DNA of 64,000 nt from Chryseobacterium gleum. Its GTDB lineage: Bacteria > Bacteroidota > Bacteroidia > UBA10329. This document shows positions 1 through 64,000 of the stretch, piece after piece. The number at the start of each line of letters is the position of its first letter. Position 1 is the first letter of the stretch. The notes under the pieces were generated by a model. It was given only the letters and a program-made list of their open reading frames with translations, was not told the origin of the DNA and searched no databases. The translations under genes were made by a program, and so were the position numbers. The DNA is taken from assembly GCA_945903645.1 (NCBI GenBank), contig CAMDOM010000001.1, positions 118,491-182,490 of the forward strand, in the 5' to 3' direction.

Positions 1-755
1 TCTACCGCATCATGGTAGCTAATGTGTGGAATAAGCACCGTGTCGTCAAACCATTTGGGGTCGGCATTTAGCACACCTGGCACGTCTTTCCAAATAACCA
101 CTTCGGTTGCATCGAGACAATAGGCCAATATAGCAGCGGTAAAATCGCTTCCCTCACGGCCAAGAGTTGTTGTAAAGTTTTCAGTTGTGCCACCAATAAA
201 TCCTTGCGTTATGCACACTTTAGATTTGGTTAGCGCTTTATTGGTAGCCGCTTTTGTCATGGTTTGGGTGGTTTCCCAATCTATGCGCCCATCGCGATAA
301 GTGTTGTCAGTTCGAATCAAATCTCGGGCATCCAACCACACGTTGCTCACGCATTCTTGGTTGAGAAACATGCTTACAATTACGGTAGAAAGCATTTCGC
401 CAATGGACACTATTTGGTCGTAATAAAAATCGGGATGATGCTGTGGAGCCTCTTCCAAAATCCATTCGAGTTCTACTAACGTATTGTCAATGGCATCTAA
501 AACAGCGGCAGATTCTGAACTAAATAATGCTTTGGCAATGGCGTGATGTTCTATCCGAACCGCGTCCAGATGCTGTTGTGGATTATCTTGTTTCATAAAC
601 GCTTTCCACAAGAGTTCCAATTTGTTGGTGGTTTTTCCCATGGCCGAAACCACAACCATCACTTCATCATTAGGATAAAGCCGAAGAATGCGCGTCACGT
701 TTCTCACACCATCTGCATCTTTCACGGATGCACCGCCAAACTTGAAAACTTTCAT
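1..755 (-). CDS. aspartate kinase (partial; N-terminal part in window, continues past position 1)
   Basis: Reverse-strand translation from the ATG at 753-755 gives MKVFKFGGASVKDADGVRNVTRILRL...VVVSAMGKTTN...LGREGSDFTAAILAY. This is the amino-acid-kinase fold and aspartokinase signature. Absent from the ORF track because there is no stop codon inside the window. Confidence 0.85.
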   Translation of the reverse strand, partial: MKVFKFGGASVKDADGVRNVTRILRLYPNDEVMVVVSAMGKTTNKLELLWKAFMKQDNPQQHLDAVRIEHHAIAKALFSSESAAVLDAIDNTLVELEWILEEAPQHHPDFYYDQIVSIGEMLSTVIVSMFLNQECVSNVWLDARDLIRTDNTYRDGRIDWETTQTMTKAATNKALTKSKVCITQGFIGGTTENFTTTLGREGSDFTAAILAYCLDATEVVIWKDVPGVLNADPKWFDDTVLIPHISYHDAV

Positions 756-850
756 GTGTTACCTAAAATGAAGGTGCAAAGATGCGGGTTGGATTGAGGT
801 GATAGGTAATGGAAAAACCAAATTATTTCTTCCATTCTCCAGCGAAATTT

Positions 851-1921
851 TCACGGTAATTGCAGCGAGTCGAGCAGGAAATTGGCATAAACGCGATGCC
901 CCGAATTGTTCAAATGTGCATCTGGATAAGGAACAAAATGCTGTTCACTCACCTTTGGCCAACTAATGTGCGGGCCAAGAACAGGATGATGAAACAGTGC
1001 TTTGTATTTCACTTGGTATGCTTCTCGGCTCATATCAGCTTCGCGCAGTTCGGGAATAATGACCAGTTGAAACGTTGCCCCTTGCGCCAAAACTGCGTCT
1101 CGGACCCGCAGGAGATAACTTGCAGTGAGCGACACATCATGAATAGCGTTTTCCCAACGCTGTTTCTCTGCCCATCGAAAACGTACAGAATACAATCGCG
1201 ACAGCACCGCACTTTTGCTAACTAGCCATTCCAAGGCATTGCGATTTCCGGTAAGCCAATATTTGTCGTGCATCAAATGCGAGTAGGCCGCCTCTGCATT
1301 CGGAAATTTCACGCCATCAATCTCGCTTAGTATGGCACCAGCATTGGTGAAGAAGTAGAAATTCTCGTTCGGAACAGGAATTCTGTCATGCAATAGGATA
1401 TCGTTTCCTACGAAGAAAAAAAGCACCACCGCATCAGGTTTCAATTTGGGAATATAGCGCTCCGCAACTAAGGCATATTGCACAGGGTCAGCAGCTGGAA
1501 TGCCTAGATTATGAACATTTGCTCCCGATACTTTTCTCACAATATTGGCAAATGCGCTGTCGTTGGGTGAAGCACTCATTCCCCAAGTATAGCTATCACC
1601 AATAAGCATTAGTGTAGGCTGGGTGCTGTCCACTTTGGTAAATTCGGGTGAGTTGAATCCTTCACTGTTTACCGTTAGACCATAAACCTGATGATTAGCA
1701 GCATTTGCCACCAAAATCGCATCATCGTTTACTCGAAAATCATCATATACTATTAGCGAATCCACCGCTTTGAAATTGAGCCAATTGGGGCTTACATCGC
1801 CCGGAGCAAAGCCATACTCCCGTACGCCAAACTCCACCGCACCAAGCAACACCGCAGTAAATGCAATGCTAAAAAGCCAACGATTGGTTGTGTTTTCGAA
1901 CGTCATAGAATTAGGATACAA
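851..1921 (-). CDS. SGNH/GDSL-type hydrolase family protein with N-terminal membrane anchor
   Basis: N-terminal hydrophobic helix (WLFSIAFTAVLLGAV) and a GDS(Y) block (MLIGDSYTWG). Size is about 350 aa. AlgJ/AlgX-like SGNH fold is inferred. Confidence 0.55.
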   Translation of the reverse strand: MYPNSMTFENTTNRWLFSIAFTAVLLGAVEFGVREYGFAPGDVSPNWLNFKAVDSLIVYDDFRVNDDAILVANAANHQVYGLTVNSEGFNSPEFTKVDSTQPTLMLIGDSYTWGMSASPNDSAFANIVRKVSGANVHNLGIPAADPVQYALVAERYIPKLKPDAVVLFFFVGNDILLHDRIPVPNENFYFFTNAGAILSEIDGVKFPNAEAAYSHLMHDKYWLTGNRNALEWLVSKSAVLSRLYSVRFRWAEKQRWENAIHDVSLTASYLLRVRDAVLAQGATFQLVIIPELREADMSREAYQVKYKALFHHPVLGPHISWPKVSEQHFVPYPDAHLNNSGHRVYANFLLDSLQLP

Positions 1922-2002
1922 AGCAATGGAATGCTTTGGGAATTGGCGTAATGGGTTTTAGCCTTGGCATTGTCACTTTCCTAGTGGTATTTTCGCGGCA
2001 CA

Positions 2003-2785
2003 ATGCTACTATGGCGTGCCAAACAGTATGTGAACTACCTAAGACGGGCCAAAAACAGGCATGGCATCCATTCGCCTTTTGTCTACAGTTTGCTCGATAC
2101 GGTTATTTACAGTTCAGAGAATCTCGAAGCGTATGGCATTGCCGAAGGTCTGAAAGATGCCCTATTGCGCGACACTAGAACCATCACCATTACCGATTTG
2201 GGAGCAGGTTCAAGCATATCTACTTCAAACCAGCGCAAGGTGAAGAACATTGCTCGAAGCTCTGCTAAAGAGCTGAAATACGGACGGTTGTTACACCGTA
2301 TGGTTACTCATTTTCAACCCAAGGAAATGGTGGAGTTGGGTACTTCGCTTGGCGTTAGTGCGCTGTATCAGGCAACTGGAAATTCAACAGGAAGGCTTAC
2401 CACATTTGAAGGCTGTCCGGAAACCGCAACCATTGCGCGCGAAAATTTTAAGAAAACCAATTCTGCTAACGTCACGCTGATTGAAGGTAACTTCGATGCA
2501 ACGCTGCAATCACATCTAAACGCTATTCCAAAATTGGATTGGTTCTTTAACGATGGTAATCATCGCAAAGAACCTACGTTGCGCTATTTCGAGTGGTGTT
2601 TGCAAAAAGCTCATTCCGAAACCATCCTCATCTTTGACGATATTTATTGGTCGAAAGAAATGGCTGAAGCTTGGGAGATTATCAAAGCACACGAACGAGT
2701 TTCGGTTACGCTAGATCTTTTTCAGATTGGAATTGTTTTCCTTCGTGAAGGACAAGCCAAGCAAAATTTTGTAATTCGCTACTGA
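2003..2785 (+). CDS. class I SAM-dependent methyltransferase
   Basis: Motif I E-x-G-x-x-x-G (VELGTSLGVS) and an acidic motif II (LIFDDIYW). Size is 260 aa. Confidence 0.6.
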   Translation: MLLWRAKQYVNYLRRAKNRHGIHSPFVYSLLDTVIYSSENLEAYGIAEGLKDALLRDTRTITITDLGAGSSISTSNQRKVKNIARSSAKELKYGRLLHRMVTHFQPKEMVELGTSLGVSALYQATGNSTGRLTTFEGCPETATIARENFKKTNSANVTLIEGNFDATLQSHLNAIPKLDWFFNDGNHRKEPTLRYFEWCLQKAHSETILIFDDIYWSKEMAEAWEIIKAHERVSVTLDLFQIGIVFLREGQAKQNFVIRY

Positions 2786-2841
2786 TAAGCCCACCTCGAA
2801 CTTTGAACCTCGAACCTTAAACGTTGAACTAACTTAGCCCC

Positions 2842-3555
2842 ATGGCAGATGTAATTCGCACAGTAAACTTGGCAAAAGTCTATCGCATGGGCACCGAAGA
2901 GGTGCATGCCCTGCGCGACATTAGCATCACAATCAAAAAAGGGGAGTATGTGGCATTGATGGGACCTTCGGGTTCGGGCAAGTCTACCCTTATGAATATG
3001 TTGGGCTGTTTGGATACGCCATCATCAGGGCAATATTTCCTTAGTGAACAGGACGTTAGCCAGATGAACGACAATCAACTTGCGGAGGTGCGCAACAAAG
3101 AAATTGGGTTCGTTTTCCAAACCTTCAATTTATTGCCGCGCTCCACTGCGTTAGACAATGTTTGTCTTCCTCTTATTTATGCTGGCAAGGCAAAGAAAGA
3201 ACGCGTTGTACGCGGGCAGCAAGTGCTAGAGCAGGTAGGTTTGGGCGATAGAATGAGCCACCGTCCAAACGAACTTTCGGGTGGACAACGGCAGCGTGTG
3301 GCTGTAGCTCGGGCTTTGGTAAATCATCCTGCTATGTTATTAGCTGATGAGCCCACAGGAAATTTGGACTCGAAAACGTCCATCGAAATAATGGGCTTAT
3401 TCGAAGAAATTCACAGCAATGGCAACACCATTGTGGTAGTGACCCACGAAGAAGAAATTGCACAACATGCCCACCGTATTATTCGCCTAAAGGATGGATT
3501 GGTTGAAAGCGACACGTTGAACCAAAACATCACAACGGTGTTACACAAGGCATGA
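2842..3555 (+). CDS. ABC transporter ATP-binding protein (LolD/MacB-type)
   Basis: Walker [13 protein letters not shown] signature [15 protein letters not shown], Walker [12 protein letters not shown] and the H-loop. A 4-bp overlap with the next gene suggests co-transcription. Confidence 0.9.
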
Positions 3556-4100
3556 AGATTTATACGAAAACTGGCGATAATGGAACCACGGGTCTTTTTG
3601 GTGGTGCCCGTGTGCCGAAGCACCACATTCGCATCGAGAGTTATGGCACGGTTGATGAACTGAATTCCTACATCGGGCTAGTGCGTCATCGCGCCATTGA
3701 TGCGCATCACAGCACCACGCTAGGCGAAATACAAGACAGGTTGTTCACCATAGGTTCCATTCTAGCCTCCGACCCATCGAAGAATAACCTAAAAGTGCCC
3801 GATTTACATGAATCGGATGTGGCATTCTTAGAGCATGAAATAGATGGAATGAACGAGGCATTGCCCGAGATGCGGTTTTTTGTGCTTCCTGGAGGAAATG
3901 ATACCGTTGCTTTTTGTCATGTAGCCCGTTGTGTTTGTCGCAGGGCTGAGCGTTTGGCCGTTCTTCTTAATGAGAAAGAACCCATCAACCCGCTTGTAAT
4001 TATTTACCTCAATCGCCTCTCGGATTATCTCTTTGTGCTTGGCCGCAAGTTGGCGCAAGACGATAATGTTCAAGAAGTGCCTTGGAAACCTCGCCAATAG
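3552..4100 (+). CDS. ATP:cob(I)alamin adenosyltransferase, PduO-type
   Basis: N-terminus [15 protein letters not shown] is the hallmark of the PduO/MMAB adenosyltransferase family. Size is 182 aa. Confidence 0.85.
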
Positions 4101-4214
4101 GGGATTGTAGTTCCAATCTATTTTTTATTTGAGCTGGTTTATGCTATTGTATAATTTTTAGCTTTGCGCAAAATCCTAGGAGGTTACTTTTTTCCTCCGA
4201 TTAATGATTAACGC

Positions 4215-4436
4215 ATGTATTGGACTCTTGAACTTGCATCTCGTTTGGAAGATGCGCCTTGGCCTGCTACCAAAGACGAATTGATTGACTTTGCTATGCG
4301 CTCTGGTGCTCCGATGGAAGTAATCGAAAACCTTCAAGAAATTGAGGACGATAGCGAGATTTTCGAAAGCATCGAGGATGTTTGGCCTGACTATCCATCT
4401 AAAGAAGATTTCTTTTTTAACGAAGACGAATATTGA
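4215..4436 (+). CDS. DUF2795-family small protein
   Basis: 73-aa acidic protein with the WP-x-x-K-x-ELI-x-x-A-x-x-x-GAP-x-x-V-x-x-L pattern typical of DUF2795. A terminator follows. Confidence 0.55.
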   Translation: MYWTLELASRLEDAPWPATKDELIDFAMRSGAPMEVIENLQEIEDDSEIFESIEDVWPDYPSKEDFFFNEDEY

Positions 4437-4463
4437 CGCCAAGCGTCAACTCAAAATAGCGAA

Positions 4464-4497
4464 CGGCTCTGTCATGCGACAGGGCCGTTTTTGTTTG
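4464..4497 (+). terminator. rho-independent terminator (hairpin plus T-run), possibly bidirectional between convergent genes
   Basis: cggctctgtc-atgc-gacagggccg is a 10-bp stem with one G.U-type mismatch. It is followed by tttttgtttg. It lies between the DUF2795 gene (+) and the WYL regulator gene (-). Confidence 0.6.
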
Positions 4498-4509
4498 TAC
4501 TAGAAACGA

Positions 4510-5529
4510 TTATTTGTTGTAAAACGAGTCGGTCAAATTCAACGCCTTCACCACTTCTTCGCGCAATTTGCTGGGCGTTACCACTTCCACTTGATTTCCA
4601 TAAGAAAGAATGGTCATGGTCAGTTCTGGAGATGGAATAACACGAATGCGAACCACAATTCCATTTTCATCTTCGGCAATAGTTTCTTGTGTGGGATGTA
4701 GCGGCTGCGAGCGCACAAACAAACCTTGTTGCTTGGCAAACCGTAGCACCACATCTTCGGCCTGACCACCAGCAGTAATCCCGAAACTATGTCGAAACAA
4801 CGTTTCCGAATCAAAATCGGACGTCACCACAAAATAGCGAGGTGCGCTATGCAGATTGTCAATCCGATCAAGACCAAAAGTGCGTGTGGCATTGCGTTCC
4901 ACATCTCTACCAATCACATACCAACGATTACGATATTCCTTCAACAGATAGGGCTCCAACACCCGTTCCGATTTCGAATCGTCTAAATAAGAATGATAGC
5001 GAAACCGCACTTCTTGCCGTTGTTTTATGGCGGAAAGCAATTCAGGAAGTAAATCTGAACCTTGCGCCACGGGCGAAGTTTCAAACTGTACATGACGTTC
5101 TACGGCCTCATCTTCCATTTCGGGAGAAATGTTCATCCGGTCAAAAATCTTCTGAATGGCCGAGCCAAAGTCTTTGAACATCGCCATATCGCGAAACTGA
5201 AACAGCGTGGTAGCCGCCAGTTTTATCGCATCTTGCTCATTATCGCTAAGGCTAATATCTTTTATGGTGTACGATCCATCTTCATAATAATAGCCTTGTT
5301 CAAGCTTCGAGTATTTGATAGGCGCGTAGTAGCCCAACTCTTCCTCGGTGCGCATAGATTTTATGTCTTTCTCTATGGTGCTGCGTGATACACGCTCGTT
5401 GCTACTGCCATAAATGGCCTCTTCGCAAGCCTGCTGCAAATCTTCAATACTAGGAAACGGTCGATATTTATTGCTGATGCAACGGTCTATAACCCTATAG
5501 CGCAGTAGCGCATATTTATTCGCTGGCAT
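4510..5529 (-). CDS. WYL-domain transcriptional regulator (YafY/PafBC-like: N-terminal HTH, WYL, C-terminal WCX-like)
   Basis: N-terminal HTH (YALLRYRVIDRCI...), a central WYL signature (LLKEYRNRWYVIGRD) and a C-terminal beta-rich extension. It is co-directional and 25 bp downstream of the desaturase gene. Confidence 0.8.
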   Translation of the reverse strand: MPANKYALLRYRVIDRCISNKYRPFPSIEDLQQACEEAIYGSSNERVSRSTIEKDIKSMRTEEELGYYAPIKYSKLEQGYYYEDGSYTIKDISLSDNEQDAIKLAATTLFQFRDMAMFKDFGSAIQKIFDRMNISPEMEDEAVERHVQFETSPVAQGSDLLPELLSAIKQRQEVRFRYHSYLDDSKSERVLEPYLLKEYRNRWYVIGRDVERNATRTFGLDRIDNLHSAPRYFVVTSDFDSETLFRHSFGITAGGQAEDVVLRFAKQQGLFVRSQPLHPTQETIAEDENGIVVRIRVIPSPELTMTILSYGNQVEVVTPSKLREEVVKALNLTDSFYNK

Positions 5530-5553
5530 TGTGCCAAAGTTATTGCCTTAATC

Positions 5554-6666
5554 CTATGCCTTTACAGCAACAACTTTTAGTGGTTTTCCAAGCACATAAA
5601 GTTCTTTGGTATGATTCCAAATGGCGGCAAAGAAATTTCCATAAACATGGTAAGGAAGATTGTATTCCTCAGCTGTACGTTTCACAATTTTGCTCAAATG
5701 GCGGTAATGCACATGGCTCACATTCGGAAACAAATGATGCTCTATTTGGTAGTTTAGTCCGCCTACAAACCATGAGAAAACACGACTCTTTGGGCTAAAA
5801 TTGCAGGTGGTTTGCAATTGATGTACAAACCAATTGGTCTCCATTCTTCCGCTATCGGGCGCTGTGGGAAAATCTGCTTGGGGCATCACGTGGGCCGATT
5901 GGAAAATACTGGAAAGAATAATTCCTGCTATAAAATGCATACTCAAAAAGAACAGTAGCGTAACCCACCAAGAAACAGGAGAAAGCAGCATGGGCAGCAC
6001 CAACATCATCGTGTAATACACCAATTTGGCCATAGCCAATCGCGAAAATTGCCACGCAAAAATTCCTTTGCCTTTGGCGGTTAATCCCTTTGCCCTGAAT
6101 TCAAGAAATTGCTTAAAATCCTTTACCGTTGCCCAGTTTAGTGTCATCAATCCATAAAGAAACCATGCGTAGATGTATTGCACGCGGTGATAAAACCTAC
6201 GTTTGCTATGGGGCGAAAGGCGTAGAATTCCTCCCGTGTCAATATCACCATCGTGGCCATCAATGTTAGTATAGCTGTGGTGGAGCACATTGTGCTGAAT
6301 TTTCCAAACAAACGAACTTCCGCCCACAATATTGATGAGATAGCCAATCCATTGGTTCATGGTGGCACTTTGCGAATACGATCCGTGATTTGCATCATGC
6401 ATAATGCTCATGCCAATACCCGCCATCCCAAATGCCATAAAAACCCAAAGTATAAACAGCAGAGCAGGATGAACCACAACTCCAGTTAGCATCAATCCAT
6501 AGGGAATGAGGTAGATTGCCAAAAGCGTCACAGTCTTCATCACCATATTGGCATTACCATAGCGCGAAATGTCTTTTTGCTTGAAATACTCCGCCACACG
6601 GTCGCGCAGTGTATTCACAAATTCCATGTCGTTGGTAGTAGAAAATTTGACGCGTTTAATGGTCAT
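5554..6666 (-). CDS. membrane fatty-acid desaturase, front-end/Delta6-like family (often annotated linoleoyl-CoA desaturase)
   Basis: Three histidine boxes HDANHGSYS, HNVLHHSYTN and QIEHHLFP. The Q-x-x-HH third box is typical of front-end desaturases. Multiple TM helices and no cytochrome b5 fusion. Confidence 0.85.
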   Translation of the reverse strand: MTIKRVKFSTTNDMEFVNTLRDRVAEYFKQKDISRYGNANMVMKTVTLLAIYLIPYGLMLTGVVVHPALLFILWVFMAFGMAGIGMSIMHDANHGSYSQSATMNQWIGYLINIVGGSSFVWKIQHNVLHHSYTNIDGHDGDIDTGGILRLSPHSKRRFYHRVQYIYAWFLYGLMTLNWATVKDFKQFLEFRAKGLTAKGKGIFAWQFSRLAMAKLVYYTMMLVLPMLLSPVSWWVTLLFFLSMHFIAGIILSSIFQSAHVMPQADFPTAPDSGRMETNWFVHQLQTTCNFSPKSRVFSWFVGGLNYQIEHHLFPNVSHVHYRHLSKIVKRTAEEYNLPYHVYGNFFAAIWNHTKELYVLGKPLKVVAVKA

Positions 6667-6809
6667 AGCGTTGGGATGGTTGGAGTAGGGCGAAGGTAGT
6701 TTTCGCTTTGAGGATTCGAGTTGTCAATAATCAATTCTGGCCATGATATTTTGAGGGAATGCTCATCCGGTTTTAGGATTCAATTTTAAGCAATGAGTAC
6801 CTTTCGCCC

Positions 6810-8504
6810 ATGCTATGTGTAGTTGCTTTTCTCTGTCTTTTGCTACCTTTTGGTCTCGCTGCCCAACAAACCGAGCACAACCAAAATATCTGGTACGGAG
6901 AAACGGTCTATCAAATTTATCCGCGCTCGTTTTACGATACGAATGGAGATGGCATTGGTGACCTCAATGGCATCATCGCCAAACTCGACCACATTCAGCA
7001 ACTGGGCTTTGGCGCAATTTGGATTTCGCCTTTCTTCCTGAGTCCGCAGCAAGATTTTGGGTACGACATCAGCGACTACCGTAGCATTGCACCCGAGTAT
7101 GGCGATATGCAAACCTGTGAACAGCTTATTGTCGAAGTACACGAGCGGGGTATGCGCATCATTTTCGATTTGGTAATGAATCACACTAGCAATCAACACG
7201 CGTGGTTCAAAGAATCGACCTCATCGCGCACAAATTCTAAAGCCGATTGGTATGTATGGCATGATGGCAAAGGCAAATCGGGCAAGCGCCCTCCAACCAA
7301 TTGGAAAGCCTCGATTGGTGGCCAAGGTTGGCAGTGGAACGAAACACGAAAACAATTTTATTGGGCATCTTTTCTACCCTTTCAACCCGACCTCAATTAT
7401 CAAAACCCAGAGGTGAAAAACGCCATGCTAGATGTGGCGCGCTTCTGGCTTGCCAAAGGAGTAGATGGCTTTCGGCTCGACATTTTTAACTCTATATACG
7501 AAGACAGTGCCCTGCTCAACAATCCTCCAAGTCTGCGCATTATTCCAAGCGAAGAAAACCCCGATGGCTTTTTTCAGCAAGCCAAATACAACGTCAATCA
7601 GCCGCAAAGCTTTGTTTTTGCTACCGAATTGCGTGCCGTGGTCGATTCGTTCACAAGTCCACCACGGTTTCTTGTAGGCGAAGTGTTTGGCAACACCGCC
7701 ACTATCAAGCAATTTTGCGAATACAAAGGCAAAAGCGGACTGCATTCCGTTTTTCTCTTTCAAACACTTGGAACGAAGTTTAGCGCCAAAGCTTGGCATG
7801 AAGTGGTAAGAGGTTTCGAGCACGATTTTCCAGCTCCGCTCATTCCTACCTACGTGTATAGCAACCACGACCGCAAGCGCAGCATTACATCTGTGGGCAA
7901 CGACCCCGCGAAGGCCAAACTTCTTGCTTTAATGCAAATGACCTTGCGTGGCATTCTGTTCACCTACTATGGCGAAGAACTGGGAATTCCCAAGCCTATT
8001 TTACCCATGCGCTCGGGTCTCGATCCTTTGGCGCAAAAGTATCGCTCCATTCCGCAGTTCATGGTGAACATGACGGGCGAATCCTTGAATCGTGATGAAT
8101 GCCGTACACCCATGTTGTGGGACAGCACAGCGAATGCAGGATTCACCACAAAGGCCACGCCATGGCTTCCTGTTTCCGAAAATTATAAAGAAATAAACGC
8201 TTCTGCTCAGTGGAGCGACAGCAACTCATTACTTCGTTTCTATGCCGAAGTCCTAAAACTGCGCAATGCTACCAATGCCTTGCGTTTCGGCACGTTGCAA
8301 ATAGCAGAAAACCGCTGCGATAAGGATGTGTTTGCCTACTACCGCACTTTGGGCAATGAGACTTTCCTTGTTTTGCTCAATTTCTCGAAGCATGAAAAAA
8401 CATTCGTGGTGCCCAACGGAATCATTGAACTAACCACAGTGACTCTTCCTAAACAGAATATACTACAATCTTTTGAGGGAAGGGTAGTGAAATTGTATAA
8501 GTAG
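6810..8504 (+). CDS. glycoside hydrolase family 13 alpha-glucosidase / oligo-1,6-glucosidase-like, secreted
   Basis: Signal peptide. GH13 conserved regions I (FDLVMNHTS), II (GVDGFRLDIF, nucleophile Asp), III (VGEVFG, acid/base Glu) and IV (YSNHD). The N-terminus YQIYPRSFYDTNGDGIGDLNGI is typical of the oligo-1,6-glucosidase subgroup. Confidence 0.9.
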   Translation: MLCVVAFLCLLLPFGLAAQQTEHNQNIWYGETVYQIYPRSFYDTNGDGIGDLNGIIAKLDHIQQLGFGAIWISPFFLSPQQDFGYDISDYRSIAPEYGDMQTCEQLIVEVHERGMRIIFDLVMNHTSNQHAWFKESTSSRTNSKADWYVWHDGKGKSGKRPPTNWKASIGGQGWQWNETRKQFYWASFLPFQPDLNYQNPEVKNAMLDVARFWLAKGVDGFRLDIFNSIYEDSALLNNPPSLRIIPSEENPDGFFQQAKYNVNQPQSFVFATELRAVVDSFTSPPRFLVGEVFGNTATIKQFCEYKGKSGLHSVFLFQTLGTKFSAKAWHEVVRGFEHDFPAPLIPTYVYSNHDRKRSITSVGNDPAKAKLLALMQMTLRGILFTYYGEELGIPKPILPMRSGLDPLAQKYRSIPQFMVNMTGESLNRDECRTPMLWDSTANAGFTTKATPWLPVSENYKEINASAQWSDSNSLLRFYAEVLKLRNATNALRFGTLQIAENRCDKDVFAYYRTLGNETFLVLLNFSKHEKTFVVPNGIIELTTVTLPKQNILQSFEGRVVKLYK

Positions 8505-8555
8505 AATCCCGAGCCTGTTAGGGCTCTATTTGGGTATGTTGTCACATCCTTCTCT

Positions 8556-8577
8556 AGGCTATAAAAGCCTCTTTTTC
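8556..8577 (+). terminator. weak candidate terminator after the GH13 gene
   Basis: aggct-ataaa-agcct is a 5-bp stem, followed by ctttttcc. Confidence 0.3.
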
Positions 8578-8698
8578 CTATCATATTTCCTGACCAATAG
8601 TAATCACCAATACCCCCAAGATTTGTCAGATTTTGGTTGCTATCGCTCTCTACTATCGCTAAATGCTAGTGGTATCTTTGCGTGAAATCAAAATCCCA

Positions 8699-10003
8699 AT
8701 GCGCACTTTTATACTTGCTTTGTGTTTAATTCTAGCGTTTGGCGCTCAGGCCCAACAATCGCCCATCAAACCAACTGCACCAGTGTTGGTGAGTTACGAA
8801 TTGGTGAAGTCGCATACTTCGTCCACCTTAAAAACCCTATGGAAAGAAAAAGGTGTTCCCCGTATCGCCCTACCGGTAAAACTTGGTGTTGACATCTACG
8901 AAGTGGTATATCAAGTGCCTTGGATAGATGGAACCATGCGCCAAGCTTCTGGCATTTATTTCGTTCCAAAAACGGATAAAGCGATGCCTTTTATGATGTA
9001 TGGTCATGGCACTCGAATAGATAAAAACCGAGAGATTACTGACAAAGATGCCCAGCAGTTCATCTGCACCGCTTTCGCTACCGATGGTTATGCCACCATG
9101 TTTCCAGACTACTACGGCATTGGCAAAGGCGAAGGCAAGCATCTGTATCAACATGCATGGTCAGAGGCCCAATCATTTATCTACATGTTGTATGCAGTTG
9201 ACGAAATGAATAAGCAAATAAATGTGAAGCACGATAGTCAGCTATTTCTAACAGGCTATTCGCAAGGTGGCCATGCCTCTTTTGCAGCGCACAAATATTT
9301 AGAAGAGCTAAACGACCCACGATTCAAAATCACGGCATCTTCCCCCATGTCTGGTGCATACGATATGACTGGCGCTCAAGAGAAATACATGTTTCAAGAA
9401 TACCCACGTCCGTTCTATCTCCCATATTTGTTATTGTCCTATCAGCATGCCTACAACATTTTGGATTTGAAAAATCCGTACGAGATTTTTAGGTCTCCTT
9501 TCGATACGCTGTTTCCACCCTACTTCGAAAACAATGCTACGCGCACGCTGGAAGAGCTCAATAAACACATGCCCAAAATCCCTAAAGACGTAGTGAAGGA
9601 AGTATATGTCGATGCCTACGTTAACGACCCCGACTTTGCATTCAGGAAGCGCTTGATGGAAAACAACCTCACCGATTGGAAACCTGTCGCTCCCGTGCAG
9701 CTTTGCTATTGCAAAGGCGATAGAGAAGTGAACTATCAAAACTCGGAAGTGGCGCACCAAAAAATGACCAGCCTAGGTGTAACCACCGTTAAGCTCCTTA
9801 ACCTAAGTGACGAGCTCGACCACAATACCTGTGCTGCATTTGCCATGTTGGCTACCAAAGGCTATTTCGACCGTTTTAAGGACAAAGGAGATAACCCGAA
9901 GATGAAAAACATATCAGGATTCAAGAAATTCCTTATCGGTTTCATAAAACGTAAGGAAGAACGGAAATACAAAAAAGAGCATTCAGATAAAGGTTACATT
10001 TAA
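8699..10003 (+). CDS. secreted alpha/beta-hydrolase, LIP-like lipase family
   Basis: Signal peptide MRTFILALCLILAFGAQA, so the start is probably 8699 rather than the track start at 8663. Nucleophile elbow G-Y-S-Q-G (TGYSQGGHAS). A Lys-rich C-terminal tail. Confidence 0.6.
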   Translation: MRTFILALCLILAFGAQAQQSPIKPTAPVLVSYELVKSHTSSTLKTLWKEKGVPRIALPVKLGVDIYEVVYQVPWIDGTMRQASGIYFVPKTDKAMPFMMYGHGTRIDKNREITDKDAQQFICTAFATDGYATMFPDYYGIGKGEGKHLYQHAWSEAQSFIYMLYAVDEMNKQINVKHDSQLFLTGYSQGGHASFAAHKYLEELNDPRFKITASSPMSGAYDMTGAQEKYMFQEYPRPFYLPYLLLSYQHAYNILDLKNPYEIFRSPFDTLFPPYFENNATRTLEELNKHMPKIPKDVVKEVYVDAYVNDPDFAFRKRLMENNLTDWKPVAPVQLCYCKGDREVNYQNSEVAHQKMTSLGVTTVKLLNLSDELDHNTCAAFAMLATKGYFDRFKDKGDNPKMKNISGFKKFLIGFIKRKEERKYKKEHSDKGYI

Positions 10004-10037
10004 ACTGGAATTGTTTTAAGAAGGCAATTTCCACTGA

Positions 10038-11030
10038 ATGAATCCCATAATTCCTCTCAAAATGAAATTCCTCGCTCTCGCGCTACTCCTGTCGCTTTCA
10101 TTCCAAAAAATCTTCGCGCAAAACCCCTGCGATGAACTCGCCATAGTGTCCATTCAATACAGCCCATTCACAGATACCCTCATTATTGTGGAGGTAATCA
10201 ATGCCAGCGAAGAGCTATTCAGTTATCCAGGTTTTGTTCTCATAAATACCAATGGCGATACCTTGGCCAAAGAAGTAGTCAACTATTTTGGCATTAGCGG
10301 GCCATCGGTGCATCTTCTCACGGTGCGCCCAGGTGTGGCCAATCCACTCGATAACTTTCAGGGAACACTAGAACTCCACACTGACTTTTTCGGAAGCTTA
10401 GCCTGTTCTTGGCCAATCAACCAAGGATTGTGTGCATCCCAAACCTGTGACGATGTTGTAATTAAGTTCGAAAACTGGGGCGGTGCCCTCGTGCTTGGTG
10501 ATTTTGACTGGAGCGTGGCCGATAGTCTAGGAAACCAAGTAGCATCAGGCACACTAACCATGACTGTCGAAGAGCAGTATTGGAGCAACACCCTATGCCT
10601 CCCTCCAAACAGATACTGCTATCAGCTGCAAGCCCTAGGCGAACCATCTGGCGGAGGTCCAACCATGTTCGTGCAGTCAGGCGAATGGTTTGGCCATCAA
10701 TCCATATCGCAATACTTCAGTTGGGAAGACGGTACTACAATGCAGGTGCCCTTCTATCTGCATTGCATAGCGCAAGAGCCAAACGCCATCAGCGAAACCA
10801 CCATTCAATCGCAACCAATAATTCTCCAAAACGGGGCATCTACCACCGTCCAATCAAGCGCTCCGATTACAACGTTGCTGCTCTTTGCCACTGATGGAAA
10901 GCTAATTGAACGCTGGAGTCCGAACAGAACCGCATTCACTATTCCAACCCCACTTCCCACAGGATTGTACGTGCTTCAAGTACATACCACTTTGGGCAAT
11001 GCTGCTATGAAATTGGTGTTGGGCCAATAA
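10038..11030 (+). CDS. secreted protein with T9SS type-A C-terminal sorting domain
   Basis: Signal peptide; an alternative start is at 10062 (MKFLALALLL...). C-terminal roughly 80 aa ending GLYVLQVHTTLGNAAMKLVLGQ match the Por_Secre_tail pattern. The 3' end abuts the IS3 remnant. Confidence 0.6.
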   Translation: MNPIIPLKMKFLALALLLSLSFQKIFAQNPCDELAIVSIQYSPFTDTLIIVEVINASEELFSYPGFVLINTNGDTLAKEVVNYFGISGPSVHLLTVRPGVANPLDNFQGTLELHTDFFGSLACSWPINQGLCASQTCDDVVIKFENWGGALVLGDFDWSVADSLGNQVASGTLTMTVEEQYWSNTLCLPPNRYCYQLQALGEPSGGGPTMFVQSGEWFGHQSISQYFSWEDGTTMQVPFYLHCIAQEPNAISETTIQSQPIILQNGASTTVQSSAPITTLLLFATDGKLIERWSPNRTAFTIPTPLPTGLYVLQVHTTLGNAAMKLVLGQ

Positions 11031-11040
11031 CTTTATTCAG

Positions 11041-11229
11041 CTTCGTCCAACTTTTGCGCTTCATCGGCAATTATCTGATTGTGGGCCTTGGCCATTTCCT
11101 TTATCTCTGCACCCGATAGCAATTCTGCGTTTATCACCGCGTTGTGGGCATGGAGCAAAGCCAAGTATAGTAGCTACTTCTACTCATCTTCAATGTTTTA
11201 CACATCTTCTCAATGGAATACTTTTTCAT
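11041..11229 (-). pseudogene. truncated IS3 transposase OrfB fragment
   Basis: ATG at 11227-11229 on the reverse strand, then MKKYSIEKMCKTLKMSRSSYYTWLCSMPTTR followed by a stop. The reading frame continues after a frameshift for about 40 codons (…LLSGAEIKEMAKAHNQII…) and ends at 11041. The DDE catalytic domain is absent. Confidence 0.55.
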
Positions 11230-11237
11230 ATTTTCTC

Positions 11238-11546
11238 TTATGAATTGGTATGCCTTCCATCGCTCTTGGAGAAGATGCCGACCGCCTTTTTTAAGATATC
11301 GCGCTCTATACGAACATCATTAAGCTCCTTTTTCAAACGGGCAATCTCACGCTCGTGCTCGGTCATTTTCTTCTTCCCGTTGCCAGGAAAACTGCCTTTA
11401 TCCAAGATGGCAAACTCTGTGCGCCAGCGATAAAGTATTTTAGGCACAATCCCAAGCTCTTGCGCCAGTTGGCGAATATTATCGCGTTGGTAACTCATCT
11501 CCACTGCTTTCAATTTAAAAGCACGGTCAAAAATCCTTCTTGTCAT
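11238..11546 (-). CDS. IS3-family transposase OrfA (InsN/InsE-like)
   Basis: MTRRIFDRAFKLKAVEMSYQRDNIRQLAQELGIVPKILYRWRTEF..., an HTH followed by a leucine-zipper-like C-terminus. Size is 102 aa. Confidence 0.8.
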   Translation of the reverse strand: MTRRIFDRAFKLKAVEMSYQRDNIRQLAQELGIVPKILYRWRTEFAILDKGSFPGNGKKKMTEHEREIARLKKELNDVRIERDILKKAVGIFSKSDGRHTNS

Positions 11547-11957
11547 GGTTTTTAAGGTTGTGAATCTTTACAGTCTATCCCTTAACTGACTGTCCTGTCA
11601 AATGTAGCAGGTCCAAGTAGCAGGAAGGCCACTTTGAATAAAAGTGTGCCAAAGGTATAAGTTAATGATACACCGTCCATTTTAATTCAATTAGTTAAAT
11701 GTGTCCATGCAGTATAACTAAAAAGAGTTAGAAGAATTGGTTGTTATTTAAACAAAACTCAGTGGTAAGGGAAATTTGAGTTGGCTTAAGGTTTGAAAGC
11801 CTCATTCAAGTTTTGCGCCACCCAGCGAAAGCCCTTCACCATCACAATCGTCCTGCTACCTGCGCCTTTCGTAAGCCTATGTTTTGCCCTCCAGTTACCA
11901 GCAATTTTTTAACATAAAACGGGTTTCGCCCATCCAAATTCGTTTTATTTTTACCCC

Positions 11958-12758
11958 ATGGCATCTCTCGCTCTCATTTGGCTCAAAGTATTTCTATTCA
12001 CAGCCTTCCGCTACCTCGTTTTTGCATCCGTAGCCTTTTTCCCAGTCCGTTGGATGAAAGAAAAACTAGCTTGGCGAAAAAATCAAGAGCGTTTCCCCAA
12101 ACCCGAAGACTACAAGCGCGAAGTGGGCTACTCATTTGGCACCTTCATCATTTTTGGGATTACAGGCGTAGTCATTCACACGATTAAGGATTATACCCTC
12201 ATCTACCGCGAATTCAGCGACTATCCAATGTGGTGGTTTTTTCTCAGCATCCCCGTAGCATTGGTTATCCACGATGCTTATTTCTACTGGACCCATCGCA
12301 TTATGCATCATCCAACATTGTTTAAAACCATGCATTTGGTGCATCACAAAAGCACAAATCCAACGCCTTGGGCCTCCTTCGCCTTTCATCCCTTAGAGTC
12401 AGTGGTAGAAAGCAGCATCATCTTCGTTTTGATATTTGCTATACCCATGCATCCGCTGGCCATTTTGGCTTTTCTTCTAATAATGACAGCCGAAAACGTA
12501 ATGGGCCACCTTGGCTACGAGTTTTATCCCCGTTGGCTCACTAAAAGTTTCGCAGGCAAATGGCTCAATACAAGCACTAACCATAACATGCACCATCGCT
12601 ACTTCGAAGGAAACTATGCGCTCTATTTTAGATGGTGGGATGTATGGATGGGAACCACCCATGCCAAGTACGAAGCCACCCTATTGGAAATACAAGCCCG
12701 TAAACCCGCGCCCCAAGCATCTCCCGAAGCCACCATGTCAGGTTCGGTCCAGGCATAG
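11958..12758 (+). CDS. sterol desaturase / fatty-acid hydroxylase superfamily membrane protein
   Basis: His boxes HRIMHH, HLVHHKS and HNMHHRY in the spacing of the sterol desaturase/FA hydroxylase family. Multiple TM helices. Confidence 0.8.
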   Translation: MASLALIWLKVFLFTAFRYLVFASVAFFPVRWMKEKLAWRKNQERFPKPEDYKREVGYSFGTFIIFGITGVVIHTIKDYTLIYREFSDYPMWWFFLSIPVALVIHDAYFYWTHRIMHHPTLFKTMHLVHHKSTNPTPWASFAFHPLESVVESSIIFVLIFAIPMHPLAILAFLLIMTAENVMGHLGYEFYPRWLTKSFAGKWLNTSTNHNMHHRYFEGNYALYFRWWDVWMGTTHAKYEATLLEIQARKPAPQASPEATMSGSVQA

Positions 12759-12870
12759 GTCACGCAATTAGTTCCGTTTTTCTTCTCTTCCCGACACTTC
12801 TCCATGCACTGCTTTAGGCATGTTTATCTAATTTCGGTGCACTGTTTATATCACCACAAACCCACTAAAA

Positions 12871-13977
12871 ATGCAGACCGACAGGGTCAAATTTCCCCGC
12901 GATAAGGATGTAGAGTTCACCAAAACGCTCAATGCGCGGGTGAACGCCTACTTTAAGGACAATGGCATTTCCAAACATGCCAATGCCACCATGGTCATTA
13001 AAACGTTGGTAATACTGGCTGCCCATCTCATTCCTCTTGGGTTGATGCTTTTTGGTTTCACCACCACTCCAATAGGCGTATTATTTTCTTACACCATTAT
13101 GGGATTTGCAATTGCAGGCATTGGCATGGCAGTGATGCACGATGCCAACCATGGCGCCTATTCCACCAATCAATCCGTGAACGATTATGTTGGATACCTT
13201 ATCAATCTTGTAGGTGGCAGTGCCGAAAACTGGAAAGTGCAACACAACATTCTGCATCACACCTACACCAATATTGAAGGTTTAGATGCCGACATCACTA
13301 CCTTTCCCATGCTGCGCTTTTCGCCCTTTGCCAAGCGCAGAGCGGTGCATCGCTTCCAACACATTTATGCGTGGTTCTTTTATGGACTAATGACGGTTAG
13401 TTGGGTCTTTATGAAAGACTTTAAGCAATTGGTAGATTATCACTACAGTGGCATGACAAAGAGCTACACCAAGGGTTTCGGGGTGGTTATTGCTCGTGTG
13501 TTATTGCTCAAGGCTGTGTATTTCACCATTACCCTTGCGCTTCCCATTATTTTGTTGCCAGTGGCATGGTATGTTACCGTAGCTGGGTTTTTTTTCATGC
13601 ATTTTATTGGTGGTGTTATTCTCGGCATGGTTTTCCAAGCTGCCCACATTATGGAAGTTTGCGATTATCCATTGCCTGATAACAATGGCAAAATGAATGA
13701 TAGCTGGATAGTACATCAACTGCGCACTACCACTAACTTTGCTCCCCACAATCAAGTGCTCAATTGGTATGTCGGTGGGCTCAACTATCAAGTAGAACAT
13801 CACCTTTTTCCGCGCATTTGCCATGTGCATTATCCCAATATCGCTCCGATAGTTCAAAGTACCTGCCGCCAGTATGGAATACCGTATCAAAGCATTCCCA
13901 CTTTCGTTGGCGCGGTGCTGGGTCATGGTTCCATGTTGCGCGCTTTGGGTAGAAAAGAGCAGATGGCTGTGGCCTGA
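12871..13977 (+). CDS. membrane fatty-acid desaturase, front-end/Delta6-like family (paralog of 5554..6666)
   Basis: HDANHGAYS, HNILHHTYTN and QVEHHLFP. Clearly collinear with the 5554..6666 protein along its full length (same N-terminus ...TLNARVNAYFK vs ...TLRDRVAEYFK). Confidence 0.85.
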   Translation: MQTDRVKFPRDKDVEFTKTLNARVNAYFKDNGISKHANATMVIKTLVILAAHLIPLGLMLFGFTTTPIGVLFSYTIMGFAIAGIGMAVMHDANHGAYSTNQSVNDYVGYLINLVGGSAENWKVQHNILHHTYTNIEGLDADITTFPMLRFSPFAKRRAVHRFQHIYAWFFYGLMTVSWVFMKDFKQLVDYHYSGMTKSYTKGFGVVIARVLLLKAVYFTITLALPIILLPVAWYVTVAGFFFMHFIGGVILGMVFQAAHIMEVCDYPLPDNNGKMNDSWIVHQLRTTTNFAPHNQVLNWYVGGLNYQVEHHLFPRICHVHYPNIAPIVQSTCRQYGIPYQSIPTFVGAVLGHGSMLRALGRKEQMAVA

Positions 13978-14007
13978 ACATTCAGCATAATCTGCTGTTA
14001 GTTCAGA

Positions 14008-14685
14008 ATGAAAAACGTAATTATTATTGGCGCCACCTCTGGAATAGGCAAGGCAAGCGCACAACTATTAAGTAATCAAGGTTGGAATGTGTTATCTTTT
14101 TCGCGCTCCGCAGACGCTAGTGGAGGCTCTGTTTGGGATAGCACTACTGATGTTCCAGATTTTACACATCTACCAGACGAGATTCATGCCTTAGTTTACT
14201 GTCCCGGCACTATAAACCTTAAGCCTTTCAAACGACTAACCACTCAGGACTTCCTCCACGATTTTCAGGTGAATGTGTTGGGCGCTGTAAAAATCATCCA
14301 AGCACTCGAAACGCATCTCAAAGCAGGTTATGCTTCCGTAGTATTATTTAGCACTGTGGCTGTGGTCCAAGGTATGCCGTTTCATGCTTCCGTGGCGGCC
14401 GCCAAAGGTGCTGTAGAAGGCCTTAGCCGTAGTTTGGCAGCAGAATATGCGCCAAAAATCCGGTTCAATTGCATTGCTCCATCCCTCACAGATACCCCAT
14501 TAGCCGAAAAACTGCTGAATACCGATGCAAAGCGCGAAGCATCTGCCCTACGCCATCCTTCAAAGACAATAGGAAGAGCAGAAGATGTGGCCGCTATGGT
14601 TGCTTTCCTTGTGTCGGACAATGCAGGGTTCATTACAGGCCAAACCATTGGAATGGATGGTGGTATGAGCACCGTTCGCGTTTAA
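14008..14685 (+). CDS. SDR-family short-chain dehydrogenase/reductase
   Basis: Rossmann motif IIGATSGIGKA (TGxxxGxG), an NAG-like block, and a catalytic region consistent with classical SDR. Size is 225 aa. Confidence 0.8.
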   Translation: MKNVIIIGATSGIGKASAQLLSNQGWNVLSFSRSADASGGSVWDSTTDVPDFTHLPDEIHALVYCPGTINLKPFKRLTTQDFLHDFQVNVLGAVKIIQALETHLKAGYASVVLFSTVAVVQGMPFHASVAAAKGAVEGLSRSLAAEYAPKIRFNCIAPSLTDTPLAEKLLNTDAKREASALRHPSKTIGRAEDVAAMVAFLVSDNAGFITGQTIGMDGGMSTVRV

Positions 14686-14712
14686 TTTGAGTTTCTTAGC
14701 CTAACCCCAACT

Positions 14713-16026
14713 GTGAACAGCAACAAACAAGAAATTGCCCTCTTTTGGTTTCGTAGAGACCTTCGTGTGAATGACAACGCAGCTTTATATCACGCACTTC
14801 GTTCTGGCTTGCCTGTTGTTCCAATCTTCATTTTTGACCAAGACATTTTAAATCGATTGGAGGACAAGCGAGATGCGCGCGTTCAATTTATACATCAAGC
14901 AATTGTTAAGCTAAAAGGCGATATCGAAGCTGCTGGTTCAACCCTTATTGTGCGGCACGGAAAGCCTTTTGATGTAATCAGCAACTTCCTTAATGAGTAC
15001 AACGTTCGGGAGGTGTACACCAATCACGACTACGAACCTTACGCCAAGCAGCGCGATGCTGCTATTGCAACCTTTCTTGCTCAAAAGAATAGTGCCTTTC
15101 ACACGTTTAAGGACCAATGTATTTTTGAAAAAGACGAAGTGCTAAAGGATGATGGGTTGCCATACACCGTTTTCACTCCTTACAGCAGAAAATGGAAAGC
15201 TAAACTCAATCCATTTTATTTAAAACCGTATCCCAATCACAAGTATTTGGATGGATTTGCCAAAATGCCGCATGCACCGTTGCTTTCTCTTGCTGCGCTA
15301 GGGTTTTTAGATTCCAGCATTCAATCGCCTTCCATGGAAGTAGGGGAGGAGGTCATTAAAAAGTATCATCTCACCCGCGACATTCCTTCAATTGCGGGAA
15401 CTTCTCGTCTAAGTGTTCATCTTCGTTTTGGAACAATAAGCATCCGTGCTTTAGCAAGTAAAGCTCAGCAGCTCAACGAAACGTATCTGAATGAGCTTAT
15501 TTGGAGAGATTTCTATATGATGATTCTATGGCATTTTCCGCATGTCGCTACATCTGCATTCAGACCTCAGTATGAGCGCATACAGTGGGAAACCAATACC
15601 AAGCATTTTGAGGCATGGTGTCACGGTCAAACTGGTTATCCCATTGTGGATGCAGGTATGCGCGAGTTAAATGCTACGGGCTTCATGCACAACCGTGTGC
15701 GTATGGTGGTGGCCAGTTTTCTCACCAAACACCTATTGCTTGATTGGCGGTGGGGGGAGGCATACTTCGCTTCTAAACTAATCGATTTTGATTTGAGTGC
15801 TAACAATGGCGGTTGGCAATGGGCTGCAGGTACAGGTTGCGATGCTGCGCCATATTTTCGTGTGTTTAGTCCCGATGCTCAAACCTTGAAGTTCGACCCG
15901 CAATTGAAGTACATCCGAAAGTGGGTTCCAGAGTTTCAGGAGCTTACATACACTCGCCCTATAGTTGACCATAAGTGGGCCAGAGAACGTGCACTTATCC
16001 GATACAAAGAAGGATTATCCAAATGA
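14713..16026 (+). CDS. deoxyribodipyrimidine photolyase / cryptochrome-family protein (GTG start)
   Basis: N-terminal FWFRRDLRVNDNAAL. FAD-binding domain TGYPIVDAGMRELNATGFMHNRVRMVVASFL...WGEAYF...NNGGWQWAAGTG. Size is 437 aa. Confidence 0.85.
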   Translation: MNSNKQEIALFWFRRDLRVNDNAALYHALRSGLPVVPIFIFDQDILNRLEDKRDARVQFIHQAIVKLKGDIEAAGSTLIVRHGKPFDVISNFLNEYNVREVYTNHDYEPYAKQRDAAIATFLAQKNSAFHTFKDQCIFEKDEVLKDDGLPYTVFTPYSRKWKAKLNPFYLKPYPNHKYLDGFAKMPHAPLLSLAALGFLDSSIQSPSMEVGEEVIKKYHLTRDIPSIAGTSRLSVHLRFGTISIRALASKAQQLNETYLNELIWRDFYMMILWHFPHVATSAFRPQYERIQWETNTKHFEAWCHGQTGYPIVDAGMRELNATGFMHNRVRMVVASFLTKHLLLDWRWGEAYFASKLIDFDLSANNGGWQWAAGTGCDAAPYFRVFSPDAQTLKFDPQLKYIRKWVPEFQELTYTRPIVDHKWARERALIRYKEGLSK

Positions 16027-16099
16027 TATAGTGGTGTAGACCAAGAAGGCCCATCATAAAACATGCTAGGCCCTCTTGTTTATACAATAAACTGAAGAC

Positions 16100-17893
16100 T
16101 TATTTATTTTTCTTCAAACTGTTTTCAATGTCTAATGCATCTTCAATCTCAATCACAGCGTTATTGAAACGTGCGGTAATTGCAGATTCTTTCACACCCA
16201 TGTTTTGAACTTCTCTTTGCAATTTCTCCGCCTCGTCTTTAGAAGAGAACGAACCAATGGTATACACTTTTACGCCACCTGTGGTCAATTTCATTTCTAC
16301 ACCATACTGACCAATTAGCTTAGACAACTTGTTAAGTTCAATACGCAAACGGTACTCCCTCAATTCAACACAGTAGGTAACCTCATCTTTATCCTCAAAT
16401 CCTTCAATAACCGGGCGTTCGTAGAACGTTTCACCCGGAGTTCCAAGAGCATTTAAGTCTTCAGCTACTTTGTTTACTGATTTTTCAGATACACCAAAAG
16501 CTTCTGCTAAACCTTCTTCGCGTAATTGATTTTGTTTTTTCTCCGCTTCAGAGAAATCGCTGTATGTACCAACGGTGAACACTGAAGTAGAATCATTGAT
16601 TTTACGTTCCACCAAACCAGGCATTTGGCTCAACTTCATTTTCAATTGAGTTGGGATGTCCTGATTTGTGAATGTTCCCAAGTGAACGGTGTAGTTAGGG
16701 TTCTTAACTTTTTGTGAATACAAGAAATCGCCAGAAACTTCGGTGCGTTTGAGAGAAACGGAATCTTTGCCAAATGATTTATAAATGTCTTGATAGCTTA
16801 ATGAAACCCCATCCGGATTAACTAAAGCACCTGGAGGGGTGTTCAATTGCTTGTCTTTAAAGTCAGCAATACCGTCATAGTCAAGGTCAAATGGACATCC
16901 CTTAGAATCTACTGGAATGCCAAGTGGAGTAGCAGAACATTGGTCCAAGAAATCGACAATACCATCGCTATCAGAGTCTTTATTTTCAAGTTCTGAAAAA
17001 TTTGAATAGTTTGCATTTTCCAAATCCAATTTTGGAGCTTTCTTTTTAAATGGGTCGAAACGATAGTACATAGAGAGACTGGTTATTAAAAAACCATCAC
17101 TCATTCCGCCTTCCGAAACATTGTCAATTAAATCTGTGGTTGTAAAGTAGTATGTTGCGCCTAGACGAATGGCCACCTTGCGCGAAGCATTAAAATCAAA
17201 ACCTAATCCTACTGGAAATGCAACTGTCGTAACAGGGGATTTACTCAGTTTCGTTTCATAATCATAATCGCGATAAATAACTTTCTTATCAGACGATTCT
17301 GAGGCTTCGCTCACATCGTAAATCAGTCCGTTGTTCCAATAATTATAAGTGCTTCCATTAGCATCTACCAAATCAGTATAAACATTATAATCAGTATAAC
17401 TGGCCCCCACGGAAATATATGGAGTCATTCCAACTGGGCTTCGCAACACATTATGAAAGTTGTAGGTTAAACTGAAACCAACGCCAAACATTTGAGCTTC
17501 AAAATTGCGATGGGTTCCGAAGTTGTTTTCGTTACCATTTAATGAGCCATACAAACCATCAATATTCAGTTCCAAATAGTTGGTAACGCTTGCACCTGCA
17601 CCAAAACCAAAGGCTGGTCGATTTCCAATGGTATGTACTGTAACGTTATCCTGATCTACAACCTCACCAAAGAATCGCACAATTCCAATGCCGCCATGCA
17701 CGTTGGCCATAAATCTATAAGGTTCTTTTTCTCTTGGAATTCTTACACTTTTCTCTTTGGTTGGTTTTTCTTCTTTCGTAGGTTCAGCAACAACATCTGA
17801 GGTGGTTTCTGTTGGAGTTTCAGAAGAAACCTGTCCAAATGCATTTAAATTGACATATAAAATGATAAGAAATAGCAGGGAAAAGTACTTCAT
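16100..17893 (-). CDS. outer-membrane beta-barrel protein with TSP type-3 Ca-binding repeat and two C-terminal SPOR-like domains (array member 1)
   Basis: Signal peptide. Gly/aromatic-rich beta-strand N-domain sharing ...YNYWNNG...RDYDYETKL... with the paralogs. TSP3 motif DSDSDGIVDFLDQCSATPLGIPVDSKGCPFDLDYDGIADFKD. C-terminal repeats YTVHLGTFTNQD...VFTVGTYSDFSEAEKKQNQL and YCVELREYRLRIE...VYTIGSFSSKDEAEKLQREV match the SPOR pattern Y-x-V-Q-x-G-x-F. Confidence 0.6.
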   Translation of the reverse strand: MKYFSLLFLIILYVNLNAFGQVSSETPTETTSDVVAEPTKEEKPTKEKSVRIPREKEPYRFMANVHGGIGIVRFFGEVVDQDNVTVHTIGNRPAFGFGAGASVTNYLELNIDGLYGSLNGNENNFGTHRNFEAQMFGVGFSLTYNFHNVLRSPVGMTPYISVGASYTDYNVYTDLVDANGSTYNYWNNGLIYDVSEASESSDKKVIYRDYDYETKLSKSPVTTVAFPVGLGFDFNASRKVAIRLGATYYFTTTDLIDNVSEGGMSDGFLITSLSMYYRFDPFKKKAPKLDLENANYSNFSELENKDSDSDGIVDFLDQCSATPLGIPVDSKGCPFDLDYDGIADFKDKQLNTPPGALVNPDGVSLSYQDIYKSFGKDSVSLKRTEVSGDFLYSQKVKNPNYTVHLGTFTNQDIPTQLKMKLSQMPGLVERKINDSTSVFTVGTYSDFSEAEKKQNQLREEGLAEAFGVSEKSVNKVAEDLNALGTPGETFYERPVIEGFEDKDEVTYCVELREYRLRIELNKLSKLIGQYGVEMKLTTGGVKVYTIGSFSSKDEAEKLQREVQNMGVKESAITARFNNAVIEIEDALDIENSLKKNK

Positions 17894-17931
17894 AATTTAA
17901 AAGGTTAGTTTTCTAAAATACGTCAAGTAGT

Positions 17932-19905
17932 TTAATCCTCGAAGAATAGGTCTATGAGATCATTAATGTCGCTTGTGGTATATTTTGATTTACCCGATTT
18001 GAATTCTGCAATGGCTCGGTTTACCTCATCAGGGGTTAGTTTTCCGTCTCCGCTATAATCAACCGATTGGAATTTTTTAACCAAGAATCGTTCATTGTCA
18101 GTAAGACCATCATCTTTATAGTTTTCCAGAATATTAAGTTTACCTTTTATGTAAACTGCCGAAGTACCTCCAAAGTCAACCACACGAGCATCCTCCATAT
18201 TTTCTTTGTAGAAATCTATCAAACCATAGACTTGACCTGCACTGAGGTTTGAATTCCCATCAACTGATTCTTCAATAGAGCGCAATACTTCATCTGCAGT
18301 AAGTAATCCATCATCATTAAAATCTACTGACTTGTAAACTGCTGGAATCAAATCACCAGTGTTTGAATTACGGCTAATGTTCAACTCTGTTTTCGAATCA
18401 ATCCTGCCATCATCTACCATTTTGCCATAAACCCGGTACGCTGCGTTGTACACTTCATCCACATTGGAAGCTTCTTTAGCAGTGCCTTTGAAAATTTCTT
18501 TCGCAATTTCGTCCATAAGAATGCTGGTTTCGGTAACCTTATTGGCATTCTGAGCAATGGAATTCATCATTTCTGATAATCGAGCTGCGTCAGTTTTATT
18601 AGGGGCAGTTGTCGAATTTTCATTGAGGTTTGACGTATTTTCTTTAACTGCACTTTCAGTTTTCGAGCTGGCAACCTCGGGTGCTGCAGTTAATTGGGAA
18701 TTTGCTTTTGATTGAGCAAAAGCTTTGGGTTGAATTTCGAGAATACCGCTTGGGTAGATACTATTCATTTTGGCCCTATTCGTTCCCACAGAATCCGAAT
18801 AGCTCTGTAACATCATTTCATCTGTAAGCCCAACTCCTTCAAGATTGGCAATCTTGTCAACACTTGTAAACTCTTCTTTGTCTCTAAAGTCTTCTACTAT
18901 ATCACGATCCGTGTCTACAGGGCAACCATTCTCATCCACAACTGCTCCTTCTGGAGTTTTTGCACACATATCATCAAAGTCATTTACGCCATCTGCGTCC
19001 GCATCTGCAAGAGAAAGTGCATAAAAGTCAAACTCCTCAAAGTAATTGGACTTCTCAGTTTTAGTATAACCACTTTTAACTCCAATGCTATACGCCACAG
19101 AAAGTGAAGTGTATAGGAACATATCGTTTGCTTTATTGCCTTGACGTGCTCCATTTCCTCTCCACGTAAAGTCGTCAATCAAATCAGTAAAGGTGTAATA
19201 GAATGAAGAACTTAATCGACCACTCATTTTTCTACCCATTTTGAAATCTAGACCTAGACTAACTGGAATCGAAAAAGTGAATAAATCATATTTTCCTAAG
19301 CCATCATTGTCCTGTTTTCTCAAATCTGTTTCGAAAGTGTAATCGCGTTGTAATGAAACCGCTTGATTAGCCATTTCACTATCCTCTGCAACATTCATAA
19401 TTGATCCGTCAGACCAATAATGGTACTCATTTCCATTAGCATCCTTCAAATCTGTTTTACTGTCAAAATGAATAAATGCAACTCCCACAGAGATGAATGG
19501 CTGAACAATTCCAGGCTTTTTGTAAAGGTGATTGAAGTTGTACGTTACCCCAACTCCGCCAATAAAAAGTTCTGATTTGAAGTTTAAGTTTCGGGTTGTC
19601 GTACGTTCGTTGACTGTAATATCACCGTAGATGATATTTAAATCGATGTCAAAATAGCGTGAGATATTTGCAGACGAACGCCCTTCAAATCCCCAACTGC
19701 TTGTGAACGGATGGTTAAGATTGTTGTCTTTTACGTCTCCGAGGTAAGTGAAGAAACCTGCTCCAACTCCAATTCGCGGAGCTAGAAGGGCGTCTTTACC
19801 GCGATTGTCGAGATAGTATATGGAGTCGCTCTGCGCAAAAGTGCTTACAGCACATGATATTACGAGAGAAAATGGAAGTAAAATTCTTATCATAGGGTAT
19901 TGCAA
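17932..19905 (-). CDS. outer-membrane beta-barrel / TSP3-repeat / C-terminal EF-hand protein (array member 2)
   Basis: Signal peptide. N-domain motifs ANGNEYHYWSDGSI...LQRDYTFETDLRK. TSP3 DADADGVNDFDDMCAKTPEGAVVDENGCPVDTDRD. Canonical EF-hand loops DFNDDGLLTADE and DYSGDGKLTPDE. The C-terminus is DLIDLFFED. Confidence 0.6.
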   Translation of the reverse strand: MQYPMIRILLPFSLVISCAVSTFAQSDSIYYLDNRGKDALLAPRIGVGAGFFTYLGDVKDNNLNHPFTSSWGFEGRSSANISRYFDIDLNIIYGDITVNERTTTRNLNFKSELFIGGVGVTYNFNHLYKKPGIVQPFISVGVAFIHFDSKTDLKDANGNEYHYWSDGSIMNVAEDSEMANQAVSLQRDYTFETDLRKQDNDGLGKYDLFTFSIPVSLGLDFKMGRKMSGRLSSSFYYTFTDLIDDFTWRGNGARQGNKANDMFLYTSLSVAYSIGVKSGYTKTEKSNYFEEFDFYALSLADADADGVNDFDDMCAKTPEGAVVDENGCPVDTDRDIVEDFRDKEEFTSVDKIANLEGVGLTDEMMLQSYSDSVGTNRAKMNSIYPSGILEIQPKAFAQSKANSQLTAAPEVASSKTESAVKENTSNLNENSTTAPNKTDAARLSEMMNSIAQNANKVTETSILMDEIAKEIFKGTAKEASNVDEVYNAAYRVYGKMVDDGRIDSKTELNISRNSNTGDLIPAVYKSVDFNDDGLLTADEVLRSIEESVDGNSNLSAGQVYGLIDFYKENMEDARVVDFGGTSAVYIKGKLNILENYKDDGLTDNERFLVKKFQSVDYSGDGKLTPDEVNRAIAEFKSGKSKYTTSDINDLIDLFFED

Positions 19906-19929
19906 CTTAGCGCTAAAAATAGATAAAGA

Positions 19930-21939
19930 TTACTCTTGGTCGAAATAGTAGTCAATTAGGTTTTGAATGTCTTCAACAGTCAATGTGCCATCACCATCAA
20001 AAAGGCTATCTATAAAGTAAAGCACTTCCGTTGCAGTGATGTTTCCATTCTCATCACGGTCGGCCCAATGGAAGGTGCCTGTAGCCTTTGGCGAAACCTG
20101 TTGTAAATCTTTTAAAGTGATTTGACCATTATTCGATGAAGTTTTTTCGTCTTGATAATTTTTGGATATACTCGAAGCGATGTTACCAGTTTTAGACGAT
20201 TTTGTTTGATTCGCTTGATTTTGATTTGATGAATTAGAAGTAGTGATTTCCTGATTGGACTGATTAGATTTAGTCTCATTCGGATTAGAAGAATTTACAT
20301 CTTCTGGTTTTAAATGTGCGTTTGTTTGTAACGACTTGTTTTCTTCCGAAGGAGTTAAAGTTGTATCTTTAATTGTCTGTTTAGCCTTGTCATTTTCAGC
20401 TAATGCAGCAGAATTACTTTCAGTGTTTTCCGCCCAAGTAGTTCTTGCTTTTTCTTCCGAAGTCAGCTCATTTGAATTCCTAGATTCGCCTGTTTTACCT
20501 TCATTGGAATTCTCTGAATCTCGACTCGCGGAAATTGACTTGACATTAGCGTCATTTTTAATGGGTGCAATATCTTTATCTGAGTCTTTCTTTGCCTGAC
20601 TGTTTTCGCTTAGACTATCTGGGAGTGATAAATTCTGATTTGTGCCTGTTACATTGGATTTCGTGCCATTTGCAAATTGAGTAATTTCCGCGCTGTTATT
20701 CTTGGTTTTAGTTAATTGTGTATTATTTTTTACAGTAGAGTCCGCAATGGATGTCGCATCAGTGCTTGCTTTAGAAGTAGTAATCACTACATCACCTTGC
20801 TCGTTATCAATGGATTTTTTATTGGCAATTGTATCGGAGTTCCCCTTAGATGTTACTTCAGCGTTTTCTGAAGAATTAACACTCACTGCACTGCTTTGAT
20901 TGTTTTCAGCCGATTGAATACTGGTTATTCCATTAGAGTTTCTGGTTGAAAGCTCATCCAAACTTCCTGAAGCGTTAACTAACTCAGACACTTCAGTTTC
21001 AGGTCTAGATGATTTGCTATTTGATTTTTCTACTGATTTATTAGAGCCCCAACGATTAGGTGTTGTGGTAGCCAACGTTTGCTCAGTGTCCCGAATACTA
21101 GTTGTACGCTTTGCGCCCAGAAACACATTAATTCCGATTGACCCAAAAATATGATTGTCGTTCCCACTTGCACTTTTGCGTGTTCCGATACTACCAGCAC
21201 CTGAATTATCCAGCATTTCTGAAAAGTTCAAAGCATAAGTAAATGCCGCATTCACACCAAAATGTTTGGTTATTTGAAAGCGAATCCCAGCATTGATGGG
21301 AATAGTGAAAGTAGTTTGTGGATATTTTCTTAATCCATCTAGGTTGGCGTCTCTTAAATCACTTTCGTAATTGAAATCACGCTGTAGAAGTACCGCAGAT
21401 TCAGCATAGGCATCATTTTCTGCTATGCTACGAATTGTTCCGTCCGTCCAATAGTTATATGTTTCTCCAGCAGATGATGTCAAGTCACCTTTGGAACGAA
21501 AAAACATTGCTCCAAGACCAAAACCAATATATGGTCGTATCAATTGCTTTCCTTGTGCGTTTGGTTTTAAAAGTGGATAGAAATTATATTCCACACAAAG
21601 CTGTTGGCTGAATAGGGATGTGCGATAATTTAAGTTATAAAACCCACGTATTTCTTCCCCGTAGACTGTTCCCGTAAATAGATTCAGAGAAACATTAAGG
21701 AACTTGGCTATTGGTTGCGTAATGTTCAGTTGGAAGCCAAACTGAGTAAAAGCACTTGGACCGGATTGGTTAAGTGCAACATCCGATAACATATTCACAA
21801 AACCAAGGTTTACACCTATTTCAGGTAGATTAATTTGTTTATTGTTTTTCGATGCAATGGTATCTATGCTCTGCGCATCCACATGGAAAGTGAAAATCAC
21901 AAGTGAAGCAACAATCCCAAAAAGACATGGGCTTTTCAT
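19930..21939 (-). CDS. outer-membrane beta-barrel protein with about 300-aa S/N/T/K-rich disordered region and C-terminal EF-hand module (array member 3)
   Basis: Signal peptide. N-domain SAGETYNYWTDGTIRSIAEN...LQRDFNYESDLRD. Long low-complexity Ser/Asn/Thr/Lys/Glu segment with no TSP3. C-terminal EF-hand loop DRDENGNITATE, then ...LIDYYFDQE. Confidence 0.55.
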   Translation of the reverse strand: MKSPCLFGIVASLVIFTFHVDAQSIDTIASKNNKQINLPEIGVNLGFVNMLSDVALNQSGPSAFTQFGFQLNITQPIAKFLNVSLNLFTGTVYGEEIRGFYNLNYRTSLFSQQLCVEYNFYPLLKPNAQGKQLIRPYIGFGLGAMFFRSKGDLTSSAGETYNYWTDGTIRSIAENDAYAESAVLLQRDFNYESDLRDANLDGLRKYPQTTFTIPINAGIRFQITKHFGVNAAFTYALNFSEMLDNSGAGSIGTRKSASGNDNHIFGSIGINVFLGAKRTTSIRDTEQTLATTTPNRWGSNKSVEKSNSKSSRPETEVSELVNASGSLDELSTRNSNGITSIQSAENNQSSAVSVNSSENAEVTSKGNSDTIANKKSIDNEQGDVVITTSKASTDATSIADSTVKNNTQLTKTKNNSAEITQFANGTKSNVTGTNQNLSLPDSLSENSQAKKDSDKDIAPIKNDANVKSISASRDSENSNEGKTGESRNSNELTSEEKARTTWAENTESNSAALAENDKAKQTIKDTTLTPSEENKSLQTNAHLKPEDVNSSNPNETKSNQSNQEITTSNSSNQNQANQTKSSKTGNIASSISKNYQDEKTSSNNGQITLKDLQQVSPKATGTFHWADRDENGNITATEVLYFIDSLFDGDGTLTVEDIQNLIDYYFDQE

Positions 21940-22019
21940 GGCCGTATCCTAGAGTTCAAATGAAAAAATAACCCCGCCAAAGCAGGGTTATTTACAGTTA
22001 TATATTTAAACAGGTTAAA

Positions 22020-23177
22020 TTACTGACCTGCAATATTCAAAGCTTCTTGCACTGTTATACGAACTCCATTGTTGTAGGCAGTTACGAATGGTCCAGCTAC
22101 ACCGTTTGTATCACGCAACTCATTGCTGTACGTTTTGGCAGGGCGGTATGAACCAAATTCACCAACAACATACTTGCTTAATCCTTCGTGATTTTCTACA
22201 GAAATGGCGTCTGAAATATTGTGTTTGGAAGCAAACAAAGCTGATTCTGTGCTTTTTGGTCCAGCTGCAATCTGAACTCGGAAAACTAATCCTGGTTTGC
22301 TTTTCAATTCAGAAGCACTAGAAGAAGCTCTGGCAGGTTGCGATTTAACAACTGGTTTGGATTCTTGTGCTTTAGCTTGTTCCGCTTGTTTGCGCTGAGC
22401 TTCTTGGTCTGCAGCAGCTTTGGCGTCTTGCGACTTCTTTACTTCGGTAGCGCGTTTTTCTTCTGCAACTTGTGCGTCTGCTGCAGAAGTGCTGCTGGCA
22501 GGTTGGCTTGAAGACTCTTGTGTTGAAGTTGACTCAGCTGCTGTGTTGGATGCTTCTTGTGCATTAGTATTAGTTGATTCCGCAGGTTTGGCTACTTCTT
22601 GAGATGTGGCTATTTCAGCAGGTTTAGCAGCCTCCTCGGCTTGTGCTGCAGCTCTAGTAGCCGCAGCAGCTTCCTCTTTACGTTTTTGGTCTTCCATTGC
22701 TTGGTTAGCAACAGCAGCGTTTTGTGATGCAGCGGTTGGGTCAGAAGAAACTACAATGATGTCCTTCGGAAGTACAAATTTTTCAGTTTCGTTATTACGA
22801 ATAAAGGAGAAGTTACCCTCCATAATTTGATTTCCGCTAACGCTTGCATCAACTACCACTTTATACGACACTTTTATGTCTGTAGTTGAAGGTAAGGCCA
22901 TCCATAGAAATTTCACTTTTCTATCCTTAAAAGAGAATGTTGAATTTGCACTTTCTCCTGGCATCGCTGTAAATCCAGTGGGTAAATCCTGCTGCAATTT
23001 TGCAAAACCAGTTACATCACCTTTGCTAATATTTAGCTCTACATTAAATTCACCTCCTGGCTTTACTGTAGGGGGAATCTTTGTGGTGACAGACACCTGA
23101 GCCAATAATGTGACTGTAGTAAGGCCGGCAAATACAATGGTAAGTAAAGATTTCTGTATCATTTCTTGAGATGTCAA
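22020..23177 (-). CDS. SPOR-domain protein with N-terminal beta-rich domain and Ala/Glu/Gln/Lys-rich linker
   Basis: Signal peptide/anchor, an N-domain of about 140 aa, and a roughly 150-aa A/E/Q/K/S low-complexity linker. The C-terminal roughly 75 aa (LVFRVQIAAGPKS...KYVVGEFGSYRPAKTYSNELRDT) match the SPOR peptidoglycan-binding pattern. Confidence 0.6.
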   Translation of the reverse strand: MTSQEMIQKSLLTIVFAGLTTVTLLAQVSVTTKIPPTVKPGGEFNVELNISKGDVTGFAKLQQDLPTGFTAMPGESANSTFSFKDRKVKFLWMALPSTTDIKVSYKVVVDASVSGNQIMEGNFSFIRNNETEKFVLPKDIIVVSSDPTAASQNAAVANQAMEDQKRKEEAAAATRAAAQAEEAAKPAEIATSQEVAKPAESTNTNAQEASNTAAESTSTQESSSQPASSTSAADAQVAEEKRATEVKKSQDAKAAADQEAQRKQAEQAKAQESKPVVKSQPARASSSASELKSKPGLVFRVQIAAGPKSTESALFASKHNISDAISVENHEGLSKYVVGEFGSYRPAKTYSNELRDTNGVAGPFVTAYNNGVRITVQEALNIAGQ

Positions 23178-23206
23178 TTTTACGGGGGCGAAGGTATTAT
23201 TATTTG

Positions 23207-24610
23207 TTATTGTTCAAAGAAGTAGTCAATTAACTCGGTAAGTTCAACTACTGTGACTTTTAATTCACCATCAAAGAACTGATCGATTGCTGTGTAAACT
23301 TCATCCACACTTATTTTGCCATTTCGATTGAAATCGAATGTTTTTAGGATTTGAGCACCTTCAACTGTTATTGAGGCTGTCTTTTCCTCTTCACGAGTTT
23401 TATAAAGTGCAATGAGTTCCGGATAAATTTCAAACATTTTAGCCCGAACGGTTCCTACGGTGTCCTTCGTTGGAATCATTTCATCAGTGTAACCAACGCC
23501 AACCATATTCACATTCAATTTAGCATCCGTAGCCGCCTCATCGTCCAAATGGTCTTCCACTCCATCTAAGTCTGAATCGGTAGGACAGCCAAATTCATCC
23601 ACTTTTGCTCCTTTTGGAGTTTCAGGACAGCGGTCGTTAATGTCTTGTATGCCATCTCCATCTGGATCACCATCTAGAGATTCAAATTCGAATGCTGCGA
23701 ATTGATTATCCTTGGTTTTATCTTTTTTAGGAGTGAAGAAATCGTAGTGATATGAAATCCCCGTGTACATAAAAAAATCATTTGAAGCATCGCCAACCCT
23801 ACCTGGCTTACCATCTCGAGTATAACCATCAATTAAGTCAGTAATTGTGTAGTGGAAAGTTGTGGTTAGCTTGATGTTTGATCGCGGAGATACTTTGAAG
23901 TCTAACCCAAACGTGAATGGAATGCTTAGCGCAAACTCAGGATAGTTGCCAAGGCTATCAAGGTTGGACTTACGCATATCTGTTTCATAGTCATAATCTC
24001 TACGAAGTATTTCTGCGTTTTCAGAGTTTAATGCGCCTTCTGCAGCGCTGCGCAATGTTCCATCACTCCAACTATTGTAAAGACGGCCTTCAGAATCCCG
24101 CAAATCACTTTTTGTAGTAAAGTTAAACGCTCCGATACCCACAGCAATAAATGGGCTTAAAAATCGCTTTGGAGGTAGAATACCAGCAAAATTGTAGGTT
24201 CCATGGATATCAAATGCAATTAAGTCAGTTGAGAAATTCACATTTCTTTCAATTGAACGCTCGTGCGCTGATATGCGACCATATGTTACATTGAATTGCA
24301 TTCCAAAAGAAGGCGTGAAATTCTTGGTAGCTACGAACTGCAACCCCAAGTTATGAAGCATCACATTGGAACGGTCATTATTTGTGATTTCTCCGAAATA
24401 ATTCATAAAACCAGCCCCTACCCCAATAATTGGATTATATATTGTATTCTCTTTGTTCCATAGTTTGCGTTCTGCATTCTTGGAATCGCGAATTGCTTTT
24501 TTCGCTTCCGCTTCTGCGCTAGCAGCAACTTTGGCAGTGTCAGACTGTGCCATTCCAACAAAAGGCAAGCAACACAAGAGTAAAAGATAAAGAGTTCGTA
24601 GGTTCATCAA
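23207..24610 (-). CDS. outer-membrane beta-barrel / TSP3-repeat / C-terminal EF-hand protein (array member 4)
   Basis: Signal peptide. N-domain SEGRLYNSWSDGTLRSAAEG...LRRDYDYETDMRK. TSP3 DGDPDGDGIQDINDRCPETPKGAKVDEFGCPTDSDLDGVEDHLDDE. EF-hand loop DFNRNGKISVDE. The C-terminus is ELIDYFFEQ. Confidence 0.6.
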   Translation of the reverse strand: MMNLRTLYLLLLCCLPFVGMAQSDTAKVAASAEAEAKKAIRDSKNAERKLWNKENTIYNPIIGVGAGFMNYFGEITNNDRSNVMLHNLGLQFVATKNFTPSFGMQFNVTYGRISAHERSIERNVNFSTDLIAFDIHGTYNFAGILPPKRFLSPFIAVGIGAFNFTTKSDLRDSEGRLYNSWSDGTLRSAAEGALNSENAEILRRDYDYETDMRKSNLDSLGNYPEFALSIPFTFGLDFKVSPRSNIKLTTTFHYTITDLIDGYTRDGKPGRVGDASNDFFMYTGISYHYDFFTPKKDKTKDNQFAAFEFESLDGDPDGDGIQDINDRCPETPKGAKVDEFGCPTDSDLDGVEDHLDDEAATDAKLNVNMVGVGYTDEMIPTKDTVGTVRAKMFEIYPELIALYKTREEEKTASITVEGAQILKTFDFNRNGKISVDEVYTAIDQFFDGELKVTVVELTELIDYFFEQ

Positions 24611-24613
24611 GGT

Positions 24614-26032
24614 TTACTGCTCGAAGAAGAAATCAATCAAATCGTGTAACTTATCTGCTGAGAAATCCAATTCGCCCTCGAAGAAAGCGTCAATGGCCCA
24701 TGTAATCTCATCGGCTGAAATGAATCCATCATTATCTCTATCAACAACTACGAAATCGCCAAGGGTGGTAGCTGCGCGATAGGTTTCTGGAGCTTCCAAC
24801 GAATATAAGCTTTTGGCGGGTTTGCCTTGAATACTCGGGAAAGCCAAATAACGTACGTCCCTGTTTACTGCTATCGTGTCAGATTTTAGTAGCTCATCTT
24901 CATTCACTGTCACACCAAGTTTGTCAACCACTGCATCTGCAGCGCTATTACCTTCTTGGTCGTTGTAGTCGGCAATACCATCACCATCGCCATCTTTCGG
25001 GCAACCGAACAAATCCACTTTTACGCCATCTGGAGTGCCAGCACACAAATCTTCCAAATTCCTTACTCCATCACCGTCATCATCTCCTTTATCCAACGCC
25101 AAGAAGTCAATAGCATCAAACTGTGAAGGTGGTTTTTGGGTCTTTTTCGCAGCGATATTGTACCCAAATCCTATAGATGTAAACAAGATGTGATCGGATT
25201 GAGAACCATTCTCAAAATTGTCTAAGTAGTCCGTCAAACTCCAATAGTACGTGGCTTTAACATCTCCGTAGAATTTATTGGAAAACTTATAACGTAATCC
25301 AACTCCAAAAGGAATTGTAATGGCATTTCTTGAATACGTACCTCCTGAAACAGCTGGGTCGTTGGAATAGGCTTCTTTTAACTCAGTTTCGTATTTGCGG
25401 TCAAGCGATAGTGTTTGGGCCACACCCAAATTCTCAGGGTTTTTAACTCGATCGCGAATAGACCCATCATCCCAATAGTTGTAAGCGCGGCCTTGATTAT
25501 CGAGTAGGTCAGCTTTGGGAGTGAAGTTTACAATATATCCTACACCACCAAATAAGTATGGGGAAAATTTAGAAGAGCGATTGATGAACAAATTATTGTC
25601 TAAATAGACCTTCACATGCATGTCAATTTGCATGAACGTGGTTTCCACATTGCGATTTAATAATGCAACAGGAGAACGTTCGTTTTCAGATACTTGTCCA
25701 TACAGGAAACCCAATGAAAAACCAACTGCACTAAATGTACGATGCTCCAAACCACCATAAATACCCCAACGCCAGTTGGTAGTATTGTAAACTTTCAAAT
25801 CTTTCGAAATATCGTCTGCCATCAACGATAAATTTCCTCCACCTATATATATGGAAGGCATTTTATTGTCATAAAATGGAGGACGGGGCTTTTTTTCTTT
25901 CAGAACTTTAGGCTCCTTTTCAGGTTTTTCCGTCTTAGCTTTCTCTTTCGTCTTGCCTTCTACTTTTTCCTGCGCGGCTAGAGGAAGTGCTAGATTTGTT
26001 AAGAAAATACAAAGTAAAAGTTTAAGCTTCAT
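24614..26032 (-). CDS. outer-membrane beta-barrel / TSP3-repeat / C-terminal EF-hand protein (array member 5)
   Basis: Signal peptide. N-domain NQGRAYNYWDDGSIRDRV...LDRKYETELKE. TSP3 DKGDDDGDGVRNLEDLCAGTPDGVKVDLFGCPKDGDGDGIADYNDQE. EF-hand loop DRDNDGFISADE. The C-terminus is DLIDFFFEQ. A 3-bp gap separates it from the next gene. Confidence 0.6.
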   Translation of the reverse strand: MKLKLLLCIFLTNLALPLAAQEKVEGKTKEKAKTEKPEKEPKVLKEKKPRPPFYDNKMPSIYIGGGNLSLMADDISKDLKVYNTTNWRWGIYGGLEHRTFSAVGFSLGFLYGQVSENERSPVALLNRNVETTFMQIDMHVKVYLDNNLFINRSSKFSPYLFGGVGYIVNFTPKADLLDNQGRAYNYWDDGSIRDRVKNPENLGVAQTLSLDRKYETELKEAYSNDPAVSGGTYSRNAITIPFGVGLRYKFSNKFYGDVKATYYWSLTDYLDNFENGSQSDHILFTSIGFGYNIAAKKTQKPPSQFDAIDFLALDKGDDDGDGVRNLEDLCAGTPDGVKVDLFGCPKDGDGDGIADYNDQEGNSAADAVVDKLGVTVNEDELLKSDTIAVNRDVRYLAFPSIQGKPAKSLYSLEAPETYRAATTLGDFVVVDRDNDGFISADEITWAIDAFFEGELDFSADKLHDLIDFFFEQ

Positions 26033-26114
26033 CCGATACTGAGTTTACGCTTGCAGGGCTGTAAGTTGGCGGGTAAAAATAGAATAATTATCCCAACGCG
26101 AAACTTTTTCGGGA

Positions 26115-28007
26115 TTAACTCAAAAAATGCCTTTTCCACCATGTTTGAAAAACAATGAGGTTCCAAACATGAGTTGCTGAATCATCAGGGTCATTCGAAT
26201 TTAACTGCGCTAAAATTTGCTTTACCTTGGTTTGAGAGAAAATTCCCTGCTCTGCAATCAAAGTAGGATTCAATAAGTCGTTTTCGATTAAAGGCCGGAG
26301 TGAAGTTCTAAACCAAGTTAGCAACGGTACTTCGAAGCCGTGCTTAGGGCGCTGATACAATTCTGGAGGCAACATAGAGCGAAAAGCATCTTGCACTATG
26401 CGTTTGCGCATAGTGCTATTTATCTTGTAATCTTCGGGAAGTGAACATGCAAATTCTACAATTTCATGGTCCAAGAACGGAACTCGCACTTCCAAACTGT
26501 TGGCCATGCTCATCAAATCTACTTTGGTAAGCATGTCGTTGCGCAACACTTGATGCAAGTCGGTGTAAAGCATATCGTCTAAACCAAAGCGTGCAGTTAT
26601 TTCGGACGTTAACGCATGTTTTCGTGCGGAATATTCCTCCGAAAGATGAATTTCGGTGTTCATCAATTTAGCTACATCATTAGGCACCATAAACGAAGCC
26701 CAAGTCCAATACCGTTCTTGCGGAGAAAGGCGTAATCCACTGGAAAACTTCTGCAATTGGCGCACTTTGTTTCCCCAAGATGAATTTCGAGAAGCGGGCA
26801 TGAACTTCCATAAAGGTCCAAGTGCGGCCAGCGCACCATTTATAACTCCGCCATGACGCGCGCGATATTCCGCTGCATGTTTGTTATACCCGGAGAAAAG
26901 CTCATCAGCACCATCGCCCGATAGTGCTACAGTAACATGCTTCCTAGTTTGCCTGCATAAAATATGAACTGGAAGAGCAGAGGAGTCTGCAAAGGGTCTA
27001 TCGATATAGTCCAATACTTTATGCAGACTGGAAAATAAATCTTCGTTAGTTAACTTAAATACGGTGTGTTCTGAACCAATGCGCTTAGCAACCAGTTCGG
27101 CATATTTGGTTTCGTCAAACAATGGTTCGTCTGCATACCCAATGCTGAAAGTCTTGAGTTTATCTGTGCATTCGGAAGCTAATGTGGCAATAACTGAGGA
27201 GTCAATTCCTCCGCTAAGAAAAGAACCCAACGGCACATCGGCCACCATTCTTCGCTGCACCGATAGTCGCATCAATTCTACCAGGCGTTTTTGAGCGGCA
27301 TCGTACGAGAGCGTTGTTTCTGACGCAGATGGTTTTGGAATACTCCAGTAAATGGATGATTGATGATTGTCGATGGATGAGCCTATGCGCATCCAAGTTC
27401 CTGGTTCCATTTCTTTCACCCCTTCAAATATGGTATGCGGAAAAGGAGTGTAGTTAAACTGATGGTACAAAAACTGAGAAGTTATGTCAATCTTTTGAGG
27501 AATACCAAAAGCCATTAAGGCTTTCATTTCGCTTCCAAACACAACAACATCCTTATCCTGGTATACTAAAAGAGGTTTTATTCCCATGCGGTCGCGGGCA
27601 AGGAACAAGGAGTCTGTTTGGTTGTCGAAAATTGCAAGGGCAAAGAACCCGTTGAGTTTTGTCAACATCGCTTCACCATACCTTATATACAGGTGCAGTA
27701 AAACTTCGGTGTCCGATGTGGTAGTAAAGTTTACGTCAGGCAGTTCTAACTTGAGGTCTTTGAAATTGAAAATCTCTCCATTAAAGACAATGGTGTAGCG
27801 CCCTGTTGGATCGCTAAATGGCTGGTTGGCTCCAGCAGTAGTATCAATAATAGATAAACGTGTGTGACCTAAAGCAACACTCCCTTGACAAAAGGTGCCA
27901 TTGGCATCGGGCCCACGTAGTTTGAGGGTGTTTACCGCAGCATTTAACCTATCGAAATAGGTTATCCCAACGGGGCTAAACGCAAATGCTCCAGTTATGC
28001 CACACAT
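26115..28007 (-). CDS. asnB: asparagine synthase (glutamine-hydrolysing)
   Basis: N-terminal MCGITGAF with the Cys2 nucleophile of the class-II glutamine amidotransferase domain. The AsnB synthetase domain has the PP-loop-like SGGIDSS. Size is 630 aa. Confidence 0.85.
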   Translation of the reverse strand: MCGITGAFAFSPVGITYFDRLNAAVNTLKLRGPDANGTFCQGSVALGHTRLSIIDTTAGANQPFSDPTGRYTIVFNGEIFNFKDLKLELPDVNFTTTSDTEVLLHLYIRYGEAMLTKLNGFFALAIFDNQTDSLFLARDRMGIKPLLVYQDKDVVVFGSEMKALMAFGIPQKIDITSQFLYHQFNYTPFPHTIFEGVKEMEPGTWMRIGSSIDNHQSSIYWSIPKPSASETTLSYDAAQKRLVELMRLSVQRRMVADVPLGSFLSGGIDSSVIATLASECTDKLKTFSIGYADEPLFDETKYAELVAKRIGSEHTVFKLTNEDLFSSLHKVLDYIDRPFADSSALPVHILCRQTRKHVTVALSGDGADELFSGYNKHAAEYRARHGGVINGALAALGPLWKFMPASRNSSWGNKVRQLQKFSSGLRLSPQERYWTWASFMVPNDVAKLMNTEIHLSEEYSARKHALTSEITARFGLDDMLYTDLHQVLRNDMLTKVDLMSMANSLEVRVPFLDHEIVEFACSLPEDYKINSTMRKRIVQDAFRSMLPPELYQRPKHGFEVPLLTWFRTSLRPLIENDLLNPTLIAEQGIFSQTKVKQILAQLNSNDPDDSATHVWNLIVFQTWWKRHFLS

Positions 28008-28014
28008 TCAATTC

Positions 28015-29403
28015 CTATAGATGAATCACTTCGCCATAGGCTGCAGCAGCCGCTTCCATGATGGCCTCGCTCATGGTTGGGTGCGGGTGTATAGTTTTTA
28101 TCAGTTCGTGACCAGTGGTTTCCAGTTTGCGTATTGCCACTATCTCGGCAATCATTTCGGTTACGTTGGCACCTATCATATGGGCACCCAGAAGTTCGCC
28201 ATACTTGGCATCGAAAATCAGCTTCACGAAACCGTCTTTGGCGCCTGCCGCACTGGCTTTTCCGCTTGCCGAGAACGGGAACTTGCCCACCTTCAATTCA
28301 TATCCTGCTTCCTTTGCAGCAGCTTCGGTCATCCCAACTGAGGCTACTTCTGGACTGCAATAGGTGCATCCTGGAATGTTGCCGTAATCCAAGGGATCAG
28401 GATGGTGGCCAGCAATTTTTTCTACACAAATGATTCCTTCCGCGCTTGCCACATGGGCTAGGGCTGGGCCAGGAACGCAATCTCCAATGGCGTAAACACC
28501 AGGAATGTTGGTAGCGTAAAACTCATCTACAAGGATGCGCCCTTTGTCTACAACAACTCCAACTGTTTCGAGGCCAGCATCTTCAAGGTTGGCCTGGATG
28601 CCCACAGCAGAAAGAACGACATCGCATGCTACAATTTCTTCGCCCTTTTTGGTTTTGATTGTAACAATGCAACCCGAATCGCTAGTGTCTACTTTTTCTA
28701 CACTGCTTTCGGTCATTATTTTCATGCCTGTCTTTTTGAAGCTGCGCGCCAGTTGCTTGCTCACTTCTTCGTCTTCAACAGGAACAATATTGGGCATATA
28801 TTCAACTAGTGTTACTTCGGTGCCGAGGGTGTGATAGAAATAGGCAAATTCAACTCCTATAGCTCCTGAACCTACTATAACCATACGCTTGGGCTGATTA
28901 GGAAGCGTCATGGCTTCGCGATAACCTATAATCTTTTTGCCGTCTTGCGGAAGATTGGGTAGTTGACGCGAGCGAGTGCCCAACGCCAAAATGATGTGTT
29001 TGGCCGATACTTCGGACGAGGTGCCGTCTGCTGCGGTGATGCTTACCACGCCTGCGCCTTTGAGGCGACCATGACCTGCAAGGTGTTCAATCTTGTTCTT
29101 TTTGAGTAAGAATTGGATGCCTTTGCTCATGCCATCGGCTACACCGCGACTGCGCTTCACCATGTCGGTCATATCTGCTTGGGGTGCTGGCACCGTGATG
29201 CCATAGTCGGCAGCGTGAGAGATATACTCAAACACTTGGGCGCTTTTGAGTAACGCTTTGGTAGGGATGCAACCCCAATTGAGGCAGATGCCACCGAGTT
29301 CGGCTTTTTCCACAACGGCCACTGTCATGCCCAATTGTGCTGCTCGGATGGCGGCTACATAGCCCCCAGGACCGCTACCTATCACAACTAAATCGTATGT
29401 CAT
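28015..29403 (-). CDS. lpdA: dihydrolipoyl dehydrogenase
   Basis: FAD motif DLVVIGSGPGGYVAAIRAAQLG, redox-active disulfide GGICLNWGCIPTK, an NAD-binding GxGxxG, and a C-terminal dimerisation domain with HPHPT-type His. Confidence 0.9.
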   Translation of the reverse strand: MTYDLVVIGSGPGGYVAAIRAAQLGMTVAVVEKAELGGICLNWGCIPTKALLKSAQVFEYISHAADYGITVPAPQADMTDMVKRSRGVADGMSKGIQFLLKKNKIEHLAGHGRLKGAGVVSITAADGTSSEVSAKHIILALGTRSRQLPNLPQDGKKIIGYREAMTLPNQPKRMVIVGSGAIGVEFAYFYHTLGTEVTLVEYMPNIVPVEDEEVSKQLARSFKKTGMKIMTESSVEKVDTSDSGCIVTIKTKKGEEIVACDVVLSAVGIQANLEDAGLETVGVVVDKGRILVDEFYATNIPGVYAIGDCVPGPALAHVASAEGIICVEKIAGHHPDPLDYGNIPGCTYCSPEVASVGMTEAAAKEAGYELKVGKFPFSASGKASAAGAKDGFVKLIFDAKYGELLGAHMIGANVTEMIAEIVAIRKLETTGHELIKTIHPHPTMSEAIMEAAAAAYGEVIHL

Positions 29404-29860
29404 TTTGATTGTTTAATGCTGAGATAAATGCAGCGATTATCGCCTACAAAAGTAAGGAAGCCGATTGAAGCATTGACGAGAATTGATTGACGATTGTGGA
29501 AGCAGAAATGCAGTTGAGAAAAGGCGGTGGATTATTAAATATCCATGTCGCAAACTCACTGAATTGTTCTTTCAATACTGCCAAGGATTTTTAATCAAGT
29601 TCTTCCAATACCAAAGTAGGCATCGCCACACAAAACTGCGTTGTTCAGGTTGTCAGCTCTTTGTGCTTCTGGCAATGGTTCAGGTTTTATATAGACATGT
29701 CTTTACAGGCTGTACCTTTTTAGGAAAGACGATGTGGCATTACGGAGAACAAGAACAACATTGGTGGTTAGGAAGCTACCGAATAATAAGCCCTAGGTAA
29801 AGACCCTAAATCCAGCTTCGGGCACGCTCGCTCGGGTGGATCTGTATAAGTCCATTTTTA

Positions 29861-30790
29861 TCACTTACTTAAATTTTTTTCAAGTTGGTCTACAAGTTTC
29901 TTTACACCGAGCTTTGTGTTTAATGTTAAACCCGCTTTTAACCAGTTGAGGGCCTTTTCATCTTGTTTTAGGTCAGCATAAATTTCACCAATTGAACGAT
30001 AATAGTTTGCAATGGTTGATTCACTCAAATCATACTTTTCCGAAAGAATCTTTTCAAAAGTGCTATCCATTTTGCTCAATTGGGTCGCTTTGTAATACGC
30101 GTTTCCCAATGCAAATAGAGTATCTATTCTAGCGTAATTGAACAGATTATTCTTTTCAAGTATCTCGCTGATAAGTTTTTCTTCAAACTGAAAGTCAAAA
30201 AAGTTGTTTTTAACTTTTCTTGCAAGATTTACAGTGCAAAAATTTAAAGCTGGGTAATAGGATTTTATTTTTTCCGCACCATTTTGATTTGTGTCGGAAG
30301 GTCTTTCTGATATTTTGGCAATGCCATCGCTTTCAAGTTTTGTAACAATAAAAGACTTAAAAAGAAGGGTGTTTGTAAATAGGGGAATAAGTGAATTCCC
30401 TGAATTAGAATTATAGTCAGCGAGTTTTTTTTGGACCGCGACATAGTCCATGTTGTCTTTAATTTCTAATTCAGAAATAATCATTTTGATTGTTTCAATA
30501 TATTCTGATTTTGCTTCATCATTTTTGAAGTGAACTAAATCAATATAAGTATAGTCAAAGCCGGCAAATCTGCTTTGAACAGTTATTTGCGTTGCACTGT
30601 TGGACTGATTAGTCTTTTCGCTTGGGACACCAATCTCTGGAGTTTCGGCTACTTTATTCTCCGTTTTATTTTGAAATATTTTTTTCAGCCAATTCATTTT
30701 AGCGTGTTCATTTAATGTGTACCAGCTTATTAAAACTGTTTCTAAACAATCAATGGCCTGCCGTTGCTTGGCAATAAGTTGGTGAAGCAA
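29861..30790 (-). CDS. hypothetical protein in a low-GC island
   Basis: 309-aa ORF with no recognisable motifs. Local GC is about 35% against about 48% in the flanks. Lys/Asn-rich. Confidence 0.45.
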   Translation of the reverse strand: MLHQLIAKQRQAIDCLETVLISWYTLNEHAKMNWLKKIFQNKTENKVAETPEIGVPSEKTNQSNSATQITVQSRFAGFDYTYIDLVHFKNDEAKSEYIETIKMIISELEIKDNMDYVAVQKKLADYNSNSGNSLIPLFTNTLLFKSFIVTKLESDGIAKISERPSDTNQNGAEKIKSYYPALNFCTVNLARKVKNNFFDFQFEEKLISEILEKNNLFNYARIDTLFALGNAYYKATQLSKMDSTFEKILSEKYDLSESTIANYYRSIGEIYADLKQDEKALNWLKAGLTLNTKLGVKKLVDQLEKNLSK

Positions 30791-30872
30791 CTCTACTTGT
30801 GTTTGCTCTTGCTTAATCGCGTTGTCTTTTTGCCCCTCGCTCGGGTAGGCTGGTCAGAAAGAAGTGACAATT

Positions 30873-31604
30873 TTACCAGTCATCTTGGGGCTTTGTTCTT
30901 ACAAATTTTTCAAGTGAAGCTATAAGTCCTTTCACGTCTAAATCTATTTGGGCCCGAATCTTATTACAATTCTCTTCACGCCACGTGTTCCATGTTTCAA
31001 GAGGTGCATCGACATTGTTTGCAGGCATACCTCCTGCGGCAGGGACGTAAAATTTCACTTTAAAATCTGTAATCTCATATTTGTATCTTCCATCTTTAAC
31101 CTGAATCTTGATTGTTTCATGAATATTAATTCCAATTCCACTATAAAATGTTGATTGCCAGTATGTTTCAAAAAATCCTTTACCGATAATCTCACCATTT
31201 TCCTTATCATCCAGTTGAATTACATCCTTACCAGAATTATACGTCTCAATGAACCAACGCTTTGTTCTTTTATATAGTTCTTCTGAACTTAGACCATCTA
31301 TTTGTACCACACCTCCATAGGTGATTTTTCCATCAACAAGTGGGAGCTGTAGCAGGTTGCCTAACTTTCTAAAACGATCAAAGCATTCAGGTGCTTTTAT
31401 TCCATCTATGCTTTCAATAATACTTTCATCAACAGTAGACACACGACCACTTTCTAATTCTATCCTCCACTTTGTTTCCTCATGTCCTAGAATCTTGCAC
31501 TTAGTTTCTGCACCAGAAGTTGTTTTAACAAGAACTAATGCCGCATTTTGGGCATAGCAAGTGGTAGCAGCAAAAATTAATAAACTTAAGAAAAGTGTTT
31601 TCAA
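30873..31604 (-). CDS. hypothetical secreted protein in a low-GC island, possibly DUF4468-like
   Basis: Signal peptide MKTLFLSLLIFAATTCYAQ. Size is 243 aa. Local GC is about 37%. The family assignment is tentative. Confidence 0.4.
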   Translation of the reverse strand: MKTLFLSLLIFAATTCYAQNAALVLVKTTSGAETKCKILGHEETKWRIELESGRVSTVDESIIESIDGIKAPECFDRFRKLGNLLQLPLVDGKITYGGVVQIDGLSSEELYKRTKRWFIETYNSGKDVIQLDDKENGEIIGKGFFETYWQSTFYSGIGINIHETIKIQVKDGRYKYEITDFKVKFYVPAAGGMPANNVDAPLETWNTWREENCNKIRAQIDLDVKGLIASLEKFVRTKPQDDW

Positions 31605-31958
31605 AACGCGAGATTGTTTTTTTGTTCAAAAGTAAGTAACCATCAAACCTAAAACGCGACTTAAAAGAATAATGAAAGAACAAAAGCCCGAATTGGAAAC
31701 CAGTTCATTAACCAAAAAGAACTTCGTGCGTGTCTATTTACTCAAAATGACGGTGGGCAACATCATTTTGGTAGAGGCTCATGATTGGACGTGGAAAACT
31801 CCCTCATCTGCGTGCCTGTGTCTTAGTGTGGAGGAACAAACCAATTGGAAGTTTGATTGCGAAAAGGTGCTAACCCCACTGCGGGTTGGGTGATTACTCG
31901 CGTGAAGTAAAACGCAAGTAATAATACCAAGAGCAAAACTTCCAACTTTTTCCTGAGC

Positions 31959-31993
31959 CAAGGCCATTTTAATCGGGTGGCCTTTTTTGTTTT
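31959..31993 (+). terminator. rho-independent terminator on the plus strand in a minus-strand gene neighbourhood
   Basis: aaggcca-ttttaatcggg-tggcctt is a 7-bp stem, followed by ttttttgtttt. No annotated plus-strand gene ends here except a 73-aa sORF (31672..31893). Confidence 0.55.
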
Positions 31994-32022
31994 ATGTAGC
32001 AACCCAGATGCTTCACCAAGCA

Positions 32023-33348
32023 TCAAAACGTCCTTCCAATTCCCAGCACCCAGCGCCATTGCCAAGGTTCGGGTTGCAGAGCAGCTTGGCGGCTTAGGTA
32101 AAGCGGCATATCGAAGCGAATGGTGAGGGGTTTTAGTTTTTCAATCGGCCCCCATTGTTTTATGGTGAGGGCAATGCCAAGGCCAGCATCGGCACGCGGC
32201 ATAGCAAATTGGGGCGAGGTGCCATCGGCATTCACGCTCAGTATGCCCAAATCGCCAAACAGGTAGGTGTTGAGCCGCAGGTACTTGCGCGCAGGCCATT
32301 TATCGCTACCCAAAAGGCGGTCAAAATCTAGCTCGGCACTAACAGATGCTCCATTGCTGCCGCTGTAGGCCAATAGCTGTTGGTCGCCAAGCTGCTCGGG
32401 CGAGAGATAGCCCGCATAGCCCCGCAAATTAAGCCCTCCACCATGATGAAAATGATTTGTTACCAAACCATACGTTCCCCAACTGGCAGGGAAAATGCCC
32501 GCAGCACGGGTAAACTTATTGTCCATCATTTCCTCGGGCGAGGCTTTGTCTACAAACAGCGAAGATTCGGCCCCCCAATTGGTGCCATAGCCCAATTGCA
32601 AAAACACCCGTGAATGCAGGGTAAGCAACCACATATCGGTGTGGTTTGCAGCCGTGGCTCGCAGGTAATGGTAGTTGGTTTGGCTGCCCAATGCACTGCT
32701 GCGTAGGGATACATTCACAGTTCCAGTTCCGTTGGTGTAGGCATAGCGGTGGTCGAAGGTGAGGTTGAAGGAATTGTTCCATTGACCCGCGTCCCAATTT
32801 TGGCGGTCGAGTAAATAGGGGATGCCGTTGGTTGCACTTCGAATCATCGACTTGAAATAGAACCCATAGGTGGTGGTGCGCTTGGCATTTTGCTTTTCTA
32901 GCTCAATTTGATAGCCATACAAACCATCGAGTGCACGACCCGAAAGGGCAATGTCGAAGTTTTTCCAAAGCTTGGAAAGGCTTGTTCTATAATCGGCCAT
33001 AAAGGAAACAGGCATGAACCCCCGCGTGTTGGTGCCTTTGGGCAAGCCATATTGTCCCACTCCCGAATTTCCCCAGGCGTACACATTAAACACATGGTGG
33101 GTGGCGCTTTTTCCACCGCGCAAATGAATCCCAAATTTGAGCCCATCGTAGGCATTATACCACAAGTCGGGACTGGCCTCTAGCACATAGCGCAACGAAT
33201 CGGGGTTGGGCGTTGGCGTGTTGGGGTAATACATAAATCTCACACTGATGTTGGCCGAGCTGGTGTCTAATGCTTCAATGGAATCTTGGGCAAAAACAGC
33301 CCACGGAAGTCCAACAATAAGTAGCACTATCCACAAAACTCGACTCAT
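32023..33348 (-). CDS. putative outer-membrane beta-barrel protein
   Basis: Signal peptide. Size is 441 aa. Alternating aromatic/Gly beta-strand-like segments. It ends in ...GIGRTF, the C-terminal Phe typical of OMP barrels. No specific family recognised. Confidence 0.4.
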   Translation of the reverse strand: MSRVLWIVLLIVGLPWAVFAQDSIEALDTSSANISVRFMYYPNTPTPNPDSLRYVLEASPDLWYNAYDGLKFGIHLRGGKSATHHVFNVYAWGNSGVGQYGLPKGTNTRGFMPVSFMADYRTSLSKLWKNFDIALSGRALDGLYGYQIELEKQNAKRTTTYGFYFKSMIRSATNGIPYLLDRQNWDAGQWNNSFNLTFDHRYAYTNGTGTVNVSLRSSALGSQTNYHYLRATAANHTDMWLLTLHSRVFLQLGYGTNWGAESSLFVDKASPEEMMDNKFTRAAGIFPASWGTYGLVTNHFHHGGGLNLRGYAGYLSPEQLGDQQLLAYSGSNGASVSAELDFDRLLGSDKWPARKYLRLNTYLFGDLGILSVNADGTSPQFAMPRADAGLGIALTIKQWGPIEKLKPLTIRFDMPLYLSRQAALQPEPWQWRWVLGIGRTF

Positions 33349-34340
33349 GCTTTTTCGGGGTCACCTTGCACAATGGCTTTCTCGAGTGATAGGCCCAGCG
33401 TGGTTTTGCTGTCTTGTTTGCCCATGCGATTTGCTTTTTCAATACTGGCATTAAGTTCGAAACCTATGAGCAATACTGTGGAGTTGATAAGCATCCACAG
33501 CATTACCACCAGCAAGGTGCCAATAGAGCCATAAAGCGTATTGTAGGTGCCGAAATTTTCCACGAAAAAGCGAAAAACAAGCGATGTGGAAATGAAAAGA
33601 ACCGTTGCCAAAGTGCCGCCAGCACTAAAAAGTCGCCACTTGGTGGTTTTGGCAGGGCCAAAGGAATACAATACGGAAAGCCCAAAGAAAATGAGCAGCA
33701 GAATGGCGCACCACCGCGTTATGTGCAGGGCAATAAGCACGCCCAATCCTCTTATGTAGCCCGTAGATTCCCAAAACGAAAGGCCCACCTGCCCAAAAAG
33801 AATAAGCCCAATGGTAATAATGGTAATGAACACCAACACCAACATAATGGCCAGCGCAATGCCCCGTTGTGCAATAAACGGGCGTTTTTCCATGGTGTGA
33901 TACGTGGCATTGAAGCTGTCTATAAGCGAACTGATGCCATTGGTAGAGAAATACAAAGCCGAAATAACGGTGAGCGAAAGGAGTCCACCGCGCTGTTGGG
34001 TAATGACATCTTCGAAGGTTTCGCGCACCACTTTATAGGTGTCGGAAGGCAAAAACTCTTGCATAAGATTGAGCAATTGCTCTTGAAATCCGGCATAAGG
34101 AATGTAGGCCAGCAGCGTGAACAAGAATATTATTGCTGGAAAAATGGCCAGAATAAAATTGAACGCCACCGAAGATGCGCGGATATTGAGCGAGCCTTTT
34201 TGAATACCGAGAATGAAAAAGGTGAGTACATCATAGAGCGGAATGCCATCGAATCCGGGAAGGCGCACCTGCTTGCTAAAAGCAATAAGGCCGCTAATAA
34301 TGGGCAAATGCAAAAAACGTACAATCCACCTACGCACCAT
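33345..34340 (-). CDS. YihY/BrkB-family inner-membrane protein
   Basis: Six predicted TM helices. The overall YihY pattern (…AFNFILAIFPAIIFLFTLLAYIP…) and a C-terminal hydrophilic tail. 4-bp overlap with the upstream gene. Confidence 0.75.
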   Translation of the reverse strand: MVRRWIVRFLHLPIISGLIAFSKQVRLPGFDGIPLYDVLTFFILGIQKGSLNIRASSVAFNFILAIFPAIIFLFTLLAYIPYAGFQEQLLNLMQEFLPSDTYKVVRETFEDVITQQRGGLLSLTVISALYFSTNGISSLIDSFNATYHTMEKRPFIAQRGIALAIMLVLVFITIITIGLILFGQVGLSFWESTGYIRGLGVLIALHITRWCAILLLIFFGLSVLYSFGPAKTTKWRLFSAGGTLATVLFISTSLVFRFFVENFGTYNTLYGSIGTLLVVMLWMLINSTVLLIGFELNASIEKANRMGKQDSKTTLGLSLEKAIVQGDPEKA

Positions 34341-34341
34341 T

Positions 34342-35175
34342 TTAGAATGCTTTGAGACTCAAATCGAGGCTCTTGATGTTGTGCGTTAGCGCCCCAACAG
34401 AGATGTAATTCACGCCAGTTAGGGCATGGCTTTTTATAGTGGCCTCTGTTATTCCTCCAGACGACTCGGTTTCGTACGCTCCGTTAATGCGTTTTACTGC
34501 AACGGCAAGTAATTCGGGGGAAAAATTATCCAGCATTATGCGATGAAATCCACCAAGACTCAAGGCTTCTTCCAGTTCGTCCATAGAACGCACTTCAACC
34601 TCAATGCGCAAGTCTTTGTTTATGGCAAGTAGATGTGTTCTAACGCGGTGTAGGGCATTTTCCAATCCGCCCGCCATGTCAATATGGTTGTCTTTTATCA
34701 TTACCATATCATATAAACCAAAGCGATGGTTGTGGCCTCCACCCAATTTAACAGCTATTTTTTCCACTTCACGAAGCAATGGCGTAGTTTTTCGGGTATC
34801 CAGTAGCTTGGTATTCGTGCCTTCAATGAGGCGACACAACTGGCGCGTTCGGGTGGCAATGCCGCTCATGCGCTGCATAAAATTGAGTACCAAGCGTTCA
34901 GCTTTCAGTATGGAACGCGAGCTGCCTTTTACGGTTAGCACAATATCTCCAATATGAATATCGGAGCCATCTGCAATAAAAGTTGTAACCACCAGGTTGC
35001 TATCCACCCGATTGAAAATGCGCAGAGCAAGGTCAACCCCTGCGACTACGCCATCTTCTTTCACCAAAAGTTTAGCTTTTCCGAGCGCATCTTTAGGAAT
35101 ACAGGCATCAGAGGTATGGTCTCCATCGCCAATATCCTCGCGAAGCGCCTCGTCAATAATCTGATCGAGGGTCAT
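34342..35175 (-). CDS. nadC: nicotinate-nucleotide diphosphorylase (carboxylating), quinolinate phosphoribosyltransferase
   Basis: Size is 277 aa. Conserved blocks ...RIMLDNFSPE... and a C-terminal GGI...G. N-terminus DIGDGDHT. Confidence 0.85.
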   Translation of the reverse strand: MTLDQIIDEALREDIGDGDHTSDACIPKDALGKAKLLVKEDGVVAGVDLALRIFNRVDSNLVVTTFIADGSDIHIGDIVLTVKGSSRSILKAERLVLNFMQRMSGIATRTRQLCRLIEGTNTKLLDTRKTTPLLREVEKIAVKLGGGHNHRFGLYDMVMIKDNHIDMAGGLENALHRVRTHLLAINKDLRIEVEVRSMDELEEALSLGGFHRIMLDNFSPELLAVAVKRINGAYETESSGGITEATIKSHALTGVNYISVGALTHNIKSLDLSLKAF

Positions 35176-35178
35176 GGG

Positions 35179-35568
35179 TTATTCGCTTACTTCGAAACGC
35201 AGTTGTTGAATTTTGGCTTTATCGCCTTCGCCTTTGGTAAGCACATAGGTTCTATATGTACCCGAGGAGGTCACTAGGCTACCAATAACGTATTGCGCAC
35301 CATCGCGCGATTTGCCACGGTGAATGACCTGATAGCCCGACACTTTATTTTTCTCGAAGAAGTTTTTGATGATAACCTCGGCTTGCGACTTGCTGTAGCT
35401 GTTCTCTTTGCTGAGTACAGCCATATCCACTTTTGCATCGAGGTGGCGCGACACATCTTTGAAACTGCCAATGCGTATGGCATTAGCAATGCTTTCGTCT
35501 ACCGATTGGGCAAATGACGCTGCGGTGATTAGAATGGAAAGAAAAAAAGTGGTGAGGAGATGTTTCAT
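35179..35568 (-). CDS. DUF4783-family secreted protein
   Basis: Signal peptide. Size is 129 aa. The pattern matches DUF4783, which is frequently next to nadC in Bacteroidota. Confidence 0.5.
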   Translation of the reverse strand: MKHLLTTFFLSILITAASFAQSVDESIANAIRIGSFKDVSRHLDAKVDMAVLSKENSYSKSQAEVIIKNFFEKNKVSGYQVIHRGKSRDGAQYVIGSLVTSSGTYRTYVLTKGEGDKAKIQQLRFEVSE

Positions 35569-35739
35569 GGTGTAAAGTTCAGCGCATTATTCAACAATCA
35601 AGCCACAAATAGCCTTTTAACGTTGGACAAAGTAAGGGCTAAAATAGATGCGGACGCGCTGCAATTGGGTAAATGTCCATTTTTGAAGCAACCGACATAC
35701 CCAATTTCCTAGCCAAAATCAATTTGAGTTGCCGAATTC

Positions 35740-35770
35740 TTGCGGAACATAAATATCCCCCGTAAGTTTG
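35740..35770 (+). promoter_or_regulatory. Bacteroidetes-type sigmaA promoter candidate (-33 TTG, -7 TAnnTTTG)
   Basis: TTG at 35740-42. Exact TAagTTTG at 35763-70, a 20-nt spacer. It lies 22 nt upstream of the ATG at 35793. Confidence 0.4.
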
Positions 35771-35792
35771 GACATTGACAATAGAATAACGC

Positions 35793-37604
35793 ATGGAACC
35801 AAATAAGCTACTGGAAATACGCAATCTTGTCACCGAATTTCGCACCGAAGGCAAGGTGCTAAAGGCCGTGAACGACATCAGTTTTACTCTAAACAGGGGC
35901 GAAACAATTGGCATAGTGGGAGAATCGGGTTCGGGCAAATCGGTGACTTCCCTTTCGGTAATGCGGTTAATTCCAAATCCACCGGGAAAGATTTCTGGGG
36001 GCGAATTGCTGTTTCATTCGGACACACGCGGCACTATCGACTTGTTGAAACTTTCGGAAAGCGAAATGCGCGCCATTCGTGGCAACGACATCGCCATGAT
36101 TTTTCAGGAGCCAATGACTTCCTTAAATCCTGTGTTTACTTGCGGAAATCAGGTAATGGAAGCTATTCTTTTGCACCAAAAGGTGTCGAAGAAAGAGGCC
36201 AAAGAAAAAACCATTGCGCTGTTCAAAATTGTTCAACTGCCCCGCCCTGAGGCTATTTTCGATTCGTATCCCCACCAAATATCAGGTGGACAAAAGCAAC
36301 GGGTAATGATTGCAATGGCCATGAGTTGCAATCCAAGTATTTTGATTGCTGACGAGCCCACTACCGCACTTGATGTGACGGTGCAACAAACCATTTTGGA
36401 CTTGATGCTGAAACTGCAGCAAGAGAATGACATGGGCATTCTGTTCATAACTCACGACTTGGGTGTGATAGCCGAATTGGCAGACAAAGTGGTGGTGATG
36501 TATAAGGGTAAGATTGTGGAGCAAGGCCCTGTGTTGGAGATATTTCAAAACCCAAAACATCCCTACACCAAAGGATTGTTGGCGTGCAGACCCCCATTGG
36601 AAGTGCGTTTAAAGCGGTTGCCAGTGGTTTCTGATTTTATGGATTTGGATGCAGAAGGCAACATTCGCGAAATTGACCAAAGCATAGCAGATGTGCGCAA
36701 TAATGCCATTGAAACAGACGCAGAGCGAAAGTTGGCTCACGAAAAATTGTATGCCCAAGAGCCCATTCTACGCATCAAAAATCTGAAAACGTATTTTCCT
36801 ATGAAGGCCAACTTCTTTGGAAAAACAACCGATTGGGTGAAAGCCGTGGATGATGTGACCTTTGATGTGTATCCAGGCGAAACATTGGGTTTGGTGGGCG
36901 AAAGCGGCTGCGGAAAAACAACCTTGGGCCGTACTGTGCTGCGGTTGATTGAACCCACAGGAGGCGAAGTTATTTTTAACGGGCATCCGTTGCATAGCAT
37001 GACTCCCACAGAACTGCGCGCCATTCGCAAGGACATTCAAATCATTTTTCAAGACCCTTATTCATCGCTCAATCCGCGCATTACGGTGGGCGATGCTATA
37101 ATGGAACCCATGCAAGTGCATAAGCTCTATGCTGATGATGCCGAGCGCAAAGCCAAAGTGATTGAACTACTGGAACGCGTAAATCTTTTGCCGGAGCATT
37201 TTTACCGCTATCCGCATGAGTTTTCGGGAGGTCAGCGGCAGCGTATCTGCATAGCGCGGGCGTTGGCACTTCGTCCCAAGTTTATTATTTGCGATGAAAG
37301 TGTATCTGCGCTAGATGTTTCGGTGCAGGCGCAAGTGCTAAATCTATTGAACGAACTGAAGCGCGACTTCAATTTTACCTACATCTTCATTAGCCACGAT
37401 TTGAGCGTGGTGAAGTTTATGAGCGACCGTATGGTGGTGATGAATCAAGGGCGTATTGAAGAAATGGGCGATGCCGACCAAATCTATTCCCATCCCAAAA
37501 CGGAGTACACCAAAAAACTCATTGCTGCCATTCCCAAAGGCCGACTGGAGGATATTATTGCCTCCATCAAACTGAAGCAGGACTACAAGAAAGAGTTGGC
37601 TTAG
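35793..37604 (+). CDS. ABC transporter ATP-binding protein with duplicated ATPase domains (YejF/GsiA/DppDF-like)
   Basis: Two complete ABC cassettes: GESGSGKS...[13 protein letters not shown]...ADEPTTALD and GESGCGKTT...[13 protein letters not shown]...CDESVSALD. Oligopeptide-type C-terminal extensions. Confidence 0.9.
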
Positions 37605-37612
37605 GCCAAAAT

Positions 37613-37826
37613 TATTCTCCCGTAATCACCAGTTTGGTGGTTTGTACATCACTATCGGTAGCTACTCGCACGAGGTAATTGCCGTTGGCAATACCGCTGA
37701 CGAGCACCAAGTTTGGTAGGGCGGTCATGGAATGCTCCCAAACCTTATAAAGCACCATCCCACAATCGTTATTTATGGGGTTGTTCGCAGCATCATTCCA
37801 TAATGCGAGAATTTGCCAAAACTAGA
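37613..37826 (-). pseudogene. orphan T9SS C-terminal sorting-domain fragment
   Basis: Reverse translation gives ...MVLYKVWEHSMTALPNLVLVSGIANGNYLVRVATDSDVQTTKLVITGE then a stop. This is a Por_Secre_tail-like C-terminal domain with no upstream cargo domain. Confidence 0.4.
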
Positions 37827-38019
37827 ATAGTAGGTTGGAATTGCTCCGGGAAAAAGGATTGGGTTTGGGCGAGCCATGAGGGTAAGCGTTTAACCCCATG
37901 GTAGAGCCCGCAGAAATAGTAAGAAATCAAAAAAGATGAAAGCACTTCATTTGCATACTTTTAGACGGTTCTAAAGTATAACGCTTGGAACCAACAGAGT
38001 TTGACTTTTTTACTTAATC

Positions 38020-41000
38020 GTGATTTTTCTGAACCGTTTTCTTTCACTTCGATTTTTTGCCGCTGTGTTGCTCTGTTTCAGCGGGATAGGTGCGATTGGG
38101 CAAACCTATGACTTCCAAAATTTCACTACCGAAAATGGGTTATCCAAATCTCAAATACTTGCACTTTTTCAGGGCGAGGAAGGCGAAATGTGGATGGGAA
38201 CCAATGCTGGTGGAGTGAACCGCTATAATGGAGCGGGCTTTAGCTATCTGAACAAGGAAAATGGCTTGCCCGACAATACCGTTTTCGCATTTGCAAAAGA
38301 CAAGCTTGGGCGATTACTTATAGGCACCAACAATGGCCTAACGGTAATGAATGGCATCCGCATCGATACCGTTACAATTGCGCAAGGGCTAACGCACGAG
38401 GCCATTCATAGCCTTCATGTGGCCAAGAATGGAACCATTTGGGTGGGCACGCGCAAAGGAGTTTGTACCCTAAGTGGACTCAAAATCACACCCTTTTTGG
38501 GCGATACCAATTTGCTTAATTCTACGGTGCTCAACATAAGAGAAGGTGCCGATGGCGGCATTTGGTTTTGTACCGTTCAGCATGGATTGTTCCGATTTGA
38601 AGGAGGGAAATTGAAGCAATTTAGTGTGGAAAGTGGTCTGCTTCGCAATTACGTGTATGATGCAATGCCGCAGCAAGGGGGCAAGGCTTGGATTTTTGGA
38701 TACGATGGATTGTACCACACGCAGGGAGACACTGCCAAGCTACAAACCGTGGCCGAAGTGCCCAAGGGCACTTCGTTCTATACCTATCAGCGCGATCGCT
38801 CGGGCAATATCTGGATAGGAACATCGCGTGGAGTATTGAAATTCAAAGACAATAGCTACACCCTATTGAACGAGTCGAATGGGCTTGTGAACAACGATAT
38901 ATGGAAAATACTGCAAGACCGTGAAGGCAATTTGTGGTTTGGGTCGAAGGTGAATGGCGTTTCGAAATTGAATAGCGAACGCTTTAAGCTTTTTGGCTTG
39001 GATTCGCTTACGAAACAAGATGTGAATGCAGTGCTTAAAGACAGCAAATCGAGGGTGTGGCTTGGTACTAAAAAAGGGCTTGTGCTTTGGGGCGACAATA
39101 AAGTGCAACGGGTATTTAAGTTTTCGGATGGATTGTCTACCGAAATTGTAAATGATTTGAAGGAGGATGTTAGCGGCAATATTTTCATTGCCACAAATTA
39201 TGGCCTCACCATTTATGACGGTAAAAAACTTAAGGCTATTGAATCGCCTGATGAGATTCTGAACGAATGCTACACCATATTGTTGGAAGATTCGAATGTG
39301 TGGGTGGGCACCAAGGGAGGAGTTGCACGCTATGAAAACGGAAAGCTAGAAGCGGTAAAAGAAGCTACCACATTTAGGCGCGAGGTTTTTCATGTCTGCA
39401 AACTGGAGGATGGAATTTGGTTTGCCTACGAAGATGGTTTGCTACATTATGATGGTAAGACATTTCGGCAGTTGAAGGCGAAGGATGGCTTTACCGATGG
39501 GCGAACCCGAAGTGTAATAAATGGGCCAGATGGCCATCTGTGGTTTGGTAATACAGATGGAGTATTTAAGTGGGATGGAAAAAAACTGACTCGATTTGAC
39601 CAAAACAACGGATTGATGGCAAATGGTGTCAATTCGTTGATTTTTGACACGAAAGGAAATTTGTGGGTGGGCCAATCGAAGGGTTTGTGCAAAATGACCT
39701 TTAGTGGCGATAGCCTACAATCGGTGATTCGCTACTCGCGAGAGCAAGGCTTTTTGGGGCTTGATTGTAACACAAATTCTATCATGATAGATGAGGATGG
39801 TGTGCTATGGGTTGGCACATCAAACGGGCTTATTTCGTTCGACCCGCGGTTGGACAAAGGCGAATACCACAAGCCGTTGACCCGCATCAACGAAGTGAAA
39901 CTGTATTCGCAATCGGTAAACTGGCAACTGTTTACTGATTCGCTAACAGACACAGGTCTTCCAAGAAACTTGGAACTGGACTACGATAAGAACCACCTCA
40001 CTTTTGTGTTTACGGGAGTTAGCCTTACCACACCTGAAAGCATCAACTACATCTATTTCTTAAAGGGATTTGATGATGAGTGGTCGCCTGTGAGCAACAA
40101 CAACGAGGCTACCTACGCCAACCTGCCGCCCGGAAGTTACACTTTTATGGTGCGGTCGGGCTATGGCAACGAAATATGGGATAACGAAGCTGTTGAATTC
40201 AGTTTTACCATTAAGCCGCCATTTTATCGCACCACGTGGTTCTATATCTTAATTGGATTGATAGCTGCGGGTATTGCCTATTCCTATTATGCCATTCGGA
40301 GGGCCAATGTGAAAATCACCGCTCAAAATGCATTTATCGAAGGGCAAAAAGGTGAGATTGAGAAGAAGAAGGACGAGATTGAGAAGAAAAACCGGGAGAT
40401 GACCGATAGCATCAACTATGCGAGCACTATTCAATCGGCCATATTGCCATCGGACGAACTTTGGTTTAAGTTGTTGCCCGATTCGTTTGTGTTTTTTCAA
40501 CCTAAAGATATTGTAAGTGGCGATTTTTATTGGTTGGAAAGCCGCGATTCGGAAGTGTTTTTTAGCGCAGTAGACTGCACTGGGCATGGAGTGCCAGGGG
40601 CATTGATGAGTATTATTGGAAACAATGGGTTGAACCAAGCCGTGAACGAACACAGGTTAATGAATCCTGCCGAAATCCTGAATTACCTCAGCGTGAGCGT
40701 CAACGAATCGCTACGCAAATCAGAGCGCAGCAATTACGTGAAAGACGGGATGGACTTGGCGTTTTGTCGGCTCAATTTGCAGACCCGCGTGTTGCATTAC
40801 GCTGGCGCCTACAACCCATTGGTTATTATTCGCAATGGAGAATTAATGGTAACCAAAGCCGACCGCTTGGCCATAGGCTCTATGGACAATGTGGAAAAGA
40901 GTTTTATCAATCACGAGCTGCAATTGCAACCGGGCGATTGTGTGTATGTGTATTCAGATGGTTATGCCGACCAGTTTGGCGGGCCGCTGGGCAAGAAGCT

Positions 41001-41148
41001 GAAATCGGCACCGATGCTCAACAAACTGGCAGAAATAAGTAGCCTCCCCATGACCAAGCAGGGCAATGAACTGCGTAAGTTCTTTCTAGAATGGAAGGGC
41101 CAGCTAGAACAGGTGGATGATATTTGTATTATCGGGGTGCGGGTTTAG
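38020..41148 (+). CDS. periplasmic two-component-regulator propeller (Reg_prop repeats plus Y_Y_Y) sensor fused via a TM helix and coiled coil to a SpoIIE/PP2C-family Ser/Thr phosphatase (GTG start)
   Basis: About 12 repeats of the G-x-W-x-G-T-x-x-G-L pattern (WMGTNAGGVNRY, IWVGTRKGV, IWIGTSRGVLKF ...). A Y_Y_Y block, a TM helix WFYILIGLIAAGIAYSYYAI, and the coiled coil EIEKKKDEIEKKNRE. PP2C/SpoIIE motifs SGDFYW and DCTGHGVPGALMS, with a terminal acidic motif. Confidence 0.8.
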   Translation: MIFLNRFLSLRFFAAVLLCFSGIGAIGQTYDFQNFTTENGLSKSQILALFQGEEGEMWMGTNAGGVNRYNGAGFSYLNKENGLPDNTVFAFAKDKLGRLLIGTNNGLTVMNGIRIDTVTIAQGLTHEAIHSLHVAKNGTIWVGTRKGVCTLSGLKITPFLGDTNLLNSTVLNIREGADGGIWFCTVQHGLFRFEGGKLKQFSVESGLLRNYVYDAMPQQGGKAWIFGYDGLYHTQGDTAKLQTVAEVPKGTSFYTYQRDRSGNIWIGTSRGVLKFKDNSYTLLNESNGLVNNDIWKILQDREGNLWFGSKVNGVSKLNSERFKLFGLDSLTKQDVNAVLKDSKSRVWLGTKKGLVLWGDNKVQRVFKFSDGLSTEIVNDLKEDVSGNIFIATNYGLTIYDGKKLKAIESPDEILNECYTILLEDSNVWVGTKGGVARYENGKLEAVKEATTFRREVFHVCKLEDGIWFAYEDGLLHYDGKTFRQLKAKDGFTDGRTRSVINGPDGHLWFGNTDGVFKWDGKKLTRFDQNNGLMANGVNSLIFDTKGNLWVGQSKGLCKMTFSGDSLQSVIRYSREQGFLGLDCNTNSIMIDEDGVLWVGTSNGLISFDPRLDKGEYHKPLTRINEVKLYSQSVNWQLFTDSLTDTGLPRNLELDYDKNHLTFVFTGVSLTTPESINYIYFLKGFDDEWSPVSNNNEATYANLPPGSYTFMVRSGYGNEIWDNEAVEFSFTIKPPFYRTTWFYILIGLIAAGIAYSYYAIRRANVKITAQNAFIEGQKGEIEKKKDEIEKKNREMTDSINYASTIQSAILPSDELWFKLLPDSFVFFQPKDIVSGDFYWLESRDSEVFFSAVDCTGHGVPGALMSIIGNNGLNQAVNEHRLMNPAEILNYLSVSVNESLRKSERSNYVKDGMDLAFCRLNLQTRVLHYAGAYNPLVIIRNGELMVTKADRLAIGSMDNVEKSFINHELQLQPGDCVYVYSDGYADQFGGPLGKKLKSAPMLNKLAEISSLPMTKQGNELRKFFLEWKGQLEQVDDICIIGVRV

Positions 41149-41156
41149 ACTAGCTT

Positions 41157-41735
41157 TTAAGCATACCGCTCATCCACAGCAAACCTTTCGGGATGTTTGG
41201 GTGGAATGTCACGATAAAACGCCACTATTTCGCGCATGTCTTTATCAATATCGCCTGAAGGGAACACGATTTTTCCCACACCAGCGCGTTTTCGTTTATA
41301 ATCCAAATAGCCTAAAGCAATAGGCACTTTGGCATTGAGGGCCACGTAGTAAAATCCAGTTTTCCATTCGGTTCTGCGTGAGCGCGTTCCTTCTGGAGTC
41401 ACCATCATGGCCAATCGTTCGTGATCGTCAAATAGCACTACCATGGCCTCAGTCATGCTTTTGCGCGGTTCGCCCGGTTGCTTTGGTCTGCGGTCTATGC
41501 CTATGCCGCCTAAGGCGCGGGTCAACGGGCCAAAAGGAAAGCGTAACCATTCGTCTTTTATAGTGAAACGAAGCGGTACTCCCATTAAGAAGAATGCTGC
41601 ACGGGCATACACCAAATCCCAATTGCTGGTGTGGGGCGCGGCTATTATCACGCAGCGGTTCACATCTTTGGGCACATCCTCATCCTTGGTCCAACCACTG
41701 ATTGCGAAAATTAACTTGGAAATAAACTTGCCCAT
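41157..41735 (-). CDS. 1-acyl-sn-glycerol-3-phosphate acyltransferase (PlsC family); start moved to an internal Met
   Basis: H(X)4D acyltransferase motif HTSNWD, then GPLTRALGGIGIDRR and PEGTRS blocks. The track start at 41858 would overlap the divergent neighbour by 48 bp, so MGKFISKLIFAISGW at 41735 is the more plausible start. Confidence 0.75.
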   Translation of the reverse strand: MGKFISKLIFAISGWTKDEDVPKDVNRCVIIAAPHTSNWDLVYARAAFFLMGVPLRFTIKDEWLRFPFGPLTRALGGIGIDRRPKQPGEPRKSMTEAMVVLFDDHERLAMMVTPEGTRSRRTEWKTGFYYVALNAKVPIALGYLDYKRKRAGVGKIVFPSGDIDKDMREIVAFYRDIPPKHPERFAVDERYA

Positions 41736-41810
41736 AGCGCTTTTTTGAAGGGTTGATGGGGGCGAAGATACTACAGACCTTTCTCTACCTTCGCGCCAAA
41801 ATCTAAAAGC

Positions 41811-42785
41811 ATGACACGCGGACCAATCTCCCATTTCATTGAAGAACATTACCGACACTTCAATGCAGCAGCACTAGTAGATGCTGCTAAAGGATACGAA
41901 GCCCACCTAGCGGAAGGCGGCAAAATGATGGTTACTATGGCTGGTGCTATGAGCACAGCAGAGTTGGGTCGCTCGTTTGCTGAGATGATTCGTCAGGGCA
42001 AAGTGGACATTATCTCGTGCACAGGAGCCAACTTGGAAGAAGACCTGATGAACCTAGTGGCGCATTCGCACTACAAGCGCGTGCCGCACTACCGCGACTT
42101 GAGCCCCCAAGACGAATGGGATTTGTTGGAGCAAGGCTTTAACCGCGTAACCGATACCTGCATCCCCGAAGAAGAGGCCTTTCGCAGATTGCAGAAGCAT
42201 ATTTATGAGCTTTGGAAAGATGCCAACGCCAAAGGTGAACGCTATTTTCCGCACGAATACATGTACAAAATGTTGCTTTCGGGTGTGTTGGAACAGTACT
42301 ATGAGATTGACCCCAAGAACAGTTGGATGCTAGCCGCTGCCGAGCGCAACCTGCCGATAGTTTGCCCAGGATGGGAAGACAGCACTATGGGTAACATTTT
42401 CGCTAGCTATTGCATCAAAGGCGAATTGATTAGCACCACCATGAAAAGCGGCATCGATTATATGGTGTGGCTCACGGGCTGGTATCGCGAGAATAGCAGT
42501 GGCAAAGGCGTAGGCTTTTTCCAGATAGGTGGCGGCATTGCGGGCGATTTCCCTATTTGCGTAGTGCCTATGATGTACCAAGATTTGGAGTGGCATGATG
42601 TGCCGTTTTGGAGTTATTTCTGCCAAATTAGCGATAGCACCACCAGTTATGGTTCGTACTCAGGAGCGGTTCCCAACGAGAAAATCACGTGGGGCAAACT
42701 CGACATCCATACCCCAAAATTCATCATCGAGAGCGATGCCACCATCGTTGCCCCGCTGGTATTTGCTTGGGTGTTGAAATGGTAA
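41811..42785 (+). CDS. deoxyhypusine synthase-like protein (DHS/homospermidine synthase family)
   Basis: Size is 324 aa. The NAD-binding Rossmann-like core and conserved DHS-like blocks (…MVTMAGAMSTAELG…DIISCTGANLEEDL…) are present. Confidence 0.65.
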   Translation: MTRGPISHFIEEHYRHFNAAALVDAAKGYEAHLAEGGKMMVTMAGAMSTAELGRSFAEMIRQGKVDIISCTGANLEEDLMNLVAHSHYKRVPHYRDLSPQDEWDLLEQGFNRVTDTCIPEEEAFRRLQKHIYELWKDANAKGERYFPHEYMYKMLLSGVLEQYYEIDPKNSWMLAAAERNLPIVCPGWEDSTMGNIFASYCIKGELISTTMKSGIDYMVWLTGWYRENSSGKGVGFFQIGGGIAGDFPICVVPMMYQDLEWHDVPFWSYFCQISDSTTSYGSYSGAVPNEKITWGKLDIHTPKFIIESDATIVAPLVFAWVLKW

Positions 42786-43077
42786 TACGCTATTGTTCGC
42801 TATCAATTCGGTAGCTACTTTTGCGCACGTTCTTTGCATTCTTACTTATCCAGAAAGACGGAGGGATTAGGCCCGCTGATGTCTTGGCAACCCCAATTGT
42901 TGGAAGGTGCCAAATCCTGCTCTAAGCGAAAGCTAGGAGAGAGATAGGTTGTAGCTCCACTGTGGACTTCTAACTTGACACCATCATGCCCATCCAACAC
43001 CCATTGGAAGGGCATTTTTGTTTGGAATAAGTGATGTGTGATGCGCGAAAAATGATGTGAATCTTAATTTTTGAACA

Positions 43078-44112
43078 GTGAACAGAACAGAACTTTTACA
43101 AGACGCCCTCAGCAAACGCATCCTTGTGTTGGATGGAGCGATGGGCACCATGATACAGCGCCACACGCTAACGGAGGAGGATTTTCGTGGCGATCGGTTC
43201 AAGTGGCATTCCCATCCGCTGAAAGGCAACAATGACCTGCTTAGCATCACGCGGCCCGACATCATCAAGGGTATTCATGCTGCGTATTTTGAAGCAGGGG
43301 CCGACATTGCCGAAACCAACACGTTTAGCGGAACCACCATCGCGCAAGCAGATTATCATTTGCAAGATGCGGTGTATGACATCAACTTTCAAAGCGCTAA
43401 AATTGCCCGAGAGGTGGCCGATGAGTTCACCGCTCGCGAACCGCACAAGCCGCGCTTTGTGGCGGGCAGCATTGGCCCAACCAACCGCACGGCCAGCCTT
43501 TCGCCCGATGTGAACGACCCAGGGTTTAGAGCCGTAACCTTCAACGAGCTGAAGGATGCCTACATCTTCCAAGTGAAAGGGCTGATGGATGGTGGCGCAG
43601 ATATTCTGATGGTGGAAACCGTGTTCGATACGCTCAATGCCAAAGCCGCGCTCTTCGGCATTGAGGAATACTTCGAGCAGATTGGAAGGCGCATTCCCAT
43701 CATGGTATCGGGCACCATTACCGATGCCAGCGGGCGCACCCTAAGCGGACAGACCACCGAGGCATTCCTTATTTCCGTATCTCATATACCACTGCTTTCG
43801 GTTGGTTTGAATTGTGCTCTTGGTGCTTCTGCACTGCGCCCCTATTTGCAAGTGTTGGCCAAGAACGCCCCCTTTGCAATAAGCGCCCACCCGAATGCTG
43901 GCCTACCCAACGAATTTGGCGAGTATGATGAGACCCCAGAAATAATGGCTCCCCAAATAGAGGATTTCCTAAAAGAGAATCTCATAAACATTATCGGTGG
44001 TTGCTGTGGCACCACTCCCGACCACATTCGGGCCATTGCTAAAGTTGCGGCCAAGTACAAACCAAGGAAGAAGTCAGATATCAGTAGTCAGATGTCAGAG
44101 GCTACTGGGTAA
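43078..44112 (+). CDS. metH: methionine synthase, N-terminal homocysteine S-methyltransferase (Hcy-binding) module, encoded as a separate ORF
   Basis: Collinear with E. coli MetH residues 1 to about 340 ([11 protein letters not shown]; C-terminal Zn ligands GGCCGTTP). The ORF runs into the inserted element and stops at the TAA at 44110-12. Confidence 0.85.
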
Positions 44113-44561
44113 AAAATTAGATTTCAGATGTCAGACATTGGATGTCAGAGTAATACGTTAAGCAAATGCACCATTTAGAACAACTCAAGGTTTGGAAATT
44201 GGCGATGGAGATTGCGAAGGATGTGTATATCATCACCAAAGATTTTCCTTCTGAAGAAAAATTTGGTTTGACATCACAAGTTCGAAGGGCGGCTGTTTCT
44301 ATTGCCAGTAATATCGCAGAAGGAGCGGGCAGATATTCAGATAAGGAATTTGCCCAATTTCTTTCCATCGCATCAGGATCTTCTTTTGAAGTTAGAACTT
44401 AGCTCCTCCTTTCTGAACAACTTGGTTTTTCTTCCAATGAAAATTTAATAGATGTATTGAACAAACTTTCAGAACTAGAACTCATGATTCTAGGACTTCG
44501 TAAATCATTAAATACCCCATAATAGGCCATTTTCCAAGACCCATTTAATCTGACATCTGAT
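44088..44561. mobile_element. about 470-bp insertion in the metH interdomain linker, flanked by a 12-bp perfect inverted repeat, carrying an Avd-like gene
   Basis: tcagatgtcaga occurs at 44088-99 and 44124-35, with a partial third copy gatgtcagag at 44141-50. Its exact reverse complement tctgacatctga occurs at 44549-60. The ATG of the downstream metH ORF (44560) lies at the edge of the right repeat. Confidence 0.55.
44166..44513 (+). pseudogene. four-helix-bundle protein (23S rRNA intervening-sequence protein / Avd-like family) with an in-frame TAG
   Basis: MHHLEQLKVWKLAMEIAKDVYIITKDFPSEEKFGLTSQVRRAAVSIASNIAEGAGRY...FEVRT-[TAG at 44400-02]-QLLLSEQLGFSSNENLIDVLNKLSELELMILGLRKSLNTP. The full-length family pattern is present if TAG is read through. 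Confidence 0.65.
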
Positions 44562-47262
44562 GTCTGAAATCCATAACTCAATGTCTGAATCTAATATACC
44601 ACCATTGCAACTCTCGGGACTGGAACCTCTTCAAATCTATGAGGGGTCGAACTTCATCAACATAGGGGAGCGCACCAATGTGACCGGGTCGCGCATGTTC
44701 CTCCGTTTAATAAAGGAAGGAAAGTATGAAGACGCGCTGGTAGTGGCCCGCGACCAAGTGGAAGGAGGTGCTCAAATTTTGGACGTGAACATGGACGAGG
44801 GCATGATCGATGGCAAAGAGGCCATGGTCAAGTTCCTGCATCTTATTGCTTCAGAGCCCGATATTTCCCGCATTCCAATTATGATTGACAGCTCGAAATG
44901 GGAGATTATCGAGGCAGGGCTGCAATGTGTGCAGGGCAAGAGTGTGGTTAATTCCATCAGCCTGAAAGAAGGCGAGGAACAGTTTATCCATCACGCCAAA
45001 TTGGTCAAGCGTTATGGTGCGGCAGTAATCGTCATGGCGTTTGACGAGGCTGGTCAAGCCGATAGCTATGAGCGTAGGATAGAAATCTGTAAACGCTGCT
45101 ACGACATTTTGGTGAATGTCGTGGGCTTCCCGCGTCAGGACATAATCTTCGACCCGAACATCTTTCCTGTGGCTACGGGCATGGAGGAACACAACAACAA
45201 CGCTGTAGACTTTTTCCGCGCCACAGCTTGGATAAAGGAAAACTTGCCAGGGGCTAAAGTAAGTGGAGGCGTCAGCAATGTATCGTTCTCTTTCCGCGGC
45301 AACGACCCTGTGCGCGAGGCCATGCACTCGGCTTTCCTCTACCACGGCATCAAAGCGGGCATGGACATGGGCATCGTGAACCCGGCCATGCTCGAAGTGT
45401 ACGACCAGATTCCGAAAGAACTTTTGGAGCGGGTGGAGGATGTGCTGCTCAACCGCAGGGCCGATGCCACCGAGCGTCTGCTCGAATTTGCTGAAAGCTA
45501 CAAAGGCGTAAAGAAAGATGCCAAAGAAGACCTCGAATGGCGGTCTTTGCCCGTTCGCGAAAGATTAAGCCACGCCTTAGTGAAAGGTATTGTGGAATTT
45601 ATTGAGCCAGATGTGGAGGAATGTCGCCTGTCGATGGCCAAGCCATTGCATGTTATCGAAGGCCCGCTGATGGATGGAATGAACATCGTTGGCGACCTTT
45701 TTGGAGCAGGAAAGATGTTCCTGCCGCAAGTAGTAAAAAGTGCACGGGTGATGAAAAAGGCTGTCGCGTATCTCCTCCCATTCATGGAGCAAGATGTGGA
45801 CGGTTCGGCATCGAAGTCGGGCAAAGTGCTGATGGCCACCGTGAAGGGCGATGTGCATGACATCGGAAAGAATATCGTGGGAGTGGTGCTTGCCTGCAAT
45901 AACTACGAGGTGATTGACATGGGTGTAATGGTGCCCGCAGAGAAGATTCTTGCGGAGGCCAAGGCTCAGAATGTTGATGTCATCGGGCTTAGCGGTCTCA
46001 TCACACCTTCGTTGGACGAGATGGTGCATTTGGCAAAAGAGATGCAACGGAGTGGCTTCACCATACCATTGCTCATTGGTGGTGCAACCACTTCAAGGGT
46101 GCATACAGCGGTGAAGATTGACAGTCATTACACCAACGATCAGGCTGTGCACGTGCTCGATGCTTCGCGGGCGGTGACGGTGGTAGAAAGGCTTCTTAGT
46201 GCCGACAAGAAGGCTTATGTGGACGGCATCAAGGCCGAATATGCCCAAATGCGCGAGACCCATGCCCGCAAACAGGGCGAGAAGAACTACGTGACGCTTG
46301 CCGATGCCCGCGCCAATCGTTTCCCTATCACGTGGAAGGCTGAGGACATCCATCGCCCGAATAAACTGGGCATCACAACGATGAGCGACTTCCCGCTTGC
46401 TGAATTGGTACCCTACATCGACTGGACACCCTTCTTCCAAACGTGGGAGCTGGCTGGCCGCTATCCGCGCATCTTAGAAGATGAAGTGGTGGGAGAGGAA
46501 GCCAAACGGCTATTCGCGGATGCACAGGCGATGCTCAACAAGATTGTTTCGGAGAAATGGCTCACCGCAAATGGAGTGATTGGCCTTTGGCCCGCCAATG
46601 CCGTGGGGGATGATATGGAGGTTTATGATTCCACCGACCCGACAAAATCCATCGGTAAGTTCCATTCCCTCCGTCAACAAGGCAAGAAGGGCACGGACGT
46701 TCCGAACATCGCATTGGCCGATTATCTCGCTCCAAACGAAACGGGACTTAAGGACTATTTGGGCGGATTTGTGGTCACCACAGGCATCGGCATTGAGGAG
46801 AAGCTGACCGAGTTCGCTGCCGACCATGACGACTACAGCAGTATCATGCTCAAGGCGCTGGCCGACCGATTGGCCGAGGCATTTGCCGAGAAACTGCACG
46901 AGATTGTACGCAAGGAACTTTGGGGCTACGCTTCGGATGAGTCATTGGACAACGAGAGTCTCATCAAGGAAAAATACCGTGGCATCCGTCCCGCGCCCGG
47001 TTATCCCGCCTGTCCGGATCACACCGAGAAACCTGAGCTGTTCCGACTGCTTAATGCCACAGAGAACACGGGTGCCATCCTCACCGAATCCATGGCGATG
47101 ATGCCAGCAGCGGCTGTAAGCGGTTGGTATTTCGGGCATCCCGAATCGAAATACTTCGGCCTTGGTAAGATTACCAAAGATCAGGTGGAGGATTACGCCT
47201 GGCGCAAGGGAATGACATTGGACGAGGCAGAGCGGTGGTTGAGTCCTGCGTTGAGTTATTGA
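44560..47262 (+). CDS. metH: methionine synthase, pterin-binding + cobalamin-binding + AdoMet-activation modules, encoded as a separate ORF
   Basis: Collinear with E. coli MetH from ...RLSGLEPLNI onward (here [11 protein letters not shown]) to the C-terminus. B12-binding D-x-H-x-x-G ([11 protein letters not shown]). Reactivation domain ...[15 protein letters not shown]...VSGWYF. Confidence 0.9.
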
Positions 47263-47263
47263 G

Positions 47264-47944
47264 CTAAACTAGTCTGCGCAGTGCCTCCCGCTTAGAAAGT
47301 AAATGCATAAGCGTTTGGTTTACAAACTGTTTCACGGCCTCAGGATTGGTCTTGGCATATTCGCGAAGCGCCCAATCGATGGCCTTGTTAATGAAAAATT
47401 CCTTACTCCTCAGGTTGAGACGGACATAGTGAAACAGCAGATTTACATCCGTTTTTTCCTTGTAGCCCAATTGGCAGATGATGCTTGCCCTGCACAGCCA
47501 TATGTTATCGTGAACGGCCCATTGGTCGGTTATCTCTGCTTTGTGTTCGGGAAATTTGAGGAAATACGGCCCGCAAATCCAGGATGAAAGACCATCCACC
47601 GTGTCCCATCAACTATTGGTTACTATGAATTCTTCAATCAACGACAGGTCGCTTTCTTTGATGGAGCGGATTTGCTTTTCCATGATGTCAACGGCATTGT
47701 GGTGAAATCCACGATGAGGTGCATTCCATAATCTGCGTAGTACTTCGGGGTCGAAGGGAGTTTGCATTCCATGCTCCTTCAAAAAAGCAGATAGCAACGC
47801 TCTGCGGTGTGTGGCCTTAATGCCGAAAAAAGGAAAGTCCCATTTCATGTAAGCCTCCATGGCTTTGGCGTTCTCGGCATCTGCATGCTGTTCGAATGCT
47901 TCGCGAGGCGGGATTAGATAGGGTATAATAATACCTGTTATCAC
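47264..47944 (-). pseudogene. DNA alkylation repair protein (AlkC/AlkD HEAT-like repeat family) interrupted by an in-frame TGA
   Basis: Two adjacent 111-aa ORFs are in the same frame: ...IEEFIVTNS-[TGA at 47608-10]-WDTVDGLSSWI... The family consensus at this position is S-W-W-D-T-V-D, so TGG became TGA at a conserved Trp. Confidence 0.6.
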
Positions 47945-47950
47945 TTTTCT

Positions 47951-49177
47951 CTATTTCCCCTTAACGTCATCCCAAAAGGTAATTTGCTGCTCCTTATTGA
48001 TGCTCATGCGGGGTTTGCCATCATAAACAGTCACTTCGCCTTTTACACAAATCGTTTTGCCAATGAGTTCTTTTTCGGGATTGTAGCTAAAGTTGTTTTG
48101 ATTGTTTTTCCAGATGGTGGCATAGAACGGGCTGTTGGGATACTTGCGGTCGAAGTTGAGATAGACAGCCTCCTTGCGGCTCTTTTTGCTAGAAACGATG
48201 GTGCCGCATATATTCACATCCTTTCCCGATTGATATTTGGCCTGAATGGAATTAAAGTATCCCTTAGGCAATGGTGCTTTTAGGGGCGTTGCTTCGCCAA
48301 AATCTGCCGCTTCGGTGTGAATCCAAGGGGCAATGGAATTCATGCTTTCCAATTGCTCTTCTTCCACATCATTTAGCGAAGCGAAAAAATCTAGACCTGT
48401 CATTCGTTCTACTTCGTTGATGGTGATTGCATAGGAGGCAACAGGATATTCATTCACGCCATTGGTCATTACAAATGCGATGCCCTTGCGCTCTGAGCCA
48501 TTTAAATCCATTACAATTTTGAAGTAACGTTTGGGGATGGTGACTTCGTTGGGGCCAAGTTTTGATAAACCTGCATCCCTAAGAATTCCTCCAGTCACAA
48601 CAAAAACGGGTTCGCGAAAATCGCCTACGTATCTGCGCACCCAACCTTCCAAGTTTGACCACGATTCGCGGTTGAACTCTGGTTTTTGAGGGCTCATGTT
48701 GGAATAATAGAACGATTCACTCACAGCTTTTTCCGACCAACGAAAATCTGCCGAAGGCGCCAAATGCCCACGGTCATAGCCCGATTCCCAATAGTCGGGC
48801 TTGTCGGCCGAGCCTGTTGTTACTTGTTTATCTACCCGAAAATCATTGGTGCGGGTCACATTACCAAATTCCACTGCGGGCAATACGACATGTATTACCC
48901 AAGTGGGTTGTTCATCTTTTTCGCTGTAGCAAAGCGACATGGCAGTGTGATGCACAAGTTGCTCGCCATCATTCACGGTTGGAAATCCTACCCGGTCGAG
49001 CTCGCTGCGCACATAGCGCAACTGCAGTTCCTCCATTTCACTATAAATTTTTTCCCGTTCATTGTCTAAATCATCCAATCTATCTTCGAGGAGGAGAAGT
49101 TGATTTTCCAGTTGGTTTTGCCCAAAACTGGAAAGCGAACAAGCGCAAAGCACTATTACTAAAAGTATTCGAATCAT
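47951..49177 (-). CDS. secreted DNA/RNA non-specific endonuclease (NUC / Serratia-nuclease family) with C-terminal OB-fold-like domain
   Basis: Signal peptide, an N-terminal coiled coil, and the catalytic D-R-G-H motif (GYDRGHLAPSADF). A roughly 100-aa C-terminal beta-rich extension. Confidence 0.8.
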   Translation of the reverse strand: MIRILLVIVLCACSLSSFGQNQLENQLLLLEDRLDDLDNEREKIYSEMEELQLRYVRSELDRVGFPTVNDGEQLVHHTAMSLCYSEKDEQPTWVIHVVLPAVEFGNVTRTNDFRVDKQVTTGSADKPDYWESGYDRGHLAPSADFRWSEKAVSESFYYSNMSPQKPEFNRESWSNLEGWVRRYVGDFREPVFVVTGGILRDAGLSKLGPNEVTIPKRYFKIVMDLNGSERKGIAFVMTNGVNEYPVASYAITINEVERMTGLDFFASLNDVEEEQLESMNSIAPWIHTEAADFGEATPLKAPLPKGYFNSIQAKYQSGKDVNICGTIVSSKKSRKEAVYLNFDRKYPNSPFYATIWKNNQNNFSYNPEKELIGKTICVKGEVTVYDGKPRMSINKEQQITFWDDVKGK

Positions 49178-49319
49178 GGGGCAAATATCGGAGTACTTGG
49201 AAGCATGTTTTGAATTAAGAATATATGAAATCTATGTTTTATACACAAATTTTTAAGGGGGTAATTTAAGTGAAAAAAACAGACAAATTCTTATTTTTAC
49301 TAGCTTTCTTAAACAACCT

Positions 49320-52160
49320 TTGTCAACTAATTTCGTCACCTCGATTGTGGAAGTCAGCGGGAAGATAGTGCGGTATTTGTTTTATATTTTGGCTGTACTA
49401 CTCCAGATTGAGATGACGGCATTTTCGCAAGTACCCGAGCAAGATTGTATGAATGCTATAGCGCTCTGCTCCCCCAATTATGCGCAGAATACAGCTTTTA
49501 ACGGAATAGGTGATGTTGAGGATGTTCCTCCAGGATCTTCGTGTCTTTCGGGCGGAGAGGTCAATTCGGTGTGGTACACCTTCAATGTTGCGCAAGATGG
49601 TCAATTGACGTTTCAGCTCAACCCAGTGAATGCTGCTGATGACCATGATTTTGCACTCTATCCGCTGACGGGAGAAGGGTGCGCAGATATTGCAGCTGGC
49701 ACAATCCCTCCAGTTCGCTGCAACTACTCGTCTACACCAGGAGCAACAGGATTGAGCAATGGCGTAACGGGAACATCCATTGGATCTGGAGGTGTGAACC
49801 AATGCGCACCGCTTGTAGTGGTGGCTGGCGAATCGTATGCCTTGCTGGTGACCAATTTTACAGCATCGCAAGGCGGATATCAACTGAATTTTGCAGGCAG
49901 TGCCAGCATTGGTGATCAGGTTGCAGCCGCCATAGACTCTGTGGATATGCGTTTGGTGTGCAATCCGAACCGTGTTGACTTGTGGCTTACCGACCCTATT
50001 CTGTGCAGCAGCATTGCCACCAATGGTTCGGACATTCAGATTACAGGGCCATCGGGCGTTACAATAGCCTCGGCAGCGTCCATTACGTGTACACAGGGTG
50101 TCACATCGCGGATACGTGTTATGTTTTCGCAAAAGATTATGGTGCTTGGCACCTACACTATAACCATAATTTCGGGTACAGACGGCAATGCTTTTACCGA
50201 TGCTTGCGGCAATCAAACTTCCGCAGGCACATCGGCAACCTTCACCGTAAGTGAATTGGGTCCCAATGTGGTGGTCAGCAATATCATATCCAGCTATTGT
50301 GGGCAGACCAATGGTGGTGCTGATGCGGTGGTGAGCGGTGGTGTTGCACCTTACTCGTATTATTGGAATAGTGCGCCACCTCAAAACACTTCTTCTGCAA
50401 CCGGATTGCCACCAGGCAACTTCTATGTTCGGGTAATCGATGCTAATGGATGCAGGGAGGTAATTACTTTTACTGTGACGAACAATACGCCTATCACGCC
50501 TAATCAGACGTTGGTAAGTCCCGTGAGCTGTAATGGGTTAATGGATGGTAGTGCGCAGGTGGCGCCATCCGGTGGTCAGGCTCCATATACCGTTTCTTGG
50601 AACAGTATTCCACCGCAGAATGGCCTTGTGGCAACGGGGCTTCCAGCGGGCAACGTTATCGCGACCATTACAGATGCCACAGGTTGTGTACGAAATGTGA
50701 CCGTGGCGGTGACCCAACCGCCCATTATCAACACCACCATCACAAGGGTGCGGCCCGACTGCGGAATGAACAATGGAGAACTGACAGCTGCGGCTACTGG
50801 TGGGGTAGGTGGGTTCACCTACTTATGGGGCACACAGCCTGTGCAGACCACCGAAACATTAAGTGGGTTGTTTGCAGGAGTGTATTCACTAGCTGTTACA
50901 GACCAGAATGGCTGTGCTATTACATCACAGGTGAACCTTACGAACAACTTTGCACCTGATGCGGGTATTCTTTCTACCACTCCTGATTGTGGGCAGGGCA
51001 CAGGGGCGGCTACGGTGCAAGTGACAAGCGGACAGCAGCCCTTTACCTACCAATGGAATACACAACCCGTGCAGACCAACCCAGAGGCTACTGGACTTGA
51101 AGAAGGCGATTACTATTGTATCGTTGCGGATCAAACCGGTTGTATTCAAATCATAAACGTGAAGATTGATAGTGTTGCACCTCCTCAGCTATCTGTTTCC
51201 ATTATCGATTCGGATTGTGGAATGGACAATGGACAGGCGCTGGCCGAGGTGGCAGATGGCATTGCTCCTTATACTTATGCTTGGAACGGGTTTCCGCAAA
51301 TCACTTCTCCATTGCTTGAATCTCTTGCGCCTGGGACGTATGAGGTAAGGGTGACAGATTCGATAGGATGTGAGGATATGGCACAGTTCACCGTGGAGCA
51401 ACTTGCGCCTGTCTCCTTCTTCACTGCTAATGCCGTTTGCCTTGGCGATGCGTTGCAATTCTCGTTCACCACTACATCGGGTGCTACCAACTGGGTGTGG
51501 GATTTTGGCGATGGGATGCAGTCTGACGAAGCGGCACCTACCCACACGTACACCACAGCTGGCACGAAGCCTGTAACCTTAGTGCTGATAGGCGGATGTG
51601 CTGATGATACCTTATCTGCCACGGCCACTATCCATCCATTGCCTGAGGCTGCATTTACCTATTCGCCAGAAATACCGACCACGCGAAGAACAGTGACGTT
51701 CACATATACTGGAACATCAGTGAACAGCTATGTGTGGAATTTAGGCGAAAGTGCAACATCGACAGCGGTGGAGCCAACGATGCAGTATGCAATGGAAGGC
51801 GAACAGACGGTTTACTTAACCGTAATGGATGCGAATGGTTGCATTGATGTGACGCAACAGACCTTTGAGGTGCTAATTAACCCAACACTTCTTTTTCCCA
51901 ATTCATTTGTCCCAGAGGGCGTAAATCAAACTTGGCGTGGAGATGGTGTAGGTATAGCGGAAGTGAAAGTGGTGATTTACACCCGTACAGGTATCTTGAT
52001 GTGGGAATGCAATAGCCTAGAGCAATGCCTTGCTACTGGCTGGGATGGTACTTATGAGGGGGAGCCCGTGCCGCAGGGCGTATTTGCCTATCGAGCAAAG
52101 GCGAAGTTCTACAACAACATGGAGTGGGAATATGTGGGCACGCTAACCCTCATTCGCTGA
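49320..52160 (+). CDS. large cell-surface protein with SprB repeats and T9SS type-B (gliding-motility-associated) C-terminal domain
   Basis: At least 6 SprB-type repeats (C-x-G...GG-x-APY-x-Y-x-W-N...GL-x-x-G-x-Y-x-V-x-V-x-D-x-x-GC). A PKD-like segment (WVWDFGDG). The C-terminal roughly 90 aa ...FPNSFVPEGVNQTW...WDGTYEG...GTLTLIR match the T9SS type-B sorting domain. Confidence 0.75.
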   Translation: MSTNFVTSIVEVSGKIVRYLFYILAVLLQIEMTAFSQVPEQDCMNAIALCSPNYAQNTAFNGIGDVEDVPPGSSCLSGGEVNSVWYTFNVAQDGQLTFQLNPVNAADDHDFALYPLTGEGCADIAAGTIPPVRCNYSSTPGATGLSNGVTGTSIGSGGVNQCAPLVVVAGESYALLVTNFTASQGGYQLNFAGSASIGDQVAAAIDSVDMRLVCNPNRVDLWLTDPILCSSIATNGSDIQITGPSGVTIASAASITCTQGVTSRIRVMFSQKIMVLGTYTITIISGTDGNAFTDACGNQTSAGTSATFTVSELGPNVVVSNIISSYCGQTNGGADAVVSGGVAPYSYYWNSAPPQNTSSATGLPPGNFYVRVIDANGCREVITFTVTNNTPITPNQTLVSPVSCNGLMDGSAQVAPSGGQAPYTVSWNSIPPQNGLVATGLPAGNVIATITDATGCVRNVTVAVTQPPIINTTITRVRPDCGMNNGELTAAATGGVGGFTYLWGTQPVQTTETLSGLFAGVYSLAVTDQNGCAITSQVNLTNNFAPDAGILSTTPDCGQGTGAATVQVTSGQQPFTYQWNTQPVQTNPEATGLEEGDYYCIVADQTGCIQIINVKIDSVAPPQLSVSIIDSDCGMDNGQALAEVADGIAPYTYAWNGFPQITSPLLESLAPGTYEVRVTDSIGCEDMAQFTVEQLAPVSFFTANAVCLGDALQFSFTTTSGATNWVWDFGDGMQSDEAAPTHTYTTAGTKPVTLVLIGGCADDTLSATATIHPLPEAAFTYSPEIPTTRRTVTFTYTGTSVNSYVWNLGESATSTAVEPTMQYAMEGEQTVYLTVMDANGCIDVTQQTFEVLINPTLLFPNSFVPEGVNQTWRGDGVGIAEVKVVIYTRTGILMWECNSLEQCLATGWDGTYEGEPVPQGVFAYRAKAKFYNNMEWEYVGTLTLIR

Positions 52161-52165
52161 GGGCA

Positions 52166-53233
52166 TCAGCCCCAAACTTTGGCGCCCTCGGTGCAGTTTT
52201 TACAAATGTCTATTTCGCTGCGCGATTTAAAGAGCGATTCGCGAAACCTGCCATACTTCTCGCCTTGCCAAATGGCGGAGAAGTTTTCGTGCTTCAAATC
52301 GCCCAACTGATGGGTGGCATCTTTATCAAAACAACAGGGCACCACAAGGCCATCCCAAGTAATTACGCAGGCATGCCAAAGTTTCCAGCAGTGGTTTAGC
52401 ATCTTGTTTTTTACAATCACTTCCCCATTTTTATCTCGCTTGTAGCGACTATACTTCTGGTTTTTTGGAATGAGCTGATTGGGGTCGTTCTCGTAGTCAT
52501 ACACCTGCGCGGTTTTGAATCGCACTTCGTCCACTCCAATTTCGTTGCCCAAGCGTTGCACCTCATCCAATTGATGCTCGTTGTGGCGCACTACTAGAAA
52601 CTGAAATATAATATGGGGAGTGGCAGATTTTAGCTCCTTTTTCCATTTCACAATATTGCGTGCGCCCTCTAGCACCTTGTCTAAGCGTCCGCCAATGCGG
52701 TAGTTTTCATAGGTTTCTTGAGTAGTGCCATCTATGGAAATAATGAGTCTATCCAAGCCGCTTTCTACCGTGCGCTTGGCATTTTCATCTTTCAAATAAT
52801 GGGCATTAGTGCTCGTGGCGGTATAGATGCCACGGTCGCTGGCATACTTCACCATATCCAAAAAGTCGGGATTCAAATAGGGCTCTCCCTGAAAATAAAA
52901 GATTAAATACAGCAAATCATACTGCAATTGGTCTATCGCTTCGCGGAAGAAGGAATTGCTCAACATGCCCGTAGGGCGGGTAAACTGGCGTAAACCACTA
53001 GGGCATTCCGGGCAGCGCAAGTTGCATGATGTGGTGGGCTCAAAACTAATGCTCATTGGCACGCCCCATTGCTGAGGCCGCCCAGTCCATTTACTCCAAT
53101 AATAGCTGGCTAGCACCTTAACGGCATTCCAGGCCCTGCGCAAGGTAAGCTTACGCATAAAGTTCAATCCGTCTTTCAGTCCTCCCTTAAATTCGAGCAT
53201 AGCTGGTTTTGCGCGAGCGAAGGTAGCAACCAA
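52166..53233 (-). CDS. radical SAM / SPASM-domain protein
   Basis: CX3CX2C cluster TSCNLRCPEC, a glycine-rich SAM motif, and a C-terminal Cys-rich SPASM-like region (DGLVVPCCF...ICKNCTEG). A roughly 60-aa N-terminal extension. Confidence 0.7.
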   Translation of the reverse strand: MVATFARAKPAMLEFKGGLKDGLNFMRKLTLRRAWNAVKVLASYYWSKWTGRPQQWGVPMSISFEPTTSCNLRCPECPSGLRQFTRPTGMLSNSFFREAIDQLQYDLLYLIFYFQGEPYLNPDFLDMVKYASDRGIYTATSTNAHYLKDENAKRTVESGLDRLIISIDGTTQETYENYRIGGRLDKVLEGARNIVKWKKELKSATPHIIFQFLVVRHNEHQLDEVQRLGNEIGVDEVRFKTAQVYDYENDPNQLIPKNQKYSRYKRDKNGEVIVKNKMLNHCWKLWHACVITWDGLVVPCCFDKDATHQLGDLKHENFSAIWQGEKYGRFRESLFKSRSEIDICKNCTEGAKVWG

Positions 53234-53405
53234 AATTTGCCCTGATTCCAGTACCGAAAATTGGTTAAAAGTTGTTTCTGGGTAATTTATAGTTGCTTAA
53301 ACAAAAAGTGTAAGATTGAACTTCACTATAAAATTGCATTTCGCTGAATTGGTAAAAACATGTTACAACTGCTAACTACTTTTAGCAATCAAACCCATCA
53401 AACAT

Positions 53406-54464
53406 ATGAGGAAAGTAATAGGTACTACCGCAGGAGCCCTGCTGGTCTGGGTAGCGCTTCCGTTTATGCTCGCCATTCATTCCGATTTGGGGGCATTTCT
53501 TCATCGCGAATTGGCATACCGCGTTATAAGCAATCGGTTAGTCACTGGCCTTGCAACGGATGAGGAAAAAACCCGCGCCATAATGGCCTTTTTTTATTTA
53601 AACGAAGCCCAGTTTAACGATTGGGCATTGGCGCATGACAGCAATTTGTTGAACGACTTGGTGCGAAACATTGGGTGGAGCGACCAAAAGGCCAACGGCA
53701 TGACCCATCTGCTCGACAAGCAAGGCATTGCAGCGCGAATGGTTATGTTTCCGTGCCATTCGTTTGCCGAAGTGATAATTGACGGCCAGCCACGGGTGTT
53801 CGACCCAGAGTACAATGGCAATTTTGTGACGAAAAATGACCCCAATTCCATAGCCACGTTACAAGATGTGGTGCAGCATTCTAATGAACTGACCACTGGC
53901 TATGGACAAAGTTTTGAAGACTACCCAAAAAAAGAAGTGCTAACATGCGGAAAACCTCAACGTTGGAACTATTTGCACGAAACACGTTCGTTTGCCAAGA
54001 AAGTGCTTATCCAACTCATGAACGTACATTTTGCATTTGGCGGAAATCATTTTGCTTGGATGTTTCAAGACTGGTATTTGGCAGTTTCACCTCCAGTACT
54101 AAAAGACACTATGGAGCAAGAACATTTTCGTGCAAGGTGCTTAAATCTTTTGGGCCGAACTGATAAAGCGATAGAAATATATGGCGAGAATAAATCTCCA
54201 CGTTCGCAGTATTTTCTCTTTAAGGCATTGCTAGAATCAAAACGCTTTGCCGAGGCGCAAGCTGTGTATCAGCGCAACACCAATTCGCTAGATGCTATAA
54301 ACCCCAAAAAAGATGCCGAATATGTGCTACTATTTGCCAATTATATTGCCAAACTACAAGCCATGAGCAATGCAGATATCAGTGCTGCATTTCACCTGTC
54401 GGAAGAAGAATTATTGGCATTCAACACAGTGATGCGAAGCCTACAGGCAGCGCCCAAAAACTAG
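53406..54464 (+). CDS. hypothetical membrane-anchored protein, possible transglutaminase-like Cys-protease core plus TPR-like C-terminus
   Basis: N-terminal TM helix, candidate catalytic Cys in MVMFPCHSFAEVI with downstream His/Asp (VFDPEY), and a C-terminal helical repeat region. The assignment is tentative. Confidence 0.35.
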   Translation: MRKVIGTTAGALLVWVALPFMLAIHSDLGAFLHRELAYRVISNRLVTGLATDEEKTRAIMAFFYLNEAQFNDWALAHDSNLLNDLVRNIGWSDQKANGMTHLLDKQGIAARMVMFPCHSFAEVIIDGQPRVFDPEYNGNFVTKNDPNSIATLQDVVQHSNELTTGYGQSFEDYPKKEVLTCGKPQRWNYLHETRSFAKKVLIQLMNVHFAFGGNHFAWMFQDWYLAVSPPVLKDTMEQEHFRARCLNLLGRTDKAIEIYGENKSPRSQYFLFKALLESKRFAEAQAVYQRNTNSLDAINPKKDAEYVLLFANYIAKLQAMSNADISAAFHLSEEELLAFNTVMRSLQAAPKN

Positions 54465-55474
54465 ATGTTGAGTTTCACCCTCAAATATACGGGTTGATGG
54501 TCGGAATGGGCGAAGTTTTTGTTCAAAACCCGAACATCTTCTACTTCTAACCCTGGACTGACTAGGAAGAAGTCGATTACAAAAGTGGCCGTTTCGCCAG
54601 CTTTATAGGCAGCTTTTAAATCGCGATTGGTGCCAAACGATGTGTCGAAGATCCATTTCCAACCAGGCATATACTCTGGATTTACCTCGCTAAATCTCGT
54701 GCCCGGAGCGCCTTGGTTCCAGTCGCCACCAACAACCACATAATTTCCGTTGGCTTCTTCTTTTAGCAAATACGCTTTTAAGTACGCAAGCTCCGCTGCC
54801 TTCAAGGTGCCCTCTTTGTCGTATGCCGAGTTGTGGGTATTCACCGCAATAAGTTCCTTGCCGTTTGCCAGCGGAATGCGCTGTTCCAAAAAGCATCTAT
54901 CCAAAAAATAAATGCTATTTGGCCAAGGAAAACTGGATGGAAACTGATGGCGCGAGGTGCCTGAGGTAGCAAATCTGCTGTAGGTGCCCAGCCCCGCCAT
55001 CACTTGCCCCATGGGGTCGAGAAACGGAATGGGCACAAACCCCACGTTGTAGTTCAGCGCAAAACTGGCGTTGTGTTGCGGCAATGTTTGCGCCACAAGC
55101 GTATGCTCGTTCACCCTCCACGACCGCTTTGCCAGGGTGTCTATTTCTTGTATTAGAAACACATCCACCGTGTCTAGCCCTTTCAATGTTTCCAAAATGC
55201 CCGATTTGTTTTTGCTTACAATGGCCTCGGGCATACGCACAGTGGTGCCGCCATCATAAAAAAAATCGCTTTCTTGTCCCAGTCCAGCGTAGCCAATATT
55301 CCACGTTATGAGCGATACAATACTGTCTGGAACAGCAGTTTGGGCCTGTGACACTGTTACTTGTTCTATCTCCTCAGGTTCAAAATCGGTGATGGTGCCA
55401 TAGAGCAAATGCCCACCCACGTACAGCAACGGCAATAAAATAAGTACACCCCCAATTTTTAGAACAGTTTTCAT
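54461..55474 (-). CDS. endonuclease/exonuclease/phosphatase (EEP) family protein
   Basis: N-terminal anchor. The C-terminus ...NFAHSDHQPVYLRV is the typical EEP SDH-x-P catalytic His block. An N-terminal WNIGY block. Confidence 0.65.
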   Translation of the reverse strand: MKTVLKIGGVLILLPLLYVGGHLLYGTITDFEPEEIEQVTVSQAQTAVPDSIVSLITWNIGYAGLGQESDFFYDGGTTVRMPEAIVSKNKSGILETLKGLDTVDVFLIQEIDTLAKRSWRVNEHTLVAQTLPQHNASFALNYNVGFVPIPFLDPMGQVMAGLGTYSRFATSGTSRHQFPSSFPWPNSIYFLDRCFLEQRIPLANGKELIAVNTHNSAYDKEGTLKAAELAYLKAYLLKEEANGNYVVVGGDWNQGAPGTRFSEVNPEYMPGWKWIFDTSFGTNRDLKAAYKAGETATFVIDFFLVSPGLEVEDVRVLNKNFAHSDHQPVYLRVKLNI

Positions 55475-55599
55475 AATAGTTCAGATTAGCAACCAAAGGT
55501 AGGGCAATAGAAACGGCAGCAACTCATGGTTTTTCGCCTCATTTCAATCTCTAGCTATTCTGTTTCTTTGTAGCTTCAAAAAACCAAATCTCAGTTTTC

Positions 55600-56262
55600 A
55601 TGAAATCATTTCCACTAATTGCCTTCTTATGTTTCACATCAATGGCCTTTGCCCAAAAGAAAATTGAGGTTATAGAAGTGAAAAGAGTTTTTTCGACTGG
55701 AAGTCAGAATGCGCTCTCGTTTGTGATTTATAACGGCAACTTAAAAGACGTGAGCAAAGCTTGGGAGAAGCAGCTAAAAGAACTCAACGGAAAAGTGAGT
55801 AACAAAAAGGAATTTTTCGCTGACAATTGTTTAGTGAAAGAGATGGGAAATAACAGGTTTGATGTGTACTCAACTCTGGAAGAGTCTCTAGGAGAAGGGG
55901 TTAGGGTTTATGCTGCTTTCGATTTAGGAGGGGCTTATCTTTCACTGGCTTCGCATTCCAATCAATTTACGGTAGTTAAAAACATCTTGCATACGTTTGC
56001 TGTGGAGCAAAACAAAGCAGTTGTGAATGCTGAAATTGAGGTAGCAAATAAAGTCCTAGCAAATAAGGAGGCTGAATTGATGTTATTTGCCAAATCACAA
56101 TCCCAATTAGACGCAGAAATTGCAGACTGCTTGAAGAAAATTGAAGATTCCAAGGCGGCAATTATTGGTTTGGGTCAATCGCAAGTGGTTAAAAAGACGG
56201 AGATTGATGCTCAAAAGGCGGTAGTTGTAGGTTTGAATGAAAAGTTGAAAGCAGTGAACTAA
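55600..56262 (+). CDS. hypothetical secreted protein with C-terminal coiled coil
   Basis: Signal peptide MKSFPLIAFLCFTSMAFAQ. Size is 220 aa. Heptad-like C-terminal half. Confidence 0.45.
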   Translation: MKSFPLIAFLCFTSMAFAQKKIEVIEVKRVFSTGSQNALSFVIYNGNLKDVSKAWEKQLKELNGKVSNKKEFFADNCLVKEMGNNRFDVYSTLEESLGEGVRVYAAFDLGGAYLSLASHSNQFTVVKNILHTFAVEQNKAVVNAEIEVANKVLANKEAELMLFAKSQSQLDAEIADCLKKIEDSKAAIIGLGQSQVVKKTEIDAQKAVVVGLNEKLKAVN

Positions 56263-56269
56263 TTTGTAG

Positions 56270-57085
56270 ATGCGGCTACACAAAACTCTTCTTGTTCTTT
56301 TTGCAGCATATTTCTGCGTGGCGCCTTGTGTTGCCCAAGAGGAGGCCAGTCCGTACAATTTTAGATGGAAGCGCGATGCTATGTTTTCTTCTGGAGTTGT
56401 TCTTTTTGCGGGGATTGGTTATTTTACTAAGCAACAAGTTACTCCTTATTCAAAGAGCACAGTTTTGGCCTTGGATAAGTACAAACTTCCTGGCTTTGAT
56501 CGTAGTACTGTCGAAAATTGGCGACCATCATCGGACAAAGCATCCGATTATATCGTGTATGCCTCGGCAGCTATGCCATTGCTAATGCTGGCAGATAGGC
56601 GAGCCCGAAAAGACTGGCTTGGCCTTGCGTTTATGTATGTAGAAGTGGCTGGAATTACCATTGGGCTTACCGAACTTTCGAAAGGGGTGGTAAGCCGTGC
56701 CCGCCCCTATGCTTACAACCCCAACGCACCCATGGAACAGCGCTTGACTGCCGATGCCCGTATGTCCTTTTTCTCTGGTCACACCTCTGTTGCCGCAGCT
56801 ATGTGTTTCCTCACGGCCAAGGTTTTCTCCGATTATTCTGACAATAGAACTGCCGAAGCCTTGGTTTGGACAGCTGCTGTAATTACTCCAGCTGTGGTGG
56901 GTTATTTAAGGGTTGATGCTGGCCAGCATTTTCCTTCGGATGTTATTATAGGCTATTTGGTTGGTGGAGCCATAGGAACACTGATTCCAGAACTACACAA
57001 AAAGAAAAACCTACCCAAAGGTCTTACCATTGCGCCTTTTGGTTCTTCAAATGGAACGGGAATTTATCTTAGCTATAAACTATGA
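56270..57085 (+). CDS. PAP2-family (type 2 phosphatidic acid phosphatase) membrane phosphatase
   Basis: Three PAP2 motifs: K-x6-RP (KGVVSRARPY), PSGH (FFSGHTS) and SR-x5-H-x3-D (RVDAGQHFPSDVIIG). Confidence 0.85.
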   Translation: MRLHKTLLVLFAAYFCVAPCVAQEEASPYNFRWKRDAMFSSGVVLFAGIGYFTKQQVTPYSKSTVLALDKYKLPGFDRSTVENWRPSSDKASDYIVYASAAMPLLMLADRRARKDWLGLAFMYVEVAGITIGLTELSKGVVSRARPYAYNPNAPMEQRLTADARMSFFSGHTSVAAAMCFLTAKVFSDYSDNRTAEALVWTAAVITPAVVGYLRVDAGQHFPSDVIIGYLVGGAIGTLIPELHKKKNLPKGLTIAPFGSSNGTGIYLSYKL

Positions 57086-57474
57086 GAAAGTTAATCTTTT
57101 TAATGATGCCAGTGCTATTCTTCTCCTGCGAAGGAGAGGATATTGTGGATAACTCAACCCCAGATTATCGCGATGAGTTTGTAGGTAACTATTCTGGATG
57201 GCGCCATAGTAGCAATTGGCAAATGGGCCAACCTACCGTTGTCACTTACGATGGTCCTGACACCTACACCGTTGTGGCCGTGGGCGACTCATTTATTTCA
57301 CTCAATGGAAGTGTTTCCATACCAATTAGTCCAAGTGGAGAATTCACAAATTTTTCTGGGGGTTCATCATTTTACAGTGTCATATTTGTGGCTCCAGATA
57401 GCCTCAAAGTGACCAACAATAGTGGTGGACTCGGTGGAGGAAGCACTACCAATTTTAGAGGAAAGAAGAACTGA
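57082..57474 (+). CDS. hypothetical lipoprotein
   Basis: Lipobox-like MRKLIFLMMPVLFFSCEG. Size is 130 aa. 4-bp overlap with the PAP2 gene. Confidence 0.4.
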   Translation: MRKLIFLMMPVLFFSCEGEDIVDNSTPDYRDEFVGNYSGWRHSSNWQMGQPTVVTYDGPDTYTVVAVGDSFISLNGSVSIPISPSGEFTNFSGGSSFYSVIFVAPDSLKVTNNSGGLGGGSTTNFRGKKN

Positions 57475-57477
57475 GCC

Positions 57478-58359
57478 TTACTTTCCTAGCAGTTCCATCA
57501 AATCGTCCAGTTTTGGAGAAAGAATAATCTCCGTTCTGCGATTTTTGGCTCTTCCTTCAGCAGTTTTGTTTGGAGCAATGGGGCTAAATTCACCTTTTCC
57601 AGAGGCTGTGATACGCTCAGGAGCAATGCCTTTTCCGTTGGTTAGAATTCGCACCACACTGGTAGAACGTGCTCCACTCAAATCCCAGTTGTCCCTAAAC
57701 CGCGTTGTAGCGATTGGAATACTATCGGTATGACCTTCTATCTGAATATTGATGTCGGCATTGCGCTGTAACACATCACCCAATTTGTTTAGTGCTTCAA
57801 TGCCTTTGGCCTCCACTGCATCGCTTCCCGAGCGAAACAAAAGTTTGTCAGACATAGAAACATATACTTTTCCATTGCGGGTTTCTACACTCAGTTCATC
57901 CGCATTAAACCCTAAAAGTGCTTTTTTAATGCGATCCGATAGGGCATTCATAAGCTCATCCTGTTTCTTCACAATATCTTCCAACACCTTAAGGCGTGCC
58001 TCTCTGTCTTTCAGTAATTGCTCTTTACTGGCCAGTTCCGATTCTTTGGTCATTAAATGATTACTCAGATTATCCACTTCTTCGCCCGAGTTTTTCATCA
58101 GAACATCATACCGTTTCTTTTGCTCCACCAAATCTTCATTCAGTCCTTTTTCGCGAATTAAACCAGCGCTCACTTCTTCCTCTAAACTTTTTGTTCGGGT
58201 ACACAACGAGTCGCGCTCGGCCAGCGAAGCCTTGTATTTTTTGCTTTGCAATCCTGCTTTTTGGTCGGTTTCTATTCCGCAAGGAATATGGGTGGCACAC
58301 GAAACCAATAGCACAGATGTGAATAGAGCAAGCAAAGCAAGTGGATGACGTAGAATCAT
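57478..58359 (-). CDS. OmpA-family lipoprotein (coiled-coil plus C-terminal OmpA-like peptidoglycan-binding domain)
   Basis: Lipobox LLVSC, a long coiled coil, and the C-terminal OmpA domain with NRRTEIIL and TD-x-x-G...N-x-x-LS-x-x-RA-like blocks. Confidence 0.8.
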   Translation of the reverse strand: MILRHPLALLALFTSVLLVSCATHIPCGIETDQKAGLQSKKYKASLAERDSLCTRTKSLEEEVSAGLIREKGLNEDLVEQKKRYDVLMKNSGEEVDNLSNHLMTKESELASKEQLLKDREARLKVLEDIVKKQDELMNALSDRIKKALLGFNADELSVETRNGKVYVSMSDKLLFRSGSDAVEAKGIEALNKLGDVLQRNADINIQIEGHTDSIPIATTRFRDNWDLSGARSTSVVRILTNGKGIAPERITASGKGEFSPIAPNKTAEGRAKNRRTEIILSPKLDDLMELLGK

Positions 58360-58440
58360 GTTTTTTAGTTTTTGTAATCGATGTGCGCAAAGCTAACCAA
58401 CCTTAGGGCGTTCCAGTCTTTATAGATAGCTTCGCCCATT

Positions 58441-59490
58441 GTGCCACTGCCCATGCGAACTGTTGCCATTACCGAATTTCTTCAACTCAATAAATCGATT
58501 CCAGCTGTAGACGTGCGTTCGCCAGGCGAGTTTTCGGCTGGACACATACCCTATGCCAACAGCATTCCCGTGTTTACAAATGATGAGCGCGCGGTGGTTG
58601 GAACCCTATACAAACAGCAAGGAAAGAAGGAGGCAATCGAGAAAGGACTGGAACTTGTTGGCCCCAAAATGTTGGCCCTAGCCAAGCAAGCCGAGCACAT
58701 TGCTAGTGATGGTGAATTATTAGTGCATTGCTGGCGAGGTGGCATGCGTAGCAATCGTATGGCGTGGCTTTTCGAGCAGCTTGGGTTGTCTTGCATTGTG
58801 CTCGAAGGAGGCTATAAAGCTTATCGAAATCACATACTGCATTCGTTAACAGCGCCTTTGAATCTCATAGTATTATCGGGCCCAACTGGCACTGGGAAAA
58901 CCGATGTGTTGCATGCCATGAAAAGTTTGGGTGAGCAAGTATTGGATTTAGAAGGATTGGCCAACCACAAAGGTTCTGCATTTGGAGGCCTTGGAATGCC
59001 AGCTCAGCCAAGCAGCGAACAGTTTCAAAACAACATATTTGCCACCACGCAAAGCCTCAATCCTCAAAAGCGGATTTGGGTAGAAAGTGAAAGCCTAACC
59101 ATCGGAAGAGCCTATTTGCCCGTAACGCTTTGGGACGCCATGAATACAGCACCATCTGTTGAACTTATCGTTCCCAAACAAATTCGCATACAGCATCTTG
59201 TTAACCAGTATGGAACTGTTGATATTCAATTACTGGCCGAATCCATTAAAAGAATACAGCAGAATTTTGGTGGAAATAGGGTGAAAGAGTCCCTCGAACT
59301 GCTTGAAGTGGGCAATCTTGCCAGTGTGGCCGATATGCTGTTGGACTATTACGATAAGCGCTATCAATTTGGAAGAACCAAGCACGCAAGGGCAAGTTTA
59401 GTTTCGCTAGAAAGCCCTAGTGGCGATGCTCTAGTTAATGCAAAAATGATTTTAAATCATATCAATAACCTAAATGGACCAACCCATTGA
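58441..59490 (+). CDS. mnmH: tRNA 2-selenouridine synthase
   Basis: N-terminal rhodanese domain with active-site Cys (LLVHCWRGGMRS), then the P-loop VLSGPTGTGKT. The start could be 58453 (MRTVAI...). Confidence 0.85.
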   Translation: MPLPMRTVAITEFLQLNKSIPAVDVRSPGEFSAGHIPYANSIPVFTNDERAVVGTLYKQQGKKEAIEKGLELVGPKMLALAKQAEHIASDGELLVHCWRGGMRSNRMAWLFEQLGLSCIVLEGGYKAYRNHILHSLTAPLNLIVLSGPTGTGKTDVLHAMKSLGEQVLDLEGLANHKGSAFGGLGMPAQPSSEQFQNNIFATTQSLNPQKRIWVESESLTIGRAYLPVTLWDAMNTAPSVELIVPKQIRIQHLVNQYGTVDIQLLAESIKRIQQNFGGNRVKESLELLEVGNLASVADMLLDYYDKRYQFGRTKHARASLVSLESPSGDALVNAKMILNHINNLNGPTH

Positions 59491-60517
59491 ACCCATCAAA
59501 TTAACTGCCTTCTCACACGGTTCAGGCTGTGGATGCAAAATAGCGCCTGCTGTGCTCAGTCGAATATTGGGCGAAAATGCTTCAACCCAATTGTTCCCCA
59601 ATCTGCTTATTGGTAATTCTACAAGAGATGATGCAGCTGTTATGGCTATTGATGACGAGCTCGTCATTATTAGCACCACTGATTTCTTTATGCCCATCGT
59701 GGACGACCCGTTCGATTTTGGCGGTATCGCGTCAGTCAATGCCATATCGGATATCTACGCTATGGGCGGAAAACCACTTATGGCAATTGCCATTCTAGGT
59801 TGGCCCATCGACAAATTGTCACCTGAAATTGCAGCTCAAGTTATGGATGGTGCGCGGGCGGCTTGCGATAGGGCAGGAATTCCACTCGCTGGTGGCCATA
59901 GTATCGATTCGCCCGAACCTATATTTGGTTTGGCAGTTACGGGTATTGCCAACAAAGTTTTTGTAAAAGCCAATAGCACTGCAACCTTGGGCTGCGAACT
60001 TTACCTCACAAAACCACTGGGTATTGGCATATTAGCAACTGCAGAAAAACGTGGAAAGTTGCGCGAGCAAGACCTCGGAAAAGGGGCGAAACTCATGCTC
60101 CAGCTAAACAACATTGGCGAACAACTTGGAAAGCTAGAATCGGTGAAAGCCATGACGGATGTTACTGGATTTGGATTTCTTGGTCACCTAATAGAAATGT
60201 GCGAAGGCGCAAATCTTAGCGCAGAAGTCGATTATTCTAAGGTGCCACTTATCGATGGAATAAAATTCTATTTGGATCAATTCATCTATCCGGATATGAC
60301 CATGCGCAACTTTCAATCCTACAGTTCTAAAGTTTCTACACTTACCGGGGAACAACTTTTCACGCTTTGCGATCCTCAAACAAGTGGAGGTTTGCTAATA
60401 GCAGTAGAGCCAACAGGAAAAAACCAGTTCATTCAGCTTTGCGCGCAGTTTGGATTGGAATGTACAGCCTTAGGTAGTATGGTTGAAAAAGGGGAAAAAT
60501 CGGTTCGTATGGTTTAA
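59474..60517 (+). CDS. selD: selenide, water dikinase (Cys-type)
   Basis: N-terminal ...SHGSGCGCKIAP, with Cys at the Sec/Cys position. AIR-synthase-related fold blocks (DDAAV, GGKPL). It overlaps the mnmH 3' end by 17 bp. Confidence 0.85.
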   Translation: MDQPIEPIKLTAFSHGSGCGCKIAPAVLSRILGENASTQLFPNLLIGNSTRDDAAVMAIDDELVIISTTDFFMPIVDDPFDFGGIASVNAISDIYAMGGKPLMAIAILGWPIDKLSPEIAAQVMDGARAACDRAGIPLAGGHSIDSPEPIFGLAVTGIANKVFVKANSTATLGCELYLTKPLGIGILATAEKRGKLREQDLGKGAKLMLQLNNIGEQLGKLESVKAMTDVTGFGFLGHLIEMCEGANLSAEVDYSKVPLIDGIKFYLDQFIYPDMTMRNFQSYSSKVSTLTGEQLFTLCDPQTSGGLLIAVEPTGKNQFIQLCAQFGLECTALGSMVEKGEKSVRMV

Positions 60518-60637
60518 TTATAATTCGCATTAATGGGGCAACTTTGGCATAATGGTATCGTCAAATGCAAGTCGATTGAAATTGCGTTATTGTTTCGATA
60601 ATTCGGTTTTAGCGAGAGTTATTCATTAAAGTAAAAA

Positions 60638-63600
60638 ATGCCTTCGAACTTCTTCGGTAAGCTATTGGGATTTTTGGCGCTTGTCATCATTTCCGCTTCT
60701 GCTTTGGCGCAGCAATGTGGAGTGATTTATATATCACCGAGCGGTGCGGCTAGTGGTGCGGCAGGCACTCGCGCTAATCCAGCTTCACTGACTTACGGAC
60801 TCAGTTTAGCATCAGGGACCAATACCATCATTTGGATGGCAAGTGGAACATATCCAATCAACACTTCCTTGCAGATACCATCTGGAGTTACCTTAGAAGG
60901 TGGTTTTAATCCAGCAACTTGGATAAAGAGTAATAGTGCGCCAAGTATTATCAGTCGGTCGCCAGCCAATGTGCTGCCAGCGCCAGCTAATGCTTTGGTG
61001 GGGTTGTTTGGTCTCAATGCTACTGGATTTCGCCTTCAAGATTTAACTATTGAAGTTGGAGATGCTACTGCTGCGGAGGTTTCTGTTTATGGCATTTATT
61101 TAACGGGTTGTTCAAGTTATGATATTGTCCGTTGTGTAATAACTACTGGCGCTGCTGGTGCTGGTTTGACTGGTCAACCGGGAGTGGCGGGAGCCCCAGG
61201 TGGCGCAGGTGGCAATGGGCAACCTGGAGCTTCTGAACCCAACTTACCACAAGGTGGAGTAGGAGGAATTAGTTCTTCAGGAAATAATGGAGGTCTGGGT
61301 CAAAATGGTGGACGCCATTCTGGTGGTACAAATCCTGGTCAAGGATTAGCTGGTCTTACTGCTAGTTGCGGAGGAGCTGGTGGTGCTACTGGTTCTGGAC
61401 CTACTAATTCGTTTTTCAATCAAACTCCAGGTTGTGGTAGTGTAACCTCTGGTCAGCCAGGGCAACTTGGTGGAAGTGGCTCTGCGGGAGCTGCAGGTGC
61501 TCTTGGAGGTGCTGGATCAATTGCTGGTGGATACTACACTGTTGGAGGAGCTGGTGGTGCTGGCTCAACGGGTGGTGCTGGTTGTGGCGGTGGCGGAGGT
61601 GGTGGCGGAGGTGGTCGACAATTAGGTGGTTCCGATGATTATGGAGCTGCTGGTGGTGGTGGTGGTGGCGGAGGTGCTGGTGGCGGTGGTGGAACTGGAG
61701 GAACTGGTGGTGGAGGTTCCTTCGCTGTATTTTTGGTAAGCAATGGCGCAGGAGGCTCAATTATCGATTGCGATTTGAATCCTGGCCCTGGTGGAGCTGG
61801 TGGAGCTGGTGGAGTAGGTGGAGCTGGAGGAGCTGGAGGTGCTAGCGGGTTGGGTGGTCCAGCAACAGCTTGTGGAAACAGCTTTGGCGGTGCAGGCGGT
61901 GCTGGTGGTGCAGGCGGTGCAGGCGGTGCTGGTGGCACTGGAGCTATTGGACCTAGCGCTGCTCTCACCGAGAATGGTGGTACTCCAATTTTTCAGCAAA
62001 ACATTACCTCAGTACCAGGCAATCCACCAGTTATTTATGTTGATAATTATGGTTGCACCGATGCTGATGTTATGTTTTCAGCCGCAGGAGGTGGAGCATG
62101 GAATTTCGGTTCGGGTGCTACGCCAGCCGCGGCAAATGGAAGTGGACCAATAGCCGTAAGCTATGCCACACTAGGACGAAAAACTGTTACATTGAATGGA
62201 ACGGTATTCACCGATTTTGTGGTCATTTTTACCAATGGACCTACAACGCCTTCTATCACACCTGACAATGGAACTGTGGATGCAGGATGCCCTAACGATT
62301 TTTCCACTTCGCTAGTTGGAACCAATTACGATTGGGATTTTGGTCCAACGGCAAATCCATCCACTGTGTCTGGAGTTAATTTGAGCGTAGTATCCGATAT
62401 ATTCTTTGGAGGCCCTGGTACATACACCATCTATGTCACAGTTACTACTCCATGTTGTGGGCCAGTAACCGATTCAACTACGGTAATAGTACAGCCCAAC
62501 AATTTTGATGTGAACCTTACGGTGAGTGCTGCTCAAATTTGCGATGGCGATGCATTTTCTGTCATGGCCGATGGAAATTATCTCAATTATGCATTTTTCT
62601 TAAACGGAGTTATTGCCCAAAACGGAGCTTCGAATGTTTATAGCTCTTCCTCACTTCAAAACGGTGATTTGATAAATGTGGAAGCCTTGGTGGGGACGTG
62701 TTTTGCCAATCCCAGTGATACTATCGAGATGATTGTGAATCCTATTCCCACTGTTGCATTGAGCTCTTCGGATGCGGATAATCAAGTATGCCATGGGGAG
62801 TTACTCACCATGACAGCTATTCCAGCGGGGTACGATAACTATGAATTTTTCAACGGAGCAAATTCCCTTCAAAGCGGGGCGAGCAATATTCTTTTTGGAA
62901 GCCTATTGCCGAATAATATCATTTCCGTTGTTGCCACTAGTTTGGGCTGTTCTAGCACTTCAAGCAATGCCATTGTTACGATTATTCATCCTATTCCATT
63001 ACCCGTGGTAACGAGTTCCGATAACAATAATTCCATTTGCGTTGGAGATAATATCACTTTCGTAGTGTTGCCACCAGGCCTAGCCGATTACGAATTTTTT
63101 GAAGGAATTGCATCAGTGCAATCGGGCGCGGGCAACACCTATTCTACTACTGCTTTGGTTGATGGTACTGTTGTAACCGTTATTGCTACTAGCGCACAAG
63201 GGTGCGTCAGTGATCCAAGCAACGCAGTAACCACAGCAGTTAATCCATATCCTAGTGTTACCATGAGCACCTCAGATGCGGATGACACGATTTGCGAAGG
63301 AGAGGAAATAACGTTTACAGCGGCACCTTCTGGCTACGATAGTTATGCCTTTTTTGATGGGGCAACTCCGGTTCAAACTGGTGCATTGGAAAATTGGATG
63401 ACTAGCGGGTTAGTTACGGGCAATAGTGTGACAGTAGTGCCTACTCATTTGGGATGCACTGGAACAGCAACTCCTGCTATTTCAATAACCATAATTCCAT
63501 CACCTGTAGTTGACCCAGGAATCGATTTCGCGCTTTGCGTAGATGCTGCGGATGTTACCCTAAGTGGGTTTACGCCAGCTACAGGCACTTGGAGTGGAAC

Positions 63601-64000
63601 TGGAATAACGAATGCGACAGGGGAGTTTTCGCCATCGGTTGCAGGTGCGGGCATACACACGCTTTCCTATGCAGTATCCAATGGCAACTGCACAACAGCT
63701 GAAACAATTGAAGCAACCGTGAATGCATTGCCACTTGTTGCAGCTAGCCCATCGCGCGCCATTTGCCTTGGCGAATCGTTAGATTTAAGTGCCGTTGGAG
63801 CCCAAACGTATGTTTGGTCACCTGCCTCTGGGCTTAGCAATCCCACAAACTCGAATTCAACAGCTACACCAACAGCCACAATTACATACACCGTTTCGGG
63901 CACCGATATAAATGGGTGCGTCAATATAGCTACAACCATCGTTACAGTTGAACCTGTTCCAACAGCTCAGTTTTCCTCCACCTCGGTATGTGTGGGTGAA
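60638..64000 (+). CDS. very large secreted adhesin-like protein (partial; continues past window end): beta-helix N-domain, Gly-rich tract, PKD-like and about 80-aa Cys-containing Ig-like repeats
   Basis: Signal peptide, and a parallel beta-helix-type N-terminus (YISPSGAASGAAGTRANPASLTYGLSLASGTNTIIWMASGTYPI). A roughly 270-aa Gly/Ala tract (GGAGGAGG...). A PKD-like YDWDFGP. At least 5 repeats of N-P-x-P-x-V...C-x-G-E...F-x-A-x-P-x-GYD-x-Y-x-FF-x-G. No stop before position 64000, so absent from the ORF track. Confidence 0.7.
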   Translation, partial: MPSNFFGKLLGFLALVIISASALAQQCGVIYISPSGAASGAAGTRANPASLTYGLSLASGTNTIIWMASGTYPINTSLQIPSGVTLEGGFNPATWIKSNSAPSIISRSPANVLPAPANALVGLFGLNATGFRLQDLTIEVGDATAAEVSVYGIYLTGCSSYDIVRCVITTGAAGAGLTGQPGVAGAPGGAGGNGQPGASEPNLPQGGVGGISSSGNNGGLGQNGGRHSGGTNPGQGLAGLTASCGGAGGATGSGPTNSFFNQTPGCGSVTSGQPGQLGGSGSAGAAGALGGAGSIAGGYYTVGGAGGAGSTGGAGCGGGGGGGGGGRQLGGSDDYGAAGGGGGGGGAGGGGGTGGTGGGGSFAVFLVSNGAGGSIIDCDLNPGPGGAGGAGGVGGAGGAGGASGLGGPATACGNSFGGAGGAGGAGGAGGAGGTGAIGPSAALTENGGTPIFQQNITSVPGNPPVIYVDNYGCTDADVMFSAAGGGAWNFGSGATPAAANGSGPIAVSYATLGRKTVTLNGTVFTDFVVIFTNGPTTPSITPDNGTVDAGCPNDFSTSLVGTNYDWDFGPTANPSTVSGVNLSVVSDIFFGGPGTYTIYVTVTTPCCGPVTDSTTVIVQPNNFDVNLTVSAAQICDGDAFSVMADGNYLNYAFFLNGVIAQNGASNVYSSSSLQNGDLINVEALVGTCFANPSDTIEMIVNPIPTVALSSSDADNQVCHGELLTMTAIPAGYDNYEFFNGANSLQSGASNILFGSLLPNNIISVVATSLGCSSTSSNAIVTIIHPIPLPVVTSSDNNNSICVGDNITFVVLPPGLADYEFFEGIASVQSGAGNTYSTTALVDGTVVTVIATSAQGCVSDPSNAVTTAVNPYPSVTMSTSDADDTICEGEEITFTAAPSGYDSYAFFDGATPVQTGALENWMTSGLVTGNSVTVVPTHLGCTGTATPAISITIIPSPVVDPGIDFALCVDAADVTLSGFTPATGTWSGTGITNATGEFSPSVAGAGIHTLSYAVSNGNCTTAETIEATVNALPLVAASPSRAICLGESLDLSAVGAQTYVWSPASGLSNPTNSNSTATPTATITYTVSGTDINGCVNIATTIVTVEPVPTAQFSSTSVCVGE
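61150..61960. repeat. degenerate trinucleotide (GGT/GGA/GCT/GGC) repeat tract encoding the Gly/Ala-rich segment
   Basis: Long runs such as ggtggtgctggtgg, ggtggcggaggtggtggcggaggtgg and gctggtggagctggtggagtaggtggagctggaggagctggagg. These produce the spurious antisense Pro/Ala-rich ORFs (61639..61968 and 61416..61760). Confidence 0.8.

What the first reader, a model, noticed from the sequence alone, without database searches (positions are those of the whole stretch)
16100..26032. Ten-kb tandem array of five paralogous OM beta-barrel/TSP3 proteins whose peptidoglycan-binding OmpA domain is replaced by EF-hand or SPOR modules
Five consecutive co-directional genes (16100..17893, 17932..19905, 19930..21939, 23207..24610, 24614..26032) share a signal peptide and a Gly/aromatic-rich beta-barrel-like N-domain. 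Conserved blocks such as (A/S/N)xG..YN(Y/S)W.DG(S/T)(I/L)R and (L/R)(Q/R)RD(Y/F)..E(T/S)(D/E)(L/M)R recur in all of them. The canonical Bacteroidota OmpA-family architecture is beta-barrel, then thrombospondin type-3 Ca-binding repeat (D-x-D-x-DG-x-x-D-x-x-D-x-CP-x-TP-x-G-x-x-VD-x-x-GCP), then a C-terminal OmpA peptidoglycan-binding domain. Here the barrel and the TSP3 repeat are present, but the OmpA domain is missing in every copy. Four copies instead end in one or more perfect EF-hand loops (for example DFNRNGKISVDE, DRDNDGFISADE) followed by a conserved tail ...EL..LIDYFFEQ. One copy (16100..17893) ends in two SPOR-like domains. A separate SPOR-domain protein (22020..23177) is embedded in the array. 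asnB and lpdA lie immediately upstream on the same strand with small gaps. This could be a Ca-responsive envelope-tethering or surface-lattice system. I do not recognise this domain combination (OM barrel + TSP3 + terminal EF-hand) as a described family.
Basis: partly seen in the sequence, partly recalled or inferred. Interest (0 to 1): 0.8.

Follow-up and report, generated by a model that had tools for sequence, protein, structure and literature searches.

The report
Outer-membrane barrels with calcium or SPOR tails
This is an ancient, conserved gene cluster of uncultured Flavobacteriales that encodes five OmpA-like outer-membrane barrel proteins whose periplasmic tails end in a calcium-binding EF-hand module or in SPOR cell-wall-binding domains instead of the usual OmpA domain, plus a partner SPOR protein; it is probably an undescribed way of tying the outer membrane to the cell wall.

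Summary
Six co-directional minus-strand genes sit at the stated coordinates. Five are paralogues (pairwise BLASTP E 2e-85 to 4e-15). Each has a signal peptide and an 8-stranded outer-membrane barrel, shown by an AlphaFold model and Foldseek matches to OmpA, Ail, NspA and OmpW. None has an OmpA_C domain. Four end in a canonical EF-hand loop plus a conserved ...LIDYFFEQ C-terminus, and one ends in two SPOR domains.

- Copy C has no TSP3 repeat.
- The barrel is of the DUF6089/PorG type, not the OmpA type.
- The embedded gene S is a CnaA/CLIPPER-like beta-sandwich, a helical linker and a divergent SPOR domain.
- The lpdA/asnB linkage is not conserved.

The array is not a recent amplification. The same order (E-D-S-C-B-A) recurs in 13 complete related loci with position-specific orthology, and simpler 2- or 3-gene versions (S plus an EF-tail and/or SPOR-tail barrel gene) are widespread in Bacteroidota metagenomes. 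In 53 of 68 S loci a barrel gene lies immediately downstream.

No paper or curated family describes this architecture. My best reading is a non-covalent, calcium-stabilised tether between outer membrane and peptidoglycan, possibly septum-directed. It is a new variant of the OmpA/Pal/RlpA kind. The function is inferred, not shown.

The parts
24614..26032 (-). Gene E: signal peptide, K/E-rich N-extension, 8-stranded barrel with conserved loop insert, TSP3 with Cys330/Cys344, single C-terminal EF-hand module (24617-24772)
   Evidence: position-specific orthologues at 55-82% identity in L001-L004, L006, L009, L010
23207..24610 (-). Gene D: signal peptide, helix 24-55, barrel strands 61-289 (window 23744-24430) with a 57-residue conserved insert between strands 5 and 6 (23936-24106), TSP3 311-358 (23537-23680, Cys328/Cys342), EF-hand module 416-467 (23210-23365)
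   Evidence: AF2 model, pLDDT 78.8; Foldseek to OmpA/Ail/NspA/OmpW; DUF6089 23.3 bits against a gathering score of 23.2, TSP_3 22.5 bits; PorG 72 bits against a cut-off of 130
22020..23177 (-). Gene S: signal peptide (or signal anchor), CnaA/CLIPPER-like beta-sandwich residues 29-143 (22749-23093), A/S/E/Q-rich helical or disordered linker 146-292, divergent SPOR domain 292-385 (22023-22304)
21966..21993 (-). Terminator-like hairpin (12-bp stem, then a T-run) in the S-C intergenic gap; possible boundary between transcription units E-D-S and C-B-A
   Evidence: consensus scan only
19930..21939 (-). Gene C: barrel, then about 325 residues of S/N/T-rich low-complexity linker (20110-21084) in place of TSP3, then one EF-hand module (19933-20091)
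   Evidence: orthologues range from 583 to 1246 aa; distant orthologues at this position keep TSP3
17932..19905 (-). Gene B: barrel, one TSP3 motif (Cys314/Cys328), linker, two EF-hand modules (18190-18336 and 17935-18090)
   Evidence: the 'barrel-tsp-eftail-eftail' architecture is conserved at this position in all complete arrays
16100..17893 (-). Gene A: barrel (17024-17704), two TSP3 motifs (16844-16996, Cys319/Cys333), two SPOR domains (16493-16705 and 16118-16390)
   Evidence: Pfam SPOR 32.4 bits, 2 stretches; NCBIfam RlpA/MPL36 SPOR stretches; orthologues at 49-62% identity occupy the last position of the arrays

Best explanation
The locus encodes a conserved Bacteroidota envelope module made of two kinds of protein.

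Barrel proteins. These are small 8-stranded outer-membrane beta-barrels of the DUF6089/PorG branch. Each barrel carries a conserved 57-residue insert in what should be a surface loop. The periplasmic C-terminal tail carries a disulfide-locked TSP3 calcium-binding repeat and ends in one of two ways. It ends either in SPOR domains, which bind peptide-free ('denuded') peptidoglycan glycan strands that are enriched at the division septum, or in a roughly 45-residue module made of one canonical EF-hand loop plus a pseudo-loop and a strictly C-terminal ...LIDYFFEQ helix.

Protein S. This is a secreted protein with a stalk-like beta-sandwich, a long helical linker and its own SPOR domain.

Proposed mechanism (inferred). 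The barrels fix the complex in the outer membrane. A binds peptidoglycan directly, and S binds it too. The EF-hand tails of B-E, kept calcium-loaded by periplasmic Ca2+, act as rigid Ca-dependent interaction modules that join the EF-tail barrels to the same peptidoglycan-bound assembly. The result would be a non-covalent link between outer membrane and cell wall that does the job of OmpA/Pal, possibly concentrated at the septum.

In this lineage the barrel gene was multiplied long ago into five specialised paralogues in a fixed order, E-D-S-C-B-A.

Shown: architecture, fold, motif conservation, synteny. Inferred: periplasmic location of the tails, peptidoglycan binding, Ca binding, the tether function and any contact between the proteins.
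For: - Barrel fold: AF2 predicts 8 strands and Foldseek matches OmpA-TM, Ail, NspA, OmpW, OmpX and OprF-N.
- Barrel family: sub-threshold PorG and DUF6089/OMP_b-brl hits in all five copies.
- TSP3: the motif DxDxDGxxDxxD with an invariant Cys pair is kept across 43 homologues, and the same stretch is shared at about 55% identity with OMP_b-brl+TSP_3+OmpA peptidoglycan anchors.
- SPOR: A passes the Pfam gathering score. The C-domain of S aligns to it at 97% hhalign probability, with the glycan-binding-strand Gln invariant in 89 of 89 homologues. A Bacteroidota SPOR domain (CHU2221) binds denuded glycans with Kd about 1 uM (10.1101/2022.07.01.498525).
- EF loop: positions 1 and 12 are invariant, and 3, 5, 6 and 8 follow the canonical pattern in most sequences. 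The profile matches calmodulin-type loops in the PDB.
- Gene linkage, seeded on S: 53 of 68 loci have a barrel-TSP3 gene immediately downstream on the same strand (26 EF-tail, 19 SPOR-tail, 8 cut off by the contig end or unassigned).
- Gene linkage, seeded on the barrel: all 10 loci have S adjacent.
- The full six-gene order and position-specific orthology are conserved.
Against: - There is no experimental data of any kind and no expression data.
- S pairs with either tail type, and 15 of 68 S loci have no adjacent barrel gene. S therefore also functions on its own, and a specific contact between EF tail and S is not indicated.
- The two SPOR domains of the window's protein A carry His and Glu where the conserved beta-1 Gln sits in most homologues. 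Their glycan binding may be weakened.
- The EF module's partner is unknown, and its C-terminal half has no match in the PDB.
- Periplasmic orientation of the tails is inferred from the general topology of 8-stranded barrels, not tested.
- Whether the genome also has ordinary OmpA/Pal tethers cannot be seen from a 64-kb window.
Confidence: 0.5

Rival explanations
1. Cohesin-dockerin-like assembly. The beta-sandwich of S is a receptor that captures the Ca-loaded EF-hand/LIDYFFEQ tails of B-E. The EF-tail barrels would then be tethered to peptidoglycan indirectly through the SPOR domain of S, while A is tethered directly.
Confidence: 0.15
2. The proteins are PorG-like accessory barrels of the type IX secretion or gliding machinery, anchoring a periplasmic ring or motor component rather than the cell wall.
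For: All five barrels hit the NCBIfam T9SS_PorG model (E 8e-8 to 6e-20). The organism has T9SS-type cargo or adhesin genes (a SprB-repeat/PKD protein at 49320-52160; a Por_Secre_tail gene next to L089).
Against: Scores are 32-72 bits against a cut-off of 130. PorG is a barrel-only protein encoded in a conserved cluster with uppS and outer-membrane-protein biogenesis genes (Skp, BAM complex) (PMC12365241), and none of these is near the array. No T9SS core gene is syntenic in any of the roughly 90 loci where neighbours were listed. SPOR tails point to peptidoglycan.
Confidence: 0.08
3. The proteins form a periplasmic calcium store or sensor, or act as an outer-membrane stabiliser. On this view the acidic TSP3 and EF-hand tails, and the Asp-rich surface loop, mainly bind divalent cations to buffer Ca2+ or bridge LPS, with no specific protein partner.
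For: Each EF-tail protein has 2-4 predicted Ca sites. The conserved insert DLxDxxGxxYNxWxDG in the predicted surface loop is Asp-rich and invariant across paralogues.
Against: This does not explain the strict conservation of the non-liganding half of the module and of the C-terminal FFEQ. It does not explain the fixed gene order with S and a SPOR-tail barrel, or the maintenance of five position-specific paralogues.
Confidence: 0.15
4. The proteins form a surface lattice or act as adhesins, with the tails exposed outside the cell.
For: The S sandwich resembles stalk domains of fibrillar adhesins and pilins. C carries a long S/N/T-rich linker of variable length.
Against: Both termini of 8-stranded barrels lie in the periplasm (established topology of OmpA, OmpX and Ail, the best structural matches). 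SPOR domains act on peptidoglycan. There is no T9SS C-terminal signal or other export signal on the tails.
Confidence: 0.03

Closest known systems
Bacteroidota OmpA-family proteins with the architecture OMP_b-brl + TSP_3 repeats + OmpA_C (PF13505 + PF02412 + PF00691), e.g. hits P0516-P0535
   Same: Signal peptide, 8-stranded outer-membrane barrel, and a periplasmic tail with a Cys-containing TSP3 Ca-binding repeat (about 55% identity over that stretch). The presumed role is linking the outer membrane to peptidoglycan.
   Different: No OmpA_C domain. The barrel is of the DUF6089/PorG branch and carries a 57-residue conserved loop insert. The tail ends in SPOR or in an EF-hand module. The genes are clustered with S.
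PorG (PGN_0297), the 8-stranded outer-membrane barrel of the type IX secretion system (NCBIfam NF052316; Pfam DUF6089)
   Same: Nearest sequence family of the barrel. Also a small outer-membrane barrel that anchors a periplasmic structure.
   Different: Below the family cut-off. PorG has no tail and no loop insert, and it lies in a cluster with uppS and outer-membrane-protein biogenesis genes (Skp, BAM). The proteins here have 180-400-residue tails and a different, conserved context.
E. coli SPOR proteins, especially RlpA (an outer-membrane lipoprotein with a C-terminal SPOR domain) and DamX/DedD/FtsN
   Same: A membrane-anchored protein that reaches peptidoglycan through a C-terminal SPOR domain. 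Like RlpA, protein A is anchored in the outer membrane. S has the linker-plus-SPOR layout of DamX (its best PDB sequence hit).
   Different: The anchor is a beta-barrel rather than a lipid or an inner-membrane helix. There is no lytic transglycosylase (DPBB) domain. SPOR domains are duplicated, and the proteins are combined with TSP3 and with EF-hand paralogues.
The four recognised outer-membrane tether systems, Lpp, Pal, OmpA and OmpM (10.1101/2021.05.31.446380)
   Same: An outer-membrane-anchored protein with a periplasmic domain that binds the cell wall. OmpM is likewise a barrel fused to a non-OmpA wall-binding domain (SLH).
   Different: The wall-binding domain would be SPOR, which is specific for denuded glycan. 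Most paralogues carry no recognisable wall-binding domain at all, only a Ca-binding module.

Membership tests
OmpA family (outer-membrane barrel + OmpA_C peptidoglycan anchor) | N-terminal 8-stranded outer-membrane beta-barrel | tested here: met
   AF2 predicts 8 strands. Foldseek matches 9fzd OmpA at E 8.6e-10 with TMt 0.69, and also Ail, NspA, OmpW and OmpX.
OmpA family (outer-membrane barrel + OmpA_C peptidoglycan anchor) | C-terminal OmpA_C-like domain (PF00691) | tested here: not met
   No PF00691 hit at E<=1 in any of the six proteins. The D model has only helices after the TSP3 region.
OmpA family (outer-membrane barrel + OmpA_C peptidoglycan anchor) | TSP3 Ca-binding repeats between the barrel and the C-domain (Bacteroidota subtype) | tested here: met
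   Present in A, B, D and E, absent in C. The same stretch is shared with PF13505+PF02412+PF00691 proteins.
T9SS PorG (NF052316) | Score at or above the curated cut-off of 130 bits | tested here: not met
   32-72 bits.
T9SS PorG (NF052316) | Barrel-only protein encoded in the conserved cluster with uppS and outer-membrane-protein biogenesis genes (Skp, BAM) | tested here: not met
   The cluster is described in PMC12365241. The window's neighbours are photolyase, asnB, lpdA and other housekeeping genes. The proteins carry long tails.
Pfam DUF6089 (PF19573) | Gathering score of 23.2 bits | tested here: inconclusive
   D scores 23.3 bits (just passes) and B 17.7. A, C and E show only OMP_b-brl below threshold. 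Many orthologues carry precomputed PF19573.
SPOR domain proteins (PF05036) | SPOR domain by sequence or profile, with a beta-alpha-beta-beta-alpha-beta fold | tested here: met
   A scores 32.4 bits against a gathering score of 21, in 2 stretches. S is not found by Pfam, but hhalign gives probability 97.1% and E 5.4e-11 to A-type SPOR. S also has the modelled b-a-b-b-a-b fold at pLDDT >90 and PDB hits to DamX and CwlC.
SPOR domain proteins (PF05036) | Binding to denuded peptidoglycan glycans and septal localisation | not testable with these tools
   The beta-1 Gln is invariant in S homologues (89 of 89). It is replaced by His/Glu in the window's protein A.
EF-hand Ca-binding proteins | Canonical 12-residue loop (D-x-[DNS]-x-[DNSG]-G-x-[ILV]-x-x-x-E) flanked by helices | tested here: met
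   Regex and alignment. Helices flank the loop in the model. The profile matches calmodulin loops. Pfam EF-hand_6 passes the gathering score in C (25.3 against 25); the other copies are just below threshold.
EF-hand Ca-binding proteins | Ca2+ binding | not testable with these tools
   Only the conservation of ligand positions is available.
Cohesin-dockerin systems | Dockerin: duplicated 22-residue Ca-loop/helix segments (PF00404) | tested here: not met
   No Dockerin hit. There is one canonical loop per module, and the second loop is degenerate.
Cohesin-dockerin systems | Cohesin-fold receptor | tested here: inconclusive

The most novel reading that the evidence does not exclude
This could be a fifth, previously unrecognised class of tether between outer membrane and cell wall, after Lpp, Pal, OmpA and OmpM. 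It would be a multi-protein Bacteroidota system in which barrel-anchored SPOR domains and a secreted SPOR/stalk protein grip denuded septal glycans. Paralogous barrels would join the complex through a new Ca-dependent C-terminal EF-hand docking module. Outer-membrane attachment, and perhaps outer-membrane constriction at division, would then depend on calcium.
Probability: 0.25. Interest if true: 0.75.

Novelty: new variant of a known kind. Interest (0 to 1): 0.55.

Why it matters
Attachment of the outer membrane to the cell wall is essential for envelope stability, and current surveys list only four systems. A conserved barrel-SPOR fusion would add a tether that recognises denuded, septum-enriched glycan. 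That would offer a direct handle on how Bacteroidota pull their outer membrane inward at division.

The EF-hand/LIDYFFEQ module would be a new bacterial periplasmic Ca-dependent module with a testable partner. The cluster is widespread in environmental Flavobacteriales/Bacteroidota, all members are annotated as hypothetical, and I found no cultured or named host. A single genetic study would therefore annotate hundreds of genes.

Tried and rejected
1. I searched 1.84 billion representative proteins with the 52-residue EF-module profile, to ask whether the module occurs on non-barrel proteins. The output was swamped by multi-EF-hand proteins that sum many loops (40,540 hits; the top 150 are all long repeat proteins matched only over profile positions 2-30). 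It gave no answer.
2. The afdb50 fold library was unavailable, so I could not name cultured organisms that carry S-like proteins.
3. The exact-sequence contig look-up for the 100%-identical S protein P0121 returned nothing. Cluster look-up shows only that the window comes from a 194,556-bp NCBI/ENA contig, with no name.
4. I considered CHU2221, the one studied Bacteroidota SPOR protein, as a possible homologue. It is 249 aa with SPOR at residues 161-249, which is a different architecture.
5. I considered a functional link to asnB/lpdA (the single-operon idea). I rejected it because the adjacency is absent in L002-L004 and L088-L091.
6. I considered recent tandem amplification or a repeat artefact. 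I rejected it: there is no DNA-level repeat, paralogues are only 25-40% identical, and orthology is position-specific.
7. Literature searches for DUF6089, for TSP3 + EF-hand + outer membrane, for SPOR + barrel and for SPOR + thrombospondin found nothing relevant.


Full report
OBSERVATION

| Gene | Coordinates | Length |
|---|---|---|
| E | 24614-26032 | 472 aa |
| D | 23207-24610 | 467 aa |
| S | 22020-23177 | 385 aa |
| C | 19930-21939 | 669 aa |
| B | 17932-19905 | 657 aa |
| A | 16100-17893 | 597 aa |

They are transcribed in the order E-D-S-C-B-A. Upstream, asnB (TIGR01536, 467 bits) and lpdA (TIGR01350, 573 bits) lie on the same strand. Intergenic gaps are 3-82 nt.

E, D, C, B and A are paralogues well beyond chance: pairwise BLASTP E-values run from 2e-85 (B/D) to 4e-15 (A/C, C/E) at 25-40% identity. 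There is no DNA-level repeat.

DOMAINS

Pfam finds no OmpA_C in any copy at E<=1.

The N-domains give weak OMP_b-brl and DUF6089 hits (D just passes the DUF6089 gathering score). All five hit the NCBIfam T9SS_PorG barrel model, at 32-72 bits against a cut-off of 130.

An AlphaFold2 model of D, built on 43 homologues (pLDDT 78.8), shows:
- a signal helix and an extra helix at residues 24-55;
- eight long strands between residues 61 and 289;
- a 57-residue insert between strands 5 and 6;
- a coil region that holds the TSP3 motifs;
- a C-terminal helical bundle.

TSP3 motifs (DxDxDGxxDxxD) with a Cys pair 14 residues apart are present in A, B, D and E. Both the motifs and the Cys pair are missing in C, which has about 325 residues of S/N/T-rich low-complexity sequence instead.

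Canonical EF loops occur once in C, D and E and twice in B. Across the 28 aligned modules (four from the window, 24 from homologues) the consensus is DxNxDGxISxxEVYxAIDxFFDGELDxxxxxxxxLIDYFFEQ-COOH. Loop positions 1 and 12 and one Phe of the terminal FF pair are invariant. Only the first half matches anything in the PDB, namely calmodulin-type loops. The second half looks like a degenerate pseudo-loop plus a terminal helix.

A has two SPOR domains (Pfam 32.4 bits against a gathering score of 21).

GENE S

Pfam sees nothing in S, but the AF2 model has two confident domains (pLDDT >90). These are a beta-sandwich (residues 29-143) and a C-terminal beta-alpha-beta-beta-alpha-beta domain (297-382), joined by an A/S/E/Q-rich helical or disordered linker.

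The C-domain is a SPOR domain, on four lines of evidence:
- The only PDB profile hits are the DamX and CwlC SPOR domains.
- hhalign against the SPOR region of A-type proteins gives 97.1% probability, E 5.4e-11.
- My HMM of this domain cross-detects the SPOR domains of A-type proteins.
- The beta-1 motif YRVQIAAG keeps its Gln in 89 of 89 homologues.

COMPARATIVE GENOMICS

This is the most informative result. The same six genes in the same order, with the same tail types at each position, recur in 13 complete loci (L001-L004, L009, L010 and L015, plus L088, L090 and L091 and three more). Partial arrays were also recovered.

Each protein in these arrays is most similar to the window protein at the same position (for example E:508 against next best 181, and B:710 against 256). 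The exception is the fast-evolving position C in the most distant arrays. The five-fold expansion is therefore old and has been maintained.

In distant arrays position C still carries TSP3, so the window lineage lost it. C orthologues range from 583 to 1246 aa.

Simpler versions exist. One is a 3-gene form: EF-tail barrel, S, SPOR-tail barrel (L007, L063, L080, L089). The other is a 2-gene form: S plus one barrel. In these forms S has 2-3 sandwich domains.

Among 68 metagenome loci retrieved with the S profile that had room downstream, the gene immediately downstream of S on the same strand was:

| Downstream gene | Loci |
|---|---|
| Barrel-TSP3, EF tail | 26 |
| Barrel-TSP3, SPOR tail | 19 |
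| Barrel-TSP3, cut off or unassigned | 8 |
| No barrel gene | 15 |

That is 53 of 68 with a barrel gene. Fourteen of the 15 without a downstream barrel gene have none on either side; in the nine I inspected, mostly marine, S sits next to housekeeping genes such as recA. The fifteenth, L029, has a barrel gene upstream instead.

All 10 barrel-seeded loci have S adjacent.

lpdA/asnB adjacency is limited to the closest relatives (L001, L006). A 12-bp-stem terminator-like hairpin sits between S and C, so a single lpdA-to-A operon is unlikely.

WHAT IT IS NOT

It is not PorG. The scores are below the cut-off, the proteins have extra tails and an insert, and the array lies outside the conserved cluster with uppS and outer-membrane-protein biogenesis genes (Skp, BAM) where porG is found (PMC12365241; window context).

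It is not an OmpA-family member in the strict sense, because the defining OmpA_C domain was tested and is absent. Canonical OMP_b-brl+TSP_3+OmpA proteins do turn up in the profile search, but they share only the TSP3 stretch (10-16% coverage, about 55% identity).

MECHANISM (inference)

The termini of 8-stranded barrels are periplasmic, so the tails should be in the periplasm. SPOR domains, which act on peptidoglycan, fit that. By the same rule, the conserved insert (D residues 169-225) would be a surface loop.

SPOR domains bind denuded glycans, which are enriched at the septum, and a Bacteroidota SPOR domain does so with Kd about 1 uM (10.1101/2022.07.01.498525). Protein A is therefore most simply a barrel-anchored peptidoglycan tether. 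It is analogous to OmpA or to the outer-membrane lipoprotein RlpA, and S is a second peptidoglycan-bound component.

The EF-tail paralogues lack any wall-binding domain. Yet their non-liganding residues and their extreme C-terminus are strictly conserved, which argues for a protein-protein interaction module rather than mere cation binding. Its partner is unknown.

I considered S as a cohesin-like receptor. The pairing statistics and the generic nature of the fold match do not favour a specific contact between S and the EF tails.

External Ca2+ is likely to saturate EF and TSP3 sites, so 'Ca-stabilised' is more conservative than 'Ca-responsive'.

NOVELTY

No paper in the searchable library mentions DUF6089 or this domain combination. 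Surveys of outer-membrane tethers list Lpp, Pal, OmpA and OmpM only (10.1101/2021.05.31.446380). Every database name is 'hypothetical' or an automatic label such as 'FtsN', 'DamX', 'opacity protein-like' or 'Ca2+-binding EF-hand superfamily'. All named hosts are uncultured Flavobacteriales, Bacteroidia or Bacteroidota.

I rate it a new variant of a known kind: an OmpA-like outer-membrane anchor with different periplasmic heads, organised in a conserved multi-gene cluster. Interest is 0.55. The architecture and synteny are solid and undescribed. The function rests entirely on domain logic.

Noticed in passing
window 21966-21993 (-): Strong terminator-like hairpin (12-bp stem, 5 GC pairs, 4-nt loop, then TTTTCATTT) in the 80-nt gap between S and C. 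It suggests two transcription units, E-D-S and C-B-A.
   Followed up: partly
window 23936-24106 (-), D residues 169-225, and the equivalent region in all five paralogues: A 57-residue insert between barrel strands 5 and 6 that is absent from PorG. It carries the family's most conserved motifs (K-x-DL-x-D-x-x-G-x-x-YN-x-W-x-DG...RDY-x-YETDLR). By standard barrel topology it is a surface loop. A surface loop this conserved and this Asp-rich is unusual and unexplained.
   Followed up: partly
window 20110-21084 (-), C residues 286-610: An S/N/T/K-rich low-complexity linker replaces TSP3 in copy C. Orthologues at this position range from 583 to 1246 aa (L015, L001), and distant arrays still have TSP3 here (L088, L090, L091).
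   Followed up: partly
window 16118-16705 (-), the two SPOR domains of A: The beta-1 glycan-binding Gln, invariant in S homologues and present in most A-type SPOR domains, reads as His (YTVHLGTF) and Glu (YCVELREY) in the window's protein A. Its SPOR domains may bind more weakly or differently.
   Followed up: partly
window 16000-26000 versus the flanks: The array has lower G+C (38-41%) than the surrounding genes (44-50%). This is probably a composition effect of the low-complexity and Asn/Asp/Lys-rich proteins rather than recent transfer, given the conserved synteny.
   Followed up: no
window 19852-19905 (-), N-terminus of B: The signal peptide of B contains L-V-I-S-C, a possible lipobox, before the usual ...TFA-Q site. 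B might be lipidated, unlike its paralogues. I did not check the orthologues.
   Followed up: no
L007 5550-6257 and L089 809-1516: In both 3-gene versions of the cluster where annotated neighbours were listed (L007, L089), a LOG-family gene (Lysine_decarbox/LDcluster4) lies immediately upstream. This may be a conserved neighbour in those lineages.
   Followed up: no
window 49320-52160 (+): A 946-aa protein with SprB repeats and PKD domains (gliding-adhesin-like). It suggests that the organism has a type IX secretion or gliding apparatus.
   Followed up: no
window 38020-41148 (+): A 1042-aa protein that combines Reg_prop beta-propellers, a Y_Y_Y domain and a C-terminal SpoIIE/PP2C phosphatase, where the usual partner would be a histidine kinase.
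   Followed up: no
window 22749-23093 (-), the S sandwich: The best structural match is the isopeptide-bonded CLIPPER/DUF11 domain. S homologues have invariant Lys (K52, K87, K89) and Asn (N129) residues and a nearly invariant Asp (D110).
   Followed up: no

Follow-up and report, generated by a model that had tools for sequence, protein, structure and literature searches.

The gene at 16100..17893 (minus strand), here called g6, encodes a protein of 597 residues that ends in two SPOR domains, and the similarity of these domains to the SPOR family is real and lies above chance. They follow a signal peptide, an eight-stranded beta-barrel and a TSP3-type segment, in that order. The best overall explanation, which we consider somewhat probable, is that g6 would be a tether built on the OmpA plan, with a barrel, a TSP3 linker and a SPOR module, and that it would act together with the other products of its operon.

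The window, which is the whole 64,000-nucleotide stretch of DNA that was analysed, comes from an uncultured Flavobacteriales bacterium. The g6 frame begins with ATG in the ORF listing of the window, and a protein identical to its product (P0001) is found on an ENA/NCBI metagenome contig. About 78 full-length orthologs are 44-89% identical to g6, and in the sources that give a name all are called "hypothetical"; the sole other name, "thrombospondin type 3 repeat-containing protein", is borne by one distant relative. A pattern search of genome contigs, which used an unspecific TSP3 peptide pattern, returned a single full-length g6 ortholog (L005). A literature search on barrel-SPOR architecture or DUF6089 found nothing relevant. 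The features of g6 are as follows.

16100..17893, minus strand: complete g6 ORF, stop codon included; last gene of the six-gene cluster
17834..17893, minus strand: signal peptide, residues 1-20 (MKYFSLLFLIILYVNLNAFG), followed by Gln21; from the sequence, with a model helix over residues 2-18
17720..17833, minus strand: disordered N-terminal segment rich in Lys, Glu, Pro and Thr, residues 21-58; from sequence and model
17051..17719, minus strand: eight-stranded outer-membrane beta-barrel, residues 59-281; the final strand ends at invariant F279
17234..17374, minus strand: conserved insert of 47 residues (174-220) that separates strands 5 and 6; motif DLxDxxGxxYxYWxxGxI...RDYxYET
16850..16984, minus strand: Asp-rich calcium-binding motif of the TSP3 type, residues 304-348, in which two Cys are invariant; from the motif and ortholog HMM matches
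16484..16699, minus strand: SPOR domain 1, residues 399-470; beta1 strand YTVHLGTF, His404 at the canonical Gln position
16148..16381, minus strand: SPOR domain 2, residues 505-582; beta1 strand YCVELREY, Glu510 at the Gln position

The C-terminal module of g6 contains two SPOR domains

The initial annotation proposed SPOR-like repeats at the C terminus of g6, and the peptides it quoted begin at residues 401, 438, 507 and 543, within the last ~200 residues. This proposal was borne out by profile searches. Pfam SPOR (PF05036) matches g6 over two stretches with a score of 32.4 bits (E = 1.1e-7; gathering score 21). When the repeats are searched individually, the first reaches 22.0 bits (E = 2e-4), and the second, at 19.5 bits (E = 1.2e-3), falls slightly below the cut-off of 21. 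The profiles of the two repeats match one another with an hhalign probability of 95.4% (E = 2e-8). The four other barrel paralogs of the cluster served as an internal negative control, and none gave a Pfam SPOR match. Among g6 orthologs, 47 of 75 match Pfam SPOR at E <= 0.01. A phmmer search with the C-terminal module retrieved 273 cluster representatives, and 65 of the 70 matches sampled were Pfam SPOR proteins (best E 4e-21), many with the same barrel and TSP3 segment. Repeat 2 also aligns to the SPOR structure of CwlC (1x60), with Glu510 paired with Q.

Structure prediction likewise agrees with the proposed RNP-like fold. The g6 models contain two beta-alpha-beta-beta-alpha-beta units (mean pLDDT ~80) with the four-stranded antiparallel sheet that is expected of SPOR domains. 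SPOR domain 2 has an extra C-terminal strand, with model strands at residues 570-576 and 579-581. The two observations that the initial annotation named as refuting its proposal, the lack of a significant SPOR HMM match and a predicted fold unlike SPOR, did not arise.

The N-terminal half of g6 resembles OmpA and OprF

The N-terminal half has a signal peptide and eight antiparallel transmembrane strands, as in the OmpA/OmpX/NspA class of barrels. A Gln just after the signal peptidase I site is a known Bacteroidetes pattern, which Gln21 fits, and this residue is kept in at least 90% of g6 orthologs. Residues 20-54 are predicted with pLDDT below 50. The OMP_b-brl family (PF13505) scores 18.2-22.7 bits on g6 against a gathering score of 28.7; one ortholog (P0045) exceeds this score with 30.2 bits, and 34 of 75 orthologs match at E <= 0.01. 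The insert between strands 5 and 6 is predicted to have secondary structure (pLDDT ~81-84). It is common to all barrel paralogs in the paralog alignment, and its motif is also present in the consensus of distant relatives.

The TSP3 repeat is marked by the Asp-rich motif DxDxDGxxDxxDxC. Pfam TSP_3 (PF02412) scores 12.5 bits on g6 itself against a cut-off of 25, and 62 of 75 orthologs match the TSP3 HMM at E <= 0.01. Residues D306, D308, D310, G311, D314, D317, C319, C333, D336, D338 and D340 are invariant in g6 orthologs, and the family profile aligns with the TSP3 repeats of the OmpA-family structure 5wtl at E 0.11.

OmpA and OprF likewise join an eight-stranded barrel to a periplasmic C-terminal module, and their Bacteroidota versions have TSP3 linkers. 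The g6 barrel differs in its conserved 47-residue insert, and no match to OmpA_C (PF00691) was found in g6 at E <= 1; the two SPOR domains stand where OmpA_C would be. We describe the architecture as OmpA/OprF-like, with a SPOR pair that replaces OmpA_C. Despite this overall design, g6 was rejected as a true OmpA-family member because it lacks OmpA_C. A group of proteins that are 40-58% identical to g6 over the TSP3 segment (P0097-P0120) carry OMP_b-brl or TSP_3 together with OmpA_C. The g6 tail is probably periplasmic, since the strand number is even and these relatives carry OmpA_C in the same position. The two types of module differ in their ligand: OmpA_C binds the peptide stem, and SPOR domains bind glycan without stems.

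The best NCBIfam and Pfam barrel similarity of g6 and its paralogs is to the small barrels of the T9SS PorG/DUF6089 group. PorG is not known to have a TSP3 or SPOR tail, and g6 was rejected as PorG (NF052316) with 35.6 bits against a cut-off of 130.

g6 differs from characterised SPOR proteins

RlpA, a lipoprotein of the outer membrane, combines a DPBB lytic transglycosylase domain with a SPOR domain at its C terminus. In contrast, g6 is anchored by a barrel rather than by lipid, lacks DPBB and has two SPOR domains, neither with a Gln equivalent to Q270 of RlpA; no Cys lipobox is present at its N terminus. The RlpA models TIGR00413 and NF007953 give 13-16 bits over the SPOR region only, against cut-offs of 82-201, and g6 was therefore rejected as RlpA. 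CwlC of Bacillus subtilis, whose sporulation-related repeats are the origin of the SPOR name, resembles g6 in that the repeats are in tandem. However, CwlC is an amidase of a Gram-positive bacterium and has the canonical motif YKVQIGAF, whereas g6 resides in the outer membrane and has H and E at the Gln position. FtsN, DamX and DedD share the SPOR fold with g6 but are bitopic proteins of the inner membrane, each with one SPOR domain that carries the conserved Gln.

Further counterparts are uncharacterised proteins of other Bacteroidota that consist of a barrel, a TSP3 segment and three SPOR repeats (for example P0082-P0085 and P0089; 28-31% identity to g6). They have the barrel insert motif, the TSP3 motif and the C-terminal SPOR repeats in common with g6, but differ in having three repeats, the last two with the canonical RVQ(L/I)GAF. 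One member of this cluster is from a Parvicellaceae MAG.

Both SPOR domains lack the conserved glutamine

In SPOR domains of known structure, a glutamine on the first beta-strand (beta1) is the sole highly conserved side chain; this residue, Q270 in RlpA and Q251 in FtsN, touches the lactyl carboxylate of MurNAc (PMC6895207). Its counterpart in DamX is Q351. Neither g6 domain has this glutamine. The position is occupied by His404 in repeat 1 (78 of 78 orthologs) and by Glu510 in repeat 2 (77 of 78); in alignments, both residues line up with the Q found in CwlC and in canonical repeats. At the same motif position, distant homologs have Q in 182 of 211 cases, E in five and H in three. The aromatic residue four positions past the Gln position, comparable to F274 of RlpA, is present as F408 and Y514 and is Y or F in all orthologs. 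Repeat 2 also has a conserved R/K512 on beta1, two residues past E510. Judging from the alternation of side chains along a beta-strand, R/K512 should face the same side as E510 and could supply a positive charge.

These substitutions bear on the earlier proposal that g6 is a septal tether between outer membrane and peptidoglycan. The barrel, the TSP3-type motif and the SPOR architecture all stood, whereas septal localisation goes beyond them and is weakened by H404 and E510. FtsN Q251E is reported to lower septal localisation and denuded-glycan binding (cited second-hand from bioRxiv 10.1101/2024.05.13.594014). Septal targeting of g6 is thus unproven, because H and E replace the beta1 Gln and the FtsN substitution reportedly weakens binding. 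The beta1 Gln is a preferred rather than a universal SPOR residue (PMC6895207), and its loss therefore lowers the inference of function more than that of homology. A SPOR domain from Cytophaga (CHU2221) binds denuded glycan at ~1 uM and is septal in E. coli (bioRxiv 10.1101/2022.07.01.498525).

We considered the fairly unlikely alternative that the g6 domains are true SPOR homologs with a changed ligand, such that they bind peptidoglycan in general or a modified glycan and are not specific for the division site. Under this alternative g6 would serve as an OmpA-like anchor of a general kind, and recognition of the septum, if any, would be left to g3, another product of the operon, which retains the Gln (Q302) in all aligned sequences. 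The near-invariance of H404 and E510 points to selection on the exposed beta1 face, and the dominance of Q in distant homologs and the reported weakening of binding by FtsN Q251E are consistent with a change of ligand. So are the relatives with three SPOR repeats, in which E, S or M is frequent at the Gln position of the first repeat and the later repeats have Q. However, His is able to donate a hydrogen bond to a carboxylate, and the conserved R/K512 may place a positive charge on the same face as E510. Moreover, a SPOR domain holds peptide-free glycan chiefly by main-chain atoms of its beta-sheet and excludes peptide stems sterically (PMC6895207), so specificity may survive the loss of Gln. 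That the g6 domains bind specifically denuded septal glycans is possible rather than probable, and any enrichment of g6 at the septum is inferred.

g6 belongs to a conserved six-gene operon, with g3 as its likely partner

The locus was initially described as an array of paralogs, which undersells a conserved six-gene operon with a fixed order. The genes that accompany g6 are as follows.

24614..26032, minus strand: g1, barrel paralog with TSP3; its EF-hand-like tail lies at the C terminus and ends in LIDFFFEQ; 28% identity to g6
23207..24610, minus strand: g2, barrel paralog with TSP3 and an EF-hand-like tail; 30% identity to g6
22020..23177, minus strand: g3, secreted and without a barrel; N-terminal domain of ~120 residues, Ala/Glu/Gln-rich linker and SPOR-like C terminus
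22023..22298, minus strand: SPOR-like C-terminal domain of g3, canonical Gln kept (FRVQIAAG)
19930..21939, minus strand: g4, barrel paralog lacking TSP3, with an EF-hand-like tail and a long low-complexity region rich in Ser, Asn and Thr
17932..19905, minus strand: g5, barrel paralog with TSP3 and two EF-hand-like segments; 35% identity to g6

The same six genes occur in the same order at four other loci (L001-L004), where the g6 orthologs are 46-52% identical, and the operon is old. Recent duplication of the paralogs was rejected because they are only 25-41% identical and each position is orthologous across genomes. The C-terminal tails are also position-specific within the conserved order. 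The genes flanking the operon vary from genome to genome, and no known division gene was found among the neighbours in the compared loci. A sigma-70 promoter scan gave 24 sites against 25 expected, with a model that does not cover Bacteroidota promoters.

The third gene of the operon, g3, has orthologs at the same operon position. The initial annotation placed a SPOR domain in this gene as well, and here the results diverge: Pfam SPOR gives no match to g3 even at E <= 10, whereas profile methods link its C terminus to SPOR domain 2 of g6 (hhalign 96.8%, E 2.6e-10). The top two hits of the g3 C terminus in a PDB profile search, both weak, were the DamX SPOR domain (2lfv; E 0.033) and CwlC (E 0.54). 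Q302 is invariant in every g3 sequence aligned. A g3-like gene also lies immediately upstream of the genes for barrel-TSP3 proteins with three SPOR repeats at three loci from two distant lineages (L062, L063 and L064). The loci of P0089 and P0084 differ from the g6 locus in having this gene pair, with the g3-like gene directly upstream, and no six-gene operon with EF-hand-tailed paralogs. We conclude that g3 is likely a partner of g6.

This pairing across distant lineages, the strict gene order with position-specific tails and the unusually well conserved surface residues of both g6 domains would also fit SPOR-fold domains that serve mainly as protein-protein modules. Such modules would assemble the six products, for example through g3 or the EF-hand-like tails, and peptidoglycan binding would be secondary or absent. 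We regard this as improbable. We know of no SPOR domain that works as a protein-protein assembly module, and in the wider family this position is taken by Q-bearing SPOR repeats of the canonical type, which argues for a role in peptidoglycan binding. It is very improbable that the SPOR similarity is an uninformative chance likeness of two generic ferredoxin-like (ACT- or RRM-like) domains: the single-repeat scores near the Pfam threshold, the weak PDB sequence matches (E 0.02-0.4) and the top Foldseek matches of the two-domain model, mostly generic tandem ACT-like proteins, would fit it, as would the commonness of the ferredoxin-like fold, but the SPOR similarity lies above chance.

A candidate link between the outer membrane and the cell wall

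Given the domains, their order and conservation and the structure of the operon, we propose that g6 is a Sec-exported outer-membrane protein on the OmpA/OprF plan. Its barrel would span the outer membrane and have both its ends on the periplasmic side, followed by a calcium-binding TSP3 segment, stabilised by a disulfide, and then by a periplasmic wall-binding module. The exposed beta-sheet faces of the SPOR domains would hold glycan strands of peptidoglycan non-covalently and thereby link the outer membrane to them. In this process g6 would act with the five other operon products, namely g3 and the four EF-hand-tailed barrel paralogs. We consider it reasonably likely that g6 tethers peptidoglycan.

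How the outer membrane of Bacteroidota is attached to the wall and pulled inward at division is poorly understood. To our knowledge, every SPOR protein characterised so far, apart from the lipoprotein RlpA, resides in the inner membrane. A barrel-anchored SPOR protein would add a third kind of link between outer membrane and wall to those formed by OmpA_C-type domains and by covalent lipoproteins. With His and Glu occurring naturally at the Gln position, the g6 domains provide ready tests of SPOR ligand specificity, and the existing SPOR assays in E. coli would suit the g6 domains, as with CHU2221 of Cytophaga. The operon, like the gene pair that recurs across lineages, is a defined and fully uncharacterised genetic target. 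A more speculative and rather unlikely extension is that g3 and g6 form the core of an unrecognised Bacteroidota system that would connect the outer membrane, as the cell constricts, with septal peptidoglycan processed by amidases, to which this lineage would have added the four calcium-binding EF-hand-tailed barrel paralogs to give a six-protein complex. If so, the system would be functionally equivalent to RlpA or Pal but would rely on a barrel.

The C-terminal half of g6 is a pair of SPOR domains

The last gene of the cluster, g6 (16100..17893, minus strand), encodes a 597-residue barrel protein for which the initial annotation proposed two C-terminal SPOR-like repeats. The four peptides behind that proposal begin at residues 401, 438, 507 and 543, within repeat 1 (SPOR1, residues 399-470) and repeat 2 (SPOR2, residues 505-582). 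Pfam SPOR (PF05036; gathering score 21 bits) matched two stretches when the whole protein was scanned, with 32.4 bits (E = 1.1e-7). Of the repeats scanned singly, the first also exceeded the gathering score (22.0 bits, E = 2e-4); the second fell narrowly short of it (19.5 bits, E = 1.2e-3). Profiles of the two repeats, derived from 78 orthologs, matched one another in hhalign (probability 95.4%, E = 2e-8). Using the C-terminal 222 residues as a phmmer query against 1.84 billion cluster representatives, we obtained 273 proteins at E <= 1e-3; Pfam SPOR was found in 65 of 70 sampled distant matches (best E = 4e-21). The SPOR similarity of g6 is real and beyond chance, as had been proposed. A Pfam scan found no SPOR match in the barrel paralogs g1, g2, g4 and g5.

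Residues 376-597, which we aligned with 81 homologs, gave an AlphaFold2 model with a mean pLDDT of 79.6. It contains two beta-alpha-beta-beta-alpha-beta units, the RNP-like fold anticipated in the initial annotation, with a disordered linker between them and a helix after each; the full-length model is consistent with this. In a structural comparison, the first-ranked match, a multi-domain one at 12.5 Å rmsd, was set aside. A Foldseek search gave chiefly ACT-like tandem proteins, with rmsd values exceeding 12 Å, and its best single-domain match was the CwlC SPOR domain (probability 1.0, TM 0.63).

The tandem SPOR module is also C-terminal in many dissimilar proteins of 200 to ~2400 residues (P0265-P0399 of our homolog set). 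One of these carries a PorP/SprF T9SS barrel (PF11751, E = 5e-29) and others carry PD40 or CarboxypepD_reg domains; outer-membrane proteins with a SPOR tail may be frequent among the sampled homologs.

g6 closes a conserved six-gene operon

The six genes of the cluster lie on one strand, separated by short gaps.

24614..26032 (-), g1, barrel paralog of g6
23207..24610 (-), g2, barrel paralog of g6
22020..23177 (-), g3, secreted protein without a barrel
19930..21939 (-), g4, barrel paralog of g6
17932..19905 (-), g5, barrel paralog of g6
16100..17893 (-), g6, barrel-TSP3-2xSPOR protein

The four barrel paralogs are 25-41% identical among themselves and to g6. Their C-termini are EF-hand-like calcium-binding segments (two in g5) with conserved LIDxFF(E/D)Q tails, which are near-identical (LIDFFFEQ, LIDYFFEQ, LIDYYFDQE, LIDLFFED), position-specific and kept across genomes. 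These segments may play a dockerin-like part towards the N-terminal domain of g3. Three other genomes hold the identical six-gene set. Gene order and position-specific tails are kept there; the g6 orthologs share 46-52% identity with g6, and other genes flank the cluster. The cluster is an old operon and not a recent array.

Within the operon, g4 has no TSP3 motif, carries a ~330-residue Ser/Asn/Thr/Lys-rich low-complexity region between barrel and EF-hand tail, and ranges from 480 to 873 residues across orthologous loci. A strong terminator-like hairpin with a 12-bp stem and T-run (21966..21993, minus strand) lies in the 80-nt g3-g4 gap and could either divide the cluster between two transcripts, g1-g3 and g4-g6, or serve as an attenuator. 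The G+C content of 16001..24000 is 0.38-0.41 versus ~0.45-0.46 in the flanks, to which low-complexity linkers may contribute. Elsewhere in the window, a SAM riboswitch unrelated to g6 lies at 42843..42950 on the plus strand (Rfam RF00162, 81 bits; gathering score 44.4).

Barrel and linker of g6

The N-terminal half of g6 has the following features.

Residues 1-20, signal peptide, followed by a nearly invariant Gln21
Residues 21-58, disordered segment
Residues 174-220 (17234..17374, minus strand), structured, well-conserved insert of ~47 residues between barrel strands 5 and 6
Residues 304-348, TSP3-type motif that includes invariant Asp residues and a pair of invariant Cys

The insert motif, DLxDxxGxxYxYWxxGxI...RDYxYET, is common to all barrel paralogs and distant relatives. 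From the usual topology of outer-membrane proteins, the insert would be an extracellular loop; its conservation would be unusual for such a loop. An invariant F279 terminates the last barrel strand, which we take to resemble a beta-signal. The Pfam TSP3 score of g6 is only 12.5 bits, yet the motif is recognized in 62 of 75 orthologs at E <= 0.01, and the family profile aligns with the TSP3 repeats of 5wtl, an OmpA-family structure. Proteins 40-58% identical across the TSP3 segment have OmpA_C after it. Since OmpA_C occupies this position in relatives and the number of barrel strands is even, the g6 tail is probably periplasmic.

Where their source names them, g6 orthologs are called "hypothetical protein", and one distant relative only "thrombospondin type 3 repeat-containing protein". 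The literature searched yielded no account of a barrel-SPOR architecture. Assignment of g6 as PorG was rejected.

g3-like genes accompany barrel-SPOR genes

The g3 protein comprises a signal peptide, a ~120-residue N-terminal domain, an Ala/Glu/Gln-rich linker and a ~90-residue C-terminal domain. The SPOR domain initially ascribed to it goes unrecognized by Pfam but is partly upheld, as a SPOR-like domain, by profile comparison: the C-terminal profile matched g6 SPOR2, including an extra C-terminal strand (96.8%, E = 2.6e-10), and the top two matches in a PDB profile search were the SPOR domains of DamX (E = 0.033) and CwlC (E = 0.54). The canonical glutamine is present in g3 (FRVQIAAG, with Q302 invariant). 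Two g3 homologs are named "septal ring-binding cell division protein DamX" by JGI.

The more distant homologs P0082-85 and P0089 (~700-790 residues, 28-31% identical to g6) are barrel-TSP3-3xSPOR proteins whose last two repeats carry a canonical RVQ(L/I)GAF. In two distant lineages, the gene just upstream of a barrel-TSP3-3xSPOR gene encodes a g3 homolog with a duplicated N-terminal domain.

L062:5214-6650, g3 homolog
L064:459-2030, g3 homolog

At both loci examined, those of P0089 (E = 3e-36) and P0084 (E = 3e-19), a g3 homolog is immediately upstream, which suggests a conserved gene pair; the g3-like and barrel-SPOR proteins therefore look like a conserved core, and the EF-hand-tailed barrels like a lineage-specific expansion. 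The barrel-3xSPOR gene is closely followed by a Peptidase_S41 (C-terminal processing protease) gene at two loci (L062:8903-10537, L063:9825-11459), and at a third such a gene lies ~7 kb downstream (L064:11109-12692); none was seen beside the six-gene operon.

Ligand specificity and function

In RlpA, Q270 on beta1 makes contact with GlcNAc(2) as well as with the MurNAc(1) lactyl carboxylate, and its position holds the only highly conserved side chain among SPOR domains of known structure (PMC6895207). F274, at +4, bends the glycan; the main chain supplies most of the remaining contacts, with a basic patch required in addition (PMC6895207). In g6 the glutamine position is His404 in repeat 1 (78 of 78 orthologs) and Glu510 in repeat 2 (77 of 78), and the aromatic at +4 is retained. 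This register was confirmed by alignment to CwlC and to the canonical repeats of distant homologs, among which 182 of 211 occurrences of the position have Q, 5 have E and 3 have H. According to a preprint, the isolated FtsN domain localizes less to the septum and binds denuded glycans less well when it carries Q251E (bioRxiv 10.1101/2024.05.13.594014). Homology of g6 to SPOR is thus secure, but its specificity for denuded glycans is not. His may plausibly substitute for Gln in repeat 1. Repeat 2 has a conserved R/K512 on beta1, at +2 from E510, and from strand geometry we infer that both lie on the same face.

The best-supported explanation is that g6 would connect the outer membrane to peptidoglycan in the manner of OmpA/OprF, with the SPOR pair in the place of OmpA_C, working together with g3 and the paralogous barrels. 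The likeness to OmpA/OprF is in working, and g6 does not itself qualify as an OmpA_C member; RlpA is likewise an outer-membrane-anchored SPOR protein, but g6 has neither lipobox nor DPBB domain. Of the septal tether first proposed, peptidoglycan tethering by g6 is somewhat favored, and specific reading of denuded septal glycans is held only tentatively. It is less likely that these are true SPOR homologs of changed or relaxed ligand specificity. That the fold serves as a protein-protein module inside the six-protein set is improbable, and chance resemblance is effectively rejected.

Each part of g6 belongs to an established family, and its design likewise follows a known principle. Together, g3 and g6 might make up a system, specific to Bacteroidota, that couples the outer membrane with the septal wall, a reading we regard as rather unlikely.

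Follow-up and report, generated by a model that had tools for sequence, protein, structure and literature searches.

A Chryseobacterium gleum double-propeller sensor protein with a predicted SiaA-type phosphatase output

The gene at positions 38020 to 41148 (+ strand) of the window, i.e., of the whole 64-kb stretch of DNA that was analyzed, starts with GTG and encodes a transmembrane sensor phosphatase of 1,042 amino acids (aa), as seen from the list of open reading frames (ORFs), the translation, and Pfam. A protein identical to this product (P0001) is present in public assemblies. The reading frame was as described in an earlier note on this DNA, with the motifs SGDFYW at aa 833 to 838, DCTGHGVPGALMS at aa 852 to 864, and DGYADQFGG at aa 980 to 988. 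From the N terminus onward, the product comprises a signal or anchor segment, two Reg_prop propellers, a Y_Y_Y domain, a transmembrane (TM) helix, a helical linker, and a SpoIIE/PP2C domain. The previously claimed combination of a sensor with a PP2C output was confirmed, since Reg_prop (140.9 bits), Y_Y_Y (PF07495; 60.3 bits, aa 670 to 732), and SpoIIE all scored above the Pfam gathering scores.

All of the following features lie on the + strand. An N-terminal hydrophobic helix, either a signal peptide or a signal anchor, occupies aa 1 to 28 (38020 to 38103), where a hydropathy peak coincides with a modeled helix at aa 2 to 27. The first beta-propeller (aa 32 to 325; 38113 to 38994) appeared in the AlphaFold model as seven four-strand groups with a pLDDT of about 90 to 97, and the second (aa 335 to 607; 39022 to 39840) as seven more such groups. 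The structural prediction that had been proposed as a check of the propeller count hence gave two propellers of seven blades each. The Ig-like Y_Y_Y domain (aa 620 to 731; 39877 to 40212), assigned by Pfam PF07495, was modeled as a beta-sandwich with strands over aa 620 to 731. Hydropathy and the model placed a single TM helix at aa 739 to 769 (40234 to 40326), with a hydrophobic core at aa 741 to 759 and the motif RRANVK directly after it on the cytoplasmic side. In the cytoplasmic linker (40327 to 40452), a stretch modeled with low confidence (aa 769 to 784) precedes a helix (aa 781 to 808) that is also seen in the family consensus. This helix bears the conserved sequence DSINYAxxIQxAILP, in which Y800, A801, and Q805 are invariant, aligns with the SiaA segment DSLDYASLIQRAILP, and leads into the PP2C/SpoIIE phosphatase domain (aa 812 to 1042; 40453 to 41145). 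Only two hydrophobic segments were found by hydropathy (aa 1 to 28 and 741 to 759), and both are flanked by Arg/Lys residues, which fits an N-in/periplasmic sensor/C-in topology and agrees with the periplasmic sensor and cytoplasmic phosphatase of the earlier note. The protein is an inner-membrane, single-pass sensor phosphatase.

The sensor module is homologous to the periplasmic domains of Bacteroides hybrid two-component system (HTCS) proteins. The family profile matched 4a2l with 411 bits and 3v9f with 385 bits, and Foldseek aligned the sensor with HTCS structures at a TMt of 0.76 to 0.78; both propellers gave these structural matches, including that to the periplasmic domain of BT4663. 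Sequence identity to BT4663 is only 18 to 19% in the Foldseek alignment, so ligand specificity is not transferable. Moreover, neither SusC/SusD nor a polysaccharide utilization locus (PUL) context was found in the 64-kb window, and none recurred beside homologues at 84 loci. The proposal of a polysaccharide-type signal was an extrapolation from Bacteroides HTCS, and nothing in our analysis supports it.

The output domain was assigned to the SpoIIE family (PF07228) with 65.5 bits (aa 844 to 1042), the cut-off being 25, and the PP2C domain was confidently modeled by AlphaFold. In an alignment of 55 homologues with 30 to 78% identity to the query, D835, D852, D909, D912, D980, D984, D1033, and D1034 were invariant in all 55 sequences, and the motif DCTGHG was likewise invariant across the aligned family. 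D835, D852, D912, D980, D984, D1033, and D1034 are putative metal-binding residues. D912, D980, and D984 align with D534, D600, and D604 of SiaA, and D852-C853 aligns with the residue pair containing C475, the Asp adjoining C475 being our own reading of the alignment; the metal roles of SiaA C475, D534, D600, and D604 have been described (PMC7647112). Since the metal-binding Asp columns are invariant in the 55 homologues, the domain does not look like the pseudo-phosphatase that the earlier note had considered. The PP2C active site is intact, and a catalytically competent PPM/PP2C phosphatase is predicted.

We then considered the subtype of the phosphatase. The NCBIfam SiaA model (NF038263) matched the C-terminal 264 aa (aa 779 to 1042) with 192.5 bits, covering model positions 396 to 657 only, and the whole protein does not reach the equivalog cut-off of 700. 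In a single-sequence search of the PDB, the sole match was the SiaA PP2C domain (6k4e; E = 1.9e-33), and Foldseek superposed the domain on 6k4e with a TMt of 0.92, an rmsd of 1.8 A, and 31% identity. The family profile matched SiaA-PP2C with 250.8 bits compared to 18.5 bits for RssB and 13.5 bits for RsbX, and RsbU and SpoIIE structures were not matched at E <= 1. Judged by these sequence and profile comparisons, the phosphatase domain is of the SiaA type and not of the RsbU/SpoIIE type, and the RsbU-like phosphatase proposed in the earlier note has to be corrected. No HAMP domain was detected in the Pfam scan, and the distance between the TM helix and the PP2C domain is only about 40 residues.

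The earlier note also implied that the architecture was unusual. Instead, at least 2,460 protein clusters matched, nearly all of the best 120 with the same architecture, as did at least 598 loci of species-representative genomes, almost all of them from Bacteroidota. Databases already label these proteins as "SpoIIE family protein phosphatase," "sensor domain/RsbU," or "serine phosphatase RsbU." Literature searches on propeller or Y_Y_Y domains with a phosphatase, on SiaB/SiaC, or on partner switching in Bacteroidetes returned no study of this architecture. Of the two parts of "common characterised family," a description that the note held against its own idea, the first thus applies and the second does not. 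The family, which extends across Bacteroidota, is catalogued but uncharacterized, and the gene is an unremarkable member of it.

The gene is flanked, as previously noted, by an ABC ATPase with two ABC_tran domains (35793 to 37604, + strand) and by a PlsC acyltransferase (41157 to 41858, - strand), both assigned by Pfam. The surrounding genes are housekeeping genes, and no glycoside hydrolase cluster adjoins. The ABC ATPase is also present at the locus of a 67%-identical orthologue and is lacking beside more distant homologues, a pattern that resembles local synteny. A Pfam scan of all 50 ORFs of at least 90 aa in the 64-kb window detected no STAS, HATPase_c_2, SiaC, DUF6272, or Ser/Thr kinase gene, and no SiaB-like, SiaC-like, or STAS sequence turned up when the six-frame translation of the window was searched with HMMs and tblastn. 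The absence of a linked STAS protein or anti-sigma kinase reported before was thereby confirmed across the 64 kb.

Partner genes were then looked for beside homologues. Among 84 homologue loci, 9 carried a SiaB-like DUF6272 gene and/or a SiaC gene within 10 kb, as a raw count; the SiaC match reached 138.9 bits and the DUF6272 match 147.6 bits. These genes lie within about 1.6 kb in five loci (L053, L035, L067, L074, and L018), although L067 is a weak SiaC match (E = 2e-5). The 150 nearest small neighbor ORFs of the 84 homologues included SiaC four times and DUF6272 three times, and the 25 recurrent families listed for them did not include STAS. In a metagenomic locus (L154), a gene for an 1,100-aa Reg_prop/Y_Y_Y/SpoIIE protein, 30% identical to the window protein, is followed by siaB and siaC on one strand. 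Hence, the recurrent signaling neighbors are SiaC (PF09345) and DUF6272 rather than STAS/RsbW, contrary to the RsbU-like partner switching that had been suggested.

A search for conserved neighbors, in which five loci were inspected individually and ORFs were clustered across the 84 loci, revealed no universally conserved neighbor and no family present in more than 30% of the loci. The neighbor cluster found at 25 loci consists of T9SS-tail surface proteins, which make up about 3% of all ORFs, and fits their general abundance. PorP/SprF, PKD/PD40, LOG, thioredoxin, and His biosynthesis neighbors look like lineage synteny. No conserved third gene that could encode an effector was found beside SiaB/SiaC in the phosphatase-linked loci, whose flanking genes are not homologous to one another. 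None of the loci that we examined showed a diguanylate cyclase partner.

The linkage was also viewed from the SiaC side, by a metagenome scan with three SiaC-like sequences. In about 70 of 80 loci, siaB and siaC were closely joined as a cassette, and the phospho-acceptor motif is preserved in the SiaC-like proteins (EYFNTSSSK versus LLYLNTSSIK, with T68, in Pseudomonas aeruginosa). A PP2C gene was found within 8 kb of the cassette in only 2 of 80 loci; taken against the roughly 35 long loci, these 2 do not clearly exceed chance expectation. Reciprocal linkage therefore adds no support beyond the L154 example. A TerB-ABC transporter adjoins the cassette in 40 of the 80 loci, and metagenomic loci from Bacteroidota also encode STAS proteins (PF01740, 62.4 bits). 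That sensor phosphatases and siaB-siaC cassettes of Bacteroidota are mostly encoded apart suggests convergence in trans, with many sensors acting on few switches.

Given a SiaA-type output domain, the search for a substrate should turn to a SiaC/DUF1987 protein and the DUF6272 kinase paired with it instead of RsbV/RsbW. We consider it somewhat probable, at slightly better than an even chance, that the window protein is an orphan sensor phosphatase acting in trans on a SiaC-type phosphoprotein whose siaB-siaC cassette lies elsewhere in the genome. As in BT4663, a periplasmic ligand would alter how a sensor dimer is arranged, and this change would pass through the TM and linker helices to a PP2C dimer and switch its metal-dependent activity. 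Such a switching step has been proposed for RsbU-family phosphatases generally, with coiled-coil linkers controlling PPM dimers under exchangeable sensor domains (PMC12143880), and would fit the dimeric crystal structure of SiaA-PP2C (PMC7647112). The active phosphatase would then dephosphorylate a small STAS-fold switch protein, most likely of the SiaC type (PF09345/DUF1987), phosphorylated at the conserved Thr of NTSS by a SiaB-type kinase (DUF6272). With the cassette elsewhere in the genome, the phosphatase would be one of several orphan inputs that reach a shared phospho-switch in trans. Dimerization, ligand, activity, and effector are what we infer in this scheme. Against it stand the lack of SiaB/SiaC in the 64-kb window, the linkage in only about 10% of homologue loci, the existence of STAS genes in Bacteroidota, whose products may also be substrates, and the absence here of the HAMP domain of SiaA.

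Classical RsbU-like switching, in which an unlinked RsbV-like STAS protein would be dephosphorylated, sequester an RsbW-like anti-sigma kinase, and free an alternative sigma factor, appears unlikely. It would agree with the Pfam SpoIIE assignment, with the label "serine phosphatase RsbU" given to homologues, and with the STAS proteins of Bacteroidota metagenomic loci; moreover, SiaC itself is STAS-like in fold (PMC8457831), so that the specificity of the phosphatase could overlap with STAS. However, the window lacks STAS and HATPase_c_2, the families recurring among the closest small neighbors are SiaC and DUF6272, not STAS, and the family profile favors SiaA over RsbX, with RsbU and SpoIIE structures unmatched at E <= 1. 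Markedly unlikely, in our view, are substrates outside partner-switch modules, such as targets of Hanks-type Ser/Thr kinases or the product of a neighboring gene, e.g., the ABC ATPase. About 90% of homologue loci have no linked partner gene, and the ATPase is kept at the 67%-identical orthologue locus, but it is lost in more distant homologues, and the window has no Ser/Thr kinase gene. Furthermore, STAS-fold switch proteins are the substrates of those SpoIIE/SiaA-type PPMs that have been characterized to date (PMC11418112 and PMC7647112).

A further alternative concerns the input only and is compatible with a SiaC-type output, namely, that the protein is the equivalent of a glycan-sensing HTCS, recognizing an oligosaccharide and controlling a PUL with a phosphatase in place of the kinase output. 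Homology of the sensor to heparin-sensing BT4663 and to BT3049 speaks for this, but the identity to BT4663 is too low to transfer specificity, the gene is surrounded by housekeeping genes without adjoining SusC/SusD or glycoside hydrolases, and no PUL-type family recurs beside the 84 homologues, which makes glycan sensing quite unlikely. Finally, it is extremely improbable that the C-terminal domain is a degenerate pseudo-phosphatase that merely scaffolds or binds, since its metal-coordinating Asp residues and DCTGHG are invariant in the family and match active SiaA, and the domain is confidently modeled; no supporting point was found beyond the moderate SpoIIE score of 65.5 bits.

Returning to action in trans on a SiaC-type protein, a wider model can be put forward tentatively and with considerable doubt: a network of "many sensors, one switch" spanning the phylum, in which orphan SiaA-type PP2C sensors of Bacteroidota would converge in trans on a separate, syntenically conserved SiaB-SiaC cassette, with an output other than a diguanylate cyclase. 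Its inputs may include propeller/Y_Y_Y, TPR, and other sensors, often as tandem paralogues, and the window gene may be one HTCS-like input; the TerB-ABC transporter is a speculative candidate effector. The single gene is ordinary, and the value of the analysis lies in two corrections, i.e., that the output is of the SiaA type and that sensors and cassettes are encoded apart. If true, these would provide a testable framework for a large, uncharacterized class of Bacteroidota signaling proteins, and the concept that kinase and phosphatase outputs are exchanged as modules would then also cover the HTCS sensor module.

Among known systems, RsbU of Chlamydia also carries its sensor in the periplasm, with the genes for its partners scattered over the genome. 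In RsbU, RsbP, and SpoIIE of Bacillus subtilis, too, a helical linker transmits control from the N-terminal sensor to the C-terminal PP2C domain (PMC12143880), but these proteins are distant in sequence, with no RsbU or SpoIIE structure in the PDB matched at E <= 1, their sensor domain differs, and STAS and RsbW genes do not recur beside the homologues of the window protein at the 84 loci. The Bacteroides HTCS proteins BT4663, BT3049, and BT4673 (4A2L/4A2M, 3V9F, and 3OTT) share the two seven-bladed Reg_prop propellers and the Y_Y_Y domain followed by one TM helix. In contrast, the only Pfam domain past the TM helix of the window protein is SpoIIE, compared to HisKA/HATPase_c/REC/AraC in HTCS; no PUL adjoins the gene, and identity is only 18 to 21%. 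SiaA of P. aeruginosa (SiaABCD; 6K4E; NF038263) has two TM segments and a HAMP domain, whereas the window protein has a 700-aa double propeller with Y_Y_Y, and the siaBCD operon, encoding the SiaB kinase, the SiaC phosphoprotein, and the SiaD cyclase, has no counterpart in the 64-kb window. Both are nevertheless membrane-anchored sensors with a C-terminal PP2C domain of what appears to be the same subtype (31% identity; TM, 0.92), with the same predicted three-metal Asp set and a DS(I/L)xYAxxIQxAILP lead-in helix, and a minority of the homologues of the window protein adjoin SiaB-like and SiaC genes.

Translation of the ORF at 38020-41148 (+), which starts with GTG, yielded a product of 1042 amino acids (aa) containing the motifs SGDFYW, DCTGHGVPGALMS and DGYADQFGG, in agreement with the earlier note. 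Pfam matches above the gathering score were obtained for Reg_prop (140.9 bits), Y_Y_Y (60.3 bits, aa 670-732) and SpoIIE (65.5 bits, aa 844-1042). Hydropathy analysis revealed two hydrophobic segments only (aa 1-28 and aa 741-759), the second directly followed by RRANVK, and this pattern fits a predicted topology with an N-terminal signal/anchor, a periplasmic region of ~710 residues, one transmembrane (TM) helix and a cytoplasmic C terminus. In an AlphaFold2 model built from an alignment of 55 homologues (mean pLDDT, 88.2), we counted fourteen four-stranded blades, arranged as two propellers of seven blades each (aa 32-325 and aa 335-607). C-terminal to these lie the Ig-like Y_Y_Y domain (aa 620-731), two helices (aa 739-769 and 781-808) joined by a low-confidence stretch (aa 769-784), and an alpha/beta PP2C domain (aa 812-1042). 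Foldseek matched the periplasmic part in the PDB to BT4663 (4a2m/4a2l; TMt 0.76-0.78), a heparin-sensing hybrid two-component system (HTCS) of Bacteroides, and to the HTCS sensor BT3049. This kinship was confirmed at the sequence level by the family profile, which scored 411 bits against 4a2l; the sensor is of the HTCS type. The polysaccharide-type signal proposed previously is without contextual support, since identity to BT4663 is only 18-19% and no SusC/SusD or polysaccharide utilisation locus genes lie near the window gene or recur beside its homologues.

The residues D835, D852 (in DCTGHG), D909, D912, D980, D984, D1033 and D1034 were invariant in 55 homologues with 30-78% identity to the query. 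In a pairwise alignment to 6k4e, the PP2C domain of the Pseudomonas aeruginosa phosphatase SiaA, D912, D980 and D984 align with SiaA D534, D600 and D604, and D852-C853 aligns with the pair containing C475; these four SiaA residues are metal ligands or their supports (PMC7647112). A degenerate pseudo-phosphatase lacking the metal-binding Asp residues was thus ruled out, and the predicted PP2C active site is intact. As for the type of phosphatase, which had been read as RsbU-like, Foldseek superposed the C-terminal part on SiaA-PP2C with a TMt of 0.92, an rmsd of 1.8 A and 31% identity, and SiaA-PP2C was the sole match in a single-protein PDB sequence search. The family profile scored 250.8 bits against 6k4e, followed among PPM structures by RssB (18.5 bits) and RsbX (13.5 bits), with no RsbU or SpoIIE structure at E<=1, which argues against an RsbU-like enzyme. 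The NCBIfam SiaA model matched aa 779-1042 with 192.5 bits, below its equivalog cutoff of 700 bits because the sensor half differs. Judged by sequence, the predicted phosphatase domain is SiaA-like, not RsbU- or SpoIIE-like.

Of 8000 candidates scored in a search through 5.8 billion protein clusters, at least 2460 matched at E<=1e-10. Among the 120 best, at 29-100% identity, nearly all combine Reg_prop, Y_Y_Y and SpoIIE, under the source names "SpoIIE family protein phosphatase" or [quoted passage not shown]. Moreover, scanning a single genome for each species confirmed at least 598 loci, the best 80 being from Flavobacteriales, Bacteroidales, Chitinophagaceae, Sphingobacteriaceae, Cytophagales and Crocinitomicaceae. 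This combination of domains is thus common, and databases catalogue it already. A common characterised family had been put forward as a refutation; this one is common but not characterised, as full-text literature searches found no study of the Reg_prop/Y_Y_Y/SpoIIE architecture. The window gene is typical of a large Bacteroidota family of HTCS-like sensor phosphatases that is annotated but experimentally uncharacterised. Two of the best 80 loci (L023 and L071) are in metagenome-assembled genomes labelled Gammaproteobacteria (Hydrocarboniphaga daqingensis and Candidatus Marithrix sp.), the other 78 being Bacteroidota; either mis-binning of contigs or horizontal transfer could explain these two. 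Tandem paralogues are found in many loci, with 145 family members over 84 homologue loci. Sensor-PP2C genes form tandem clusters in L003, L025, L056, L080 and L085, and in L003 (12885-17473) the propeller-SpoIIE gene is closely followed by two TPR-SpoIIE genes; up to five family ORFs lie within ~20 kb in some loci, those of L080 apparently being fragments of split genes.

The phosphatase gene is flanked by a double-ABC_tran ATPase (35793-37604, +) and an acyltransferase (41157-41858, -), with a deoxyhypusine synthase homologue and a split metH also nearby. Pfam scans of every window ORF of at least 90 aa detected no STAS, HATPase_c_2, SiaC or DUF6272 gene, and the six-frame translation, searched specifically for partner genes with HMMs and tblastn, yielded none, so that the reported lack of a linked partner-switching module holds across the full 64 kb. 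The 415-bp intergenic region 5' of the gene (37605-38019) had no Rfam match and includes a 48-aa minus-strand ORF called in one public annotation. The split methionine synthase, encoded by one gene with a homocysteine S-methyltransferase domain (43078-44112) and another with the pterin/B12/activation domains (44560-47262) with a small 23S_rRNA_IVP (four-helix-bundle) gene in between (~44166-44402), lies downstream of a SAM (S-box) riboswitch controlling it (42843-42950, +; 81 bits versus a gathering score of 44.4).

Elsewhere in the window, an AlkD-like DNA_alkylation repair gene (47264-47944, -) is interrupted by one in-frame TGA (47609-47611; ...AAT AGT TGA TGG GAC...), which leaves two ORFs of 111 aa each and may lie where a Trp-Trp pair is expected in the family. 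An independent ENA contig has only the 111-aa N-terminal half called, and the gene is probably a nonsense-mutated pseudogene. G+C content is low at 16000-24000 and 30000-32000 (0.365-0.41 versus 0.44-0.51 elsewhere), where two adjoining proteins of paralogue-like size (657 and 669 aa), with weak EF-hand matches at their C termini, a SPOR-domain protein and several ORFs without Pfam match are encoded; these are possibly surface genes that were acquired or evolve fast. An isolated 102-aa HTH_Tnp_1 ORF of the IS3-family OrfA type (11238-11546, -), with no adjoining transposase catalytic ORF, is probably an IS remnant. By their Pfam domains only, a rhodanese-domain protein (349 aa) and an AIRS/AIRS_C protein (347 aa) overlapping by 17 bp (58441-60517, +) resemble selU (tRNA 2-selenouridine synthase) and selD (selenophosphate synthetase).

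Five homologue loci were inspected singly and the ORFs of all 84 were clustered, revealing no universally conserved neighbour. The only recurrent signalling partners were a SiaC-family phosphoprotein of 124-148 aa (PF09345, 138.9 bits) and a protein of the SiaB-like kinase family, 181-194 aa in length (DUF6272, 147.6 bits). In 9 of the 84 loci (L007, L018, L035, L053, L057, L060, L067, L074 and L080; the match in L067 is weak), at least one of the two is encoded within 10 kb, and in five of these within ~1.6 kb, for instance 511 bp downstream in L053 and 26 bp downstream in L067. Among the 150 nearest small ORFs, Pfam matched SiaC four times and DUF6272 three times. Homologues are thus occasionally linked to SiaB/SiaC genes, at a raw frequency of only ~10% of loci.

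Using SiaC-like proteins as bait in a metagenome scan, we observed a tight siaB-siaC cassette in ~70 of 80 loci, with a PP2C gene within 8 kb in only two, so that linkage is not clearly above chance from this side. One (L107) has a TPR-SpoIIE protein; the other (L154) carries on one strand, in this order, genes for a 467-aa PP2C and a 1100-aa Reg_prop/Y_Y_Y/SpoIIE protein (full-length identity to the window protein, 30%), a 273-aa ORF, siaB and siaC. In the SiaC-like proteins, the phospho-acceptor motif is kept (EYFNTSSSK versus LLYLNTSSIK with T68 in P. aeruginosa). A ~1020-aa TerB-ABC_tran-ABC2_membrane gene lies convergently downstream of the cassette in 40 of the 80 loci, and a THUMP/RlmL-type methyltransferase gene upstream in 33; the ABC protein may be a SiaC effector or merely syntenic. 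STAS genes occur in six of these loci, indicating that STAS substrates exist in the phylum, and a STAS protein is a possible substrate of the phosphatase; the 25 recurrent families listed for the small ORFs nearest to homologues do not include STAS.

Orphan phosphatases and orphan siaB-siaC cassettes form a complementary pattern, suggesting a shared switch on which several sensors converge. With a SiaC-type protein as that switch, ligand binding would rearrange a sensor dimer as in BT4663, for which Lowe et al. reportedly described a ligand-induced dimer rearrangement in 2012. The signal would then pass through the TM helix and helical linker to a PP2C dimer, as in the general model of linker-transmitted control (PMC12143880); SiaA-PP2C crystallises as a dimer (PMC7647112). 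The SiaC-type protein, encoded elsewhere, would lose its phosphate to the window phosphatase, and an effector would act downstream; neither a diguanylate cyclase nor any other third gene common to the phosphatase-linked loci was found beside SiaB/SiaC. The gene, motifs and absence of linked partners given in the earlier note stand, and its interpretation stands in part, with a SiaA-type in place of an RsbU-like phosphatase and minus the polysaccharide signal. The output of this HTCS-type sensor is best compared with SiaA, not RsbU.

Follow-up and report, generated by a model that had tools for sequence, protein, structure and literature searches.

Intervening sequences (IVSs) that carry an S23p open reading frame have been described within the 23S rRNA genes of Coxiella burnetii and Leptospira. 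The Coxiella IVS is 428 nt long, has a 28-bp terminal stem that is cut by RNase III, and contains GACAGAT heptamers repeated in tandem ahead of the S23p ORF; according to the same study, more than 25 years of knowing 23S IVSs and the S23p protein had not made their origin and function clear (PMC4990558). MetH is known in two-part and three-part split forms, in which the modules are separate genes that are needed together, and a two-part metH has been recorded in Sphingomonas koreensis (Price et al., PMC7857596; bioRxiv 10.1101/192971). Intergenic direct repeats of the heptamer TAACTGA are found in Beggiatoaceae, Cyanobacteria, and Bacteroidetes (PMC4679880).

Here, we analyse a 64-kb stretch of Chryseobacterium gleum DNA (64,000 nucleotides in all, referred to as the window), in which metH is present as two genes separated by a foreign segment. 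We consider it probable that this is an ancestrally split, working two-gene metH under a SAM riboswitch, and that its intercistronic junction holds an IVS-type cassette, in which an S23p/PF05635 gene of about 118 codons lies between inverted arrays of 7-nt repeats; this would be the same kind of element as the 23S IVSs. The split metH is old and ordinary in Flavobacteriales and many Cytophagales rather than a fresh disruption, and annotation pipelines should therefore not label the two halves as pseudogenes. The more interesting part is the insert, because its S23p gene, inverse heptamer arms, and fixed polarity are found in many operon junctions.

Both metH genes are on the + strand. The upstream gene, metH-N (43078-44112, 344 aa), encodes the homocysteine (Hcy)-binding (Hcy S-methyltransferase) subunit with PF02574 as its only domain (E 1e-98), and its leader contains a SAM-I riboswitch aptamer (42843-42950, +) that matches the full RF00162 model (positions 1-108) with 81 bits against a gathering score of 44.4. 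The downstream gene, metH-C (44560-47262, 900 aa, or possibly starting at the ATG at 44581), encodes the pterin-binding, B12-cap, B12-binding, and AdoMet-activation subunit, with domains PF00809 (Pterin_bind), PF02607 (B12-binding_2), PF02310 (B12-binding), and PF02965 (Met_synt_B12). On NF007024, the NCBIfam metH equivalog, metH-N covers model positions 8-344 and metH-C positions 342-1231 (1557 bits), leaving no gap and overlapping by no more than three positions; the break is therefore exactly at the Hcy/pterin linker. The motifs GLNCALG and GGCCGTTP are present in metH-N and DVHDIGKN in metH-C, and cysteines C246, C309, and C310, which from established MetH knowledge we take to be the zinc ligands, are invariant in an alignment of 23 sequences. 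By domain content, the pair is thus a two-gene MetH, with an Hcy domain bearing the zinc-ligand cysteines in one product and the remaining domains collinear with full-length MetH in the other.

Alignment with the empty sites of two relatives (L084 and L085) defines the foreign segment – the whole cassette with its arms – at 44068-44595 (+), approximately 530 bp that take the place of the 42-bp native junction GGTTATGGAAACTGTTGCCGCCTAATGAGTTTAGAGATGAAA. Homology with the empty site stops at AAACCAAGG (44067) and restarts at ATACCACCATTGCAA (44596). The left side contains two heptamer arrays on the + strand. Array 1 (44073-44100; GTCAGAT, ATCAGTA, GTCAGAT, GTCAGAG) lies inside the metH-N coding tail, has a TRF period of 7/14, and is equivalent to the single left arm of L002-type relatives; it provides the final ~12 codons of metH-N, which ends with a TAA at 44110-44112. 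Array 2 (44119-44153; TTCAGAT, GTCAGAC, ATTGGAT, GTCAGAG) is intergenic, begins 6 nt past the metH-N stop, is supported by inverted repeats, and is homologous to the left arm of L171. The right arm (44545-44598, +) is the inverse heptamer array (ATCTGAC, ATCTGAT, GTCTGAA, and further units) together with an outer pairing segment at 44583-44598, is conserved as (TCTGA NN)n in six relatives, and includes both candidate metH-C starts, of which 44581 gives the better alignment with the start in relatives.

The sequence-only reading of this region, made by a model, is upheld in much of its description: it had reported two ORFs collinear with MetH and broken at the Hcy/pterin linker, a repeat-flanked insertion there, an upstream TAA just inside the insertion, and a downstream ATG (44560) within the right-hand repeat. 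Its insert of about 450 bp that is not part of MetH is indeed foreign DNA, but it is not anonymous, as it contains a PF05635 gene within the longer segment defined above, and its pair of flanking repeats is to be extended to two left arrays. It had also proposed a search for a target-site duplication and for further copies of the insert and its 12-bp repeat. None is seen: comparison of filled and empty sites shows replacement of 42 bp with no clean insertion and no target-site duplication, and neither a second copy of the cassette gene nor a further copy of the 12-mer TCAGATGTCAGA was found elsewhere in the 64-kb window. The three copies of the 12-mer in the window are all at this site (44088 +, 44124 +, and 44549 -), against 0.31 expected, and 0 of 100 shuffles reached three.

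The inverted arms at 44127-44153 and 44545-44571 are 85% complementary over 27 nt, and either left array is predicted to pair stably with the right arm: -41.8 kcal/mol for array 1 (shuffles -19.4 +/- 3.9) and -42.0 kcal/mol for array 2 (shuffles -16.5 +/- 3.5, also given as -17 +/- 3.6). The predicted fold of the whole region has a z of -2.9. A terminator scan of the + strand gave no terminator-like site at 44068-44595; the promoter scan assumes sigma-70 and is uninformative for Bacteroidota. Searching Rfam with the region and with the whole window gave the SAM riboswitch as the sole match, with no known RNA family over the arms. A solo heptamer array is also present at 2793-2830 of the window, and another in the metH junction of a relative.

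The cassette gene (44166-44522, +) is a four-helix-bundle/23S rRNA IVS protein gene of the S23p family, with 118 codons and an in-frame TAG at 44400-44402. Its read-through translation matches PF05635 (E 1.3e-38) and TIGR02436 (E 6e-37), and the closest solved structure is PDB 2GSC (E 2e-23). The TAG is a CAG>TAG change private to the window, with CAG retained in the 97% identical relative L172, and the gene is 87% identical to the intact copy in L171, including the part after the stop; its dN/dS is 0.07-0.18. From these comparisons, the cassette gene has just gained a nonsense codon in this genome, with both metH halves intact. Two other identities for the insert were rejected: an intein or intron (no such domains are present, and each half has a stop and a start of its own) and a prophage remnant. 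The insert also lacks the usual marks of a transposon or MITE, as there is no target-site duplication, the arm sequences differ between loci, and the window has no second copy.

Nine of the 53 species with a split metH, scattered over the tree, have the cassette gene in the metH junction, and the order metH-N, intact cassette gene of 116-118 aa, metH-C is found in L002, L166-L171, and L172. Comparison among these genomes indicates that the cassette is inherited across relatives. Sister pairs differ in occupancy, as in Winogradskyella (L035 and L044) and Polaribacter (L034 and L011), and the repeat unit differs per locus (TCAGATG, CTACTGG, GTCGACA, and GATAGTT). Relative to L004, metH-N of the window is 81% identical and the cassette gene only about 47%, with different repeat units. 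The same metH junction holds an IS200-like Y1 transposase with hairpin flanks in L052. Cultured carriers of the cassette include Winogradskyella litoriviva KMM6491 and Aquimarina sp. U1-2.

A scan of metagenomes with a four-sequence alignment of the cassette protein provided 74 loci for analysis. Arms were scored by aligning each flank locally with the reverse-complemented opposite flank, and the scores were judged against a cross-locus null; this superseded RNAduplex on 110/130-nt flanks, which gave long spurious interior loops and poor discrimination. In 46 loci, the inverted-repeat score of the flanks reaches or exceeds the 95th percentile of this null. Self-match at lag 7 is 0.36 upstream and 0.40 downstream (about 0.25 in controls), and no lag does better than 7 in 46/79 flanks upstream and 44/76 downstream, as against 12/131 distal controls. 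The cassette gene shares the orientation of its upstream neighbour in 60 loci and has the opposite one in nine, and arm polarity is consistent, with C<G in the left arm of 38 of 40 loci and C>G in none. The upstream stop precedes the left arm by a median of 4 nt, the downstream ATG follows the right arm by a median of 6 nt, and half of the left arms have stops in all three frames. Host junctions include sdhA/sdhB, fadB/thiolase (fadB/fadA), thiolase/acyl-CoA dehydrogenase, and isochorismatase/NAPRTase. At two loci (L127 and L114), relatives of the cassette gene lie within a 23S rRNA gene and are bounded by arms of the heptamers AGGGGCG/AGAGGCG; these are true IVSs of the same design. Relative to the commonest design, the copy in the window has stops in at most one frame of its left arrays, ATGs in the right arm, and two left arrays.

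These features suggest how the element could reside within an operon. The cassette is probably co-transcribed with metH, given its shared orientation and the absence of a terminator-like site. The arms would then pair in the transcript to form a long stem with the cassette gene looped out, leaving only a few nucleotides between the metH-N stop and the metH-C start, and RNase III would be likely to act on this stem, by analogy with the rRNA IVSs. Since the right arm contains the metH-C starts, ribosomes ending metH-N through or beside the left arm could open the stem and so keep the cistrons coupled. Such an element may be tolerated only where RNA can be cut or looped harmlessly – the terminal loops of rRNA helices and the stop/start junctions of operons – and an already split metH would supply exactly such a junction. 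More tentatively, IVS elements may be widespread intercistronic cassettes in operons for multi-subunit enzymes (metH-N/C, sdhA/B, and fadB/A), with paired arms that loop out or excise the cassette in the transcript so that flanking cistrons stay coupled; since the arms are able to provide stops and starts whatever the frame, such cassettes could also split genes, the original metH split perhaps among them.

An alternative that is possible, if doubtful, and that is compatible with an IVS-type cassette in an already split metH, is that the arms act at the DNA level, as the terminal inverted repeats either of a mobile element that is non-autonomous or of a cassette subject to recombinational exchange; a trans-acting enzyme would recognise or make them, and any RNA stem would be incidental. 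The patchy presence in close relatives fits this, as do the different cassettes in the same junction of the window and L004, the occupation of the L052 junction by the Y1 transposase and its hairpin flanks, and the variation of heptamer copy number between Coxiella strains. Nor are G:U-compatible mismatches over-represented on the sense strand, as a wobble-asymmetry test for a sense-strand RNA stem at 40 loci gave 26 G:U-type and 37 A:C-type mismatches (p 0.2, not significant). However, the repeat unit changes by locus while the arms remain complementary, and the arms are therefore a poor fit to one sequence-specific transposase; nor is a target-site duplication seen. Moreover, the arms keep one polarity with respect to the direction of the gene (38 to 0) and abut the stop and start within a few nucleotides, thus indicating constraints at the level of the transcript or of translation.

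It is improbable that the insertion itself split a fused metH, with the cassette landing in the linker and its arms giving the upstream stop and the downstream start, as the sequence-only reading had proposed. At present, metH-N does take its C-terminal tail and stop from the cassette, as metH-C takes its start, and the junction is recurrently occupied (the nine species above); since every heptamer unit shifts the frame and half of the left arms stop all three frames, a cassette could in principle split a gene. However, L084 and L085, with a core 98% identical to that of the window, have a two-gene metH with no insert, in which the metH-N stop overlaps the metH-C start (TAATG) and metH-N ends in a native tail, VMETVAA, that is shared with more distant relatives. 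Among the 80 species representatives surveyed, metH is fused in 26 and split in 53, with a gap of 100 nt or less in 32 of the latter, and these tight junctions lack the cassette. In a neighbour-joining tree, the split forms make up one large, old clade with the fused forms basal, and no member of the fused clade has a cassette in the linker. Because of these empty yet split sites, the survey counts, the tree, and the unlinked halves of some genomes, the split is placed before the cassette: comparative evidence has the two-gene metH as ancestral to a large Bacteroidota clade and older than the cassette, contradicting an insertion-derived split in this lineage. An ancient fission by such an element followed by its loss is conceivable, but nothing supports it.

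That metH is inactivated, with the two ORFs as decaying remnants – the other outcome that the sequence-only reading had allowed for – is very improbable. The nonsense codon in the cassette gene does indicate some decay at the locus, but neither half is truncated or lacks any domain or motif, the riboswitch is intact, the arrangement is retained in at least seven independent assemblies, and dN/dS across cassette-sharing lineages and other relatives is 0.02-0.06 for metH-N and about 0.03 for metH-C, values at which both parts are maintained by selection. Because of this low dN/dS in both halves, the riboswitch upstream, and the unlinked position of the halves in four genomes (L001, L022, L028, and L037), the halves are very probably a working two-subunit MetH, in agreement with the functional split gene that the first reading had suggested.

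We regard it as highly implausible that the cassette gene is an Avd accessory protein of a diversity-generating retroelement. Avd shares the four-helix-bundle fold superfamily (PMC10053308), and the gene matches PF22296 (bAvd; E 0.007, 17 bits) and NF033474 (18 bits), but these scores are far under the cut-offs of 40 and 80 bits, and the gene is flanked by the metH halves, with neither a reverse transcriptase nor a template/variable (TR/VR) repeat pair beside it; such a pair and a reverse transcriptase are likewise missing from the neighbourhood at all related loci. Although the junction contains many short repeats, a repeat-caused mis-join in the assembly, considered by the sequence-only reading, is barely credible, since the composite arms and the cassette recur at 97% identity in L172, which comes from a separate sequencing run, and the gene order is common to six further assemblies.

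Literature searches, of incomplete coverage, on PF05635/TIGR02436/S23p gave no description of intercistronic cassettes and no link of heptamer arrays to PF05635 genes outside rRNA. Since the IVS-type build occurs in operon junctions and has cultured carriers, questions about IVSs become testable outside the ribosome; these include cutting by RNase III, translational coupling, arm complementarity despite sequence turnover, and movement of the cassette.

Several known systems resemble parts of this locus. The Neisseria Correia elements and enterobacterial ERIC are hairpin miniature elements that are co-transcribed in operons and cut by RNase III; they have conserved terminal repeats, target-site duplications, and no ORF. 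Like the cassette, they place inverted repeats in intergenic regions that are transcribed, where RNA processing allows them to be tolerated, but they differ in that the cassette has locus-specific arm sequences and encloses a protein gene. Intergenic heptamer repeats also include the STRR repeats of cyanobacteria. The TAACTGA-type repeats are likewise 7-nt arrays in spacers, often immediately upstream of starts, and occur in the same phyla as the cassette; however, they are direct arrays with no enclosed gene, whereas the cassette has two inverse arrays around a PF05635 gene, and the paper describing them makes no mention of IVSs, S23p, or four-helix proteins (PMC4679880). The split MetH reports of Price et al. 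(PMC7857596) have in common with the window the separate module genes, an element between the parts not being their subject.

The closest resemblance is to the 23S IVSs with an S23p ORF, as in Coxiella burnetii and Leptospira (PMC4990558), with which the cassette has the PF05635 protein family in common. The window cassette is 453 nt from arm to arm and the Coxiella IVS 428-444 nt (PMC4990558); both have a terminal inverted-repeat stem of about 27-28 bp (predicted for the cassette) and heptamers upstream of the ORF, GTCAGAT in the window and GACAGAT in Coxiella. Both are sporadic among close relatives and have a decay-prone ORF. Unlike the 23S IVSs, the cassette lies between a stop and a start in a protein operon rather than in 23S helix 9, 25, or 45, its arms overlap coding sequence, and RNase III excision is proposed for it by analogy. 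Judged from its sequence, the cassette has the PF05635 protein, the terminal inverted repeats with a predicted long stem, and the tandem 5' heptamers of an IVS; because it is located between protein cistrons and the window has no rRNA match, it is IVS-like in build and not an rRNA IVS by location.

The metH locus of the window is very probably an ancestrally split methionine synthase gene with an insert of the 23S rRNA intervening sequence (IVS) type at its junction. The homocysteine-binding half, metH-N (43078..44112, + strand, 344 aa, TAA stop at 44110-44112), has a homocysteine S-methyltransferase domain only, and the pterin-binding, B12-cap, B12-binding and activation domains all lie in metH-C (44560..47262, + strand, 900 aa). 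As the sequence-only reading proposed, metH is divided between these two ORFs at the Hcy/pterin linker; they match positions 8-344 and 342-1231 of the NCBIfam methionine synthase equivalog, and thus the break is exactly at the linker with nothing missing. The ATG at 44560 does lie within the right-hand repeat. Downstream of it is a second ATG, at 44581, that is better aligned with the start in relatives, and both candidate metH-C starts are in or adjoin the right arm. A SAM-I riboswitch in the metH-N leader (42843-42950, + strand, RF00162, 81 bits) is the sole Rfam match within the 64-kb window. In comparisons with an estimable dS, dN/dS is 0.02-0.06 for metH-N, ~0.03 for metH-C and 0.07-0.18 for fhb, the four-helix-bundle gene of the insert, which argues that all three are selected genes in the window lineage. 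Judged from these ratios and the full domains both metH halves look functional, as had been suggested, although the accompanying proposal that the insertion caused the split does not hold.

The ~450 bp between the halves were rightly seen as a foreign segment, but it is not anonymous, as it holds a PF05635 gene. This gene, fhb (44166..44522, + strand), encodes 118 residues when read through an in-frame TAG at 44400-44402, and the read-through product matches two families, the 23S rRNA intervening sequence protein PF05635 (E 1.3e-38) and the four helix bundle protein TIGR02436 (E 6e-37), with Xcc0516 (PDB 2GSC) as the nearest solved structure. An identity as the Avd protein of a DGR is very unlikely, the matches to DGR Avd models scoring far under their cut-offs. 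A related locus from a separate sequencing run (L172), 97% identical to the window, has the same two left repeat arrays and CAG in place of the TAG, so the TAG is either a recent change confined to the window or a sequencing error; the matching structure of L172 also dismisses mis-assembly of the junction. The fhb copies in two other genomes, L005 (8865-9089) and L015, are truncated, like the window copy.

The insert was described as flanked by inverted repeats, and the 12-mer TCAGATGTCAGA indeed occurs three times within the 64-kb window, all at the metH junction (0.31 expected), where the best inverted pair is 44127-44153/44545-44571. The arms of this cassette – the fhb gene with its inverse heptamer arrays – have the form (TCAGA NN)n on the left and (TCTGA NN)n on the right in the window lineage. 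There are two left arrays (both + strand), one at 44073-44100 within the metH-N tail, where it encodes SDISSQMSE, and one at 44119-44153, beginning 6 nt past the metH-N stop. For each of the two, the predicted duplex with the right arm has an energy of about -42 kcal/mol, versus -17 to -19 (sd ~3.7) for shuffled partners, and folding of the 571-nt region gives z = -2.9. Cassettes at five other met loci have arms of the same build and different repeat units: CTACTGG (L004), GTCGACA (L039), GATAGTT (L035), GGTCGAT/AGTCTAT (L007) and GTAGCAA/GTATTTA (L058). Elsewhere in the window, a gene-less direct array of the same kind of repeat (2793-2830, + strand; ACCTCGA ACTTTGA ACCTCGA ACCTTAA ACGTTGA) takes up the greater part of a 56-nt spacer whose flanking ORFs, 2003..2785 and 2842..3555, are co-oriented, and stops 12 nt short of the downstream ATG.

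That the insertion split metH is contradicted by relatives that are split and empty. Two metagenome contigs, L084 and L085, have a metH-N core 98% identical to that of the window (dS 0.8) and no insert, the metH-N stop overlapping the metH-C start (...GCCGCCTAATGAGT...); the sequence-only reading had itself named relatives split without an insert as the finding that would count against it. Homology between the window and this empty site ends at 44067 and restarts at 44596, so that 528 bp of the window replace 42 bp, with no target-site duplication at the window junction relative to L084/L085. The native metH-N tail of the empty site, VMETVAA, is similar to those of more distant empty-site relatives. 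The best 120 database relatives of metH-N are all stand-alone halves of 323-374 aa. Among 80 species representatives metH is fused in 26 (Dyadobacter, Chitinophaga, Sphingobacteriaceae, Hymenobacter, Bacteroidales, Ignavibacteria and others) and split in 53 (Flavobacteriales, Cyclobacteriaceae, Algoriphagus, Roseivirga and others), and a neighbour-joining tree built on the Hcy domain groups the split forms in one large – and old – clade, with fused forms basal. These sequence comparisons indicate that the split is ancestral and predates the insert. The metH-N stop is at most 100 nt from the conserved LSGLEP of metH-C in 32 of the 53 split species; the halves can also be unlinked, since four genomes (L001, L022, L028 and L037) have no metH-C within 5-6 kb downstream of metH-N. 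In L001 (GCA_964500205.1), 92% identical to the window in metH-N, the next gene encodes a convergent TPR protein. Two-part MetH is already recorded (PMC7857596), and split metH is known and ordinary.

L002, L166-L171 and L172 also have fhb between metH-N and metH-C, and their fhb is intact at 116-118 aa. Window and L171 are 87% identical in both metH-N and fhb, which points to co-inheritance of cassette and metH in this pair. More widely, fhb is in the metH junction of nine of the 53 split species, scattered over the tree, and close relatives differ in occupancy: one Winogradskyella (L035) has it and another (L044) lacks it, as with Polaribacter (L034 with, L011 without) and two further sister pairs (L007 with, L003 without; L039 with, L023 without). 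Carriers at this junction include two cultured strains, Winogradskyella litoriviva KMM6491 (L035) and Aquimarina sp. U1-2 (L018). At equal host divergence (~81% in metH-N) the window fhb shares 69% identity with the L002 copy but only ~47% with the copy in L004, a locus whose repeat unit also differs. This patchiness, together with the mismatch of fhb and repeats, argues that cassettes were gained, lost or exchanged more than once at the metH junction.

Other metH junctions hold an IS200-like Y1 transposase gene flanked by hairpins (L052, 6124-6624), a fatty-acid desaturase gene (three Chryseobacterium species, L027/L038/L043, ~6020-7183), QueF (L026, 6180-6629) or GNAT and ABM genes (L013, 6000-6769), and the junction is an ordinary intercistronic spacer that gathers insertions. 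Heptamer arrays only (CAAAGTT/TAAAGTT, then AAGAAGT) are found in L006 (4992-5178), and short hairpins of heptamer-like inverted units in L021 (5996-6091), L047 (5999-6074) and L049 (6011-6097); these gene-less repeats may be cassette remnants or versions without the gene. Copies of fhb also lie near metH outside the junction: between metH-C and metF in Roseivirga sp. 4D4 (L003, 9768-10133), downstream of a fused metH with near-perfect 31-nt arms (L058, 8706-9089), and upstream of metH-N (L043, 4634-5023).

A metagenome scan with the fhb alignment recovered 80 loci at 43-59% identity, 74 of them with both flanks. In flank inverted-repeat score, 46 of these 74 reach at least the 95th percentile of a cross-locus null and 16 reach at least the 99th. 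Within 70 nt on each side of fhb, self-match is 0.36 upstream and 0.40 downstream at lag 7, and 0.34 and 0.36 at lag 14, against ~0.25-0.29 at other lags and in control regions; a lag of 7 gives the strongest self-match in 46/79 upstream flanks and 44/76 downstream flanks, versus 12/131 distal controls. The gene is co-oriented with its upstream neighbour at 60 loci and opposed at nine. Arm polarity is fixed: C is scarce in the left arm (8% C) and G in the right arm (9% G), with C<G in the left arm at 38 of 40 loci and C>G at none. Half of left arms have stops in all three frames, and an ATG lies inside the right arm at only 3/40 loci. The upstream gene's stop precedes the left arm by a median of 4 nt, and the downstream gene's first ATG is a median of 6 nt beyond the right arm, following it in 31/33 loci, mostly by 1-8 nt. 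A published table for Flavobacterium columnare lists gmk, a four helix bundle protein and nadD consecutively. Hosts are often cistron pairs of one enzyme or pathway; at sdhA/sdhB (L110, L122, L140), fadB-like/thiolase (L092), thiolase/acyl-CoA dehydrogenase (L107) and isochorismatase/NAPRTase (L116) junctions the flanking stop and ATG are no more than a few nt from the arm ends.

Annotation of PF05635 genes outside rRNA is routine. For Bacteroidetes and cyanobacteria, intergenic heptamer arrays have been reported without mention of such genes (PMC4679880), and in the literature, of which our coverage is incomplete, we found no description of a PF05635 gene with inverse, fixed-polarity heptamer arrays between an operon's stop and start. 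Among the array-associated proteins in a CRISPR-discovery study is '23S rRNA IVP' (PMC10910872), and we speculate that heptamer arms miscalled as CRISPR arrays might explain this listing.

An RNA-level mechanism of the putative arm stem is plausible. The cassette would be co-transcribed with metH, as fhb has the same orientation and a scan detected no terminator-like site inside the cassette. Pairing of the arms in the transcript would loop out fhb and bring the metH-N stop beside the metH-C start, and by analogy with rRNA IVSs the stem could be an RNase III substrate. Because the metH-C start is in the right arm, ribosomes that translate metH-N into or as far as the left arm could unwind the stem and so maintain coupling of the two cistrons; at the empty site the TAATG overlap would provide equivalent coupling. 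Removal or looping out with no religation would let such an element persist only where RNA continuity is dispensable, and its two habitats, rRNA helix terminal loops and stop/start junctions, would follow because continuity is not needed there. The arms may also have a DNA-level role, serving a trans-acting enzyme as terminal repeats or evolving in concert by slippage and conversion; such a role is compatible with the RNA model, and a wobble test on arm mismatches did not discriminate between them.

Two of the 80 loci, L127 (1-504) and L114 (689-1051), place fhb relatives (~50% identical) within bacterial 23S rRNA genes, and these elements are true IVSs. The L127 element lies between AGGGGCG/AGAGGCG heptamer arrays and the inverse arrays, and the rRNA model match restarts at GGUAGGAGAGCGU, model position ~1227. 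The Coxiella IVS is described as a 428-nt selfish element in helix 45 that RNase III cuts in a 28-bp terminal stem, and that has a decay-prone S23p ORF and, 5' of it, tandem GACAGAT heptamers of variable number, the RNase III cut falling at the first of them (PMC4990558). The window unit, GTCAGAT, is one base apart from that of Coxiella, and the window cassette is 453 nt from arm to arm as compared to 428 nt. From this likeness in heptamers and length, the metH insert is built like an rRNA IVS, but is sited in an operon.
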